This document shows, in pieces, positions 1 through 54,784 of a stretch of DNA of 54,784 nt (the first letter of the stretch is position 1; each line of letters starts with the position of its first letter). Both the position numbers and the translations under genes were made by a program. A model generated the notes under the pieces. That model worked only from the letters and a program-made list of their open reading frames with translations. It was not told the DNA's origin and ran no database searches. The stretch lies in IMG/VR virus record IMGVR_UViG_3300042197_004232, positions 1 through 54,784 of that record, one strand, 5' to 3'. The DNA comes from a virus. Its lineage: Duplodnaviria; Caudoviricetes.

Positions 1-2
1 TG

Positions 3-467
3 TTCTCCGTCCGCTGGGAGTATCCTCCTGTTGAGCCGCCGCAGTACCTGATGACGTTCAACCCCGAGTTGTACGCGCAGGAACAGGGCCGGATTCAGCA
101 GCGGTTTGAAGCAGCCGTCATGATGGCCGAAGACGCGTTTGCCACGCAGTTGCAAGAGATGGTGGAACACCTGATCGAGCGGCTGACAGACGAGCCGGAT
201 GGTACGAAGAAGACGTTCAAAGCCGGCGCTATCGAGAACTTCAAAGAGTTTTACGAAAACTTCCGGCACATGAACGTCCGGTCGAACGCGCAACTGGAAG
301 GACTGATCCGGCAAGCCAATGACCTCGTCTCGGGCGTCGATGTCACAGACCTGCGCAAGAACGCCGATCTTCGGCAGAACCTGTCTCAGCAGATGACTGA
401 AGTAAAGACAGCGCTTGACGGTCTGATCACCAACGCGCCGCGGCGGCGTGTCATGCCCATGGGTTAA
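3..467 (+). CDS. 5'-truncated DUF3150-like protein of planctomycete mobile elements
   Basis: Frame open from base 3 (FSVRWEYPPVEPPQYLM...RSNAQL...PRRRV); resembles a family recalled from planctomycete elements. Confidence 0.6.
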   Translation, partial: FSVRWEYPPVEPPQYLMTFNPELYAQEQGRIQQRFEAAVMMAEDAFATQLQEMVEHLIERLTDEPDGTKKTFKAGAIENFKEFYENFRHMNVRSNAQLEGLIRQANDLVSGVDVTDLRKNADLRQNLSQQMTEVKTALDGLITNAPRRRVMPMG

Positions 468-468
468 A

Positions 469-1470
469 ATGGATGAACTGGTACCACAACTGACTTCCGG
501 CCCGGCAGTTGCGCAACTGCCTGAGCCCACCAAGATAGTTAAGATCAGGAAGAAACGCGCACCCAAACATGATTTCAAAGACGGAATCGGCCGCGTGTTC
601 GCCCACCGCCACGCCAACGGAAACGGCTGGGTTGCCGATACGGCGCGCGTCGAAGAGCAAGTCTATATCGGCCCGCGGGCCCAAGTGTACAACTACGCCT
701 GCGTCCGCGGACAGGTTCGGCTCGAAGGGCGCGCGCGGGTGTTTGGCCACGCAACGCTCGACGGGCGCGCCAGCGGTCGCGACAGCGGTATTGTTGTCAA
801 AACCAACGCGCAGGTGTACGGCAACGCGCTTATTCGGGATACGACGATTATTGCCGACGACGCCAGCGTCACCGGCAACGCCAGAATCAGCGGTAATTCG
901 CGCATATTCGGCCACGCCCATGTGTATCAAAGCGCAGAACTCATTTCGTGCGTGTTGAACGGGCGCGCCGACGTAAACGGCAACGCTATGGCCATCCGCA
1001 GTACGATTGTAGATGCAATCGTTAACGGTAGTTGCACGCTCTATGCCTCAACAATCAACGCTGTTGCAACTATCGGCGGTTTTGCCACACTGATTGAAAC
1101 ATCTGTTTTTTCGCACTGGACGGAAAACCCTGTGCTGATTCGCGGGCACGCTACGCTGACAAAAACCAACGTGTACAGCCCGATTGTTCTCGATGGGCAC
1201 TGCATCTGCAGCCACGTTAATTTTTATCTCAGCGGCGGCGGCACGCCGCTGATCGTCGACGGCAACCACATTCTTCGTGGCCGCACGTTTCACGACGCTG
1301 ACTCGTTGACGCGTGCATTGCAAAATCAATCCGCGCCAGAACAACCTCCGCCGCCTACCAATACCCCGCATATTCCCGTTGTGGCGGCAGGCAATAATCG
1401 CCAGCCGGTGCCACTCCAACCAACCCGCGGCCGACGCGTGCAACGGCTGGTAGAAATGGTAGCCTCATGA
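469..1470 (+). CDS. Left-handed beta-helix (hexapeptide repeat) protein
   Basis: NGNGWVADTARV followed by repeated A-x-V-x-G-x hexapeptides; Pro-rich tail. Confidence 0.75.
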   Translation: MDELVPQLTSGPAVAQLPEPTKIVKIRKKRAPKHDFKDGIGRVFAHRHANGNGWVADTARVEEQVYIGPRAQVYNYACVRGQVRLEGRARVFGHATLDGRASGRDSGIVVKTNAQVYGNALIRDTTIIADDASVTGNARISGNSRIFGHAHVYQSAELISCVLNGRADVNGNAMAIRSTIVDAIVNGSCTLYASTINAVATIGGFATLIETSVFSHWTENPVLIRGHATLTKTNVYSPIVLDGHCICSHVNFYLSGGGTPLIVDGNHILRGRTFHDADSLTRALQNQSAPEQPPPPTNTPHIPVVAAGNNRQPVPLQPTRGRRVQRLVEMVAS

Positions 1471-1730
1471 ATATCTTTGTGCGCCCAAACGGTTCTGCCC
1501 AGTGCCTTTACGGCGAAGCAATCCCGCTGGGCACATTAGGTGGTCTTGACATCCGCCGCGCCAGCCACGTAGAACCCGATCCGGCGCAGCCCGGGCACTG
1601 GTATGCAGACCTGTCGCCCGTCGGCGGTCCGTTCCTGCGCGGGTTTGCGTCGCGAGCGTCGGCCTTGGCGGCCGAAGAAGCGTGGCTCAACGAGCGCATG
1701 CAAACCCAGCACGTGCAGGCGCAACCATGA
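1467..1730 (+). CDS. Conserved hypothetical (CLYGEAI...IRRASHVEP...WYADLSPVGGP), planctomycete-type
   Basis: ATGA overlap with upstream gene; recognisable motif. Confidence 0.75.
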   Translation: MNIFVRPNGSAQCLYGEAIPLGTLGGLDIRRASHVEPDPAQPGHWYADLSPVGGPFLRGFASRASALAAEEAWLNERMQTQHVQAQP

Positions 1731-2089
1731 CAAACTGGATTCAGTGGGACATCGACGATTACGAAGCAGAAAATCCGCTGGGCATTCCGGCGAGTTTTGA
1801 CTTCAACATTTCGCTTGAATACGATCCCGGCGACCCCGGCTGTCAGTACGACGCAAACGGCGACGGATATCCGGGGCATAGCCCGAGCGCGGCAATTGCC
1901 GGTGCGGAATGCACGTCGATCGTGACAGAAGACGGCAAGACGCGGGCCCCGACCCGCGAAGAAAACACATTGCTGGAGCAGTGGTTGTTGTCAGTGCTTG
2001 ACATCGACAGAAAACTGCGACAGCAAATTGAGCAGTGCGGCCTTGACCAGTTATGTCTTGAGCCGGACTATGACGATTGGGACGATTGA
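1727..2089 (+). CDS. Hypothetical acidic protein
   Basis: ATGA overlap; MTNWIQWD... Confidence 0.7.
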   Translation: MTNWIQWDIDDYEAENPLGIPASFDFNISLEYDPGDPGCQYDANGDGYPGHSPSAAIAGAECTSIVTEDGKTRAPTREENTLLEQWLLSVLDIDRKLRQQIEQCGLDQLCLEPDYDDWDD

Positions 2090-2129
2090 CTGTGACCGAA
2101 AAGGTCACCTAACCATGGAAGAGGTTACG

Positions 2130-2435
2130 ATGCGTTTTGTTTTTGCTGCCCTGATTCTCAGCACGTTTAGTCTTGTTTGCGGCACGGAAGCCGGCGAGCA
2201 GCCTGTGAGCGTTCTCAACCACGGCCAGTCGACCCCGACTGCCGCCGTGGCTGCCAGTGAGGCCGCGCCACCTGCCGCCACGACCACGTGCCGGAACGGC
2301 CGCTGCTGCACAGGCCCGAATTGCCGGCTCTACAACGTAGAAGAGTCGGTGACCGAGTCGTGCCGCCCGCGAGTCTTTGGCGGCTACGTCAAGAAGAACA
2401 CGGCCCGGACGGTGTACCGCCCGGCTCGTCGGTAG
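2130..2435 (+). CDS. Small secreted Cys-containing protein
   Basis: GAGG RBS; signal peptide MRFVFAALILSTFSLVCGTEA; TCRNGRCC motif. Confidence 0.7.
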   Translation: MRFVFAALILSTFSLVCGTEAGEQPVSVLNHGQSTPTAAVAASEAAPPAATTTCRNGRCCTGPNCRLYNVEESVTESCRPRVFGGYVKKNTARTVYRPARR

Positions 2436-2463
2436 TTTTTGACGACTAAATAACTTTGCCACG

Positions 2464-2499
2464 GAGGGCATCGAGTGCGTACTCGGTGCCCTCTTTTTT
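2464..2499 (+). terminator. Rho-independent terminator
   Basis: GAGGGCATCGAGT-gcgt-ACTCGGTGCCCTC stem (one G-U pair) followed by T6. Confidence 0.85.
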
Positions 2500-2517
2500 C
2501 TTGTAAGAGATTTTGCC

Positions 2518-3027
2518 GTGTCTACGCCTCCTACTAATTTTAACGCCTATGACCTGCGCGCCCGGATCGAAACAGACACCGGCGCCCTTCGCGGACCAGA
2601 CCACATGACCCACGACGACGCCATTCAAACTGTTAAACAATTCTGCAAATTAGCGGCTTCCTACAACGTGATCACATTCTTCGGCTCGTACGACGGGTCT
2701 GGAGATTCGGGCGACATGGACATCAGCGTGACCACGCATGTGCCGGCGCCGCAAACTCCCGGCGCCAGCCGCAACGGCACAGGTGTCGAATCCGTCACCC
2801 AGCCATTTCGTCGGTGGCTCGATTATGTCACTGCCCTGCCCAACTCGCTTATCACAGAACAAGCCGGCACTCGCTTTGAGGCGGCCTGTTTTGAACTGTT
2901 GCCAATGGGCTGGGAAATCAACGACGGCAGTTACGGCGAATTGACCGTCCACGCCATAAACGAAGAGATCACGATCGAGCACAGTGAGCGATTTACTGAC
3001 GTGCGCCACGAAACCTTTAACTTCTAA
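2518..3027 (+). CDS. DUF6878-like protein
   Basis: YDGSGDSG and GWEINDGSYG motifs. Confidence 0.65.
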   Translation: MSTPPTNFNAYDLRARIETDTGALRGPDHMTHDDAIQTVKQFCKLAASYNVITFFGSYDGSGDSGDMDISVTTHVPAPQTPGASRNGTGVESVTQPFRRWLDYVTALPNSLITEQAGTRFEAACFELLPMGWEINDGSYGELTVHAINEEITIEHSERFTDVRHETFNF

Positions 3028-3040
3028 CTGGAGACAACCC

Positions 3041-3400
3041 ATGAAGTGGACTGACGTTCCTTCAACGATCGTGCTGGCCGCGGCAAACCTTTGCGACGGG
3101 CACAGCATCTTTGGCCCCGAACTTTTACTGGAAGCCGGCGTGCCCCAAGAACTGGTCGACCGGCACACGAGCAGTTACGAAAGCGATTTCAGCAATCCCA
3201 AGTATGTGATCTTTGACAACAAAACCGGCGAACCGGTCAAAGAGATGAAAGGCGTCTACGGCCTTGACGTACTGGCCGGCATCGTGCGCGATCTGGGCCT
3301 GTCTGCGCCGGAAAAGTTCGGTCGCGGCTTTCAGGCGCAGGTCTGGAAAGACGCGATTCAGGCGCATCTCAATCCAGAACCGGCGGCCACACAGTCATGA
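3041..3400 (+). CDS. Hypothetical protein
   Basis: GGAG RBS, ATG at 3041, overlaps next gene. Confidence 0.7.
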   Translation: MKWTDVPSTIVLAAANLCDGHSIFGPELLLEAGVPQELVDRHTSSYESDFSNPKYVIFDNKTGEPVKEMKGVYGLDVLAGIVRDLGLSAPEKFGRGFQAQVWKDAIQAHLNPEPAATQS

Positions 3401-3645
3401 GCGAGCCAAAACACATTCCGATTCTTGACGAAGAAACCGACGCCGAGATGGCCCCCGGGGCTGAAAGTACGTGGGTCGGCGTCGGTGACGATTTTTCTGT
3501 CTATATCAAACGCACGGCAGACGGCGTGGTTGTCGACATCTACGCCCGCGGGGCCGAAGACTGCGACGCGCTGGCCAGTTGTTACGCGTTTACGGCAGAC
3601 GCAAAGTTTGTGTACGAAGAAGAAGCCAAGAAAGACGAAGAGTGA
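3397..3645 (+). CDS. Hypothetical protein
   Basis: ATGA overlap; DGVVVDIY motif. Confidence 0.7.
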   Translation: MSEPKHIPILDEETDAEMAPGAESTWVGVGDDFSVYIKRTADGVVVDIYARGAEDCDALASCYAFTADAKFVYEEEAKKDEE

Positions 3646-4112
3646 GAACAAGAAAAAATAACACAGTAAAAAAACTAGAACCAAAAACATGCTATGTCGG
3701 GCAGCATGTTTACTGGCTCATGTGGGTCGATCCAAGTGCACGCGGAGAAGAACGAATCGGGTGGTATGCGTACAAAAAAGGTCGAGAACCTGAAATATGG
3801 ACAGACACCGTCAAGCGTATCACGTCGAAAAAAATATGGGTGCAAAATCACCCCAAAACAAACGCTAGACTGTATTCGTGCGAGCAAGACGCCATTACAG
3901 GCGCATACGAATTGTTTTGCGACATGTATCTGTCTAGCGGTGGGTTTTCCGTCTTTCAATTTATCCCGCGGCCAACGCTCGGCGAAGCCAGCGTAGTGCT
4001 GCGCAAACTGGCAGAACTGGAATTTAATTTAAACAACTCAGACTGCCGCGTCATAGTTGTAAACCGAACAGAAACGAAAGTTGGAAAATTTGAAAGCCAT
4101 AAATCGAGGTAA
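3642..4112 (+). CDS. Hypothetical protein (AT-richer)
   Basis: GTGA overlap; fills gap; start uncertain. Confidence 0.55.
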   Translation: MRTRKNNTVKKLEPKTCYVGQHVYWLMWVDPSARGEERIGWYAYKKGREPEIWTDTVKRITSKKIWVQNHPKTNARLYSCEQDAITGAYELFCDMYLSSGGFSVFQFIPRPTLGEASVVLRKLAELEFNLNNSDCRVIVVNRTETKVGKFESHKSR

Positions 4113-4115
4113 CAA

Positions 4116-4493
4116 ATGGCACACCCCTACCACCACTCCCTCTCTTCTGTGAAGAACTGGGGCGGCTGCGTGGATGACTACCAACGCATCCACGATTGGT
4201 TTGACGAATCCAAGGCCCACATGGCCGACTTTCGTCACCGCGCCCTCCGGCATCACTCGGAGGGTATTTTTATGGCCGAGAAAGTATTCGGCTCCACAAT
4301 CACCAATTCCGACGGCCGGGTCGTGCCGGTGCGCTACATCGCCGAACAGCACGTCAAGGAAGACTTGGGCTATATCCCGTCGATAGCCGACTGGTACGGC
4401 AACATCAAGCCGCAGCGCTGGATGCTGGGCCGAGGAAAGAATTTAGAAGACGAACTGGAGGAACAGAATGCCGACATGTGTGTTCAAAACTGA
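4116..4493 (+). CDS. DUF6915-like protein
   Basis: MAHPYHH...IHDWFDESK...RHRALRHH...EQHVKEDLG. Confidence 0.75.
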   Translation: MAHPYHHSLSSVKNWGGCVDDYQRIHDWFDESKAHMADFRHRALRHHSEGIFMAEKVFGSTITNSDGRVVPVRYIAEQHVKEDLGYIPSIADWYGNIKPQRWMLGRGKNLEDELEEQNADMCVQN

Positions 4494-4890
4494 CGACGTT
4501 CGGCGCTGCATCGAACACGCGCTGAACTCAGAGAACTGGGGTACGACGTTTGCCGACGCCGAAGAACCGCGGCAGCCGGGGCTGTTCTTCGTACACGATC
4601 AAGGCGTATACCTGATGTCCAACGGCAACCCGGGCGACAACGCATCCGGCGACCCGAATAATTTCTATGCCTATGTCGCCTACGCCAAGCACTGCAACCC
4701 CAAAACCGACGAAGACTGGTGGCACAACGCAGCCGACCTCGTGGGCGGCGACGACTTTGCCGAACTCCTTCCCATCACGAAAACATGGCTCGAAAAATGC
4801 GGCAAGTACGAAGAACTCGAAATCACCATTCAGGGAAACGAGATCAGTTGGGCCTTTGTAAAACCAAAACGAATCGTACAGGTCATGTAA
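4468..4890 (+). CDS. DUF3085-like protein
   Basis: VHDQGVYLMSNG, AYAKHCNP, GGDDFAE motifs; GGAGG RBS. Confidence 0.75.
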   Translation: MPTCVFKTDDVRRCIEHALNSENWGTTFADAEEPRQPGLFFVHDQGVYLMSNGNPGDNASGDPNNFYAYVAYAKHCNPKTDEDWWHNAADLVGGDDFAELLPITKTWLEKCGKYEELEITIQGNEISWAFVKPKRIVQVM

Positions 4891-5291
4891 AGCCAAAAGA
4901 TGTTTGGGCGCAAGCGGCGAAGAAGCCGCTATCGCGGACATCGCCCTGCGGGACCTATCAAGGGCCAATCGACCGAGGGTGCAATTATTTTGTCTTAATG
5001 CTGGAGCAGTTGGGCGCCGAGACGCACTACAGTTGCGAAGGCCATCCTGACAATTTCTACGTGTTGTTCGCCGCGTCGTACGAAACCGCACTGGCTATCG
5101 CCAACTGCGGCTACTTTATCGTCGAATTGGAAGGCGACTATTTGTGGAGCATCCGGATAAACCGGGCAGTCACAGACGCCGAACGCGTCTCCATCCTGAC
5201 GAACGCCGCCAAGGCGTGGGAAAAAGAACTGGGGCCATTAACAAATGCGTCGAGCAAGAAACTACCACGAAGCCGAGATGTTCATGCGTAG
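4884..5291 (+). CDS. Hypothetical protein with T-x-Y-SCEGH motif (start unresolved)
   Basis: Open frame fills the gap; no clear start codon near 4890. Confidence 0.5.
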   Translation, partial: HVKPKDVWAQAAKKPLSRTSPCGTYQGPIDRGCNYFVLMLEQLGAETHYSCEGHPDNFYVLFAASYETALAIANCGYFIVELEGDYLWSIRINRAVTDAERVSILTNAAKAWEKELGPLTNASSKKLPRSRDVHA

Positions 5292-5853
5292 CGGACTATT
5301 GTTTCGCTACGGACGCTACAACAACGGCTACCGCCTCTATTCACAAAAATTGTTTGCGGCGCCCGGCACATTTCTTTCTGGCCGACCGCAAACGTCGACG
5401 TACAATGTGTACTCATACGGCGAGCATTTTCCGTGCGCCATTGCTTTCTTTGCCGGTACGCCGCGTTATGACAGTAACCCGCGCGTAACATTTTTCAACA
5501 CGGGCACCTACAGCCAGACCACGGCCCGGCACATGAGCCTTGTGCGCGGCGTGTTCAGCGGCGGGCGTTCCGGGCAGACTATTCTCGCCGATAGCGAAGT
5601 CATGCAAGAACTCAGCGCTGAGTTGTTGCAAGAAAACTTCAAAACGGAACCTAATTTTGACGCGGTCTGCGAAACGTTTATTGGTCGCGCCCGTCTTCGC
5701 CGCAAACAGCGCGAACTTGACGACTACAACGCCGGACTGCACAAAGCTATTTCGCGGATTGTTCGGTCCCAGCCGCTAGCAATGCGACACGCATTTCTGC
5801 GTGCTGATATGGACGAAGCAAACCAACGATTGCAAAGAAGCCTGCCTGAATAA
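5278..5853 (+). CDS. Hypothetical protein
   Basis: YSYGEHF and YSQTTARH motifs seen in phage proteins. Confidence 0.65.
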   Translation: MFMRSGLLFRYGRYNNGYRLYSQKLFAAPGTFLSGRPQTSTYNVYSYGEHFPCAIAFFAGTPRYDSNPRVTFFNTGTYSQTTARHMSLVRGVFSGGRSGQTILADSEVMQELSAELLQENFKTEPNFDAVCETFIGRARLRRKQRELDDYNAGLHKAISRIVRSQPLAMRHAFLRADMDEANQRLQRSLPE

Positions 5854-5874
5854 GTCACACCACAGAGTAATCTT

Positions 5875-6339
5875 GTGTCAACCAACCCGACAATCGACAA
5901 AATCGCCTACATGATGGACCGCATGAGCGGTGACGACGAACTGACCGCCGACGATATGGAAGCCATGATCATCAAGGTGTTCGTCGCCAGTTTCGAATAC
6001 GAGCACGGCTTCGAAGCCGACCTGATCGCCGCGCTCGTCAACGCGCGCTACGTGCTGCTCTGCGACGAAAATACAAGCGACGACGATGACCCGCCGACGC
6101 TGACGGCAGCAGAAGCCGAAGCATGGTACGTAGCCTGCCAGAAGAAAATGTACATGGAAACCGGCGCCAACGAGTCGTACGCCGAAGAGTCAGCGTCGTG
6201 GCCGGACACCTTGCCGTTGCGCGCTGACTGGGATAAAGATTTCCTGCGGACGCTGGCCCGCAAAGAAGTGGCCCACCACCTCGTCGTGATAGACCAAATC
6301 CGAGCCGAAATGGAAAAGCGCGCCAACCATGAGCCTTGA
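5875..6339 (+). CDS. Hypothetical protein
   Basis: ORF in operon-like tiling. Confidence 0.65.
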   Translation: MSTNPTIDKIAYMMDRMSGDDELTADDMEAMIIKVFVASFEYEHGFEADLIAALVNARYVLLCDENTSDDDDPPTLTAAEAEAWYVACQKKMYMETGANESYAEESASWPDTLPLRADWDKDFLRTLARKEVAHHLVVIDQIRAEMEKRANHEP

Positions 6340-6700
6340 ATTCATCGCCCTGCTTTTAGACAACAATTCCGTCGTCAACGGGCGGCACGAAAGCGTGCGC
6401 GTTGCTGACACTATTCGAAACTGGGCGCGAGACCTGACCGAGTTTCAGGGGTTTCTTGCCGAAAAGAAGTTTCCCGCCGACTACAGCCTTTTCGTGCCGG
6501 ACTTTTGGCACATCGCCTATGGCGACGCCAAATGCCTGCCGGCTGAAGAAGCCGACGCGCTTTGGAGCAGCACCGTCAACGCGCGGGAGGCCGCCATGCC
6601 GTACCTCAAAGCCTACGAACTGGTTGTCACCCCGCACCCCGGCTCGCGGCTGCATTTGAGCCCAGACCCGGCCGAAAAACTAACAACGGAGCCCACATGA
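6329..6700 (+). CDS. Hypothetical protein
   Basis: Overlapping tiling. Confidence 0.65.
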   Translation: MSLEFIALLLDNNSVVNGRHESVRVADTIRNWARDLTEFQGFLAEKKFPADYSLFVPDFWHIAYGDAKCLPAEEADALWSSTVNAREAAMPYLKAYELVVTPHPGSRLHLSPDPAEKLTTEPT

Positions 6701-7011
6701 AAGTTCTTGAAACAATCGGCGACACGGCCTACGTGCAGTACCGTCACGCGCTGGCAAAACCGCTCGACAAGCCACTGTACACCACGATTAACTGGTTCGA
6801 ATTGGCCCAGCAGAAAGATGACTTGCTGCGCATCCTTGGTGGCGAGATACCGTACGTCAGTGCGCTCAAGCGACTCGAAGGACTCGTAACACTCATCGAC
6901 GCCATCCAAGATGACGCCGAAGCCGCAGGGCACCCCGTCGTGTGGGCGTGCCCTGTCTCAGAAGTGGATGAATGGTTTTCAGAAGAATCGGAGGCACGAC
7001 CCCATGAGTAA
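6697..7011 (+). CDS. Hypothetical protein
   Basis: ATGA overlap, GGAG RBS. Confidence 0.65.
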   Translation: MKVLETIGDTAYVQYRHALAKPLDKPLYTTINWFELAQQKDDLLRILGGEIPYVSALKRLEGLVTLIDAIQDDAEAAGHPVVWACPVSEVDEWFSEESEARPHE

Positions 7012-7498
7012 TGCTCTCGCAAAAATCTACAATCGGCAGCAAGAGGCTATTGCTGTCAAAACCCAAAAAGAGCAGGCCGCCCGAGACAAACAGCAGCGCG
7101 AAATAACCGCGTTTCAAAACTCGGGTATTCCGGCGCTCTTTATCGAACTTGCTGACGTACCGCTCGTCGATAATCGCGCATGCAGAACACTAGGCGACAG
7201 GGTATACTCTTATGGGGACCCACGCCGCAACAGTCGTTCGCGAGAACTGGCGCTGCACAGCGGCAGCGGGCAACGATGGTGGTGCGAAGAAAGTCCGGAC
7301 AGCGGCCTCATGCGTTACGCCTACGGCGACAACGGCGGCACGAATTATTATTCAACCGCCGAGGGGCCGTGGTTTGACTCGTTTCTTGAATACGTCGCGC
7401 GCGTTTGTGCCCCCGCGGCGATCGCACAACTCCATGGAGCACCCGCCGCAGTACCGCCCGCCAAATCCGGCAAGCGAAAACTGCAGCCTATTCAGTAA
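7004..7498 (+). CDS. Hypothetical protein
   Basis: GGAGG RBS, ATG at 7004. Confidence 0.7.
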   Translation: MSNALAKIYNRQQEAIAVKTQKEQAARDKQQREITAFQNSGIPALFIELADVPLVDNRACRTLGDRVYSYGDPRRNSRSRELALHSGSGQRWWCEESPDSGLMRYAYGDNGGTNYYSTAEGPWFDSFLEYVARVCAPAAIAQLHGAPAAVPPAKSGKRKLQPIQ

Positions 7499-7746
7499 TG
7501 GTCGCGCTTAATTCCAACAACGTACCCCCAGAGCATATTCTCGAATGGTGCCGAAATCTGGTGCGCACGCTCACAGACGGCGGCGTCTGGGGCATTCCAC
7601 GGTCCGGCACCGTGTTCCGCGTCGACAAGACAAATCAAACACTGGTGCTACTCAACGCCGGCAACGACGACGACTCCGACTTCTTCGCCACACAAGAAGT
7701 TTTTGGTTACATCGGCTGGAACGTTGTCCGCCATAACGAGCGCTAA
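7498..7746 (+). CDS. Hypothetical protein
   Basis: TAATG overlap; GGVWGIPRSG motif. Confidence 0.7.
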   Translation: MVALNSNNVPPEHILEWCRNLVRTLTDGGVWGIPRSGTVFRVDKTNQTLVLLNAGNDDDSDFFATQEVFGYIGWNVVRHNER

Positions 7747-7832
7747 TGCAGCGCCGCTTGCACCTCTCGGCTCGGCGGGCTACATTCTCCCCCGGCGGCT
7801 TAGGCTACCTATGTTTACACACAACACCAGCA

Positions 7833-8273
7833 ATGACTGCACGCACCACGGATGGACAAACGTCGGCGGCATCCTCTATTCCGCTCGCCGAATTTGAAGT
7901 TTTATGGTTTTCGTTAACGCCACTGCGCACCATTGCGCAAAAATTTAATACAACGCCTAACGGGTTGTACGCATTTGCCCGCCGGCATGGGCTGCCAACA
8001 GACCGCAGCGCGCAAACGCAGAATAATGTCATCAAAAAAGCGCGCAAAGCCCTTGCCAAAACGCGAAAAAAGCTAGACGATAGCGAAGATGACGCAGATG
8101 ATGACAGCGTCAATCCCTCACCTGAAGAGATCGAACGAATTACAGCCGAAATTCGCGACAGGTGGGACGAACACGATTTTCGCCGCAGCGTAGAACAAAC
8201 GCGCCGCCCGGTCAGTATGCGCACGTATTTGTTTGACGGACGCACCACATCGTTTGCTTTACTGGAGGACTAA
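7833..8273 (+). CDS. Putative HTH protein
   Basis: LRTIAQKFNTTPNGLYAFARRHGL helix-turn-helix-like; PSPEEI...IRDRW tail; start uncertain. Confidence 0.55.
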   Translation: MTARTTDGQTSAASSIPLAEFEVLWFSLTPLRTIAQKFNTTPNGLYAFARRHGLPTDRSAQTQNNVIKKARKALAKTRKKLDDSEDDADDDSVNPSPEEIERITAEIRDRWDEHDFRRSVEQTRRPVSMRTYLFDGRTTSFALLED

Positions 8274-8276
8274 ACC

Positions 8277-8474
8277 ATGCAATATGTTATCGTCGAAAAC
8301 GACAAATACGGGCGCACACACGCGTACCGCGAAACAAAAGCGCACTTTCAAGAAGCTGAAAAAGTACGCAAAGAACTCGGCATGCGCCGGCTGGACCCGG
8401 CGCTGCTTGACGAAGAAAGCGACTTGTCAGACTACGGAAAAGGCTGTTACTTCGTGTTTCGTTGTAAAAAATAA
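8277..8474 (+). CDS. Hypothetical protein
   Basis: GGAGG RBS. Confidence 0.65.
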   Translation: MQYVIVENDKYGRTHAYRETKAHFQEAEKVRKELGMRRLDPALLDEESDLSDYGKGCYFVFRCKK

Positions 8475-8485
8475 ACGGAGGCGCC

Positions 8486-10045
8486 ATGAGCGTCGACAGC
8501 GCAGGCTACGTCACCGAAGTGGCGTATATGCCGGGGTTTTACGAATACATGGCGCCCACGGCGCTGCACTACGTTGCCGGCCTGAACGGTGCCACGCCGC
8601 CGAGCATCCAACAACCGTTCCGTTACCTCGAACTTGGCTGCGGCCTTGGGCAGACGTTTACGACGCTTGCCGCGGCTAATCCTGCCGGCCAATTCGTCGG
8701 CGTCGACGTCAACCCGGCGCACATCGACAGCGCCGATAAAGACATCAAAGCCGGCGGGCTGACAAACGCCAGCGCCGTCCTGTCTGATTTTGCCAGCCTG
8801 TCGCCCGACTACGGTGAGTTTGACTTTATCGGAGTTCACGGCGTCTTGAGTTGGGTCACGCCGGCGGTGCAGCACCAGTTGCTAAACGCTGTCGATCGGC
8901 ATCTTAAACCGGGCGGGCTGCTGCTCGTCAGCTACAACGCGCTTCCGGGCTGGGCGCAACTTTCGCCAATTCGCGAAATGATTCGCCAGTACGCCGCCAA
9001 AACCTCCGGGTCGCCGTTGGAAAAGATTGCCGGCGCGCTGAAGTACTTAGAGTACGTCAGCGGACGCAAAAGCGAATATTTTGCCAAAAATGACGCCGCT
9101 CGGCAGCATGTCCAACATTTGTTTAAAAGCGACCGACGGTATCTTGTGCACGAATACCTCAACGAGCATTGGCGCGCGTTTTACTTTCACGAAGTCGCCG
9201 CACTCTGCCGGCCATATGGGTTCCAATTTGCCGGAACGCTGCCGGCAGTCACGAACCACTGGGCCATGTGCGTCGCGCCCGAACTTCACGATTTGTTTGC
9301 CACCGCGGCCGACCGGGCCACCATCGAAACGCACAAAGACTTTTGCGCTAACTTTATGTTTCGCTGGGATATTTACAGCAAAAACGCTCTCCGCACACCG
9401 ACTGCCGTCGACCGTGTGCGCGCCGGCACAGACCTGTATTTTTCTCTAACGGAATTGCGCGTACCGTATCACGTGCACCTAGGCTGTGGCGCCGTCGAGA
9501 TCAAGGGACCAGAATATGAACTGCTGCAGCTAATCTTGACAGAAAAAAGTCGAACCCTGCCGGAACTCATCGCCGCGGCTGGATTACCGGAGGCGCAGTG
9601 GCCAACGTTGGTCCAGGCGCTCGACCGCGGAGTGGCCACAGGTTTTGTCAGCATAAGCGCGGCACCTATTCCTGCAAAGCAACCAATTAACGCCGCGACG
9701 ACATACACGTTCAGCCACGCGTACAATCGTGCTGCCGCACACAAATCGGCGTTCAGCGGTGAACACGCAGCCGTCGCCAGCCCGCTGACAAGAACAGGCC
9801 ACATACTCAAAGAATTTGACGCCGGCATAGTTACCGCTTTGGTCGAACACGGACCAGACAACCTGCCGCAAGCCGTCGCACGCCTTATGGCGACAAAAAA
9901 TCGAACGTTGAAGCAAAACGGCGTACCCGTCACCAACCCTGTCGCGCAGAACGCGATTATTCAATCAGCCTGCGCTGAATTTTTCAAAAAAGTGCTACCA
10001 GAACTGGTGCAACTTAACATTCTTCAACCGCACTCGGGCGCGTAA
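8486..10045 (+). CDS. Class I SAM methyltransferase with methyltransferase-regulatory domain
   Basis: YLELGCGLG motif I, FDFIGVHGVLSWV, LKPGGLLLVSYNALPGW, YLVHEYLNEHW. Confidence 0.85.
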   Translation: MSVDSAGYVTEVAYMPGFYEYMAPTALHYVAGLNGATPPSIQQPFRYLELGCGLGQTFTTLAAANPAGQFVGVDVNPAHIDSADKDIKAGGLTNASAVLSDFASLSPDYGEFDFIGVHGVLSWVTPAVQHQLLNAVDRHLKPGGLLLVSYNALPGWAQLSPIREMIRQYAAKTSGSPLEKIAGALKYLEYVSGRKSEYFAKNDAARQHVQHLFKSDRRYLVHEYLNEHWRAFYFHEVAALCRPYGFQFAGTLPAVTNHWAMCVAPELHDLFATAADRATIETHKDFCANFMFRWDIYSKNALRTPTAVDRVRAGTDLYFSLTELRVPYHVHLGCGAVEIKGPEYELLQLILTEKSRTLPELIAAAGLPEAQWPTLVQALDRGVATGFVSISAAPIPAKQPINAATTYTFSHAYNRAAAHKSAFSGEHAAVASPLTRTGHILKEFDAGIVTALVEHGPDNLPQAVARLMATKNRTLKQNGVPVTNPVAQNAIIQSACAEFFKKVLPELVQLNILQPHSGA

Positions 10046-10051
10046 CTTCCT

Positions 10052-10384
10052 GTGAAAACAATCAAATACTTTGACAAATCGCTGCTCAAAACAATTAACT
10101 ATTTTTCGTCGAAAATCCTGCAGTACAACCGGACGCTGTCGCCCGCATTTATCGACACGTTGCCGGATGACAAGCTTTTTCCAGTCGTGTTTACCCTACT
10201 GCACGAGCACAAAGCCGGACAGCCTTGCGATCCCCATATGCGCTGCATGATCGCCGTCCAAGATTTGGCGGGTAATTTTCATCGCGTCATGCTCGACGTC
10301 GAAATGCGGCTCTATGAGCGGTTACCGACAGCAGAGGTGCCAGACACCCCAACCGAGCCCGCCGACGCTGTCGCCGGCTCCTAG
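10052..10384 (+). CDS. Hypothetical protein
   Basis: ORF ends before a terminator-like hairpin. Confidence 0.6.
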   Translation: MKTIKYFDKSLLKTINYFSSKILQYNRTLSPAFIDTLPDDKLFPVVFTLLHEHKAGQPCDPHMRCMIAVQDLAGNFHRVMLDVEMRLYERLPTAEVPDTPTEPADAVAGS

Positions 10385-10397
10385 AACGTCTGGGCGC

Positions 10398-10423
10398 GCC
10401 TGAGAAAGCTGTCAGGCTCTTTT
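10398..10423 (+). terminator. Possible terminator
   Basis: GCCTGA-8nt-TCAGGC then TCTTTT. Confidence 0.5.
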
Positions 10424-10574
10424 GGCCTTTGACACAGGCCTGAGTTCTTTGCCCGCCATTTGGCTCACTCCGTGGCAAGCGTATGGCGCCTTTGGGCCAA
10501 CGCTGTCTGTCTTTCCTAATAAAACGGTTTCTACGTAGTAGTTCGGGTAAATGGGACATTTGGCCTATTTTTTG

Positions 10575-10665
10575 CGTCGTAACATATTGTCAGCAAAGAA
10601 CTTAAGTAGGCCTTGTATATTTGGGTAAGATTCGCCGTAACTGTTTGTCAAATATGGACTTACCC
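10575..10665. repeat. Two direct copies of a Xer/dif-like tyrosine recombinase site
   Basis: cgtcGTAACatattgtcagcaaagaACTTAag and cgccGTAACtgtttgtcaaatatggACTTAcc, 58 bp apart, each an imperfect palindrome. Confidence 0.55.
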
Positions 10666-10694
10666 ACTTCACGATTTTTCGTGTTTTTTGCGCC

Positions 10695-10722
10695 TTGACG
10701 CTGTGTCGAGGCGCAGTACCCT
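10695..10722 (+). promoter_or_regulatory. Putative sigma70-type promoter
   Basis: TTGACG-16bp-TACCCT upstream of AAGGAGGT RBS. Confidence 0.4.
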
Positions 10723-10746
10723 TACGGCTCGCGCAAGGAGGTGCTC

Positions 10747-11199
10747 ATGAGCGTTATTCGTCGGTCTCCCCGTCCCCCGAGAAACAGCCGCTGTCCGTGC
10801 GGGAGCGAGAAGAAATTCAAATACTGCTGCATTGCCGACGCGCAAGCACAGCCGCAGGTCGTCGCCCAGCAGGCTACGTATATCGACTCCGGCGAAGAAG
10901 CCGTGCGGTATGTCATCGTCGACAACAAGGGCACCGGCTTTTTTGTTGACAAAGACGGTCGCATCCTTGTGTTTGCAACGCGGGCAGACGCTATCGCTAT
11001 TGCTACGTTGGACGAGTTTGTTGCCGCTGCGCCGGGCGAGATCAATGTTGCGGGCGTCGGCGAAACCAAATGGCAGCACTTGCAGGCCACGTTGCCGTTC
11101 GTCGAAGTCACGGCAGAAACGGCCGCGGCGTTTGTGCGCGAGCGTATCGCGGCTCTAACGGCACCCGCGCCAGCCGAGGTTTCCGAAAGCGCTGAATGA
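10747..11199 (+). CDS. SEC-C motif protein
   Basis: RNSRCPCGSEKKFKYCC; strong RBS. Confidence 0.85.
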   Translation: MSVIRRSPRPPRNSRCPCGSEKKFKYCCIADAQAQPQVVAQQATYIDSGEEAVRYVIVDNKGTGFFVDKDGRILVFATRADAIAIATLDEFVAAAPGEINVAGVGETKWQHLQATLPFVEVTAETAAAFVRERIAALTAPAPAEVSESAE

Positions 11200-12233
11200 G
11201 TTTCTTACAAGACGCGCTGGAGCCCGCGTACGCAACGGCGCGGGCATACGCGCTGTACGTTGTAAACACGCGGGACGCGTTGCCGTACCGGTTTGCCCGA
11301 GACGTCGTCTACGGCGCCGACGACCCCGACCTCGATGTTGTTTACGAAAAAATCAACGACGTTCGCCGGCTGACCATCGACCGGCTTTTCAATATGGCGC
11401 GGTTTGCGCTGCGGATGCCGGTTCGCGGGCTGATGCTCGACGAACGCTATTGCGACCAAGACCGCCTGCTGCGCGCGTTCATGCTCGGCATTTGGTGCCG
11501 GCCGACGTGCGTGGTTTATCCGCCCAAAACACAGACCCGTAAATTCAAGTCGTGCGGGTGCGCGAATTTTTGTCCGGCGTGCTGGGCGTCTGTCACGGCT
11601 CGGCAGTGCGAACAGTGCACCGATGTCATTACGGATTTGCTGGCCGCAAACGTTTCGACTATTGCGATTACGGCCCGCGTGTCAGAAGAGTTTGTACCTG
11701 CTCCGCAGATTTGTCCGACGGCGTACGCCGAACCGGAAACGCTTGTCGCCGCCGCCAATGTCGTTCACGGCATTGTCAAAACCTACAAGCGGCGACTTGA
11801 AGCGCGGCGAAAGCAAGTGCAGCGCAAGACGCTGGCGGCGTGTTGGCGGCTGGTGCTCGTTCCGGCCGAAGGTGGTTGGCGGTTGCAATGCCGGCAGTTT
11901 ATGTTGACAAAGCCGGCCGTCGCACCGCCGGTTTTGCGGATGCGAGACGCCACCGTGCCGTTTTCCAAAACTGTCTGCGTCCGCGACAGCGCCGACCCGG
12001 CAATCGTGCAACTGCTGCGGCCGTTTGCCGTATACCCGCGGGCGCTTCTGACCGAAGACGTCGATTTAACCGCCGCGGGTTTGAACGCTATTTCAACGCA
12101 GCGTATGCTTGGCGGCTCCGGCGCGTTTCGCCGGGTTGGAGATGGACTTGTTCGCGCTGCCCGGCGGATGGCTCCGCTTTTTGGAGGCGATACACATGAC
12201 GCCGGACAACCAGCCAAAACCAAAAGCAGATAG
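11196..12233 (+). CDS. Hypothetical, possibly degenerate rolling-circle Rep-like protein
   Basis: SCGCANFCPAC, GGWRLQCRQFML in place of HUH, QRMLGGSGAFR; ORF secure, family call tentative. Confidence 0.5.
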   Translation: MSFLQDALEPAYATARAYALYVVNTRDALPYRFARDVVYGADDPDLDVVYEKINDVRRLTIDRLFNMARFALRMPVRGLMLDERYCDQDRLLRAFMLGIWCRPTCVVYPPKTQTRKFKSCGCANFCPACWASVTARQCEQCTDVITDLLAANVSTIAITARVSEEFVPAPQICPTAYAEPETLVAAANVVHGIVKTYKRRLEARRKQVQRKTLAACWRLVLVPAEGGWRLQCRQFMLTKPAVAPPVLRMRDATVPFSKTVCVRDSADPAIVQLLRPFAVYPRALLTEDVDLTAAGLNAISTQRMLGGSGAFRRVGDGLVRAARRMAPLFGGDTHDAGQPAKTKSR

Positions 12234-13371
12234 CCGCAGGCATTGGCACGCGTACGAACCTATTTACGCGCGCTGGCGGTACATTTGTGACACTGTCTTT
12301 TCGGGCGACTACCGCCGCATGTCGCGGGCGGTTGCCGTCGACCAGCGTGATCTCCGGCGCGTAGCGCTGCGTCACTCGCACTTGACAGTGCGGCTGGCGG
12401 CCCATGTCGTCGCAAAACTCGGCTTGAACGCCGAGTGGTTGCTGTGTGGGTCGGGGTCTGTGTTCAAATCGCCGGCAACGACAAGCGAGTTTGTGCTGCC
12501 GCCGCGTTTGACGCCCACGTTCTCCGTGTTTGACACTGTCGAGCACGCCCCCGGTGTCGAGTTTTCTACAACGACGTTTGTCGCCGACATGAAAGTTCCG
12601 ACAGGCGATATTGACGATTTTTTAACAGGGGCCCGCGCCGTGTACGCGGCTCGGGTGCACTGCAAACCTGTCGGCGTTTTTGTGGGGCAGCAAGTGTTTT
12701 CGTGTTTTCCGCACAACACGGTGTTGCCGTTGTTCAAAGAGCAGCACGCCACGTTTCTGGTTGCAACACTCGGCGCCGCAGTTGCCGACATTGTGTTGGC
12801 CGGCTCTCCGCCCGGTTTTGACGTCAATACCGTGGCGCGTGAAGCAGCCATTCGCGGTGTCGGCTACGGCGAAACATTCGTCAAAACCATGCAACAAACC
12901 ACCGCGGCAGTCAAAAGTTTTTTTGCGGCAGTCAGCACACTTGACGTTCCCGTGTTGCTTTCCGTCGAATTCGGCGAGATTGGCCGGCATACCGCCCCGG
13001 CCGTTCGCGGCGCAGAAGCCGGCGCGGCCATCGGCGCCGCGGCGTACACAGACCTGCTTGTATTCACGGCGCAATTACAAAACTTTTTTGGCGAGCCCGG
13101 CGGCGTATTCATCGTTGTCGGCGATGAAGTCCGGGGCGTTCGCTTGTTGCTTGAACGCTTTGAAGCGTTGAAACTTGTGGCGCCAAACCAGACAGGATTT
13201 ACCGTTGTGATTTTTGCGGCGCACAACCGCTCGCTGGCGCAGGCTGTCAAGAACTGTGGCGGCACGGCGCTGTTTCTCTGCCCGCCAACTCCCGCGGCGT
13301 TGGCGTTATTCAAGACCGCGTGCACCGACGTGTACGCAGGGAAGGTACCTTATGACCAAACTCATGTTTGA
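12196..13371 (+). CDS. XRE-type HTH fused to deoxyhypusine-synthase-like domain
   Basis: LNAEWLLCGSG HTH end; ARVHCKPV, GVGYGE, DVPV, GAAIGAAAYTDLLVF, GGVFIVVG. Confidence 0.55.
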   Translation: MTPDNQPKPKADSRRHWHAYEPIYARWRYICDTVFSGDYRRMSRAVAVDQRDLRRVALRHSHLTVRLAAHVVAKLGLNAEWLLCGSGSVFKSPATTSEFVLPPRLTPTFSVFDTVEHAPGVEFSTTTFVADMKVPTGDIDDFLTGARAVYAARVHCKPVGVFVGQQVFSCFPHNTVLPLFKEQHATFLVATLGAAVADIVLAGSPPGFDVNTVAREAAIRGVGYGETFVKTMQQTTAAVKSFFAAVSTLDVPVLLSVEFGEIGRHTAPAVRGAEAGAAIGAAAYTDLLVFTAQLQNFFGEPGGVFIVVGDEVRGVRLLLERFEALKLVAPNQTGFTVVIFAAHNRSLAQAVKNCGGTALFLCPPTPAALALFKTACTDVYAGKVPYDQTHV

Positions 13372-14530
13372 TGTTGCTTCTCCGTTACAGACTTTTCTCG
13401 ATACGATTGGCAAGGACAGCACGCCGCAAGAACAACTGTTTTTGACCGCGGGGCTTATTGAACTCCTTCGCCGCACGAAGAATCGCACGCACGTGCTGGC
13501 CATGGCGGAACTTTTGGTGGAGAGCGCCGACGAGCCGTGGCAGTCGATTCCGTTTTCGTTGACCAAAACGCTTTTGTCATCGGAATACAAATCCTTGGTG
13601 ACGGCGGCTGGTGTTTCTGCGGACCGCGTACCGCAAACGCTCTTGGTGGCGCTGCAGTTGTTTCTATGCCAAGGCGGGGAGGTTTCGGAGCCCGCTTTGC
13701 GCGAGGCTGTTGAAACCGTGTGCGAAACGATGACCGGGGCGGATACTGGCGGGCACTCCCCGGCCGCCGAGGAGCCGCCGCCAAAAAAAGATAGGGCGCC
13801 CGGCGTCGAAGTTTTCAACGCCAATCTTTTGCGCCGAGGGTTTGCGCCGCAGCCATTGACGGCTGAACTGGCTAAACAACTCGGAGTGCGGTTGGTGACG
13901 TACCGGGCGCCGTTACCGCAGGACAGGCTGAGCCCTACACTGCGGGCCATCGCTTTTCCCGCCGGCGAGGCAGCGCACGCGTTGCTGCTCGAAACCGGCG
14001 AGTATGTCATCGTCGCCAACGACGCGGCGCATCTGGAGTTCACTGAGACGCCGGCCGATTTTAAAGCCGTGTCGCCGGTGCTATTGGCCAATGTCGTGGC
14101 GGCACACGAGCGCTTGCAAGCACTCGGCCTGTTGTCCGAGCAGGCGTCAACACATATTGCCACTGGTTGCCTTGGCAAGATAACCAAGATGCATTTTCAG
14201 GGTGAGTATGACGGGCTTGAAGACCTGCAACCGTTGACGGAGGTCTTCTCAGGCTCGCGGCCGTCTGGTATGCTGCGCGGCTCTCGCACCGCCCAAAACG
14301 TTGTGTACGTTCCCGTCATGGGCACGAACATGTTTATCGGTCTCTTCGCCGCACTCGACGATACTGGCCCATATGGCACGGCGCGCATTGTGCAAGACCG
14401 CACGGACGCCGAGCCCGGCCGCGTGCTTATTCGGCACGACACGCCCCGGCAGATTACGCCGCAAGGCGTGTACTTGTTTCCTACCTCTGAGTGTTTCGTT
14501 TCTTTCACTGCTATTTTTGACACACCATGA
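13352..14530 (+). CDS. Hypothetical protein
   Basis: Long ORF, ATG 13352 after GAAGG. Confidence 0.75.
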   Translation: MTKLMFDVASPLQTFLDTIGKDSTPQEQLFLTAGLIELLRRTKNRTHVLAMAELLVESADEPWQSIPFSLTKTLLSSEYKSLVTAAGVSADRVPQTLLVALQLFLCQGGEVSEPALREAVETVCETMTGADTGGHSPAAEEPPPKKDRAPGVEVFNANLLRRGFAPQPLTAELAKQLGVRLVTYRAPLPQDRLSPTLRAIAFPAGEAAHALLLETGEYVIVANDAAHLEFTETPADFKAVSPVLLANVVAAHERLQALGLLSEQASTHIATGCLGKITKMHFQGEYDGLEDLQPLTEVFSGSRPSGMLRGSRTAQNVVYVPVMGTNMFIGLFAALDDTGPYGTARIVQDRTDAEPGRVLIRHDTPRQITPQGVYLFPTSECFVSFTAIFDTP

Positions 14531-14805
14531 CACCATCTGACTTTGCCGATTTTGATGACGACGACATGCTCGACGACATCGAGCACCAAGAGCCCCAGCC
14601 GTGGGAAGTAATGTTGAACGTCCGCGGGTTGCTGTGCACGAGGTACGGCAAGGAGCGCGGCGAAGACATCTATGGGCTGCTGTTCAGCGCCGCGCAACAC
14701 GCGGCAAACAACACACCTGTCGAAACCCAGCCGGGCATCTTGTTTACCGAAGACGGCGGGGAGTTCGTCGGGTTTGAAGCCGAAGACATGCGCGAGGAGT
14801 TTTAG
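14527..14805 (+). CDS. Hypothetical acidic protein
   Basis: ATGA overlap. Confidence 0.7.
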   Translation: MTPSDFADFDDDDMLDDIEHQEPQPWEVMLNVRGLLCTRYGKERGEDIYGLLFSAAQHAANNTPVETQPGILFTEDGGEFVGFEAEDMREEF

Positions 14806-14813
14806 ACAACATT

Positions 14814-15398
14814 ATGTACTTGTTTGTTGACACGGAAACCGGCGGCCTGACACCCGAGCACAGCCTGCTGACGGTGTCCTGCATCATCGTGGACGAGCAC
14901 TTCAACATTATCCCCGTCGCGGCCGAGGACGGGCGCCCGGGTCTGTATCTCGACATCAAGCACGACGAGTACTCACTGACGTCGGGCGCGCTTTCTGTCA
15001 ACAAAATCAATTTGGTTGAGCACGACAAACACGCTACGGCTATTCCCGAGGCCCGTTCAATGCTGCGAGCATTTTTGAATCGGGGGCTGCAAGCCATGAA
15101 CAAGAAGCGTTTCGTGCCAGCCGGGCACAACGTCGGTTTCGACGTGCGGTTTCTCCAGGCGTACTTACTGTCCCCCGAAGAGTGGGACCAGTATTTTACG
15201 TATCCCGCGTTGGATACAGCCGCCGTTGCAAGGTTCTTCAACGCGGCTGGGATTCATGCCGGCGGATATTCGCTTGGGCGCCTGCGCGACAAATTCATTC
15301 CTCATGCGTCAGGCGGAGACTTGCACAACGCCGAAATCGACAACCTGACGGCAATAGAACTGGCCAAGAAGTTCGTGTCGTTGGTGCCCAGACAATAA
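14814..15398 (+). CDS. DEDDh 3'-5' exonuclease (DnaQ-like)
   Basis: VDTETGG, GHNVGFD, HNAEID motifs. Confidence 0.9.
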   Translation: MYLFVDTETGGLTPEHSLLTVSCIIVDEHFNIIPVAAEDGRPGLYLDIKHDEYSLTSGALSVNKINLVEHDKHATAIPEARSMLRAFLNRGLQAMNKKRFVPAGHNVGFDVRFLQAYLLSPEEWDQYFTYPALDTAAVARFFNAAGIHAGGYSLGRLRDKFIPHASGGDLHNAEIDNLTAIELAKKFVSLVPRQ

Positions 15399-15407
15399 CA
15401 ATTCAGT

Positions 15408-15532
15408 GGGCAGGCTGGTGCCCGTACTTGCAAAAACCGCTGCCTTCATCGGCGGTCCAGCACCCCAGTCGGCCGTGGGTTCGTAACGCCGAAGCCGACA
15501 ACATCTAAACTAAGAAGACTCCTACTGGGTGT
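15408..15532 (+). ncRNA. Candidate structured RNA upstream of the tRNA
   Basis: Several stems and a possible pseudoknot (see findings); family unidentified. Confidence 0.3.
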
Positions 15533-15570
15533 GGGTCGGAAGTCGTCAATGCAAGGATGCAAGCGCGGAG

Positions 15571-15641
15571 TGCCCGATGGTGTAACGGTAGCACAAGGGA
15601 TTTTGGTTCCCTTTGTCTAGGTTCGAATCCTAGTCGGGCAT
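15571..15641 (+). tRNA. tRNA-Gln(TTG), CCA not encoded
   Basis: Acceptor TGCCCGA/TCGGGCA, anticodon arm AGGGA-TTTTGGT-TCCCT, T arm CTAGG-TTCGAAT-CCTAG. Confidence 0.95.
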
Positions 15642-15675
15642 TGAATTGGTTTGGTTTTTATGGGGGGAGTAAACA

Positions 15676-15906
15676 ATGGGTTATGCAAAAGATCAGTTAG
15701 ACGAAGAACAGGCGCGCGCACATGAAGAATATGTGAAAGAAAGTATTTGTCCAGAATGCGGAGAAGAGCGCGAAGAAATTACGCTAGACCACAATACGTT
15801 TTGGCTTTGCGATACGTGCGACGGCGATGACGAAAGCTACGACGATATCGGTGACGAGCCGCCGGAAGAAGAAGACGAGTTGTGGGGTTCGGCAGATTGC
15901 TTGTAG
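15676..15906 (+). CDS. Small acidic zinc-ribbon protein
   Basis: CPEC...CDTC; GGGAG RBS. Confidence 0.7.
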   Translation: MGYAKDQLDEEQARAHEEYVKESICPECGEEREEITLDHNTFWLCDTCDGDDESYDDIGDEPPEEEDELWGSADCL

Positions 15907-15969
15907 CAAAAACATTTAGGTGGTGTGTACACTAAACAGTGTATTCACCCCTAAACTCGGGAGGCACGG

Positions 15970-16338
15970 ATGCCTTACACCGATTCCGAAAAGCGCAAGG
16001 AGGCTTCTCGCCGACATTACCAAAAGCACAAAGCCAAGTATATTGCGCGGACCAAGGCGTACTCCCAAAAACATCGTGAAAAAGTTTATGAGTACAAAAA
16101 AACAACACCATGTAAAGATTGCGGGCAGCAGCATCCGCATTACGTGATGGAGTTTGATCACGTGCGCGGCAAAAAAGTTAGCAACATCGCCGACATATTG
16201 CACAGGAATCACGCGGGTGGTATTTGGAAAGAAATTGCAAAGTGCGAACTGGTGTGCGCGAATTGCCACCGGTATCGCACCTACAAACGGTTGCAGCAGA
16301 AGAAAAAAGGAGCTGCGAAGCAAACGCGCGCGAAATGA
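15970..16338 (+). CDS. HNH endonuclease
   Basis: CKDCG...EFDHVRGKK...KCELVCANCHRYRT. Confidence 0.85.
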   Translation: MPYTDSEKRKEASRRHYQKHKAKYIARTKAYSQKHREKVYEYKKTTPCKDCGQQHPHYVMEFDHVRGKKVSNIADILHRNHAGGIWKEIAKCELVCANCHRYRTYKRLQQKKKGAAKQTRAK

Positions 16339-16598
16339 ACACAGAACCTTTTGCCTACGGCATACAGGCGCCTATCGGCAGCGTCACGCCGCTGTTTCAC
16401 AAACGCAACGACGCCGAAGACTATATTGCCAAATTAACCGACAGCCGTGCCGCGGCGAAGATTATTCCGCTGTATCGGGCACCAACGCTCACCGACGCGG
16501 AGCGGGAGGCGGTGGCGACGGCCGCAGCATCCTGCGAGGGGATTGGATTTGATCAACTGCCCGCCGCGCTTCGCGGGCTGCTGGAGCGACTGAAGTGA
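16335..16598 (+). CDS. Hypothetical, LTDAEREAV...LRGLLERLK family
   Basis: ATGA overlap; stop abuts attC-like site 1. Confidence 0.75.
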   Translation: MNTEPFAYGIQAPIGSVTPLFHKRNDAEDYIAKLTDSRAAAKIIPLYRAPTLTDAEREAVATAAASCEGIGFDQLPAALRGLLERLK

Positions 16599-16599
16599 A

Positions 16600-16689
16600 A
16601 CAGAACGCCAAAGATCAACAGCCGCGAACGAAGGAGGCGGCCAACATGAACGACGAGAATGAGCGGTCTGTTGCATCGGCTGGTTCTGT
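16600..16689 (+). mobile_element. attC-like site 1
   Basis: ACAGAAC...ATCAACAGCCGC [loop with AAGGAGG and ATG] GCGG-T-CTGTTG-C-AT...GTTCTGT; two extrahelical bases. Confidence 0.8.
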
Positions 16690-16942
16690 GGCTGGCGAGC
16701 CTGTGGCGTGGGCCGTCTTGGATTCACGCGGCACAGTTTGCGTTGCATACACATGCCGCGAGGCAGCGGAGGCGTACTGTGAGGCAACTTTCAATAGGCT
16801 GGCACCGCTGTACCGCCAGCCGCAAAACGGAGTGGTGCGGTTGCCGCCACTTGACCCGAACGGCGCGCCGGGCTGGAACGCTGCCATTGGTGCCGTGCGA
16901 GAGGCGTTGGCTGATGCTGGAGTCGATTGGGATACTGAGTAG
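16646..16942 (+). CDS. Cassette protein 1 (EPVAW...PLYRQP), start inside attC1
   Basis: AAGGAGG RBS; stop abuts attC2. Confidence 0.75.
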   Translation: MNDENERSVASAGSVAGEPVAWAVLDSRGTVCVAYTCREAAEAYCEATFNRLAPLYRQPQNGVVRLPPLDPNGAPGWNAAIGAVREALADAGVDWDTE

Positions 16943-16944
16943 CC

Positions 16945-17067
16945 ACAGAACACGCGAGATCAGCGGCGGCGACGACGGCGGACGTGGAGCGCAGAAAGGA
17001 CTCTGGATTATGAGCAAAGCATTGAACGTAAAACGGGGCGCGGATTCGCAGCAGCGCCGGGTTATGC
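16945..17067 (+). mobile_element. attC-like site 2 (inner arms degenerate)
   Basis: ACAGAAC...ATCAGCGGCGGC...TTCGCAGCAG...GTTATGC; left end complements start of cassette 1. Confidence 0.65.
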
Positions 17068-17264
17068 CAACGGTCGAAGAACTCAACCGTAACTTCGCAA
17101 CGGCTTTCGAAATCCGACTACATGAAGAATACCTGCGCGGAAAGATGGACGGGCTGCGAATCGCAAAACTCATACGCGGCCGGCTCACGCGACAGCCTGA
17201 CCGGGCGTGGCAGAAGCAAGTCCGTGAATGGGCGGACAAGGCAATTGCAAATGCAGAGCGCTAG
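17010..17264 (+). CDS. Cassette protein 2, start inside attC2 (alternative ATG at 17064)
   Basis: AAAGGA RBS; stop abuts attC3. Confidence 0.7.
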   Translation: MSKALNVKRGADSQQRRVMPTVEELNRNFATAFEIRLHEEYLRGKMDGLRIAKLIRGRLTRQPDRAWQKQVREWADKAIANAER

Positions 17265-17267
17265 TTG

Positions 17268-17356
17268 GCATAACGCGCAGGATCAGCGGCGGCGACGAAA
17301 GGACGAACTATGACGAACGACAACGAGGAGCCGTCCGCTGCATCCGCTGGTCCTGT
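17268..17356 (+). mobile_element. attC-like site 3 (R' reads GTC)
   Basis: GCATAAC...GATCAGCGGCGGC [loop with AAAGGA and ATG] GCCG-T-CCGCTG-C-ATC...GTCCTGT. Confidence 0.8.
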
Positions 17357-17633
17357 GGCAGAGCGGCCACTGGGCGACCCCGAGATCGCGGTGGAGATTC
17401 TGCGGCTGCGAGTCGCGGAACTGGAGGAGGCTATCCGCCGACTCGCGGAGGAGGACGCCACGCTGTCGCTCCTGTGCAAGCGTGACGGCAGCCAAGTGGT
17501 GACGGTGACGATGGACGCCCCGCTCACTGACGCGGAGAGGGAGGCGGTGGCGTGGGCGGAATACGCTGCCGAGAAATGGTGCGAGCACACCGCTGCAGCC
17601 ACGCTTCGCGGCCTGCTGGAGCGACTCAAATGA
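17310..17633 (+). CDS. Cassette-like protein 3, LTDAEREAV...LRGLLERLK family
   Basis: Start within attC3; C-terminus paralogous to 16335-16598. Confidence 0.75.
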   Translation: MTNDNEEPSAASAGPVAERPLGDPEIAVEILRLRVAELEEAIRRLAEEDATLSLLCKRDGSQVVTVTMDAPLTDAEREAVAWAEYAAEKWCEHTAAATLRGLLERLK

Positions 17634-17815
17634 CAACTCTCGACGACGGCGAAGACCCGTTTATTCCAGCGCCAAGAATTCCGAGCAATAGACAGAAAAG
17701 CCGGACGGCTAAACTCGGTTTATTTTGGTGCTACAAGTGCGACAAAAACAAAGTCGGGCAGGTCGGGAAATGCTCGGTTTGCGGACACAGAGAAAACAGG
17801 AAGAAAACAAAGTGA
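17630..17815 (+). CDS. Small zinc-finger protein
   Basis: ATGA overlap; WCYKCD...KCSVCG. Confidence 0.65.
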   Translation: MTTLDDGEDPFIPAPRIPSNRQKSRTAKLGLFWCYKCDKNKVGQVGKCSVCGHRENRKKTK

Positions 17816-17817
17816 TT

Positions 17818-18129
17818 ATGAACGCGACAATAACAGATGACGCCACTATTCCTGACGCCCGGCACCTGATCTGGGTCGCTAGAAATTTACTGTGGCAAGC
17901 CCACGCCGGGTTTATTGAAATGACAAGCCAGCGGCCCGAGCAGGTTGGGGCCAGTGTGGTGTGCGACGAATTGCAAAAACTCACCGAGTCAATCGATCAA
18001 ATGCGTGAGCAGTTGAAGCGCTATGACAAAGTGCCGTGTCAAAATACCACGATGCCCCCGTGCACAGAAAACGCGTGGCAGCATTTCTTAGAGCATGTAC
18101 AGACGTGTTATTTACCTCATCAAAAATAG
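17818..18129 (+). CDS. Hypothetical protein
   Basis: Tiling ORF. Confidence 0.6.
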   Translation: MNATITDDATIPDARHLIWVARNLLWQAHAGFIEMTSQRPEQVGASVVCDELQKLTESIDQMREQLKRYDKVPCQNTTMPPCTENAWQHFLEHVQTCYLPHQK

Positions 18130-18171
18130 GGCAAATCAAAATGCCGGGCGCTTATTTAAAGAGGAGAGGAA

Positions 18172-18351
18172 ATGGCCGACAACACGACTGCGCAACAAGC
18201 GGTCGAGTTTACGTTTCATAACGCTAATGAAGAGATGACGCCAGACGAGTTGAATCGGATGATCGCGGAGACTATCTGGATGGCAGACCGCCCGCGAACA
18301 TGGTGGGAATGGTGGAGTTGGCAGTGGCGGTCGTTGTGGGGCAGGAATTGA
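18172..18351 (+). CDS. 59-aa protein with Trp-rich C-terminus (below ORF-track cutoff)
   Basis: GAGGAGAGGA RBS; MADNTTAQ...TWWEWWSWQWRSLWGRN. Confidence 0.65.
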   Translation: MADNTTAQQAVEFTFHNANEEMTPDELNRMIAETIWMADRPRTWWEWWSWQWRSLWGRN

Positions 18352-18358
18352 GGGGACA

Positions 18359-18571
18359 ATGCCAAGAGTCACGTTAACTTTCGACCTACCCGACGAACGC
18401 GGCAGCATGCAGGCGGCGCTGGCTGGCCAAGACGCCCTGCTCGCGCTGTGGGATATTGACAACAAATGCCGCGGGTTGCTCAAGCACGGCAACCTGCCCG
18501 AAGAAACCGATCAACTTATCGAAGAAATCCGGCGGCTGGTCCCGATGGAACTGTTAGACCTGCTTGAGTAA
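18359..18571 (+). CDS. Conserved phage hypothetical
   Basis: MPRVTLTFDLPDE...ALWDIDNKCRGLLKHG. Confidence 0.75.
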   Translation: MPRVTLTFDLPDERGSMQAALAGQDALLALWDIDNKCRGLLKHGNLPEETDQLIEEIRRLVPMELLDLLE

Positions 18572-18575
18572 TGCT

Positions 18576-18794
18576 ATGGACATCGTAAAACGACTGACGC
18601 TTGCCGCCGCTGAGGACCCGCGCTCAAAGTTGGCACAAGTGGCGCTAGACGCTATAGCCCACATCGAATCGTTGCGGACAGAGATTCGCACGCAGCGCAA
18701 CGAGATCGCGCAACACATCAGCGTGCGTAATGCGGTATTGGATATGGATCGACCACCAGAAATGAACCCTCACGGAATAGAAGATTTAAAATGA
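18576..18794 (+). CDS. Hypothetical coiled-coil protein
   Basis: MDIVKRL...AIAHIESLR. Confidence 0.65.
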   Translation: MDIVKRLTLAAAEDPRSKLAQVALDAIAHIESLRTEIRTQRNEIAQHISVRNAVLDMDRPPEMNPHGIEDLK

Positions 18795-19126
18795 CATTTG
18801 CACCTGTAACGTTCGACGAACTTGAAAACCTTGTGGCCGAGTGGGCCGAAGCCCGCAGGATTATTCCAAACAGCAACCCTATGGCGCAGTTGCTAAAAAC
18901 TATGTCCGAACTAGGCGAACTAGCGGACGCGACGCTCAAAGACGATCGTGATGGTATCGTCGACGGAATTGGCGACGTGTTGGTGACGTTGATTTTATAT
19001 TGTCGTCTTGCCGGCGTGCATCCAATTGATTGTTTGCGCGGCGCATACGGTATGATCAAAGACCGCAAGGGCACACTGACGCCCGACGGTATCTTTGTGA
19101 AAGAAGAAGATTTAACGGACGCCTGA
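18791..19126 (+). CDS. MazG-like nucleotide pyrophosphohydrolase
   Basis: KTMSELGELA, DGIGDVLVTL, AYGMIKDRKG. Confidence 0.85.
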   Translation: MTFAPVTFDELENLVAEWAEARRIIPNSNPMAQLLKTMSELGELADATLKDDRDGIVDGIGDVLVTLILYCRLAGVHPIDCLRGAYGMIKDRKGTLTPDGIFVKEEDLTDA

Positions 19127-19201
19127 GGCGCAATACGGTCGTCAAACTGTAAGAAATGTGATACGCTACGCGAATCCTCGCAAACACGCGGCAACGCAAT
19201 T

Positions 19202-19840
19202 ATGGTGGATTTCGCGGGCATGTCGGCGATCGAGCGGCAGTTTGTGCGTATGTACGTACATTCTTTGCGGCGGAACTACGCGCTTTTTCGTTCAGTAACC
19301 GACTTAATGAATCCGGCTGGGTTGGGCGTCAGAAACGTCGTAGACGCGACGCGTTTGGCGGACGGACTGGCAGACTTGCACGACGAGTTCGAGACCCGCC
19401 TGCGAAGAATCCAGAAAAAAATAGGCGTGAAACCAAAAATTGTCGGCGGCGCCGAGCCGACGTTGGACGACTTAGCCGACGTGTTCTCACTGTCTTTCTT
19501 CAAAGTCGTGACGACGCTGGAGTCGGACACCGGCGCGAAAGAAGTGGATAACAACGGCTGGTTTAGCGGCAAACCAGCAGAGTGGAAAAAGTCGTTTTTG
19601 GCGTTTCAGGCCGCGGCCAAAAACAACCCGGCGGTGCCGCTGCCGCAAGTGCTGTCTGAAATTTTTTCGGCCGCCTTAAAGTTGTTTCATATATACGACA
19701 AAAAGTGGTCAGATAACCCGTCGGCGCCGCCGAAGACGTGGCCGCCGATTGCCGCGGGCGACGACGACACCTACGCCGACGACGAAGATGAGACGTCGTC
19801 TGAGGGGCCGTGGGACTGGTTTTTTGACGACGAGTCATAG
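19202..19840 (+). CDS. Hypothetical protein
   Basis: Long ORF with acidic tail. Confidence 0.7.
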   Translation: MVDFAGMSAIERQFVRMYVHSLRRNYALFRSVTDLMNPAGLGVRNVVDATRLADGLADLHDEFETRLRRIQKKIGVKPKIVGGAEPTLDDLADVFSLSFFKVVTTLESDTGAKEVDNNGWFSGKPAEWKKSFLAFQAAAKNNPAVPLPQVLSEIFSAALKLFHIYDKKWSDNPSAPPKTWPPIAAGDDDTYADDEDETSSEGPWDWFFDDES

Positions 19841-19849
19841 GAGGCTTTT

Positions 19850-21025
19850 GTGCAGCCGCTCTTTGTGTTCTGTGCCGACCTCCATTTAGAGGACGGCGCA
19901 TGGTCGACGCGTCCCGGCATCTACGGCGACGCTTACTACAGTTTTGCGCAGATTATTGATTACTGCATTGCGCACAGCCTGCCGTTAATTTTGGGCGGCG
20001 ACGTGCTGGAGAAGAAACAGAATCTTGCACGCCCGATCGCCAAACTTTGTGCGGGTCTTTCGCGCATGGAGGCTGCGGGTGTGCCGGTTTACTACATTCA
20101 GGGTAACCACGAGTACGACAGAAATGCGCCGTGGTTGAGCGTGCACACGTGGCCGCAGCATATTCATCAGCAGACGGTCACGATTAACGGCGCGGCGGTT
20201 TATGGCCTTGACTGGCTGCCCAAGGGCGAGATTCAAGACGCCTTTGCCGCGGTGCCACCCGACACGGATATTTTGATCACGCATCAAGTCTGGAAGGATT
20301 TCATGGGTAACGTCGGGCGCACCGAGTGCGAACTGACCGACGTCCATCATGTGCAGGTCGTGCTGGCGGGCGACTTTCACGTGACCAAGGTTGTCGAGAG
20401 CGTCAACGCGCAGAGCAAACCGATCAAGATGCTATCTCCCGGGTCCACGGCTATGCAGGACATGGGCGAAGACCAAGAAAAGTCTTTTTTCGTCATTGCC
20501 AAGCAAGCCGGGGCCGTGGTGTTCGACCGTCAAATGTTGAAGACGCGTGGCGCGCTCAATTATGTTGTCAAAGACGTCGACACGTTGGACCAGTTGTGCG
20601 CCGGCGAACTGATGCAGGAGATTGCCCGATTGGCGCAGGCGGCACAAGACAACGGAGCGCATCCGGACGTGCACAAACCGCTGGTCAAGGTCAAGTTCGA
20701 CAAGCAACTTCCTGATGCGTATTTGCGCATTACGACGACTGTTGGCGAGGCCGCGCACCTGTTTTGTGAGGCACTGGCAGACCGCGGCGGCGATCGGCAG
20801 ACACAGTCAAGGGACACCGGCAAGAATGACTTGTTGTCGGCGTTGGCGGAATTGCTGGGTGACACCACGCCCGCCTACAAGTTGGCGGCGGGTTTGTTGT
20901 CGACAGATGACCCGGGCAAAGAGTTGGACGCGCAGTTTAAAACCTACATGGGCGAGGACCCACACAATGCAACTTCTGAAACTGGAAGTGAAGAACTGGG
21001 TGCACCATCGGCAGCGAACGTGTGA
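19850..21025 (+). CDS. sbcD: SbcD/Mre11-like nuclease
   Basis: ADLHL, GGDV, QGNHE, THQ, GDFH metallophosphoesterase motifs; next to SbcC. Confidence 0.9.
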   Translation: MQPLFVFCADLHLEDGAWSTRPGIYGDAYYSFAQIIDYCIAHSLPLILGGDVLEKKQNLARPIAKLCAGLSRMEAAGVPVYYIQGNHEYDRNAPWLSVHTWPQHIHQQTVTINGAAVYGLDWLPKGEIQDAFAAVPPDTDILITHQVWKDFMGNVGRTECELTDVHHVQVVLAGDFHVTKVVESVNAQSKPIKMLSPGSTAMQDMGEDQEKSFFVIAKQAGAVVFDRQMLKTRGALNYVVKDVDTLDQLCAGELMQEIARLAQAAQDNGAHPDVHKPLVKVKFDKQLPDAYLRITTTVGEAAHLFCEALADRGGDRQTQSRDTGKNDLLSALAELLGDTTPAYKLAAGLLSTDDPGKELDAQFKTYMGEDPHNATSETGSEELGAPSAANV

Positions 21026-23123
21026 GTTCACGCGCGGGCTGGTGGCCATCTTGGGCGAAAACGGCTCCGGCAAGAGCAGTCTGTTTGGCGCCATTCGCTG
21101 GTTACTGACCGGCGAGAACCCCAATTACGGCGTCAAAGCCGACAATATTTCGCAATACGCCAAAGAAGGCGAACCGTCGAACGCCACACTGGAGTTCGAA
21201 CACAACGGCCACGTAGCGCTCGTGACGCGGCATCTGCTGCCAGAAAAAGAGCAGGCGACGCTGATCGTTGACGGCAAAGAAGTAGCCCGCGGCGACAAAG
21301 CCGTGACGGCCGGTGTGGAAAAACTATTGGGCGTCGATGCCAAGTTTATTTCTCGGTTTATCATCGTGGCGCAGACCGAGATTTTCTCGTTCATCGATGA
21401 CAGTCAGACCGAGACCGACAAATTTTTTCAGCGGTTGTTCAACACGTCTGCGGCCAACAAGTGTCAGGATGTGATTGGTAAAGCGCTGCTCAAGACGACG
21501 ATTCCCGAGATCGTCAAGTCGAGCAATCAGTTGCTGCAGGAACAAGCGCAGATTACCGAGCAGATTGACGAACTGGACGCGCAAATTTCTACGCTGCCGA
21601 CGTTGGACGCGTTTTTACAGACGCAGCAAACCGATCAGGCCACGTTGCAATCGTGGGCTCAGCGCGAAAAAGCCGGCGTCGAATTGTATGCGCTGCAGCA
21701 GCAGGCGGCGGACTACGAGAAGAAGATCGCCGCCGACAACGCCGTAATTTTGCAGTATGACGAAGATTTAAAAGCGTTCACGGAAGCGATTGCCGGCAAG
21801 GAAGAAGCCCACCGTGCGGCCAAGATCGCGCTGGGGCACTGGGAGAATTACAAAAATATTGCGCGCATGCGGGAGAAGTTTCAAGGCCAGCGCGACGACA
21901 TCGCGACGGCTCAAGCAGCCAACCCGGAGCCGCCGTTACCGGGCGAGCCCTCTGCCGAGCAGTTGCGCAGTGAAATTGCGGCGCTCAAGCGAGAGGTCGC
22001 CGAGGCGCAGCGGTTTGTGGACATGTTCTCAGAAAGCGGCGTTGCCGAGTGTCCTACGTGTCATACGCCGTCGGGACAACTTGCCGAGCAGGTGTCGGCG
22101 AAACAGTCGGCTATCGCGGTGTATCGAGAACTGATTGCGACCAAGCAGACGTTGGCGGATGAACAGGCCGCGGCGGAAACCGCGCATCACCGGTGGCAGG
22201 TTGAAAACGAAAAACTGCTGGCCAAAATAAAGCACTTAGATGACGCGGAGCACGATCTGACCGCCGTTAAACCGCCAGAGACGACTGAAGAGGAGTTGCA
22301 ACAGGCCGTGTCTGATTTTGAAGACTTCGAGGCTGCGCAGAACGAGTTGCAGCCGCTTGTGCAGTCAGCCCGCGATCAGGCGGCCAAAACGAGCGGTCAA
22401 CTTGCCGCCGTGCGCGACCGCATCGCCCGGTTGACCGACGAGATTAAAGACATCAAAACGACGCAGGCTGATGCGGCATTAGCGACAGCGCGCCTTGACG
22501 CCATGCGCACACGATGCGCGCAGCGGCAACTTTTGGAGCAGCAGCGGGCGCAACTGATGTTCGACCGGCAGCGACTGCAAGAACAAAGCGAGATTGCGCA
22601 GGCGCAAGAAACCGCCGCAGTGAAATTGCGGTCATGGACGGCGGTCGCCGAGCAGGCTCGCGACGCGCTTAAAAATGCGCCGCGGATTGTCGCGCAGCGA
22701 AACCTGCAGCGTCTGGAAACAGCCGTGAACGAATTGTTGCAGATTTTTCGTGTAAATTTCACAGTCAAGGTGGCCAACGATGGATCGCCGACATTTATTG
22801 CCGAGTTTTACGACGGCCGACGACAGCCAGCGCAGCGCCTGTCTATCGGTCAAAAGACAGTCTTGGCTCTTGCGTTTCGAGTTGCCGTCAACGCCATGTT
22901 CGCCGAAGAGATTGGGTTGTTGGCGTTGGATGAGCCGACTGCATCATTGGACCAACCGCGCATTCAGGCTTTGGCTCCGGTACTTGAAAAACTGAGAGAC
23001 CTCTCGACCGCGAAGGGACTACAATGTCTGCTTGTAACCCACGCGTCGAGTCTCTCACATCTTTTTGAGTCTACAATTGAATTAGAGCCGCCGGAGTTGC
23101 GCAATGTTCGGAACGCAGGATGA
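20967..23123 (+). CDS. sbcC: SbcC/Rad50-like SMC ATPase
   Basis: GENGSGKS Walker A, CPTC zinc hook, LSIGQK signature, LLALDEPT Walker B, VTH. Confidence 0.92.
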   Translation: MQLLKLEVKNWVHHRQRTCEFTRGLVAILGENGSGKSSLFGAIRWLLTGENPNYGVKADNISQYAKEGEPSNATLEFEHNGHVALVTRHLLPEKEQATLIVDGKEVARGDKAVTAGVEKLLGVDAKFISRFIIVAQTEIFSFIDDSQTETDKFFQRLFNTSAANKCQDVIGKALLKTTIPEIVKSSNQLLQEQAQITEQIDELDAQISTLPTLDAFLQTQQTDQATLQSWAQREKAGVELYALQQQAADYEKKIAADNAVILQYDEDLKAFTEAIAGKEEAHRAAKIALGHWENYKNIARMREKFQGQRDDIATAQAANPEPPLPGEPSAEQLRSEIAALKREVAEAQRFVDMFSESGVAECPTCHTPSGQLAEQVSAKQSAIAVYRELIATKQTLADEQAAAETAHHRWQVENEKLLAKIKHLDDAEHDLTAVKPPETTEEELQQAVSDFEDFEAAQNELQPLVQSARDQAAKTSGQLAAVRDRIARLTDEIKDIKTTQADAALATARLDAMRTRCAQRQLLEQQRAQLMFDRQRLQEQSEIAQAQETAAVKLRSWTAVAEQARDALKNAPRIVAQRNLQRLETAVNELLQIFRVNFTVKVANDGSPTFIAEFYDGRRQPAQRLSIGQKTVLALAFRVAVNAMFAEEIGLLALDEPTASLDQPRIQALAPVLEKLRDLSTAKGLQCLLVTHASSLSHLFESTIELEPPELRNVRNAG

Positions 23124-24051
23124 GACGGTTATTAAACTTCACACTGCCGCGAACGGGCACGTGTGGTACAGCCGTGGAATTGGCCCCACGAAAAACTCGC
23201 AGCAAATCGTCGACAGTTTTTTGCTGTCGCCGTTTATCGCGGGAGTTGGGCTGACGTTTCGCATATTAGGCCTGCCACAGAACGCTGAACTGATTTGTTC
23301 AATGTACGAGCGGCGGTACAAGGGAGAAGTGCGGTCTGTGGAGATCGCCGGCCCAAACGTATTGCATAGTCCGGACGAGTTACAGGACCCGGCGCTGACC
23401 GTATCGCGCATGCGGAGCGTGGCGTCATCGCCAGCCTGCGGCGGCTGGCACGAACTGACGATGAAAGACTATCCGACGTACGCCATGCTGTCGCGGATGA
23501 CACGGAATAACTTTGTTTTTGATGACACCGCCAATTCGTACTTTCATCTCCATCCCGCGTATCGGGCGCTGTCGTTTATCCCCACGATGCAGGCGGCCCA
23601 GGCGGCGCGCATGTTGATTTCGATCGTCGACCCGCGCTGGTATGTGGAGCGCCGGCGACCCGACAGGGCTAAAAAACTGGAACTGTACATGGGCCTGACG
23701 CCGACAGTGCAGCGCCGCGTATCGGACTCGGAGGTATTGCTGACAAAATCACGCGATCTGCGCTGCAATTCTGTGCTGTGCAGTTGGCAGGGCGAAACGC
23801 CCGAAGACGTGGACCTCAAAAATCCGGCCAATTTTTTGTATCGGATTTACGCCGCAGCGGGCGGCGGGTATCGTGGCGACCTGCGGGCGTCGCAGGCGTT
23901 TTTGCGCTACGTAAACAGCAACTGGTTGTCCGCACTGGAATCGCGCAAAGGCGCCAAGGACGGGTTGTTTGCGCCTAACCTGTTTTTTAAATCGCCGGCC
24001 GAGGTTGAGGCGTATACTCGGCACATGCAAAAACCGCCGGAAGGGCACTAG
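23104..24051 (+). CDS. Hypothetical with IS110 C-terminal/Nop-like segment
   Basis: ALSFIPTM...AARMLISIVDPRWY...KKLELYMGLTP resembles the Transposase_20 pattern; family call tentative. Confidence 0.5.
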   Translation: MFGTQDETVIKLHTAANGHVWYSRGIGPTKNSQQIVDSFLLSPFIAGVGLTFRILGLPQNAELICSMYERRYKGEVRSVEIAGPNVLHSPDELQDPALTVSRMRSVASSPACGGWHELTMKDYPTYAMLSRMTRNNFVFDDTANSYFHLHPAYRALSFIPTMQAAQAARMLISIVDPRWYVERRRPDRAKKLELYMGLTPTVQRRVSDSEVLLTKSRDLRCNSVLCSWQGETPEDVDLKNPANFLYRIYAAAGGGYRGDLRASQAFLRYVNSNWLSALESRKGAKDGLFAPNLFFKSPAEVEAYTRHMQKPPEGH

Positions 24052-24059
24052 GTCGGGTC

Positions 24060-24557
24060 ATGCAAGAGATCACGGTGACGGTGCGCTTTAATCGCGTGTG
24101 TCTCGGTGCGGCCAAGCGCCGGCGTAACGGTCAAATCGTTTTCTGTTTCGACCGCGACCCCGGACAGCGTGTCATGTTTATGCCTGCGGCGTGGCTGGCC
24201 GGCATGCGGTATGCGGCCAAGTTGGCCAATCGGCACCACAGTGCCGTCAAGAAAATCGACTGGTGTCCGGTGATTATGGGCGAGCCGCGGACCGATTGGC
24301 GCCGCAACATCGTCACGCACAACGCCGAGACCGGCGCAGCCCGGACGCATTATGCGCTGCACGAGGCGTTTCGCCCCGGCGACACAATTGTCGTATCGGT
24401 CGTGCTACCCGACGAGATACCGATTGCCGATTTCAATTACCTGCTGTCGCTGGTCGGCAAATATCGCGGCTTCTCTCCGTTCAACAACAATCAAGAAAAA
24501 TATGGGACATTTGAAGTCATATCAATCGAACCGGTCGCCGGTCCCGGGACAGACTAG
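24060..24557 (+). CDS. RAMP/Cas7-like small protein
   Basis: N-terminal strand ending CLG, HEAFRPGDTI, C-terminal GKYRGFSPF...YGTFEV loop; family call tentative. Confidence 0.5.
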   Translation: MQEITVTVRFNRVCLGAAKRRRNGQIVFCFDRDPGQRVMFMPAAWLAGMRYAAKLANRHHSAVKKIDWCPVIMGEPRTDWRRNIVTHNAETGAARTHYALHEAFRPGDTIVVSVVLPDEIPIADFNYLLSLVGKYRGFSPFNNNQEKYGTFEVISIEPVAGPGTD

Positions 24558-24558
24558 C

Positions 24559-27111
24559 ATGAGTTTTGCTGGCTACCCGGTCGTGATTCAGAAAACAGCC
24601 AATGTGCTCAAGATTACGGGCGCTGGCGGAACAGCCCTCAACCCTGATCTGATCAAGCATCTGACCAAGGGGCTGCATTACTCGCACGTCGAGCAGTTGC
24701 ACGGGCAGTCCCGCAAGAATCCAGTGACGGGGCAGCGGCTGTATTTTCAGACGCGCGAGTTCAAACTGTTTCGCGTCGAGAACGGCCACGTCGTCTTGTT
24801 GGCGGGTTACATGGCGCGGATGATCAACCGGCTGCGGAAACTGGGATGTAATTTTACGCTGGTGGATTCGACGCCTTCCCGCAAGCGAGAACAGTGCTAT
24901 ACGCCGCGCTGGGAAAATTTAGAAGGCAAAATCGAGTTTCGTCCGCGGCAGGAAGAATGCCTTCGGTTGCTTTCGCGAGTCCCGTGCGGGATTATCAAGG
25001 CCGTGACCGGGTTCGGGAAAGCCCAACCGATTACCGAAACGGTTTATACCGATATCGGGCCTATTCCAATTGGCGGCATTCAGGTCGGCGATTACGTTAT
25101 CGGTTCAAACGGTTATCCGACTGAAGTAACCGGCGTATATCCGCAAGGTGTCAAAGATATCGTTGAAGTCGAATTTTCTGACCGCACAAAAGTCAGGTGC
25201 TGCAAAGAACATTTGTGGAATGTTCGCACAAAAGCCCAAAAGCATCGAGACAAACCGTATCGCACTGTGCAGATTGCCGATATCGCAGACGACTTGTACG
25301 ACAATCAGGGTAACGCAAAATGGTTTGTGCCTGTTGTTGAACCTGTGCATTTCCGGCAACGAGTATTGCCGGTCGATCCGTATTTGCTCGGCGTATTGCT
25401 TGGCGACGGCGGTTTAACGCAGACGAGCATTCGATTCAGTTCTGCGGATCGAGAAATAGTCGATCGTGTGGACAGTCTTGTGCAACCGTTCGGCCTCTCC
25501 GTGCGCTATATTGCGCAGTATGACTGGGGCATAACGCACGGCATGAAAAATTTGGAAAATTCGCTTAAAAGGGCGCTGAATAAACTTGGTGTATGTGTCC
25601 TGTCGAAGGACAAAAAAATTCCAGACTGCTACAAGCATTCAAGTTATGAGCAGCGGTTAGAACTATTGCGCGGTTTAATGGACACAGACGGCACCATACG
25701 TAAAAATTGTTACCACGTTGAATTTGGTGCCGTAGCGTCCAAGCAGTTGGCCGAAGACGTCTGCGATCTTGTTCGCTCCTTGGGCGGCGTAACTCGCGTT
25801 AAAGAACAAACGTATACAGCGCAACCCGGCAAGACGTATTATCGCGTTGCCGTTAACTTGCCTGTAAATCCTTTTTGGTTGCCCAGAAAAGCCGATTTGT
25901 GGCGAAGCAAAACCAAACAAGGCAAAACAAAAGCGATTACGGCTGTACGCGCTGTCGGCCAAGAATCGTGCGTATGTATTTCCGTATCTGCGGAGGACGG
26001 GTTATATGTGACCAAAGATTACACAGTCACGCATAACACAACCCTCATCGGCGCGGCGTCACAATTGTTTCCTGACGCGCGCATCGACGTGGTTACCAAG
26101 AGCGTCGACGTGGCCGAGCGCATCGTGCGAAGTCTGCGGCGGTTTGTGCCGAAAGTCGGCATGATCGGCGACGGCTGGAAACAGCGTGAACGCGTCACGG
26201 TTATCACAGCGGGCAGTCTGCAGCACGCCGACGGCGAGGCTGACTTTATGTTTGCCGACGAAGTGCACCAACTGGCCACGATCAACTTTTCGACCGCGCT
26301 TGCCGCGCGGTACCGCAACTCTCGAAACTTTGGCCTGAGCGCCACGCCATACGCGCGCATGGACAATGCGCACGCCATTCTGGAGCCGCTTTTTGGCCCG
26401 ATGATTTTTGATCTGCCGTATCAGGAGGCTGTGGAACTTGGGCTGGTTGTACCTGTTCGTGTGAAGTGGCTGCCGATTCGTTTGCAGCACAATCCAGCCG
26501 AGCGGTATCGCAACAGAGTCGCACGAAAAAAACACGGCATCTGGACAAACTATGGTCGCAACAGTATGATCGCCGCCGCCGTGCGGGAGTATCCGGCAGA
26601 TCGCCAGATACTCATTCTCGTCGAGACGATCGAGCACGCCGTGCATCTGGGCTCGCTGCTGCCAGAGTTCACGCTCATGTACTCCAATATGATGCCGTCG
26701 GATTGCGCGGCGTATAAGCGGGCAAAGTTATTGCCGCAGGATTACACCCCGCTAACCAGTTTGCAGAAGCACGACATGCGGTCGGCGTTTGAAACCGGCA
26801 CGTTGCGCCGCGTCATCGCCACCGACGTGTGGGCGACCGGCGTAGACTTTGAACAGTTGAACGTCTTGGTTCGCGCCGATGACCGCGACAGCGATATCGT
26901 GGACGTACAGGGCCCCGGGCGTGTGAGTCGAACGTATACGGCACCTGACGGCACAGTAAAAGAATTTGGCGAAGTGATTGATTGCATGGACACATTTGAC
27001 CCGACGTTTTATCGCAAAAGCACGGGTCGGCGAGACAGTTACAAACTTCTCGGATGGGAGCAAAATTGGAATGAGGCTGCAAGAAGTTGGCGGTCTAGCG
27101 GAAGTCAATGA
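24559..27111 (+). CDS. SF2 helicase (UvsW/XPB-like) with intein
   Basis: RPRQEE Q motif, TGFGK|T Walker A, DEVH, SAT, TGVD, QGPGRVSR. Confidence 0.9.
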   Translation: MSFAGYPVVIQKTANVLKITGAGGTALNPDLIKHLTKGLHYSHVEQLHGQSRKNPVTGQRLYFQTREFKLFRVENGHVVLLAGYMARMINRLRKLGCNFTLVDSTPSRKREQCYTPRWENLEGKIEFRPRQEECLRLLSRVPCGIIKAVTGFGKAQPITETVYTDIGPIPIGGIQVGDYVIGSNGYPTEVTGVYPQGVKDIVEVEFSDRTKVRCCKEHLWNVRTKAQKHRDKPYRTVQIADIADDLYDNQGNAKWFVPVVEPVHFRQRVLPVDPYLLGVLLGDGGLTQTSIRFSSADREIVDRVDSLVQPFGLSVRYIAQYDWGITHGMKNLENSLKRALNKLGVCVLSKDKKIPDCYKHSSYEQRLELLRGLMDTDGTIRKNCYHVEFGAVASKQLAEDVCDLVRSLGGVTRVKEQTYTAQPGKTYYRVAVNLPVNPFWLPRKADLWRSKTKQGKTKAITAVRAVGQESCVCISVSAEDGLYVTKDYTVTHNTTLIGAASQLFPDARIDVVTKSVDVAERIVRSLRRFVPKVGMIGDGWKQRERVTVITAGSLQHADGEADFMFADEVHQLATINFSTALAARYRNSRNFGLSATPYARMDNAHAILEPLFGPMIFDLPYQEAVELGLVVPVRVKWLPIRLQHNPAERYRNRVARKKHGIWTNYGRNSMIAAAVREYPADRQILILVETIEHAVHLGSLLPEFTLMYSNMMPSDCAAYKRAKLLPQDYTPLTSLQKHDMRSAFETGTLRRVIATDVWATGVDFEQLNVLVRADDRDSDIVDVQGPGRVSRTYTAPDGTVKEFGEVIDCMDTFDPTFYRKSTGRRDSYKLLGWEQNWNEAARSWRSSGSQ
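25021..26037 (+). mobile_element. Class 3-type intein with LAGLIDADG homing endonuclease (339 aa)
   Basis: Begins AQPITETV, ends VTHN before Thr; LGVLLGDG and LRGLMDTDG motifs; lower GC. Confidence 0.9.
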
Positions 27112-27823
27112 TGTCACTCTGGACCCAGAATGGTTTCAGAATTTGACAGCAAAACAGTTGGCCGCCTACGTGCGGTATCTGTTTATTTATTTACAAGAGG
27201 GCGTCGCGGACTGGAACTCCTCGGCACATAGCGAGCCGCGCCCGCATTGGGACGGCGGAAAAACGACGGACGGCGTCAAGCACAAGTCCATTTGGGACAA
27301 GGTTATCCGCGGGATTCGCCAAATAGGCGCCCATCCCGGTCTGTGGGTTTCCGCCCATTTTTCGTCGTCGGTGTACGCGGTCCGAATCGCGCAGGGAAAA
27401 GGCGTGATTGAAGGCCGGCCGGAACTTCTGTGCAGCAGCATCTCGCCCGACGTGTACGAAAATTACCTCGCGCACTTTGACGATACATTTGCGCAGCGGT
27501 TCGCCGCGGCACAAGCGTCGATCACCACGCGTTTTAACATCACAAAAGCAATTGGGCTGCCACCCGACGACCATTTTTTCGTGGTCATTTGCGACAAGAC
27601 GCACGTGAACGCCTCGCCGTTTCTTCGCCACGGATTCGCTGCAGAATCAAACTGTCAGCGCGCCGTCAATAGATATCTGCCGTTTGCCGCGCTGGAGTAC
27701 GAAATCAAGCAGCCGCTCTACGACAGATTTATCGCAGCCAACCCGGAATACGGCTGGCTCGTACCACCACATTTAAAACAGGCTGTGAAAGAGTTGCGGC
27801 AACATTGGAGGCGGTATGCTTAA
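27071..27823 (+). CDS. Hypothetical in replication module
   Basis: ORF between the two helicases; start uncertain. Confidence 0.7.
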   Translation: MRLQEVGGLAEVNDVTLDPEWFQNLTAKQLAAYVRYLFIYLQEGVADWNSSAHSEPRPHWDGGKTTDGVKHKSIWDKVIRGIRQIGAHPGLWVSAHFSSSVYAVRIAQGKGVIEGRPELLCSSISPDVYENYLAHFDDTFAQRFAAAQASITTRFNITKAIGLPPDDHFFVVICDKTHVNASPFLRHGFAAESNCQRAVNRYLPFAALEYEIKQPLYDRFIAANPEYGWLVPPHLKQAVKELRQHWRRYA

Positions 27824-29528
27824 TCAGGGAGGGTTTTCCGGTTCACGCCAACCGGTCGACGATACGCCGCTGACGTTTGAGGAAATGAAGACGCTCGTCC
27901 GCGGGCTGGTTCGGTTCCCCACGACATATCGGTCAGCCCGCAAAGTCGGGCTAGAGGCTGGTCACTTTAATGGGCTGAACGAGAGCCCGTTGCGCGTGTT
28001 TGTGGCGATTTATGACGCGTTGTTTCAGCAGCACGACGGCGTCGTCACAAAAGACATGTTTCTGAGCGAGTTGGCGGCTCGGGCAGAAGACAACCACGTA
28101 GGCATGACGCAGCACGACGCGGACTTCCTGTTCGGCGCCGAGACCGACGGCTTTATTGACTTCGTATTCGACGTCAGCCCGGAAGCGGCACAACCAGAAC
28201 AGCGCCGCGCCGACCGCTCTTATGTCGAAAACATTCTTCGGCGGTTTCTGAACGCGCGGTTGATCCGGCAGGAATTGAAGCGGGCGATGGGCGTCAGCCC
28301 AGACAATACGGCGCCTGCGGATATGGCGCAGATCATCGAGCAGTTCAATAAACGCGTAAACGCGGTAAAGTTTGTCGGTAATGAGGCGATTAATGCCTCG
28401 CCTATGCCGGAGTTCGGGGCTGACATCGTGCTGCCGCCCGATCCGCAGCCGACGACGATCGCGTGGATTGACAACTATATCGGCGGGTTCCGCCCGGGTG
28501 ACATTATTGGCCTCTTAGGGCCATATGCCGGCGGTAAGACGACAATTTTGACAACTGTGTCCGTACGTCTCGCTCAACAGTACGCCGCTTTAAACCAGAA
28601 CAAACTGGCGGTCTACATCTGCTACGAAGACGGCGCGCAAAAAATGAACTACACGCTGTACTCGGCGGCCGCGCACATCGAGCGTGCCGCGTTTATCGGC
28701 AAGAGTTCTACGGAAGAGTTCTGGGAAAGTCTCTCGACGCGGGACACGCTCAAGCCGTACGAGCGCAACCTGCCGGTCAACCAGAATGGCGAGATTTTGT
28801 TATCTGAACGCGATCGTTGGATGGCGGCTGCTCCGTGGTTCAACCGGAATTTCGTGTTCTTGGACTTTTCGGCGGACAAGGCCACTGGCGGCCGCGGGAA
28901 CGGCGGTGTGCACGAAATCGTGGCAACGCTTGAAAATCTTGTCGAGAGCACCGGCATGGAGATCGGGTGCATCTTCCTCGATTACGCCATGATCATAGTC
29001 AATCGTGAGATGTCGCAGCAGGCGAGTACCAAGTATCAGGAGCAGGTGTGGCGTCCGCTGCAGATGCTTCCCGAAGACTTGAAGACTCAGGTGGCGAAGC
29101 CGTTTAATTGCTCGGTGATGCTGGCGCACCAGTTGGCGCAGGGCGACATCAAGCACATCCCTGCGTATCGGCACGTTTCGCACGCCGACGCGCAGGGCTC
29201 CAAGGCGTTTGCTGAAAATTTGCACGCCTGTATGTGCCTGAACGCACCCGATCCGGAAACCAAGGTTTCGACGATCAACTGGTCAAAGATTCGTTACGGC
29301 CGGCCGCAGACACCGTACGGGCTCGTGCGTATCGATGAGCACGTGGTCGACGTCCGAGACGTGAGCGACGAGTTTTACGTCAACGAGTTAGGGCGTCGAA
29401 TCATGCAGCGGAACGAACTGGCGCCGACGGCGCACAGCGGTGTCGTGGCTCCGCCGTCCGCTCGTGCGCGCCGTGTCATGCGGAATCAATCACAGGCGGC
29501 TGACACGTTTGGCCAAGATTTACTTTAG
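27816..29528 (+). CDS. DnaB-like replicative helicase
   Basis: GGFRPGD...GPYAGGKT, ICYED, IFLDY, LAHQL, KIRYG; precedes primase. Confidence 0.8.
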   Translation: MLNQGGFSGSRQPVDDTPLTFEEMKTLVRGLVRFPTTYRSARKVGLEAGHFNGLNESPLRVFVAIYDALFQQHDGVVTKDMFLSELAARAEDNHVGMTQHDADFLFGAETDGFIDFVFDVSPEAAQPEQRRADRSYVENILRRFLNARLIRQELKRAMGVSPDNTAPADMAQIIEQFNKRVNAVKFVGNEAINASPMPEFGADIVLPPDPQPTTIAWIDNYIGGFRPGDIIGLLGPYAGGKTTILTTVSVRLAQQYAALNQNKLAVYICYEDGAQKMNYTLYSAAAHIERAAFIGKSSTEEFWESLSTRDTLKPYERNLPVNQNGEILLSERDRWMAAAPWFNRNFVFLDFSADKATGGRGNGGVHEIVATLENLVESTGMEIGCIFLDYAMIIVNREMSQQASTKYQEQVWRPLQMLPEDLKTQVAKPFNCSVMLAHQLAQGDIKHIPAYRHVSHADAQGSKAFAENLHACMCLNAPDPETKVSTINWSKIRYGRPQTPYGLVRIDEHVVDVRDVSDEFYVNELGRRIMQRNELAPTAHSGVVAPPSARARRVMRNQSQAADTFGQDLL

Positions 29529-29539
29529 TAGGAGTATTT

Positions 29540-30622
29540 ATGGCAATGGCCACTCCGTCCATGCCAAGTATCAATCCGTTAAACCCAACGCTGTATGCGC
29601 TGCTCGAACACAAATTTGGTGAGGTGCGTGTTGCGAACGCCGGATCGCCGGCGCAGATTCGTCGCTTTCGCGACCCTACCCGCCCCGGCCGCGTAATCAC
29701 GCAGGCCGACAGTTGGGGCGAGTATTACTGCGTATGCTGCCCGTTTTGCAATGACGTTGGCAACAAGTTGTGGATCAACCACACCTACGGCGCCGACTAT
29801 GACGACAAAACGGGGCGACGTTCCGACACGTATCTCGCCTGCTGCTATAAAAATTCTTGCCTGCAAAAACCGGGTATGTTTGAGCAATTAGAGAATTTAA
29901 TTTTTGGTCCCGGGCGTCCGGTAATTAAACGCACGGCTATTCGCGTCGTTGACGCCGATCCCGCCGCGACGGTATTGCACCTGCCCGGCACGATTGTCCC
30001 GATTGACGAGATGCCGCACACGCATCGCGCCGTCGAGTACGTCATTGGTCGTGGATTTGATCCGCACGAATTGGCGGCCGTGTTTAATGTCGGTGTCTGC
30101 ACCGAGGCCACGCCGCGGTATCGGATTATGACCGGGCGGATTTTTATTCCGTCGTACTTCAACAAGAAGCTGGTCGCATGGCAAGGGCGCATGACCCGGG
30201 ACGCCGACAAGGGCGAGATCAAGTACTACACGCAAGGCAGCAAAAGCCGGGCGTTATACAACTACGACGTCGCCGCGGCGCAGCCGTTCGCCGTGTTGGT
30301 TGAGGGTGCGCCGAGCGTGTGGCGGCTTGGTTCGATTGGCGTGTGTCTATTCGGCAAAACCCTTTCGCACTGGCAGGCTAATACGGTCGGGACAACGTGG
30401 GCTGGAAAGCCGGTCTTCGTCATGCTAGATTGCGACGCCCGCCGGGAAATGGACGCCGCTGTGGTTCAGTTATCGCAACATAATCTGGCCGTGATTCCCG
30501 TTTTGTTGCCAGACCAGCGCGATCCGGCCGACTACTCTCGGGCCGACCTTCGCGCCATTCTTGAAGCCTCCGCAGCGCATGCGGGCGTGGCTGTTGATTT
30601 GACCTCTTTAGGTGGACAATGA
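29540..30622 (+). CDS. DNA primase
   Basis: CPFC zinc domain, RIFIP...WQGR, KYY, VLVEG and LDCDA TOPRIM motifs, DPAD. Confidence 0.88.
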   Translation: MAMATPSMPSINPLNPTLYALLEHKFGEVRVANAGSPAQIRRFRDPTRPGRVITQADSWGEYYCVCCPFCNDVGNKLWINHTYGADYDDKTGRRSDTYLACCYKNSCLQKPGMFEQLENLIFGPGRPVIKRTAIRVVDADPAATVLHLPGTIVPIDEMPHTHRAVEYVIGRGFDPHELAAVFNVGVCTEATPRYRIMTGRIFIPSYFNKKLVAWQGRMTRDADKGEIKYYTQGSKSRALYNYDVAAAQPFAVLVEGAPSVWRLGSIGVCLFGKTLSHWQANTVGTTWAGKPVFVMLDCDARREMDAAVVQLSQHNLAVIPVLLPDQRDPADYSRADLRAILEASAAHAGVAVDLTSLGGQ

Positions 30623-33600
30623 TTCCGGCTGTGTCTTTAGCCCATCTGCTGGTTCGCGCGATCTATGATGAAGACTCCGCAAAACTCGCGGCAGAGTTGT
30701 ATCCAATGGTGCCGATGGACGCTGTTGGAATGCCACCAGCGGGCGCAAACTTTATCGCGCACGCCATCGACTTGGGCGATGATCCTGATTTAGCGACGAT
30801 GCGTAAAAACCGCAAAGTCCTCCCGGTTGGTGAAAAACTGACCGGTATTTATCGTGCGGCGTTGTACTCGCCAGACTATTCGATGCCGATTCGGCTCAAG
30901 AGCGGCATTGAAACTGTGCAATTTTTGCCGGGTCATGTGCGGCGAAATCTTTACCGTTCCGAGCCGGTCTATGGACCGAAGCCGGCGCGCGTGATGGTGG
31001 TTGCAAAGATTCCCGGTTACAAAGAAATGGAAAACGGTGACGCGTTGGCCGGCCCCGGAATGGCGCCGTTTCACGCGGCACTGGACGCCTGCGGCTTCGA
31101 CCGCGACGACTGGGAAACGTGGTACTTCACGTTTGCCTGTAAGTTTTCATCGCCCACGCCCGACACGGCTGCCGTGCCCGCCGCGTGGATTAAAGATTGC
31201 GCGCCGCTTTTGGCGCAGGAAATACGGCTTGTGCAGCCGGACTATATTTTGTGTCTTGGAAACGAGGCGACCAAGGCTGTTTTGAACACCAACGCCAACG
31301 TCACCGATTTGGCCGGGCGGGCTACCACACTGCCGACGTACGACGCCGCCGGGAACAGCCGTGAAGTGCAGGTCATGTCGATTATGCACCCGGCTTACGT
31401 GGCCCGAAAGCCGGAGTTCTCTGAAGATTTTTTCGGGCAGATGTCGCGGTTCAAAGAAATGCTTGAAAATCGTGAATCAGCGGCTGAAGAAGTCGACCAC
31501 GCCGATATTTATACGGAAGAAGCCTTGATCGAGATGGTCGACGAGATGCTCGCCGACACGGACCCGAACGCCAACATAATCGCGATCGACTGCGAGTGGC
31601 ACGGCGATTACCCGACAGAGGACGGCGCGTATCTGCGTACCGTGCAGGTGTCGAATCGAGACAAGTGGGCGCGCACAATCGTGCTGCGGCACCAAGGCGG
31701 TGAGGTGGCGTTTAAACCCGGTTTAGACGCCGTACGGCAGCAACTGCTGCGGTTACTCAAAAGCACGCCGGAGCGGCACGTACGAGTGGGCGGCCACTTC
31801 TTCCGTGCCGACCTTCCGTGGCTGATCCACTTTGGCGTCGACATCCGCCCGGAGTACGCCCCGGCGGCCGACATGCACGACCGCACGCATGGCGGCTGGG
31901 ACACGAGCCTCATGTATCACGCGGTTAACGAATGCGCCAAGTACGGGCTTGATGTCTGCGCCATGCGGTTCACGAATGCGCCGACATACTGGGATGAATT
32001 GAACCGCTGGATCAAAAAGCATCGAGCGGACAACAAACTTAAAGCCGGCGAGGTAGGTGGATACGGCGAATGCCCGCCGCATGTTCTGCATCCGTATGGC
32101 GCGTACGACGTGGACGTGACCCGGCGGATCATGATGCATTTCTACGGCACCGACGGCGCCGACGGGTTTCTGGCCAACGACAATCAGGGTCACGACTGTT
32201 GGCAGCCGTACTGGACGGCGCATAGCGCGTCATTGGCGTTTCTGGAGATGGAGTTGACGGGGCTCGTTGTTGACCGACAGCGGGCCGACGAATTGACAAC
32301 ATTATTCATGAACACCCAAGACCGGTTGTTGGGAGAGATTCGAGAAGAACTGCGCTGGCCAGAATTTAACCCCAAGTCGCAGCCGCAATTAGCTGTGGCC
32401 TTGTTTGGGCGGAACTATCTGGCTCGCTACACCAACGCTCCAAATATTCCCGAGAACGTCGTGTTGCTCGATCTTGAACCTGTGAAAACAACCGGCAAGC
32501 GTCCGGTCTTGTGGACAGAGTTGCGCTGGCGCGGCGTCAACGAATCGGCGGCCGTCCCGAGCACCGACAAGGAAAGCCTTGGTATTCTGGGGCGAAAAAA
32601 TCCAACCGCAGCCAAGATTCGCGACTACAAGTTTATTAGTCAAGTGCTGCAGTCGGTGCTGCGTAAGCCCAACACGGACGACGAAGGAGAGTTTGAAGTC
32701 GATGACAACGGTAATTTCGCGTATGAAAAAGGCCTTGTGGGCTGCGCTCATTCCGACGGCCGGGTTCGCACGCACTTCTTTCAGACGAAGGAAACCGGTC
32801 GCGCCAGTTCGTCCCGGCCTCCGCTACAAAATCTTTCATCGCGGCGTGAAAACGACTACGCCCGCATCCTCGGCGATCAACACCAGCACCCCGTCCGCTC
32901 AATCCTTCGTGTCCCTGAAGGGTACGTCGGCATTGAGACAGACCTCACTGGTGCGGAATTGGCGGTCCTCGCGTGGTTGAGTCAAGACCAGAACTTTATT
33001 GAACACGTGCGGCGGAACTTGCTGCCGGAAAGCCATCCCGACCACTACGACATCCACAGCCAGCAGGCCATCAAAACGTTCAATATCACCGACGTGGAGC
33101 CGACCAAGAAGGGGCTGGAAAAGTCGGGCAAAAAAGGCTTACGTATTGCGGCAAAAAACGTAAATTTCGGGATTCCGTATGGTCGCGGCGCCGAAGCCCT
33201 TGCCCGCCAGTGCAAAGAAGAAGGCGTAGAAGTTTCGGCAGATGAGTGCCACGCGATGATCGACGCGTACTTTGAGTCATATCCGGGTACGAAAACGTTT
33301 CTGGCCGAATGCCGCGCCCGGTCGCAAAACCCGGGGTGGATCGTCGGCCCATATGGGCGGTATCGGCGGTTTGTTCCCTCAAACGACAAAGCCGTCCGCG
33401 GCGAACAGGAGCGGCAGGCGCAAAACTTCCCGATTCAGGGCGGTGTTGCGGATGCCGTGTCTATCGCCTTGTCTAATTTTTACCGGTATCGGGAAGAGCA
33501 TTCCGATATCGATTACAAGATTCTCCTGCAGATTCATGACGCCGTGGTTCTCCTCGTGCCGATTGAGCATGCAGAGCGCGTGTACAAGGAAGTCATTCCA

Positions 33601-33771
33601 AAGTGCATGGTGGAGGATGTGCCGTTCTATCCGCGTAGGCTGGACGGCACGCTCATCAACGCAGGCCCTTATCACTTCGGCTCGTCCAGAGAGGTGTTCG
33701 TCCACTGGGGCGAAACCTTGAAGCCAAAGGAAGCCGCCGCCCTCGGGCTGCATTTTTTGGCTGAAGAATAG
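30619..33771 (+). CDS. polA: Family A DNA polymerase with N-terminal UDG-like domain and 3'-5' exonuclease
   Basis: AIDCEW exo I, TGRASS...PPLQN, DLTGAEL motif A, RIAAKNVNFGIPYG motif B, QIHDA motif C; UDG-like EIRLVQPDYILCLG and MHPAY. Confidence 0.93.
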   Translation: MIPAVSLAHLLVRAIYDEDSAKLAAELYPMVPMDAVGMPPAGANFIAHAIDLGDDPDLATMRKNRKVLPVGEKLTGIYRAALYSPDYSMPIRLKSGIETVQFLPGHVRRNLYRSEPVYGPKPARVMVVAKIPGYKEMENGDALAGPGMAPFHAALDACGFDRDDWETWYFTFACKFSSPTPDTAAVPAAWIKDCAPLLAQEIRLVQPDYILCLGNEATKAVLNTNANVTDLAGRATTLPTYDAAGNSREVQVMSIMHPAYVARKPEFSEDFFGQMSRFKEMLENRESAAEEVDHADIYTEEALIEMVDEMLADTDPNANIIAIDCEWHGDYPTEDGAYLRTVQVSNRDKWARTIVLRHQGGEVAFKPGLDAVRQQLLRLLKSTPERHVRVGGHFFRADLPWLIHFGVDIRPEYAPAADMHDRTHGGWDTSLMYHAVNECAKYGLDVCAMRFTNAPTYWDELNRWIKKHRADNKLKAGEVGGYGECPPHVLHPYGAYDVDVTRRIMMHFYGTDGADGFLANDNQGHDCWQPYWTAHSASLAFLEMELTGLVVDRQRADELTTLFMNTQDRLLGEIREELRWPEFNPKSQPQLAVALFGRNYLARYTNAPNIPENVVLLDLEPVKTTGKRPVLWTELRWRGVNESAAVPSTDKESLGILGRKNPTAAKIRDYKFISQVLQSVLRKPNTDDEGEFEVDDNGNFAYEKGLVGCAHSDGRVRTHFFQTKETGRASSSRPPLQNLSSRRENDYARILGDQHQHPVRSILRVPEGYVGIETDLTGAELAVLAWLSQDQNFIEHVRRNLLPESHPDHYDIHSQQAIKTFNITDVEPTKKGLEKSGKKGLRIAAKNVNFGIPYGRGAEALARQCKEEGVEVSADECHAMIDAYFESYPGTKTFLAECRARSQNPGWIVGPYGRYRRFVPSNDKAVRGEQERQAQNFPIQGGVADAVSIALSNFYRYREEHSDIDYKILLQIHDAVVLLVPIEHAERVYKEVIPKCMVEDVPFYPRRLDGTLINAGPYHFGSSREVFVHWGETLKPKEAAALGLHFLAEE

Positions 33772-33774
33772 GGG

Positions 33775-33803
33775 CTGGACTTTTCTCCGCGGCGTGCTAC
33801 ACT
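33775..33803 (+). promoter_or_regulatory. Putative extended -10 promoter
   Basis: TGcTACACT with CTGGAC 17 bp upstream of the hexamer. Confidence 0.45.
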
Positions 33804-33861
33804 GCGGTCAGATGAGTCGAGCAACAGGGTTCGACAATTACACAACTAGAAAGGGTTTGCC

Positions 33862-35247
33862 ATGCCACGCTATGCGTCGCAAAATTTGGCGGCACTCGAT
33901 CCTGAGTACCGCAAGGCCAATAACATCTCTCTCAGCGGCAACAACAACAAGTCCAGCCGCTACAGTTACGGGAAGCAAAACAACGTTTTCATCGCCTCTG
34001 GGCGTGAACTGACTGAAAACGGCCTGTGCTTCCGCCTCTTGCCCATGTACGAGGGCGAAGGCGATAAAAAGGAGTTCGCGCAATTCCGGCAGGGACGTGA
34101 AGACGTTGCCGCCGGTGACTGGTGCCGACTGGTGACTTGCGCGCACTGGGTCGGCAATCCGGGTGTGTGCTACATCGTTCACGACGGGAACCCGGCGCTG
34201 AACCTGTACGAAAGCCCGCTCCACGTGCTTCGAAAGGCGGCGTGGGACAACAAGGAAACGCCCGGTATCGGCCGGCTGTTCTCTGAGTTGCTCTTGAACC
34301 AGTTCACGCGTGACTCGCATATCGGCACGCTGCGCAAGCCGGAGGAGACACTGTTTATCTCGGCAAGCGCGGTGTACGTGAAGGACAACCAGATTACGCT
34401 CGGCGCCTTTGACGACAATCGGTCGAAGGAAGAGCGTGATCGTGGCGCTCGGATTATCGGGCTCAAGAAGAGTGCGGCACAGGCGCTGCTGTCGGCGCTC
34501 CGTGTCCGCGACGAGAACGGCGAGTTCTTGGTTGACGATATGTTGTCATTTGGTCCGGCCAAACTGGTCACGTTCCTCCCGAACGGTTACCAGAGCGGCG
34601 GCCAGAAGTTAATGGGCGTTGGTGTCGACGGTCCTGAGGCGTTCCATTGCCCCAAGTACGTGCGGAGCAGCAACAAGGGTGCGCAGTTTGTCGTGGGGTA
34701 TCCGCAGTCGCGGACCGACGTCACGCACTTTGCTATCGTGCACGACACGTACATGGACCAGCAGGTGACGCTGGAGCCGTACGCCGACCGCATCGTCGCC
34801 GAGACGCAGACGTTCGACGACTACCTGTGGGTGCCCACGTACGAAGAGCAGGCCGAGATGCTTGCCAACGCGTTCCCGCGCGAAGCGCTGGAGTTTGCGT
34901 GGCAGGAGTTCCCGGAATACATGCGTACGATTCCGAAGGGCACGACGACGTCGGCCGGCTCGGTGCGCGTCGAGGAAATGCCGGAAGAGTCGCCGGCAAT
35001 CCGTCGGCCGCCTGTCGCGCAGTCTCGCCCGATCGTGAAGCCCCCGAAGGCTGCTGACCCCGTCGGCGCTCCGTGGGGCGACGCGCCGACCGGCGAGATT
35101 TCCGAAGAGGAAGCCGCCGGCGTCGCCGATATGTTTGCCAGTGCGGAACCGGCTCGCCCGGCTTCGGCTGCCGTTTCTGGGGACACGCTGAACCCCGCTG
35201 AAATTCTTGAGCGAGCCAAGGCAAAACTGGCCGCCAAGAAGAAGTGA
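33862..35247 (+). CDS. Hypothetical, candidate SSB or recombination mediator
   Basis: Between polA and recA; low-complexity tail; function inferred from position only. Confidence 0.7.
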   Translation: MPRYASQNLAALDPEYRKANNISLSGNNNKSSRYSYGKQNNVFIASGRELTENGLCFRLLPMYEGEGDKKEFAQFRQGREDVAAGDWCRLVTCAHWVGNPGVCYIVHDGNPALNLYESPLHVLRKAAWDNKETPGIGRLFSELLLNQFTRDSHIGTLRKPEETLFISASAVYVKDNQITLGAFDDNRSKEERDRGARIIGLKKSAAQALLSALRVRDENGEFLVDDMLSFGPAKLVTFLPNGYQSGGQKLMGVGVDGPEAFHCPKYVRSSNKGAQFVVGYPQSRTDVTHFAIVHDTYMDQQVTLEPYADRIVAETQTFDDYLWVPTYEEQAEMLANAFPREALEFAWQEFPEYMRTIPKGTTTSAGSVRVEEMPEESPAIRRPPVAQSRPIVKPPKAADPVGAPWGDAPTGEISEEEAAGVADMFASAEPARPASAAVSGDTLNPAEILERAKAKLAAKKK

Positions 35248-35254
35248 CTTTTCG

Positions 35255-35312
35255 GCGCCTCAGCGCCGCGGGCTGCGCGCGCTTTTGCCCCGGCGTTGAG
35301 GCGCTAATTATT
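35255..35312 (+). terminator. Long GC-rich hairpin (terminator or processing site)
   Basis: GCGCCTCAGCGCCG...CGGCGTTGAGGCGC followed by an AT tract. Confidence 0.55.
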
Positions 35313-35350
35313 TACACGCGGATAAATACCGCGGCAACATAGAGGAAATT

Positions 35351-36724
35351 ATGGGTCGCAAACGAAAAGACGAACAATCGGTCGACGTGTTCTCCGCCAA
35401 CGGCGAGCACCCAGTTATTACGGAGGTCCTCAAGGCGACCGCAGAGGACCAAGACCCGCTTATCGGGCTCCCACTGCCGACGCTGGCCGCCCGGTACCTC
35501 CTGCAGGCCAACATCTTTCCGCTGTCGCGTTTTACGCAACTGCGGGGTGAGTTCAGCGCCGGCAAGTCGGCCATGCTGCTGGAGATTATGCGGTGGTTTC
35601 ACGTGTACGGCGGCGGCGGCATTCTTATTGACACCGAGAACAAGGGGTCGGAGACGATGCTCCGCGGCATGTTCGGGCACAATCCGCAATATGTCGCCCG
35701 CACCAAGGTCACGACGGCCGCCAGCGTCGAAGAATGGCAGGGCAAGTACATGGGGTACTGCAAGGCTATTCACGCGCAGATCGACGCCGCCAACGCCCCT
35801 GAGCGGGTGATCCCGATCTGCATCGGCGTTGACTCTATCTCGGCGGTCGAGGTCGACCGGCGCGTTGAGAAGGTGGCGGAAGAGGGTCACGCCGCGGCCG
35901 GCCACCCCTACTTGGCCCGCAATCTGTCTGACTTTATGCGGACGGCGTTGGTGCCCACGTTGCGGCATTACCCCATCGCGCTGGTGGCCACCAACCACCT
36001 CAAGGAAGAGATTAATTCGATGGGCTTCGGCCCGCCCAAGAAGTACGCCCCGGGCGGAGCGTCACTGGACTACTATCCGACGCTAATCATCGACATGCAG
36101 AAGGCGTCTCGCAGCAACATGACTGCGGGTCGGGCAGAGGGCCAGTCGGTGCGGCTGATTGCGACCAAGAACAATCTTGGGGCTCCGGGCCGCCGGTTGG
36201 TCGTAAACCTCATGTGGTACAACGAAATCGTCTCCAGCAAGGATGCAGAAGGAAATGACTCGTATCGAAATCAACAGCACCATTATTGGGATTGGCACAC
36301 GGCTACGATCCGGCTGCTTATGGATTTACAAGCGGCTGACAAAAAGCCACAGCCCGGCGTTGATCCCAAGTTGCCGGCGCTCGTCAAGCAGGTGTGCGAT
36401 CTTGAGTACAAGCACGGCACCAAGAACGCCGAAGTCCCGCTCGTTTACTCTACGGCTCTCGGCATCTCGAAGCAGAGCGCGCTCTCCGAAGTGGAGGCGT
36501 CCATAGCGCTGGAAGAGAACAAAAAGGTACTGGGTGTGCTGCACGGGTTGCTCGGCGTCAACGAGTACACCGTCTGCAATCCGGCCAAGAAATTCCGGGA
36601 GCAGGTCATGGAGCAGTTGAAGTCGCAGCAGATGACCGACGTGCCCGAACTCATGGCCGCAACCAGCAAGTCTGGCAGTTCGTTGCTGCCCGAAGACTTT
36701 GACCCGCTTGGACAGGTTGATTGA
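35351..36724 (+). CDS. recA: RecA/UvsX-like recombinase
   Basis: GEFSAGKS, LIDTE, GVDSIS, TNHL, APGGASLDYY, TKNNLGAP. Confidence 0.88.
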   Translation: MGRKRKDEQSVDVFSANGEHPVITEVLKATAEDQDPLIGLPLPTLAARYLLQANIFPLSRFTQLRGEFSAGKSAMLLEIMRWFHVYGGGGILIDTENKGSETMLRGMFGHNPQYVARTKVTTAASVEEWQGKYMGYCKAIHAQIDAANAPERVIPICIGVDSISAVEVDRRVEKVAEEGHAAAGHPYLARNLSDFMRTALVPTLRHYPIALVATNHLKEEINSMGFGPPKKYAPGGASLDYYPTLIIDMQKASRSNMTAGRAEGQSVRLIATKNNLGAPGRRLVVNLMWYNEIVSSKDAEGNDSYRNQQHHYWDWHTATIRLLMDLQAADKKPQPGVDPKLPALVKQVCDLEYKHGTKNAEVPLVYSTALGISKQSALSEVEASIALEENKKVLGVLHGLLGVNEYTVCNPAKKFREQVMEQLKSQQMTDVPELMAATSKSGSSLLPEDFDPLGQVD

Positions 36725-36726
36725 GC

Positions 36727-37035
36727 ATGGACGAACCGTTTGGCGGTTACAAATTAAACGACGACGATATCGTGCTGCACGGCTGCCGACTGATTTGCAC
36801 GTGTTCGGCCTGTCCAGAGCAATATGACGTTTTTGACGAGAAAACCGGCCGGCAGATTGCGTACCTGCGGCTGCGGCACGGTTGGTTCCGGGCCGACGTT
36901 CCGGAGTGCGGCGGCGAAACCGTGTACGAATCCAACCCCCGCGGTGACGGCGTGTTCGATGACGACGAGCGCATGTCCGAATTGGGGGCGGCTATTGCAG
37001 CCGTGCGCGCGCATATGGCGGAGGGCGCCAGATGA
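36727..37035 (+). CDS. Conserved phage hypothetical
   Basis: TCSACPEQYDV...YLRLRHG. Confidence 0.75.
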   Translation: MDEPFGGYKLNDDDIVLHGCRLICTCSACPEQYDVFDEKTGRQIAYLRLRHGWFRADVPECGGETVYESNPRGDGVFDDDERMSELGAAIAAVRAHMAEGAR

Positions 37036-37628
37036 CCGACAGCCGAGATCAGTTTTTCGGCGATTTGTTCAACGAAGGGGCGGAACAAACGCACCACTTT
37101 TACCGGCAGTTGTCGTTTGAGCACCGGGCTGTGAAGCGCGTCTTAAACGAGTGTGGCGTCAAGGTGCGCAGCATGGGCCGGTTGGTCAACCTTTGCCGCG
37201 ACGCCACGGGCAATCCTGAATTCAGTTTCTCGTGGTTTAATGGGTATTTTCCTGCGTTCCCGGCGCAACTGGGCGGTAAGAAAATTACGTACGTGGGGAA
37301 ACGCACGAACGAGCAAACGGGGCAGAAAGAAAACGCGTACCTCTATCAACTGACGATCTTGGACGTGTTTCGAGAAAAGTACAACAAGTTATTGACAACA
37401 TTGTCGCGAGCCATGCACCGGGCGGGCGTGGATACACAGCGGCCGTTTGTGTTTCTTTTTCCTGTTGTCAGAACGATGTTTTGCGCGCATAATCTGGATG
37501 TCGTCGGCACCGCCACTGCCGATAAGCCGCGGGCGCAGATGCTTTTTGAATACGAGAAGACGCGATTAGTGATTGAACGCTCGGCGTCACTTTTTGAAGC
37601 AATAGGGCCCGAGTGGTACGACGAGTGA
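37032..37628 (+). CDS. Hypothetical protein
   Basis: ATGA overlap, GGAGG RBS. Confidence 0.75.
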   Translation: MTDSRDQFFGDLFNEGAEQTHHFYRQLSFEHRAVKRVLNECGVKVRSMGRLVNLCRDATGNPEFSFSWFNGYFPAFPAQLGGKKITYVGKRTNEQTGQKENAYLYQLTILDVFREKYNKLLTTLSRAMHRAGVDTQRPFVFLFPVVRTMFCAHNLDVVGTATADKPRAQMLFEYEKTRLVIERSASLFEAIGPEWYDE

Positions 37629-37646
37629 CATTGCGGAGCCGCGGCT

Positions 37647-38786
37647 GTGTTCCCGTCTATGCGTCAAAAATCGCGCGGCGTATTTGCCCCAGTGGCGGCA
37701 CTGGCGTTTAACGCCAAGCAGCGCGACGCGTGCCGCGACTTTTTGGCGCACCGCAGCGAAGACACGGAAGCGCTTCCTATTGTGGACGAAGCGCAACTGC
37801 TGATGGCGGCTGACGGGCGTCTTGTCGAGTCTGGGTACAGGTTTAACGCTGTTGGGTTTTCCGCGCTGGCGACAGCATTAAGCCCGGGGTTAAACAGTGT
37901 GTTTAACGATCTCAGCGGAGAGTCGCGGCGTACCCCGGCGACGAAAGACACCACGGCTGCTGCCGCCGGCGTCTACAACACGGTGCTGAAAGCAAAATTT
38001 GAGTCGTTACGGGAGCGTACGCTCCTGCTCAATCACCGCGAGAAGTCGATTGAAGGCTTTCTTGGGCTTGAGCACCGGATGATGGACAACGTCGTGTTCT
38101 TTGATCTGGTGGCAGAGGAGATCGCCAGCCGACAGGACACGGCGGAATTCCACCGTGCCGAATTGATTGGCCGCGAGTTACGGCTGTATTACTTGGATAC
38201 ACGAACGAAGCGAAGCACCGTACACACAGACCCGTCGCACACGTTTGCGGCTGGCTGGTATTTCTCAAACCGCGAAGACACCGGCGTTGCCATGCGGGCG
38301 ACAACATGCCTTTTCACGAAATTCGGGGCGGCTACAGAACCGCGGTCGCCAGAGACAAGCGTGCGGCACACCGGCGCCGACCTGTCGGGCCGGGCTGGTG
38401 TTTTGATAGCAAAATGCGTAGGCCGCACGCTGAACATGGACGACGTCACCACGGCCGTCCGGCGGTTGGCTGGTATTTCTCTCGGGTTTTCGTCGTCTAA
38501 AAAGGCTGTCGAAGCCTCGACAAAAAAATTGGTTGAGTATCTCGTACGGTTCAAAGTCAACCGCGAAGAGGCAAAACACATCTGCAAGAATGCTGCAATT
38601 GTCGGCTCCGATCTCGTGCCGCGCAGTTTAATCGACGCCTACGACCCGAAAATTCTGGAGGCGCGGTCGCTGTACGATCTGTTCTGTTCAACACTCCGCC
38701 ACGCCAAAAATCAGTATCATGTCACGAGAGATTTGCTGCAGGGCGCGGCAATGCAGATGCTCAATATTGAAGGGATGCAAAAATGA
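37647..38786 (+). CDS. DUF932-like protein
   Basis: GWYFSNRED...RHTG pattern; family call tentative. Confidence 0.5.
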   Translation: MFPSMRQKSRGVFAPVAALAFNAKQRDACRDFLAHRSEDTEALPIVDEAQLLMAADGRLVESGYRFNAVGFSALATALSPGLNSVFNDLSGESRRTPATKDTTAAAAGVYNTVLKAKFESLRERTLLLNHREKSIEGFLGLEHRMMDNVVFFDLVAEEIASRQDTAEFHRAELIGRELRLYYLDTRTKRSTVHTDPSHTFAAGWYFSNREDTGVAMRATTCLFTKFGAATEPRSPETSVRHTGADLSGRAGVLIAKCVGRTLNMDDVTTAVRRLAGISLGFSSSKKAVEASTKKLVEYLVRFKVNREEAKHICKNAAIVGSDLVPRSLIDAYDPKILEARSLYDLFCSTLRHAKNQYHVTRDLLQGAAMQMLNIEGMQK

Positions 38787-38902
38787 AAGCCTTAAACGCT
38801 TTTATGTTCTTTGTGATGGTTATGGGTCTTGTGCTCTCAACTGTTTTTGTATGGATTTCACTCTACTGGCGGGCCGTACCCGTCGTACCTTAAGGAGGAT
38901 TT

Positions 38903-39808
38903 ATGGCTCGCAAAAATTCAGCGACGGCTATCTTAGCCCAGCATTTTGACACGGATGCCGCAGCGGGTCAGCCAGAAACACGTCTGGCCGAGCACGCGAT
39001 GACCGACGAAATGCGCGATGTCGTGTCGGAGATTGACCAGATTTTCGGCGACGTGCAGGTTGCTAGTTTGACGGCGTTCTGGCGGGTTGGAAAGTTGATT
39101 ACGGACGTGAAGAACGCGCCCGAGCGGTATCTGACGCCGGAGCAGCAGGCTGCTCACGTTGACGGCGCATCGCTCATCATCGCGATTTTTGCGCCTGTGT
39201 ACACTGCCGACCAGTTGCGTAGCGCCGTTATGTTTTACGACCGGTACTCCAGCGAGGCCGACATTACCCGGCTGTTGTCGCTCCGAAACCCTGAGCGGCC
39301 GCGCTGGCGACTGACCGTGTCGCACGTACAGTTGTTGTCGCAGGTCGAGGACGAGGATAAGCGGCAGACGCTGGAAGAGCGGTGCGCCGAAGAGGCGATT
39401 ACTGCGCGGAACTTGTCATTAGAACTGCAGGAGATGCGCGGCAAGCAAAAGAATAGCGGCCGGACGCATCAGGCGCCCAAGGGGCTCAAGCAGCAGTTGA
39501 TGGACCTGTTGCAGCATCAGCGCCGGTTTATTGGTCGCTCAGAAAAACTTTGGCTGAACGAAAAAGAAGACAACATTTACGACGACATCGCAAATGCCGC
39601 CCCGGTCAGGATTGACACCACGGTGCGCAGTTATTTCGCCGAAATTCGCGAGAACTTCGACCGCATGTCCGACATGGTCGCCGATCATGTGGCGATGTGT
39701 CGGAAGATCGGCGAAGAAGTCATTGATCGCGACGACGAAGACGCCGAAGAGATTGACGACGAAACGGCCGGCACACGCAACAAGAAACAGTCTGATATCA
39801 CCCGCTGA
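38903..39808 (+). CDS. DUF1016 N-terminal (YhcG-N)-like DNA-binding protein
   Basis: FWRVGKLI, LRSAVMFYDRY, LTVSHVQLL, TARNL; AAGGAGG RBS. Confidence 0.55.
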   Translation: MARKNSATAILAQHFDTDAAAGQPETRLAEHAMTDEMRDVVSEIDQIFGDVQVASLTAFWRVGKLITDVKNAPERYLTPEQQAAHVDGASLIIAIFAPVYTADQLRSAVMFYDRYSSEADITRLLSLRNPERPRWRLTVSHVQLLSQVEDEDKRQTLEERCAEEAITARNLSLELQEMRGKQKNSGRTHQAPKGLKQQLMDLLQHQRRFIGRSEKLWLNEKEDNIYDDIANAAPVRIDTTVRSYFAEIRENFDRMSDMVADHVAMCRKIGEEVIDRDDEDAEEIDDETAGTRNKKQSDITR

Positions 39809-39816
39809 GGTACACC

Positions 39817-40365
39817 ATGTTTTCTGTCCGAAATATTCCGATTGTCATCGAGCCGGGAGTTGGGGCTATTGAAGCCGAATTCTCGGTCGCTGAAGCCAAG
39901 CATAAGCCGCGCGTGTTTCCTGTGCAGTTGTTTCGCGTACAACTAAACGAACACGAAGCGGAGAAGTTGCCGTTCATTCCTTCGGTCAAGCGTCCGCATG
40001 TTTTTGCGCTGACGCACGATCCTGAGGAGTCGGCGGCGTTAATCGTGTATGATTCCGCCGGCCGGTTGTGTGTCGTCTATACGCGAGACGACACGGGTAA
40101 GGCGTGGGAAAAGCGCGAAGTGGCTGCGGAGCACGCTGGCAAGACGATTGCGCAGTTTTCGGTTCGGTTTTCGTTTTCATCCGCCAAGACGCGCGATAAG
40201 TTCATGGAACTGGTCGACAATGTTTTGGCGCAAATGCATAACGACCAGAAACCAAACCACAACGACGTAATGGCGGCGTTTGCGCTCTTGTCCCGTTCGC
40301 GCGTGTCACCGGTGCTGCTGCCGATCGCAGTGGCCAAGAGCAGTTTAAAGAGCGTGAGACTGTAA
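39817..40365 (+). CDS. Hypothetical protein
   Basis: GAGGT RBS. Confidence 0.7.
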   Translation: MFSVRNIPIVIEPGVGAIEAEFSVAEAKHKPRVFPVQLFRVQLNEHEAEKLPFIPSVKRPHVFALTHDPEESAALIVYDSAGRLCVVYTRDDTGKAWEKREVAAEHAGKTIAQFSVRFSFSSAKTRDKFMELVDNVLAQMHNDQKPNHNDVMAAFALLSRSRVSPVLLPIAVAKSSLKSVRL

Positions 40366-40829
40366 TGAAAAAGACAGTGGCTGAAAAGTGGGTAAACGCC
40401 CTGCGGTCCAAGAAATACAAGCAGGGCCGCAACGCACTAAAGATGAAAAACAACAAGACTGGCACCGTGCGGCACTGCTGTCTCGGCGTTCTGTGCGAGT
40501 TGTATCAGCAGGATCGTCGGGCTAATCACGCCAAACCGCTTGCGACAAAAACGGCGTTGTCGAAATATGTTGACGTTGAGTTGCCCAAAAACCGCACGAT
40601 TTACATGTTCGGTGAGTCGCCCGCGGACAAAGACCCTGCCTGCCCGTTGCAGTTGCCGAAAGCCGTCGCGCGTTGGGCCGGTATGGGTCGCGAGTGTTAT
40701 AGCGGCGAACTGAGCGAAATTGTTTATTTTGACGGCGAGCCTCTTCGCGATTTGGCCGGCTTGAACGACGCCGGCTGTTCGTTTGAGGAAATTGCCAACA
40801 TAATCGAGGATCGAGTTAAAGAACTGTAG
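40365..40829 (+). CDS. Conserved phage hypothetical
   Basis: KWVNALRS..YKQG, CCLGVLCEL, LND...FEEIANII. Confidence 0.75.
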   Translation: MKKTVAEKWVNALRSKKYKQGRNALKMKNNKTGTVRHCCLGVLCELYQQDRRANHAKPLATKTALSKYVDVELPKNRTIYMFGESPADKDPACPLQLPKAVARWAGMGRECYSGELSEIVYFDGEPLRDLAGLNDAGCSFEEIANIIEDRVKEL

Positions 40830-40850
40830 TCCGACGAGAACGGAGTCGCC

Positions 40851-41549
40851 ATGGCGGACGGAGCCGCTGAAGCCTGTATCTGCGTTTTGTTTTACGGCGC
40901 AGACGACAAGTACTTCAAACTTGCGCAGCGGGTTTTGAACGAACCAATGCGTTGTCTAGCCGGCCGGAATATTGAATTCCGCTTCGGCTGCAACGCGGTT
41001 GGCCCGGCGACGCACGACTTTCTTCAGCAGCAGATTGCCGACTATTTTCATGACGCGCTTGTGGTAAACAAGCCCGAGAACATCATGAAGTACCCGATTA
41101 TGCGGCATATGTTTCATGACACGCCGATTACCGCTCCGGTTACCATTTGGTTTGACCACGATTCGTGCATTGCGCCCGATGCCGACGCAAATCGGTGGTT
41201 AAATCGTGTGCTGACGCAATTAGGCGGCTGCGACATGCTTGGGTCGATTTATCGTTCGAAACTATCCGAAGCGCAAATTCATTGGATGATTGAGCAGCCG
41301 TGGTTTACCAGCAAACCCGCTGGATCGTACGTGTCGCACGCGCTGGGTGGGTGGTGGGCGATCCGGACGAGTGTACTGTACGAATTTAACTGGCCAGACC
41401 ACACGTTGCGACAAAAAGACGGCGACGTCATTATCGGCGAACTGTGCCGGCAGCAGGGGCTATCCGTCTGCCACTTCCGAGACGACGTCAAAATTAACGT
41501 CAACGACGCCGGCGTCGAGGCGGCTGCGGCGCGGACAATTACGGCGTAA
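40851..41549 (+). CDS. Putative GT-A glycosyltransferase
   Basis: IWFDHDS DxD motif, GGWWAIRT, GDVIIGE. Confidence 0.55.
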   Translation: MADGAAEACICVLFYGADDKYFKLAQRVLNEPMRCLAGRNIEFRFGCNAVGPATHDFLQQQIADYFHDALVVNKPENIMKYPIMRHMFHDTPITAPVTIWFDHDSCIAPDADANRWLNRVLTQLGGCDMLGSIYRSKLSEAQIHWMIEQPWFTSKPAGSYVSHALGGWWAIRTSVLYEFNWPDHTLRQKDGDVIIGELCRQQGLSVCHFRDDVKINVNDAGVEAAAARTITA

Positions 41550-41553
41550 ACGT

Positions 41554-41958
41554 ATGGACATTCAAATCTCCCGTTTAGACATGAAAAAGACGGCAGAACG
41601 GTGGCCGCGCGACCTCCCGTTTGCGCCAGCCCTGTTAGTTAAACAACCAACGGTGGCGCCGAGCCCGTGGATCGTAATCGACGCCCCGATCGTGGCTGGG
41701 CAGGCGCTTAGTACGGCATTCGCGCACAGCGATCAGTACGTGCGCGTGCCGTTGTTTCCGTACCAATTGAGCCCGCAGGCAGACGTGGCGTTCGCGCAGG
41801 TGATCGAATTAGCTATGGCGTGTGTCGGGCAGTTTATCCGCCCGGTAAAGAAACTGCACATCGTGACCGGGAGTCCGGTTGACCTCTTTTACGACGACGA
41901 TATAACTACGGCGACGGGCCTGCGGTATTGGTTTGGGTTGGCATTTGTACTGGAATAA
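41554..41958 (+). CDS. Hypothetical protein
   Basis: Tiling ORF. Confidence 0.65.
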   Translation: MDIQISRLDMKKTAERWPRDLPFAPALLVKQPTVAPSPWIVIDAPIVAGQALSTAFAHSDQYVRVPLFPYQLSPQADVAFAQVIELAMACVGQFIRPVKKLHIVTGSPVDLFYDDDITTATGLRYWFGLAFVLE

Positions 41959-41967
41959 GGAACTATC

Positions 41968-42639
41968 ATGGCAAGTCAGGTAAAAATCGTGGACGCGCTT
42001 AAAACAGAACCGCTCGGACCTACGGGCGTGCAGGTCCCTGTTAAATTTGACACGACAAGCATCAATCAGGCGTTGCAAAAAATGGTGGAACAGGCCACGA
42101 AGACCGCCGCGGCTTCGTACGCTCAGTCGCCTACACCACCCCAGTCGACAACGACAAATCGGATTAACCCGTCGGTGTACATGCGCGACATCGTGACGGA
42201 AATGGAAAAATTGTATGCGCGGTTTGACCGGCTGAAGAAATTAGCGACAGAATTTCACGGGTTGCAAGTCGATACGCCGGTGCCAGATCACGTCAAAATT
42301 CACAGCGTAACGCTCAAGTTTTCGGTCACAAAAAACGGTGAAACGGAAGAGTGCGAAGCGGAAATCCACAATGTGCCGCTCGTGGGCGATTTGTCAAACT
42401 TGATTACGACCGAGTTTGGTTTTTTGATTTCGGCTTTGAAAGACTATTCAGCGCAAATGGTCGACATCTCGACAAAGACAAATGAACGTTGCGGTACGGC
42501 GTTGCAGGACTGGGAGAAACAACACAACCGGCGCATTTTGTCTTCAGGGGAAGCGGCCGTGACAACCGACGCCGCCGCTGACGCCGCCGGCGTCGAATCA
42601 TCCGCGGCTACCACGCCGGTAACGCTGGGGAACGCATGA
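41968..42639 (+). CDS. Hypothetical protein
   Basis: AAGGA RBS. Confidence 0.7.
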   Translation: MASQVKIVDALKTEPLGPTGVQVPVKFDTTSINQALQKMVEQATKTAAASYAQSPTPPQSTTTNRINPSVYMRDIVTEMEKLYARFDRLKKLATEFHGLQVDTPVPDHVKIHSVTLKFSVTKNGETEECEAEIHNVPLVGDLSNLITTEFGFLISALKDYSAQMVDISTKTNERCGTALQDWEKQHNRRILSSGEAAVTTDAAADAAGVESSAATTPVTLGNA

Positions 42640-43481
42640 CGCTAAAGAAATTTAGCCGCAAGCAGGTTTTTAATCGGCGCGCGCGGTTATTTTCTGCGCT
42701 CGCACCCTACATAAACACGGTTATCGCCGGCGACCTCATTCGCGGCGCTGTTAGTGATTTGCTTGTCGCGTTGCCGCCTGCGGTATCGCAAAATGCCGTG
42801 TTTGAATCGGTTCGGGCAATTGCCGGGACGACGTTATCGCAAAAAACAGCCGCTCGGCTTGCGTGGCGGCTGGCCGGCAATATCGACAGATTAATTGACG
42901 GATTTTCGGTGGTACCGTGGCGGTCTCAAGTCGAAGACGAGGTCGTGCCGATTTGCGTAGAAAGCGTCGTGCCCACTCGGCGGCGTGACTGTCACGGCTA
43001 CGTGTTGTATTGCCGCGCGCTCGCCGGTTCGCCGGCAGCAGAACTTATTCCGCAGTTTTTTACGGCAAACAGTCTTCGGGCGATTTCACGCGTCGTCGGG
43101 TTTTCGCCCAACACCCGCGGGTCGTTGCAGTACGCGGGCGTTGCGCAGCATTTCGTCAACTTAATGTTTTTTGCCCATGTGGAAGCGGAACGCAGTCGGG
43201 AGCGTCCAGCTTTTCACAATGTGAGTGTCAGCAGCGGCATGTTAAAAGCCAACAAAGAGTTGCTGGCCGTGCGATGCCGTACAGAACCGTGCCCGGACAA
43301 TTTTGAGCACTTCTGCACGAATTGTTTCAAGGGCTACACCGACTGTCGGTTCGCCACGCACCTCAAGACGTATAACGAAGCCCATTGCAAAACCTGCGAT
43401 TCTGTGTCATTCTTTGATCCAGAAGGCCCCGGGTTAATATGTGTTAACTGCAGCCGGGCGACGCAACATGTATCACAGTAG
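42636..43481 (+). CDS. Hypothetical with Cys-rich C-terminus
   Basis: ATGA overlap; several CxxC. Confidence 0.7.
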   Translation: MTLKKFSRKQVFNRRARLFSALAPYINTVIAGDLIRGAVSDLLVALPPAVSQNAVFESVRAIAGTTLSQKTAARLAWRLAGNIDRLIDGFSVVPWRSQVEDEVVPICVESVVPTRRRDCHGYVLYCRALAGSPAAELIPQFFTANSLRAISRVVGFSPNTRGSLQYAGVAQHFVNLMFFAHVEAERSRERPAFHNVSVSSGMLKANKELLAVRCRTEPCPDNFEHFCTNCFKGYTDCRFATHLKTYNEAHCKTCDSVSFFDPEGPGLICVNCSRATQHVSQ

Positions 43482-43496
43482 TTCACGGAGGAACAC

Positions 43497-44153
43497 ATGG
43501 CTGACATCGGCTACCGCAGGAAGGGCGACACGGGGCCGCTGTACCACCCGGAGCGCGATTACGCGTACATTACGCCCACACTGATGCGCGCCGCTATCGA
43601 GCGGCTGGAGGCCAACGAGCCGGAAGAATGGTACGCGTGGCGGCAAGAGCAAAAAATTACGCAAGAAGAAATTTTGAGGATTGCGGAAGCGCTGGCAGAA
43701 GCGCAACGAGATTTTGTCAACGCTGCCGACCCGGTCTCGTCGTTTGACGCGGCATTGCAGCGGCACGGCTTTCTAGATTGTCGATTTGTAGTGCGGCAAT
43801 ATCTGTTTGCCGCGCTTGGCGAAATCTGCTGCGCGGCGTGGTTTCACGCCGTCCGTGAAGTATCCGTGATGGGTGAAGAATCTCCAGCGCAGACGGACAT
43901 GGCCCGGTTTAGCGCCGCCGTCCGTGAATTCGTCAATAAACATCGCTCGTCCGTGTACGACGTTTCATTTCTGGCCGAAAATCTTCGCATGCGAAACGAT
44001 GTTTTGCGCGCAAGAGAACAGGCGCTGACAAAGCAGTGTCACGCGCAAGCGCTGGAACTGGCTCGCTGCCGTGACGAAGTAGTCCGCGGCAAACACGCCG
44101 CAAACTGTGGATTGTTTACTCGGCTGTGGCGCAGACTTCGCGGGCGCGCGTAA
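43497..44153 (+). CDS. Hypothetical protein
   Basis: GGAGG RBS. Confidence 0.75.
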   Translation: MADIGYRRKGDTGPLYHPERDYAYITPTLMRAAIERLEANEPEEWYAWRQEQKITQEEILRIAEALAEAQRDFVNAADPVSSFDAALQRHGFLDCRFVVRQYLFAALGEICCAAWFHAVREVSVMGEESPAQTDMARFSAAVREFVNKHRSSVYDVSFLAENLRMRNDVLRAREQALTKQCHAQALELARCRDEVVRGKHAANCGLFTRLWRRLRGRA

Positions 44154-44176
44154 CGCGAGCACACTAGAAAGCAAAA

Positions 44177-44821
44177 ATGCCAAAATACAGGATGTACAAA
44201 GATGCTGAAACGTTTGCCGCAAAAGTCGGCAAATGTCCGGCGGGCGCCACGCGATTCCTTGGATTAGATTTAGGGAGCAATTGCGGCGTGGCGGTGTACG
44301 ACCACACCCCCGGAAAAAGACTCTTGCAGGACAAACTGCAATTGTTTCAGTGGGATTTGTCGCCGCAGGGACTGGAATCTGGCGCGGCGCGGTTTGTTCG
44401 TTTGCGCGCGTTTTTAAACGTGACGCGCCCCGAGGTCGTCGGGTACGAGGACGTTAAATACTCTCCGCCCCGAGAGTTTTTTGTCAACAAAAAATTCGGC
44501 ATTCCGGCCGTGTTGTCGCGGGTGGCGACAGCGTCGGAGGTTCTGGGCGGGATGAAGGTGACCGTCGCCACGTGGGCGGAAGAAAACAATCTGGTGTCTA
44601 ACGGGTACGCAATTGCCACAATCAAGAAATACGCAACGGGCAACGGCAAGGCTAGTAAAGAAGAAATGATCGTCGCAGCGAACAAAGCGTTTGGCGCGGC
44701 GTTTGACACTGCGAAATACAAATCGACCGGAATCGACAACGTCGTAGATGCAGCGTTCGTGCTGCTTTTACTGCTACAGAAAATCAGCGCTGGAATGCCT
44801 GCGCCGCCAAATAAACCATGA
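44177..44821 (+). CDS. ruvC: RuvC-like Holliday junction resolvase
   Basis: LGLDLG, GYEDV, IKKYATGNGKASKEEMI, DNVVDA. Confidence 0.85.
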   Translation: MPKYRMYKDAETFAAKVGKCPAGATRFLGLDLGSNCGVAVYDHTPGKRLLQDKLQLFQWDLSPQGLESGAARFVRLRAFLNVTRPEVVGYEDVKYSPPREFFVNKKFGIPAVLSRVATASEVLGGMKVTVATWAEENNLVSNGYAIATIKKYATGNGKASKEEMIVAANKAFGAAFDTAKYKSTGIDNVVDAAFVLLLLLQKISAGMPAPPNKP

Positions 44822-45471
44822 CCCGGCCGTCGTCTTTTATTCAAGTTGACGCAGTCACAAACGCCGATCGCGTCTTGTCTTTATCGTGCGCGGACGTATT
44901 GCGCCAAGCCGGACCCGACATCGCGTTATTCACGCCGGCGCTCCTCGTCACGCACGGCGGCTTTGACCGCGATCCGGTCATGGAATTTTGCGCACGCTTT
45001 CCGCACGAGGCTGAAAACGACAAGCCGTTTTGCATCGACCTTAAACCGTCTACATCCGAACTGTTTTTTGCCGGGCTGGGTGTGAAAGCCATCCCCGGCG
45101 TCGGAGAGTCAGTGCACTGGGGGAAACGCTTATATGGTGTACCAAAAACTCGCGAAGAAGACTGTTTCGCTTTTTTGCACGGCATCATGTTTTCGGAGAA
45201 AGACCGCGGGTTTTTTGCCAGTGTTTTTTCGTACGACATGCGGGTCATTGATCCGACTGGGTGGGTTGGCGAGACCCTGCTCGTAAAAGTATTTGGTGTT
45301 GTGTCTAATCAATTTATCGCGCTGCTCGCTGACAATCCTGCCGGGCCGCCGTATGCGCAGTACGTACCGGTGACGTCGCCGACGGCCGCCATGCAGTTTT
45401 TGCAGCAGCGCAATATTGTGAGTTCGTTCACAGCGGAAGACCCCCTCGATATGCGAGAGCAAGATGAGTGA
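44818..45471 (+). CDS. Hypothetical protein
   Basis: ATGA overlap. Confidence 0.7.
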   Translation: MTRPSSFIQVDAVTNADRVLSLSCADVLRQAGPDIALFTPALLVTHGGFDRDPVMEFCARFPHEAENDKPFCIDLKPSTSELFFAGLGVKAIPGVGESVHWGKRLYGVPKTREEDCFAFLHGIMFSEKDRGFFASVFSYDMRVIDPTGWVGETLLVKVFGVVSNQFIALLADNPAGPPYAQYVPVTSPTAAMQFLQQRNIVSSFTAEDPLDMREQDE

Positions 45472-45883
45472 GGCTGTAGCTGCCACGCCCGCCGGGCTGG
45501 CGTGGCACGTCGTTATTCTGGACACGTACGGCACGTTTTCGACCGAGACGTACGAGACGGCTGACGCGCTGGCGTTGCGGTTGAAAGACCTTGTCGACCG
45601 AGACGTGTCTGTGTCCTGTTTTTGTGGCGCACGCGTACAGATATCAAAACCACCGCTGCGCTACCTGATGACGCCGCAGGGAAACATCCCGCTCTTTGAC
45701 GAACAACCAGACATCGAACCTGACGACACGGGGTATCTTGGCGTTGACCCCAAGCATTTAGAAGACCCGCCTGTGCTGCAGCCGCCAAGAGCGGCAACCG
45801 GTACGGCTGATGAGTTTTTTTCAGACGACGATGGAGATGCCATCAATATTTTTGACAGCGCTCTTCCCGACTCAGATGCCTAA
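45464..45883 (+). CDS. Hypothetical acidic protein
   Basis: Overlap tiling. Confidence 0.7.
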   Translation: MSEAVAATPAGLAWHVVILDTYGTFSTETYETADALALRLKDLVDRDVSVSCFCGARVQISKPPLRYLMTPQGNIPLFDEQPDIEPDDTGYLGVDPKHLEDPPVLQPPRAATGTADEFFSDDDGDAINIFDSALPDSDA

Positions 45884-45951
45884 ATTTTTGCTTATATCGC
45901 GGCATATTTAATGCTCCCGCTTTTGCTAGTGGGGCATAGAAAGAAGGGTCT

Positions 45952-46137
45952 ATGCGTGTTGTTACATTTCGTGGTGTCGCGGTCAAGCGACAGCGAAAGA
46001 TCGCCGACGATAAGATTCTGCTCGTGTTTTACTCCCGGCCGCCGATTGTCGTTACGGCCGCCGAGTGGGAAACCGAGAAACAAAACATGTATTACGACGC
46101 GAGCGTCAAGCGCAGCGACGTAGTACGCAGCCTTTAA
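45952..46137 (+). CDS. Small hypothetical protein
   Basis: GAAGGG RBS. Confidence 0.6.
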   Translation: MRVVTFRGVAVKRQRKIADDKILLVFYSRPPIVVTAAEWETEKQNMYYDASVKRSDVVRSL

Positions 46138-46146
46138 AGGAACTAC

Positions 46147-47178
46147 ATGGCTACAGCAGTGGACAATACGAATATGGGCGCAGAGTCCAAGGTGCACTCG
46201 GTTATCGAGCAGCAAAAACGGCTGCTCAAGCGGTTAGACGATGTGAGCCACTATCTTGGTGGTGTAGGCGCCGGGCTTTACCTCCCCGGTATTAACTGCA
46301 CCTTTGACAACCCGTTCCGCCGCGTCGATGGGCGTCGGCCTCCGATCGTCACGCTTGAAGTGTGCGACGACGGGTCTTTGAAATTCACGGGCGCGATCAG
46401 TCGCCCGCGCAACGGAAAACTGACGTACTCGCCAATTTTCAGTTACGACGTGTCGCGGCCGTACACGCCGCGAGGCGACGGGCAGTCATTGCCGGCGAAT
46501 AACATTGTGCTCGCGCGGCGGGCCAATGAGTTGCTGGCGGCGCTGTCCGGCTATGGTCGTCGGGTTAGTTTCGGTATGCACGAGGCGCTGCCGGCACTGG
46601 CGTTTCCGGAAGTGATCCGCGAGCACGGCCGCATCGTGGCCGAGAACTACACGTGTGTTCTCGGCTTCGAAGTCGACAATCCGGCAGTACAACTTGACAC
46701 GGTTTTGGTCCGTCGGCGCAATCCCGCTGAGAAGATTCTGGCGCGCCACGGGATCGAATACCCGATGTCGGTCGGACCGGTCGAACTGGAAAACCTCGTT
46801 ACTGAACTGCGGGCTGAGTTTCCGACAGACGACATTGACTGGGTCGCCGGCGTAGAGGCGCTGTTGTTTAAGCAGCCGCACTTCTCGTTCTCGGTTTCCC
46901 GCGCGCAGGCTCTTGTGACGGACCCGGACGCCGTCGTCAGCGCCATGCGCGCGCTGCTGCCCAAGCGCTATCAGTTTGAGGCCGCGTACTCGGACCTTTT
47001 GATCGCAGCCCGAAATCCGGAGCAGCCGTTGAAGATCAGCCGACTGTCCGCAATTCAGTTGTTTCCGATCGAGACGGCGTACGATCTGCCAGACGGCTAC
47101 GGCGGCAGCGTACTGACTCGAATCAACATGGTGGCCCCGTCGAGCACCCGACAGGACGTGGTGCAGGTAACTGCGTAA
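46147..47178 (+). CDS. Hypothetical protein
   Basis: AAGGA RBS, long ORF. Confidence 0.75.
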   Translation: MATAVDNTNMGAESKVHSVIEQQKRLLKRLDDVSHYLGGVGAGLYLPGINCTFDNPFRRVDGRRPPIVTLEVCDDGSLKFTGAISRPRNGKLTYSPIFSYDVSRPYTPRGDGQSLPANNIVLARRANELLAALSGYGRRVSFGMHEALPALAFPEVIREHGRIVAENYTCVLGFEVDNPAVQLDTVLVRRRNPAEKILARHGIEYPMSVGPVELENLVTELRAEFPTDDIDWVAGVEALLFKQPHFSFSVSRAQALVTDPDAVVSAMRALLPKRYQFEAAYSDLLIAARNPEQPLKISRLSAIQLFPIETAYDLPDGYGGSVLTRINMVAPSSTRQDVVQVTA

Positions 47179-47180
47179 CA

Positions 47181-47462
47181 ATGCGTTACTTCCTCAAGCC
47201 TGAACAATCCGTGCTGGACTGGCTGCTGTCTCACGACGCAGAACCGCACATCCTTCCCGTCTTCCCAGAAGACGAACACTCAGGCTTGGTGGTGGCTCAC
47301 CTACTTTCCGGTGGAGTATTTGCAGAGGTAATCCCAACCGCGGCGCATGTCGCAACGGCGTGTGGGGCCGGGCTTCCGCTCGGAAGGCTGTATTTTCAGG
47401 TTCCCAAAAATCTGTTATACAGCGTCTGCGAGAATCTCCAGCCGGGAGACTTTGGGGGTTAG
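47181..47462 (+). CDS. Hypothetical protein
   Basis: Tiling ORF ending in terminator. Confidence 0.7.
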   Translation: MRYFLKPEQSVLDWLLSHDAEPHILPVFPEDEHSGLVVAHLLSGGVFAEVIPTAAHVATACGAGLPLGRLYFQVPKNLLYSVCENLQPGDFGG

Positions 47463-47488
47463 CGCTATACAGCGCGCCCCCTTTTTTT
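47454..47488 (+). terminator. Rho-independent terminator
   Basis: GGGGG..GCGCT-atac-AGCGC.CCCCC followed by T7. Confidence 0.75.
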
Positions 47489-47505
47489 AGATATCAGAGG
47501 TCTGC

Positions 47506-48426
47506 ATGCCAGCGTATCAAGACCCGTCACAAGTAAAGATGGAAGACGGCCGGTCTATGGCCGATTTTATGCGCCGCGGGCCGCAAGGCATTCGTGGCGT
47601 CGTGGTGTCGCCAGCCACGGCGGGCGGCACGCCTGTGAATTTCGATCCGCACGACATGTCGAAAACATCGATTAATGTGATCGACCCGGACGGCAAACAA
47701 TTACACAATCTTGCGCTATCGCAGTTGACGCAAGACCGGGTAAACGCTGCTATTGCCGCCGCGGCAGAAACAGTACCGGGTGACGACATTAATTCCATTA
47801 GGGAGCGGGCAGCCATGGTTTTTGAAGAGTTGGCAAAAACAGCCGGTAACGGTGTGCAGCGGGTGCCGGTAAAGACAACAAAACAACCCAAACAACCAGC
47901 GCCCGCGCCGGTTACCTTGCCGGAAGATGAAGAAGAGATCGTGCAGGAGTTGCGGGAAGAGGTGGAGCAGTCTGTTCCGCTGCTGGAGAAGATCGACCGC
48001 ACGTACAGCCCGATGGCGGCTTTTGGGCTTAAAAAGCGCGCAGCCGCGCCAGCGATTGCTGGCGGCAGCCCCGTTTCGTCGTCGGCGCGAGTCGGTCCGC
48101 CGCAGAAACTGGTCTATTTTGAGAAAGAAGGTATCGGCACAGTCCCTGCGTTTTTTCACGACATTATCGTGTCGGTCTCGCTCCCCGATGACGACGCGAT
48201 CGATGAAAGCGGGTTTATGGTTCTTATTTACGACTTGCGGTTTGAACAAAATGCAGCGCGTTGGTTTCCGCCGTCAAACGATCCGTATCAGCGGCCGTGG
48301 GCGGTACAAATCAGCGATGACTCCAAGTTGTATCTTGTGCATACGACTGGTTTTCAGTATGTTTATGATCACCGCGAGTACTGCATTTTATTGGTTGAAA
48401 AAGCCGTTATGGCGCCCGGAATGTAA
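47506..48426 (+). CDS. Hypothetical protein
   Basis: GAGGT RBS, long ORF. Confidence 0.75.
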   Translation: MPAYQDPSQVKMEDGRSMADFMRRGPQGIRGVVVSPATAGGTPVNFDPHDMSKTSINVIDPDGKQLHNLALSQLTQDRVNAAIAAAAETVPGDDINSIRERAAMVFEELAKTAGNGVQRVPVKTTKQPKQPAPAPVTLPEDEEEIVQELREEVEQSVPLLEKIDRTYSPMAAFGLKKRAAAPAIAGGSPVSSSARVGPPQKLVYFEKEGIGTVPAFFHDIIVSVSLPDDDAIDESGFMVLIYDLRFEQNAARWFPPSNDPYQRPWAVQISDDSKLYLVHTTGFQYVYDHREYCILLVEKAVMAPGM

Positions 48427-48428
48427 CC

Positions 48429-48587
48429 ATGGAAAAACAAGGCGTTATTCGCGAGGGGCTAACTCCGCCAGAAACCGCGCCGGAGAAGACGGCCGGCGTT
48501 ATTGACAGCAAAACGCCGACGGCGGCCGAACTCGACCGGGACTTCCGCAAGCGGGCGGCCGAGGTTGTGCGCGCATCTGAAAAATAA
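48429..48587 (+). CDS. 52-aa hypothetical (below ORF-track cutoff)
   Basis: MEKQGVIREGLTPPE...VRASEK fills the gap exactly. Confidence 0.6.
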   Translation: MEKQGVIREGLTPPETAPEKTAGVIDSKTPTAAELDRDFRKRAAEVVRASEK

Positions 48588-48598
48588 GGGGTGTTCTG

Positions 48599-50536
48599 GT
48601 GACGCTGACTCCATCCTCCAATCTGGGCTACAACTCACTCGGCAAGGGCGTACAGTCAGACGAGCGGTTTCCAGACCCGTTCTGCGACATTGCCAGTCTT
48701 TCCATGCCGGAAAGTATTCAGACAGCCTTGCGCTGGGTTGAATACATCATGAACGCCAACGGGCCGTACCGGCAGGCCATCGACCGTGTGGTGTCGTACT
48801 TCATCACGGACATCGAGGTTTACGACATCGGCGAGAACACCACCGGCCGCGAAGAGAAAGAAAAGTTTCGCGTGTTCTTGGACGACACGCTGAGCGTCAA
48901 AAATGTCTTGCATACCGTAGCGCTTGATTACATGACGTATGGCAACGCGTTTACAAGTCTGCTCGTGCCGTTTCGGCGATATCTGTCGTGCCAGTCGTGC
49001 GGGTTGGAAATGCCGCTGGAGCAGGTATACAACTCGAAACAATGTGCGTTTAAATGGCAGGAATTCCAGTTTCACGCCACGTGCCCGAAGTGCAAGAAAA
49101 CAGGAGAGTGGCGGCACATCGACCGGCGAAGCGGTGACAACAACTCCATGCACGTCAAGCGCTGGAGTCCACACGAGATCGATATCTTGTGGGACCCCTA
49201 TACCGACGAGTGCTCGTATGTCTGGAAGATTCCGCAAGATTATCGGGCGCTGATCAAGGCGGGGCATTTACACCATCTGGAGCGGGCCAGTTGGGAGGTG
49301 ATTCAAGCGATCAAGAACGAACAAAATCTGATGTTCGACAAGGGCGTCATTTATCACCTGAAAGAAGACGCGCTGGCTGGCATGCGTAACCGTGGCTGGG
49401 GCATTTCTCGTGTGCTCGCTAATTTCAGGCAGGCGTGGTACTACCAGATTCTGCACCGGTACAACGAGGCGATTGCGCTCGATTACGTTATTCCGTTTCG
49501 GGTTATCACGCCGGCGCCCAGAGGCGGCGACGCCCAATCGGCGGACCCGGTGCACACAATTAATCTGTCAAACTTCTCCGCCCGCGTACAGGCGATGCTG
49601 CGCGCCCGGCGGACCGACCCGGCGCGCTGGAATGTGCTGCCGTTTCCCGTGAACTATCAGGCCCTTGGCGGCGACGCGTCCCAACTGGCGCCGAAGGACT
49701 TGTTGGATCAGGCGTTGGAGACATTGCTCAAATGCATCGGCATGCCGGTTGAGTTGTTTAACGGCACGCTGACGCTGCAGGCGGCCCCGGCAGCCCTGCG
49801 GCTTTTTGAAGCAAATTGGGGTCATCTGCCGCACAACCTTAATCGGTTTTTAACAGAATTGGCGGCGCACATCGCCAAGGTCATGTCGTGGGAGCCGGTC
49901 GGTGTCAAACTGACTCGGGTCACACATGCAGACGACCTCAACCGCCAGATGGCAAAACTGCAGTTGATGCAGGGCCAGATGATCAGCAAGACGACAGGGC
50001 TCAAGAGCGTCGGCGTCGACTACGAAGAAGAAGCCAAACGGATGCTCGAAGAGGAGCGGATTTACGCGGAAGAACAAGAGCGCATGCAGAAAGAGATGGA
50101 GCAGGCGCAGCAGATGAAAGACCTGTCACAAAGCGGCAACATGACGCTTAACATGGGGCAGGCCGGCGCGGGCGCAACGGGCATGCCTCCGGCCGCCGGC
50201 GCCGCACCAGCGCCTGCGGGCGGGCAACCCGGCGGTCCGATGGCCCCGGGACAGCCCACCGCCGTCGATCAATTCCTGATGCAGCGCACGAACGCGCCAA
50301 ACATTCCGCGGACGCCCGAAGATTTGCAGCAGCAGGCGCAACTGATCGCGCATCAATTGTTGTCATTACCGGAAACGCTCAAAGATTCTGAACTCATCAA
50401 ACTCAAGCGCGGCGACGCTACGATGCACGCGCTGGTAACCAGCATTATCGACGACATCCGGCAGCAGGCCCGGTCGCAAGGCGGCGCAATGGTCATGGCG
50501 CAGCAATACGGACAGCCCACCGCCGTCGGCATGTAA
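48599..50536 (+). CDS. Probable portal protein with zinc-ribbon insertion
   Basis: 645 aa, mostly helical, YGNAF motif, DYEEE coiled-coil and Gln/Pro-rich tail typical of portals; CQSC...CPKC. Confidence 0.55.
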   Translation: MTLTPSSNLGYNSLGKGVQSDERFPDPFCDIASLSMPESIQTALRWVEYIMNANGPYRQAIDRVVSYFITDIEVYDIGENTTGREEKEKFRVFLDDTLSVKNVLHTVALDYMTYGNAFTSLLVPFRRYLSCQSCGLEMPLEQVYNSKQCAFKWQEFQFHATCPKCKKTGEWRHIDRRSGDNNSMHVKRWSPHEIDILWDPYTDECSYVWKIPQDYRALIKAGHLHHLERASWEVIQAIKNEQNLMFDKGVIYHLKEDALAGMRNRGWGISRVLANFRQAWYYQILHRYNEAIALDYVIPFRVITPAPRGGDAQSADPVHTINLSNFSARVQAMLRARRTDPARWNVLPFPVNYQALGGDASQLAPKDLLDQALETLLKCIGMPVELFNGTLTLQAAPAALRLFEANWGHLPHNLNRFLTELAAHIAKVMSWEPVGVKLTRVTHADDLNRQMAKLQLMQGQMISKTTGLKSVGVDYEEEAKRMLEEERIYAEEQERMQKEMEQAQQMKDLSQSGNMTLNMGQAGAGATGMPPAAGAAPAPAGGQPGGPMAPGQPTAVDQFLMQRTNAPNIPRTPEDLQQQAQLIAHQLLSLPETLKDSELIKLKRGDATMHALVTSIIDDIRQQARSQGGAMVMAQQYGQPTAVGM

Positions 50537-50541
50537 CAACT

Positions 50542-51585
50542 ATGAGCGTCGGTATCTACACGCACTACGCGCACTGCGATCAGGCGTATTTTGCGGTCCG
50601 GCTGGCCGATTTTCTGCGCGACCACGGCGTTGACTGTTCGATATACGCGGACAATCCCCCGGCAAAACTTCGGACGGGTTACGACAACTCCGTCATGCAC
50701 AAACGCCGGCTCCCGTTTACCGAGTGGGCCGAATTTGCCCAAACGATTGTGTGGACGCACGTGCCCCGCATCGAGCAGATTACGTACGCCAAGCGCATGG
50801 GCATCCGTACGGTGTTGGTGCCCATGTGGCAAGAGTTGCAGCCGCCCTTTAAAAAAGCGATACGGCAGGCCGATCATTTAATTGCGCTGTCTACGGAATG
50901 CCGGGAACTGTACCACGCGGTGTATAAGTTTCGAAATGTCACGATGATTCCGTTTGATGCCGGGCTGCCGGTCGTCAAAAAAGACAGCAATATCGACCCC
51001 AAATCGGTCAAACTGCTGCTGCCGTGGTTTGACCGGAATGCGCGCTGCACGCAAAGTGACTTTTTGTCGCACCTCGCCTACCTGCTGCCGAACATGCCCG
51101 AAGCCCGGCTGACCGTAGGTATTTCGTCCAGTAAGTTTTCGCCGGCCATTGCGCAGTTTTTCCGGCGGTTGAGCCACAAAACACAGGGCCGCGTCGTGCT
51201 GCGGCGAAATGTCCCGGTTACGGCGCGGCCCGGCTTATTCGCAGAACACGACCTGACCATCTTCCCGGCCGAGTGTGACAACTACGGGTTTTGCAACCTT
51301 GTGTCTATCAATTCTGGTACGCCGGTCCTGACATTCGCTGTTCCGCCCCAGACCGATTTCGTATATCCTGACGCCAACGGTGTGCTGGTCCGGACGAAGG
51401 TAGATTACGACGAAAACGGCGTGCCACATGCCGCTCCGCGCTACGAACTGTTTGCGGCAGCATTGCAGACAATGATTGCCGAACCCGAGCACATCAACGC
51501 GTTAAACAAAAAAATCAACTACAACCTGCATTCGCGGCGGAAATCGTTTGATTTGGGCTGGCAATCGATCTTGCGCCTGACTTGA
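50542..51585 (+). CDS. GT-B (GT4-like) glycosyltransferase
   Basis: DLTIFPAECDNYGF...SGTPVL...NGVLV C-terminal pattern. Confidence 0.7.
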   Translation: MSVGIYTHYAHCDQAYFAVRLADFLRDHGVDCSIYADNPPAKLRTGYDNSVMHKRRLPFTEWAEFAQTIVWTHVPRIEQITYAKRMGIRTVLVPMWQELQPPFKKAIRQADHLIALSTECRELYHAVYKFRNVTMIPFDAGLPVVKKDSNIDPKSVKLLLPWFDRNARCTQSDFLSHLAYLLPNMPEARLTVGISSSKFSPAIAQFFRRLSHKTQGRVVLRRNVPVTARPGLFAEHDLTIFPAECDNYGFCNLVSINSGTPVLTFAVPPQTDFVYPDANGVLVRTKVDYDENGVPHAAPRYELFAAALQTMIAEPEHINALNKKINYNLHSRRKSFDLGWQSILRLT

Positions 51586-51606
51586 CGCTAGTGCATGGAG
51601 GCACTT

Positions 51607-52377
51607 GTGAAAAAAACAGATCAGTTGTCGCTTGAAAAAACGATCGCGTTTGCCAAGCAGTGTTACGCCACGCGCCAGACCGCCACAAGCGAAGACTTGT
51701 ACGCCCATTGCTGGGCTGTCGCAAGCCAAGCCGAGAAGATGGCGATTAAGTTTTACCAAGACTTGCGCGAAGAGTATGTGCCAGAAAATTTGGAAGAGAC
51801 GCTGGCGGTAATTACGCATTGTGGGCTTTTGCATGATGTGTTGAACGTGAGCGCCTGCGCGTTTGAGAACATTGCCGAAATTACCAACGTGCAGGTCGCG
51901 GCCATGGTTGCCGCCATCAGCCGCGACTACCGCCTTGTCGAAACAAAACGCGATATGGAGTTCCGCGGTCGCCTGAGCCAAAGCGCGGTAAGCACGCAGA
52001 TTGTCGCCGTTGCCGATATTATCTGTTCCGCAAAAGCCATTTCCGCCGCCGTCGACGCGCAGGGGCTGGCAGTGGCGACAAAAGCCAAAAAACTGCTCGG
52101 ACAACTCGACGGCGATTTGATGGCCATCCACGCCGCGAATAAATACTACGTGCTGCGCCTGTATGTCCACGCCGCCCGAAACTTGTTGGTGACCGTCAGC
52201 AAAAACATAAAAGCCTGCCGGCAGCGCGCAAAAATCGAAAAACTGGTCTTGCAAAATACCCAAACTTTGCGAGAATCCGACGCTGCCGCCGCTAAAGGCA
52301 CTGCGCGTAAAAAACCTGTTCGCAAAAAGAAAGAAGTGCGTTATGCAAGAAAACGAACTCCTAAAACAAATCCTTGA
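51607..52377 (+). CDS. HD-domain protein, RelA/SpoT hydrolase-like
   Basis: YAHCWAVA, GLLHDVL, IVAVADII; GTG start after GGAGG. Confidence 0.65.
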   Translation: MKKTDQLSLEKTIAFAKQCYATRQTATSEDLYAHCWAVASQAEKMAIKFYQDLREEYVPENLEETLAVITHCGLLHDVLNVSACAFENIAEITNVQVAAMVAAISRDYRLVETKRDMEFRGRLSQSAVSTQIVAVADIICSAKAISAAVDAQGLAVATKAKKLLGQLDGDLMAIHAANKYYVLRLYVHAARNLLVTVSKNIKACRQRAKIEKLVLQNTQTLRESDAAAAKGTARKKPVRKKKEVRYARKRTPKTNP

Positions 52378-52666
52378 TGCCTACTGCGACGCCCGTGATT
52401 TGACGCCCGAGCAAAAAAGCGCGTGCGATTCTTTTTATGCGTACGCTGCCCAATGGATCGCCGACAGCGGCGTTGTCGGTGTCGGTCAGACATCTGACGG
52501 TATTGCGCTGCGGTTCAAAAACGGCGATGAGCGCGTGTTTTTTACTGCTGTCGGCGCCGGTATCCCGGTTGTCGAAAACAATGCGGTGAGCATTACAGGC
52601 AATTCAGGCGGCAGCGTTCGCGGAAGCGCGCCGATTGCCGACGCATCTGTGAACATTACCGGGTAA
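52343..52666 (+). CDS. Hypothetical protein
   Basis: Overlap tiling. Confidence 0.65.
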   Translation: MQENELLKQILDAYCDARDLTPEQKSACDSFYAYAAQWIADSGVVGVGQTSDGIALRFKNGDERVFFTAVGAGIPVVENNAVSITGNSGGSVRGSAPIADASVNITG

Positions 52667-52692
52667 TTGTTTCGGGGCATGGAGGCCGGCAG

Positions 52693-53361
52693 GTGTTTAT
52701 CTGCTTTGAGGGAATTGACGGCGCGGGCAAAACGACGCAAGCCCGCATGCTGCAGCAGCGTTTGACCGCGGCTGGGTACAAAACAGAATTGGTCGCCGAT
52801 CCCGGTACCACAAAAATTGGTACGGCTATCCGGCAGTTGCTGCTGGACAACGACGGGCCTATTACGCCGCTGGCCCAGATGTTGCTGTTCTCGGCCGCCC
52901 GAGCAGAACTCGCGGCCTACATGCGGAAGCGCTTACAGAGCTACATCATAATTTGTGATCGCTGGCTGTTGTCGACGCTAGTGTATCAAGGCGTACTGAA
53001 TAAGATCAGCCAGAAGTTAATCGTGGACGTCTTTGACGCCACGACCGGTATTGATCCCGACATCTGTTTCCTGCTCGACCTATCTCCGGTGGCGGCCAAA
53101 AAACGCATGGGGAAACCACGAGATCGGTACGAGCGTCGCTGTATGGCCGAGCGCAAAAAGATGCGCCGCGAGTATTTGCATTTTGCAAACTGTGATTACG
53201 CGGACGTGACGCACGTTATCAACGCGACCGCCGCGGCTGAAAAAACACACGGGTTGATCTATGACGTCGTTAAGTCGGCGATCAACGCGCGTGGGATTGT
53301 TCCTAAAAGAAAGGATTCTTTGCGTGCTCGCCAGCGTTCAGGCTCAAAAACAAGAACGTGA
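52693..53361 (+). CDS. tmk: Thymidylate kinase
   Basis: FEGIDGAGKTTQ, LLFSAAR, CDRW..STLVYQG, PDICFLLD. Confidence 0.93.
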   Translation: MFICFEGIDGAGKTTQARMLQQRLTAAGYKTELVADPGTTKIGTAIRQLLLDNDGPITPLAQMLLFSAARAELAAYMRKRLQSYIIICDRWLLSTLVYQGVLNKISQKLIVDVFDATTGIDPDICFLLDLSPVAAKKRMGKPRDRYERRCMAERKKMRREYLHFANCDYADVTHVINATAAAEKTHGLIYDVVKSAINARGIVPKRKDSLRARQRSGSKTRT

Positions 53362-53818
53362 TTATGTTGTCTTTGCCGCTCAAGAAGAGGTTCGCGCGCT
53401 TGAGCGGCGGTTGTTGGTCAGCCCGGAAAATAAGACTGTAAATACGGCGTTTCGCAAGGTGTGCTACTTGCTGCTGCAGTTAGCCCAAAAACACGTTCCA
53501 AGTTCTGTGGGCACGCACGCCGACTACGTTTTACTGCTGCACTGTATCCGGCTGCTGCAGGACATGGGGTTCAAACCGGACATCGAGCCTGAAATTGACG
53601 CAGACGCCGGGCAAATTTCGCCAGAAATCGCCCGAAGTTCTTTTGAGTATCGCCGCCTACGCAATAAAATAATGGCAAGTTTGTCGTTGATTGCGGATTT
53701 GCCGGAAAAGCCCGTGTCTCCCGGAACGCCAGATTTTCAGGCGGGTGTTCGGGAGGGGTATCGACGCGCCAGCGACATCGCCGTTTTGTTTCTCGAAGAC
53801 ATTGACTGCGGGAGTTGA
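53324..53818 (+). CDS. Hypothetical protein
   Basis: AAAGGA RBS, GTG start. Confidence 0.65.
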   Translation: MLASVQAQKQERDYVVFAAQEEVRALERRLLVSPENKTVNTAFRKVCYLLLQLAQKHVPSSVGTHADYVLLLHCIRLLQDMGFKPDIEPEIDADAGQISPEIARSSFEYRRLRNKIMASLSLIADLPEKPVSPGTPDFQAGVREGYRRASDIAVLFLEDIDCGS

Positions 53819-53819
53819 C

Positions 53820-54086
53820 ATGCGCACAGAAACAATCGTAGCTGAACTAAACGACCGAAATCCAGATGCGTATCTTTTTGAAAACATGGATAACGCGCTT
53901 GTGGGTTTTGGAAATGCCGGGCATCAAGACCCGGTAGCGGTGTATAGCAAAACCAAGATTTATGAAAAACTGGCGGCTGACGGACTCTCTCAAGAAGACG
54001 TCGATGAGTATTTTTTGGGGAAATTTGTTGCGACATGGTGCGGCAAGAATACGCCGATAATTTTAGACGACCTTTTGGAGCAGTAA
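53820..54086 (+). CDS. Conserved phage hypothetical
   Basis: DNALVG...VAVYS...GKNTPI; GGGAG RBS. Confidence 0.75.
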   Translation: MRTETIVAELNDRNPDAYLFENMDNALVGFGNAGHQDPVAVYSKTKIYEKLAADGLSQEDVDEYFLGKFVATWCGKNTPIILDDLLEQ

Positions 54087-54091
54087 TTTTC

Positions 54092-54394
54092 GTGGCCACT
54101 GTAGTTGTGAATACGCCAGACGCAATTGAGTTTGCCAATATCTCCGAAAACGCCAAACAAAATCAACCGACGTTATCAGTGCAAGTCGGCGAGTGGGAAG
54201 CAGACAATCGGGTTGATGTCGGCGTCGTTGTCGATACATATGGCAGCCAGTTGCCAATACTAACGTCAAACGATGCAAGAAAATTAGCCAAATGGCTGGT
54301 TCGGGCTGCCGATATTTTGGATGGCGTTAAAAATTCTGCTAAAAAGAGTAGGCCGCGGACACATTACGAGGTTGACGACCCAGACGACTATTAA
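54092..54394 (+). CDS. Hypothetical protein
   Basis: GGAG RBS; DARKLAKWL. Confidence 0.65.
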   Translation: MATVVVNTPDAIEFANISENAKQNQPTLSVQVGEWEADNRVDVGVVVDTYGSQLPILTSNDARKLAKWLVRAADILDGVKNSAKKSRPRTHYEVDDPDDY

Positions 54395-54403
54395 CGGTGA
54401 TTC

Positions 54404-54784
54404 ATGGCTGATAAGAAAATTTCTGAATTACCATTAAAGTCAAACCCAACAAGCGCAGACCTTGTACCAATTGTTGACACGGCTGTTGCGCCGTATACCA
54501 CAAAAAAAGCCACAATTGGTTCGCTTCTCCTAGTCGGCCCGACCGGCCCAGCGGGCAGTGCTGGTTTGACTGGTGCTACTGGGCCGCAAGGCAGTGCTGG
54601 TGTTACTGGGGCTACTGGCCCGGCGGGCAGTGCTGGTTTGACTGGTGCTACTGGGCCGCAAGGCACTCAGGGCGTAACAGGTGCTACTGGCCCAGCGGGC
54701 AGTGCTGGTGTTACCGGAGCCACGGGCCCAGCGGGCAGTGCTGGTGTTACCGGAGCCGCGGGCCCAGCGGGCAGTGCTGGTGTT
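54404..54784 (+). CDS. Collagen-like fibre protein (3'-truncated)
   Basis: [10 protein letters not shown]...DLVPIVD...TKK head, then Gly-X-Y repeats. Confidence 0.85.
54535..54784 (+). repeat. 36-nt coding tandem repeat ([12 protein letters not shown])
   Basis: In-frame collagen repeats with mostly synonymous variation. Confidence 0.9.

Follow-up and report, generated by a model that had tools for sequence, protein, structure and literature searches.

Probable integron-type gene cassettes in mirror-image orientation in a lake-water phage

The DNA analysed here, referred to as the window, is the complete 54,784-bp record of a lake-water phage (IMG/VR IMGVR_UViG_3300042197_004232). Between positions 15970 and 17633, an HNH endonuclease gene is followed by four small genes, A to D, and three repeats that resemble the folded attC recombination sites of integrons precede or enclose the starts of genes B, C and D. 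The features are the following:

15970-16338, + strand: HNH endonuclease gene (phrog_3106, 4.4e-22), directly upstream of A with an ATGA overlap. HNH genes are cassettes with starts inside the attC in related arrays.
16335-16598, + strand: gene A (87 aa), a cassette-type gene without its own attC core. It shares a PVAW..PLYR module with B and the LTDAEREAV..LRGLLERLK tail with D (89% nt identity), and its start overlaps an orphan R-arm-like CACAGAAC at 16340-16347.
16600-16689, + strand: attC site 1, intact, long form. 5' R arm ACAGAAC 16600-16606 (predicted cleavage between A16605 and C16606); spacer 16607-16612; 5' L arm GAT-CAACAG-CCGC 16613-16625; loop 16626-16662 with AGGAGG 16632-16637 and ATG 16646; 3' L arm GCGG-T-CTGTTG-C-ATC 16663-16677 (bulges T16667 and C16674); spacer 16678-16682; 3' R arm GTTCTGT 16683-16689.
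16646-16942, + strand: ORF B (98 aa), starting in the loop of site 1. Codons 6-14 (ERSVASAGS) are the 3' L arm, spacer and R arm. The predicted cassette B is 16606-16950. No Pfam or PHROG family was found.
16941-17071, + strand: attC site 2, decayed. The 5' R arm AGCCACAGAAC 16941-16951, spacer 16952-16957 and 5' L arm 16958-16970 are intact, the 3' L arm is not recognisable, and the 3' R arm is GTTATGCCAAC 17061-17071.
17010-17264, + strand: ORF C (84 aa), starting inside the expanded loop of site 2. The predicted cassette C is 16951-17273, and its ends GTTATGCC / GGCATAAC match those flanking a C homologue in L035 (L numbers label loci and G numbers phage records in our comparison).
17264-17356, + strand: attC site 3, long form. 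5' R arm GTTGGCATAAC 17264-17274; spacer 17275-17280; 5' L arm GAT-CAGCGG-CGGC 17281-17293; loop with ATG 17310; 3' L arm GCCG-T-CCGCTG-C-ATC 17330-17344 (bulges T17334 and C17341); spacer 17345-17349; 3' R arm GTCCTGT 17350-17356 (GTC, not GTT).
17310-17633, + strand: ORF D (107 aa), starting in the loop of site 3. Cassette D begins at 17274, and no matching terminal R arm was found downstream.

The sequence observations of the original prediction, namely attC-like sites with AAC/GTT cores, complementary cassette ends, and start codons within the sites, are confirmed. Stop codons of A (TGA 16596-16598), B (TAG 16940-16942) and C (TAG 17262-17264) abut or overlap the 5' R arms. The two 11-bp end complements are exact and pair GTTCTGTGGCT 16683-16693 with AGCCACAGAAC 16941-16951 and GTTATGCCAAC 17061-17071 with GTTGGCATAAC 17264-17274. 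In 1000 doublet-preserving shuffles of 16600-17356, 81 contained at least one perfect 11-mer inverted pair and 22 at least two, which is modest on its own, while the family-wide test described below is decisive. Sites 1 and 3 score 110.1 and 92.2 bits with a covariance model (R1), although both were among the 12 phage sequences from which R1 was built. Site 2 scores only 14.3 bits (E 0.65). Its 5' R arm, spacer and 5' L arm are 87% identical to site 3, but the 3' L arm no longer pairs. A MAFFT alignment of site 2 with the L035 homologue did not align the 3' arms, and our reading of this arm as a mutated L arm is by eye only.

The geometry of sites 1 and 3 agrees with the published rules for attC sites (Nivina 2016, PMC5027507). 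AAC is invariant in 12 of 12 aligned elements, and the three innermost R pairs are Watson–Crick in 112-113 of 116 unique rows. Within the window, sites 1 and 2 carry AAC/GTT and site 3 carries AAC/GTC. Spacers are 6 and 5 nt in sites 1 and 3, within the unpaired 5-6 nt expected, and are not complementary in most copies. The L stem of 13 bp has two bulged bases on the arm opposite the AAC, separated by the 6 bp CTGTTG or CCGCTG; this does not hold for site 2. The first bulged base is C, whereas it is reported to be usually G. Short forms of the element are 57-64 nt, long forms are 95-101 nt and site 2 is 131 nt, which lies in the reported range of 57-141 bp. In 12 of 12 aligned elements all 13 L-stem pairs form, with compensatory changes at 3 positions, and 0 of 500 shuffles reach the covariation score. 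In the 116 unique rows the L stem is almost fully Watson–Crick, with up to 4 pair types per position. In contrast, DNA fold energies of the single sites are not distinctive, with z-scores of −1.3, +0.96 and −0.6 on the + strand, and the case rests on covariation rather than on folding energy. A search of 15400-18400 against Rfam matched only the tRNA, and megablast of 14500-19500 against the GenBank phage collection gave no match.

The same element is found in arrays of related IMG/VR phages. R1 gave 230 matches over 68 sources, and all matches within a locus are co-oriented and spaced about 300-400 bp, with up to 15 per locus. Across 116 unique cassettes, the 3' R arm of one site matches the reverse complement of the 5' R arm of the next site at positions 4-8 in 93, 96, 91, 87 and 73%, compared to 67, 75, 41, 30 and 41% for its own 5' arm. 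The mean is 5.59 of 9 matches to the next site, against 3.6 to the own site and 3.53 with shuffled partners (maximum 3.83 in 200 shuffles). This pairing with the next site is the integron cassette signature. In the phages, 107 of 129 unique long-form sites have an in-loop ATG that opens an ORF of at least 40 aa through the R arm, while short forms have no RBS or ATG. Of 10 such proteins, 8 have Pfam families (N6_N4 MTase in two, C5 MTase in two of which one is below cut-off, MT-A70, HNH in two, and DUF551), and in the two with full-length domain matches the domain starts at residue 18-19. A comparison of the longest open frames on the two strands in 119 cassette intervals was uninformative (mean 100 against 88 codons; the + strand was longer in 59).

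R1 also gave 208 matches in 80 genome loci, mostly in Planctomycetota MAGs. Integron integrases above the TIGR02249 cut-off (425-465 bits; cut-off 265) were found in 3 of 5 genomes checked, and each one lies beside such an array. The cassette genes there (PemK, ParE, DUF4160, DUF2442, DUF6883) lie on the opposite strand, and the bacterial arrays are canonical, with the gene on the top strand and the attC downstream of it. For the phage, no tyrosine recombinase was found in the window (PF00589, 0 matches), and none of the 10 phage records checked holds an IntI-type enzyme. No attI-like ends of phage arrays were found. The array is therefore not a complete integron but a CALIN, as had been proposed. 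A Y1 (IS200/IS605-type) transposase was found in 0 of 5 records, and the window ORFs 23104-24048 and 24060-24554, considered as IS110-like and RAMP-like candidates, matched no Pfam family.

The boundaries of the mobile unit were examined through shared cassettes. Among 11 pairs of cassette bodies at least 85% identical in different arrays, only the upstream core was shared in 5 and only the downstream core in 0. The shared sequence ends at the AAC of the downstream site in 7 of 7 pairs shown, and it begins at the AAC of the upstream site in 3 of 7. In the remaining 6 of the 11 pairs the cores differ on both sides, and in one pair (L025/L061) both neighbouring bodies are shared while the core between them differs. 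Cores therefore also change by some route that single AA|C crossovers do not explain, such as gene conversion or homologous exchange between conserved arms. Two relatives that share the backbone genes hold different genes at this locus. At 85% nt identity or more only a few cassettes are shared between arrays, and we see the same cassette in different neighbourhoods but no clean permutation of cassette order. In Logan contigs of four freshwater runs, depth at the attC sites is 10-100 times that of the flanks, and contigs carry the same arms around a 1-3-nt loop, which fits an abundant repeat family with short forms. These joints come from short unitigs of mixed communities and cannot be read as excision events, and no contig spans the stretch. 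A search of sequencing runs listed no RNA run that contains this sequence.

We conclude with good confidence that the region is a short, partly decayed array of integron gene cassettes carried by a phage without an integron integrase. The repeats are attC sites of the family found in the chromosomal integrons of Planctomycetota (Pirellulales, Planctomycetaceae), the probable host group. By homology with integrons, the + strand of each site would fold as single-stranded DNA into an R box, an unpaired spacer, an L box with two extrahelical bases and a variable loop, and cassettes would then be excised as circles and reinserted. The mobile unit in this view is C + spacer + L stem and loop + GTTNNNNN + gene body + NNNNNAA, so that the attC sits at the head of its own gene. 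The phage genes are written on the strand that is the bottom strand in bacterial integrons; their ribosome site and ATG lie in the variable loop, and about 14 N-terminal codons (..E[RP]S.AS.GS) are the 3' L arm, spacer and R arm read in one fixed frame. Our data show the structure, the covariation, the end-pairing logic, the orientation, the coding strand and the occurrence of the same cassettes in different contexts, whereas the enzyme, its recombination of the folded strand, and the notion that recombination still occurs are inferred. No recombination event was observed. The orientation argument rests on homology with arrays in MAG contigs. In the window, site 1 is intact, site 3 has one change in the GTT, and site 2 is probably dead.

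The interpretation given in the original prediction is thus only partly supported. Integron-type attC sites bounding gene cassettes in a phage, the lack of an integrase, translation signals and an N-terminus inside the attC, and differing gene content in relatives are all supported, and the suggested integrase from the host is plausible because the same attC family lies next to intI in Planctomycetota MAGs. The statement that no such arrangement is described in phages is half right: phage CALINs are published (Qi et al. 2023, PMC9892861), while our literature searches found no description of attC-embedded starts or of the translated, mirror-image layout, although the supplementary tables of that paper may list orientations or sites that bear on this point. 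The claim that each attC belongs to the upstream cassette and feeds the next one, with a crossover at G|TT of the right arm and a need for phase compatibility, is not supported, as discussed below.

Among the alternatives, recombination of attC-type sites by a phage-borne Xer-like tyrosine recombinase rather than by host IntI is unlikely. One family of 288-337-aa tyrosine recombinases occurs in 5 of 10 phage records that hold these sites, including 3 of 4 records at least 99% complete, and XerC/D are the only other Y-recombinases known to use folded single strands (Nivina 2016). However, the family is absent from the window, from the complete 204-kb record G002, and from G003, G012 and G013, and it never lies within the array loci. 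It matches the general phage integrase family phrog_1, scores far below the Xer and IntI cut-offs (best 52.6 bits against a cut-off of 220) and aligns with IntI only around the catalytic boxes. G004 has the gene but only 2 sites.

Slightly less likely still, the hairpins could act mainly as RNA or as regulatory modules for translation control or processing, like the PeSL promoter/stem-loop cassettes of T4-type phages (PMC2839356, PMC4122927), with genes shuffled between conserved repeats by the phage's own homologous recombination (RecA-like, SbcCD) without a site-specific recombinase. The RBS and ATG do sit in the loop on the mRNA-sense strand, cores are exchanged independently of both flanks in some pairs, G-T pairs outnumber A-C pairs 16 to 4 in the L stem on the sense strand, and the window encodes RecA-like and SbcCD-like proteins. 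In contrast, homologous exchange does not create R arms that pair with the next site rather than their own, and the same family lies next to intI in bacteria, where the genes are on the other strand, so it is not an mRNA element there. No sigma-70-like promoter, terminator or T-tailed hairpin falls in the three sites, with the caveat that the promoters of this phage and host are unknown, and short forms lack an RBS and ATG.

Also unlikely is the layout as originally proposed, in which each attC would donate RBS, ATG and leader to whichever cassette lands behind it. End complementarity fits this model as well as ours. Leader type is not tied to the downstream protein family, as the B homologue in L006 has the type-2 leader and the D homologue in L002 the type-1 leader, and the frame through GGT TCT is constant. 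Three lines of evidence nevertheless put the crossover at the AAC arm of the coding strand. The bulges lie on the arm opposite the AAC of the + strand, which marks this strand as the bottom-strand analogue (Nivina 2016), the R1 + direction points toward intI in 3 of 3 bacterial arrays, and the shared cassettes break as described above, with the upstream core and not the downstream core travelling with the body. Each attC therefore heads its own, inverted cassette. Finally, that the repeats are only duplicated 5' ends of tandem paralogous genes with inverted 11-mers arising by chance, as the modules shared by A, B and D and the 22 of 1000 shuffles might suggest, is refuted by the unrelated proteins that follow the element (MTases of three families, HNH, DUF551), the compensatory stem changes and the end-pairing in 116 cassettes.

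Beyond that, it is possible, though tentative, that phages of Planctomycetota keep their own pool of mirror-image cassettes, in which the attC bottom strand is the sense strand and encodes the RBS, the start codon and a stereotyped N-terminal peptide. Small accessory genes (orphan DNA methyltransferases, HNH nucleases, many unknowns) would then be exchanged among unrelated phages by the host's integron integrase during infection, and such cassettes would be antisense, and so silent, if captured by the host integron.

Integrons are viewed as bacterial devices, and phage mosaicism is usually put down to homologous or illegitimate recombination. Here a site-specific cassette system appears to organise the accessory early genes of many uncultured phages, which gives a concrete, testable mechanism for how phages gain and reorder anti-restriction methyltransferases and other small genes. 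The inverted, translated layout also shows that an attC can serve at once as a recombination site, a translation-initiation region and coding sequence, which constrains both the site and the protein N-terminus. It raises the question of how strand choice and expression are coupled, and it links phage gene flow to the integrase of a little-studied host phylum.

The closest known systems are the attC sites and cassette arrays of sedentary chromosomal integrons, here those beside IntI in the Planctomycetota MAG loci L119, L110 and L105. They share the geometry of R box, spacer, L box and bulges, in some cases with identical L arms (for example GATCAGCGGCTCG..CGAGTCCGCTGCATCGCGTGGTT), and form co-oriented arrays with one small gene per unit and complementary cassette ends. 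In bacteria the genes lie on the other strand, the attC follows the gene and the loop is non-coding, whereas in the phages the genes lie on the bottom-strand analogue, most long loops hold an RBS and ATG, and no intI or attI lies beside the arrays. The CALINs and integrons in phage genomes of Qi, Rajabal, Ghaly, Tetu and Gillings (2023, Front Microbiol, PMC9892861) are likewise clusters of attC sites without an integrase in virulent and temperate phages, with DNA methyltransferases among the cassettes, and IntI1 was shown to recombine 5 of 6 phage attCs. That work reports 17 CALINs, each with at least two attC sites, and describes cassettes of two phages as oriented in the usual way; its section 3.4 does not describe genes starting inside attC or systematically inverted cassettes. 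Similar to our elements, the PeSLs of T4-type phages (Arbiol et al. 2010, PMC2839356; Comeau et al. 2014, PMC4122927) are conserved structured intergenic repeats that flank small accessory genes in hyperplastic early regions and are linked to modular shuffling. PeSLs are reported to be promoter/terminator motifs thought to act through homologous exchange, whereas here no promoter or terminator motif was found within the three sites and the ends obey site-specific circular-cassette logic.

The window is a complete IMG/VR record of 54,784 bp, which is rated 27% complete by CheckV, and all clear genes lie on the + strand. They form a phage replication and recombination module encoding SbcCD-like proteins, a helicase with a LAGLIDADG insert, a DnaB-like protein, PolA fused to UDG, a RecA-like protein, a MazG-like protein and an exonuclease. 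In the helicase-like ORF (24352-27111), where the ResIII and Helicase_C matches are both weak, the LAGLIDADG domain is inserted at residues 433-499 and looks like an intein or homing endonuclease insertion. The family A DNA polymerase and its N-terminal uracil-DNA glycosylase superfamily domain share one ORF of 1050 aa (30619-33771). Two ORFs at 23104-24557, for which IS110-like and RAMP-like annotations had been considered, have no Pfam family at E <= 0.001, and six 36-nt tandem units encoding a collagen-like Gly-X-Y repeat lie at the end of the record (54506-54781). Between the exonuclease and MazG lie a tRNA gene, an HNH gene and four small genes (A to D), and none of these four has a Pfam or PHROG family:

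15570-15642, + strand, tRNA-Gln (anticodon TTG), found by ARAGORN and Rfam, which explains a depth peak in the metagenome contigs aligned to the region
16335-16598, + strand, gene A
16646-16942, + strand, gene B
17010-17264, + strand, gene C
17310-17633, + strand, gene D

The observation underlying the original prediction is confirmed, with exact coordinates: the two perfect 11-mer inverted pairs, the stop codons at the left arms and the three ATGs are all present. Within the window, the intergenic repeat occurs only at these three places.

Protein searches with B and D brought in related IMG/VR loci, in which the same stretch of about 97 nt precedes unrelated genes. It runs from ..AGAAC just after the previous stop codon to GGTTCT, and similarity ends immediately after that. 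Three sequence types differ by compensatory changes, namely CAACAG/CTGTTG with CCGC/GCGG, CAGCGG/CCGCTG with CGGC/GCCG, and CAACGG/CCGTTG with CGGCC/GGCCG. In an alignment of 12 sequences, all 13 L-stem pairs form in every sequence, three pairs show double changes, and 0 of 500 shuffles reach the covariation score. A covariance model built from this element (R1) found 230 matches over the window and 67 loci, several of which duplicate one contig. Within each locus all matches are co-oriented and spaced about 300-400 bp, with 15 in locus L016, 10 each in loci L030 and L049, and three or more in 28 sources. A short form (57-64 nt) with a tiny loop and a long form (95-101 nt) coexist. In 116 unique aligned rows the L stem stays Watson-Crick through up to four pair types per position.

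The element has the anatomy of an attC site. According to Nivina et al. 2016 (PMC5027507), the extrahelical bases of attC lie on the arm opposite the AAC triplet, the first and last extrahelical bases are separated by a 6-bp stem, the unpaired spacer is 5-6 nt per arm, and sites are 57-141 bp long with a variable terminal structure. Read on the + strand, sites 1 and 3 of the window fulfil every one of these points, the only departure being that the first bulged base is C and not the usual G. Counted from the outer end of the 7-nt R arm, the bulges fall at positions 16 and 23, the numbers that the paper also uses for attC-aadA7, provided that the numbering conventions correspond.

In an integron array, the part of an R arm beyond the crossover belongs to the neighbouring cassette and therefore pairs with the R arm at the other end of that cassette. 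We tested this on 116 unique cassettes using 164 elements of at least 25 bits, of which five lacked an AAC anchor and four lacked a GTT anchor. The 3' R arm of site i matches the reverse complement of the 5' arm of site i+1 in 93, 96, 91, 87 and 73% at positions 4-8, with a mean of 5.59 matches of 9. Compared with its own 5' arm, the corresponding values are 67, 75, 41, 30 and 41%, with a mean of 3.6, and with shuffled partners the mean is 3.53 (maximum 3.83 in 200 shuffles). Variant arms such as GTTAT/ATAAC, GTTAG/CTAAC and GTTCG/CGAAC follow the rule, and the two 11-mers of the window are instances of it.

To look for a bacterial counterpart, one genome per species was scanned with a two-arm pattern, which returned 112 stretches, mostly in Planctomycetota MAGs (Pirellulales, Planctomycetaceae, Kuenenia) and some in Betaproteobacteria. 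Of these, 80 were retrieved as loci, and R1 matched 208 places in them, again in arrays. In Betaproteobacteria MAG contigs (loci L076, L087, L114, L116 and L133), arrays of roughly 86-113-nt elements also match R1 at 28-61 bits, and these are presumably chromosomal integron attCs of another lineage. Of five Planctomycetota genomes, three encode an integron integrase above the TIGR02249 cut-off (425-465 bits against a cut-off of 265), and each lies beside an R1 array (loci L119, L110 and L105). In all three, the R1 + direction reads toward intI. In L119, the cassette genes with Pfam families (PemK, ParE, ParE-like, DUF4160, DUF2442, DUF6883) and intI lie on the opposite strand, each attC follows its gene, and the loops hold no RBS or ATG. 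Some L arms are identical between bacterial and phage sites. The phage sites therefore belong to the attC family of Planctomycetota chromosomal integrons, which points to this phylum as the probable host group, and the phage coding strand corresponds to the bacterial bottom strand.

Three independent lines place the predicted crossover in the AAC arm of the + strand: the arm that carries the bulges, the direction toward intI, and the breakpoints of shared cassettes. Among 174 unique cassettes from viral and metagenome loci, 11 pairs have bodies at least 85% identical in different arrays. Only the upstream core is shared in 5 pairs, only the downstream core in 0, and neither in 6, while an earlier, looser set gave the upstream core as more similar in 10 of 11 pairs. 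At the nucleotide level, the shared stretch ends at the AAC of the downstream site in 7 of 7 pairs inspected, and it begins at the AAC of the upstream site in 3 pairs and inside the 3' L arm in 3. In one pair, both neighbouring bodies are shared while the core between them differs. The mobile unit is therefore core + gene + distal R arm, and each attC heads its own gene. The cases in which both cores differ show that cores, and above all their loops, also turn over by another route, for which gene conversion or homologous exchange between the conserved arms is the likely one. The phage encodes RecA-like and SbcCD-like proteins. The interpretation given in the original prediction is partly supported: the integron reading is supported, whereas the cassette boundary, by which each attC would supply RBS, start codon and N-terminus to the next cassette, had to be corrected.

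Of 129 unique long-form phage sites, 107 have an ATG in the loop, preceded by a Shine-Dalgarno-like run. This ATG opens an ORF of at least 40 aa through the 3' L arm, spacer and R arm, always in the same frame (GCA TCS .. GGT TCT), which gives leaders such as MSDENERSVASAGS, MTNDNEEPSAASAGS and ..EPSLASAGS. The other 22 long forms have bacterial-type non-coding loops. After the 26 short forms, a downstream start codon, in some cases preceded by an RBS-like run, was found within about 40 nt in 25 and at 95 nt in one. Of ten leader-bearing proteins scanned, eight have Pfam families: N6_N4 MTase twice, C5 MTase twice (one below cut-off), MT-A70, HNH twice and DUF551. In the C5 and MT-A70 enzymes, the domain model begins at residue 18-19, directly after the leader, with no other start codon available. 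The coding strand and the in-site start are therefore real. In locus L250 (around 2060-2200), the in-loop leader ORF of a long-form attC ends in an ATGA overlap with the start codon of a cassette gene that has its own RBS, and the same cassette follows a short-form attC in L016. This looks like translational coupling, which may operate through a leader peptide.

The array in the window is partly decayed. Site 1 is intact, and site 3 has GTC for GTT in the arm predicted to remain uncleaved. Site 2 has lost its 3' L arm (14.3 bits) but still shows the R arms GTTATGCC/GGCATAAC, which also flank a C homologue with an intact site in the related locus L035. For cassette D, no distal R arm could be recognised. 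Gene A has no core of its own. At 16335-16348 the HNH stop overlaps the start of A (ATGA), and an orphan R-arm-like CACAGAAC follows at once with no hairpin behind it, which looks like a cassette junction that lost its attC core. A and D (16486-16598 and 17521-17633) share a C-terminal module (LTDAEREAV..LRGLLERLK) at 89% nt identity, and A and B share a PVAW..PLYR module. Both modules recur in many cassette proteins of related arrays, which suggests domain-level mosaicism inside cassettes. Two relatives share the backbone, L019 (g13214, g14527, exonuclease, MazG and g19202 homologues) and L005 (g13214, g14527, MazG, g19202 and sbcD homologues). They hold different genes, and a different order, between those markers, so that the fixed gene order in relatives that had been named beforehand as grounds for refutation is not observed.

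No integron integrase is found in the window or in any of the 10 phage records examined. A conserved family of small Xer-like tyrosine recombinases of 288-337 aa (at 1171-2037 in L071, and in L070, L192, L193 and L194) occurs in 5 of these 10 array-bearing records, including genomes with direct terminal repeats, but never within the array loci. It matches the general phage integrase family phrog_1 and scores far below the Xer and IntI cut-offs, and it may serve either lysogeny or site recombination. Host IntI is the simplest candidate. While site anatomy, the pairing of cassette ends and the in-site starts are read directly from the sequences, the enzyme, and with it IntI-dependent recombination of these sites, is inferred.

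Among known systems, the PeSLs of T4-type phages are a functional analogue, but no promoter or terminator motif lies in the sites described here. Full-text literature searches, which did not extend to supplements, found no description of inverted cassettes whose genes start inside the attC. Integrons and 17 CALINs in phages have been reported by Qi et al. 2023 (PMC9892861), who showed that IntI1 recombines 5 of 6 phage attCs and noted methyltransferase cassettes. Integron-type cassettes in phages are already known, and the variant described here is the inverted cassette with a gene that starts inside its attC. The window holds a small, partly decayed example of a widespread phage system.
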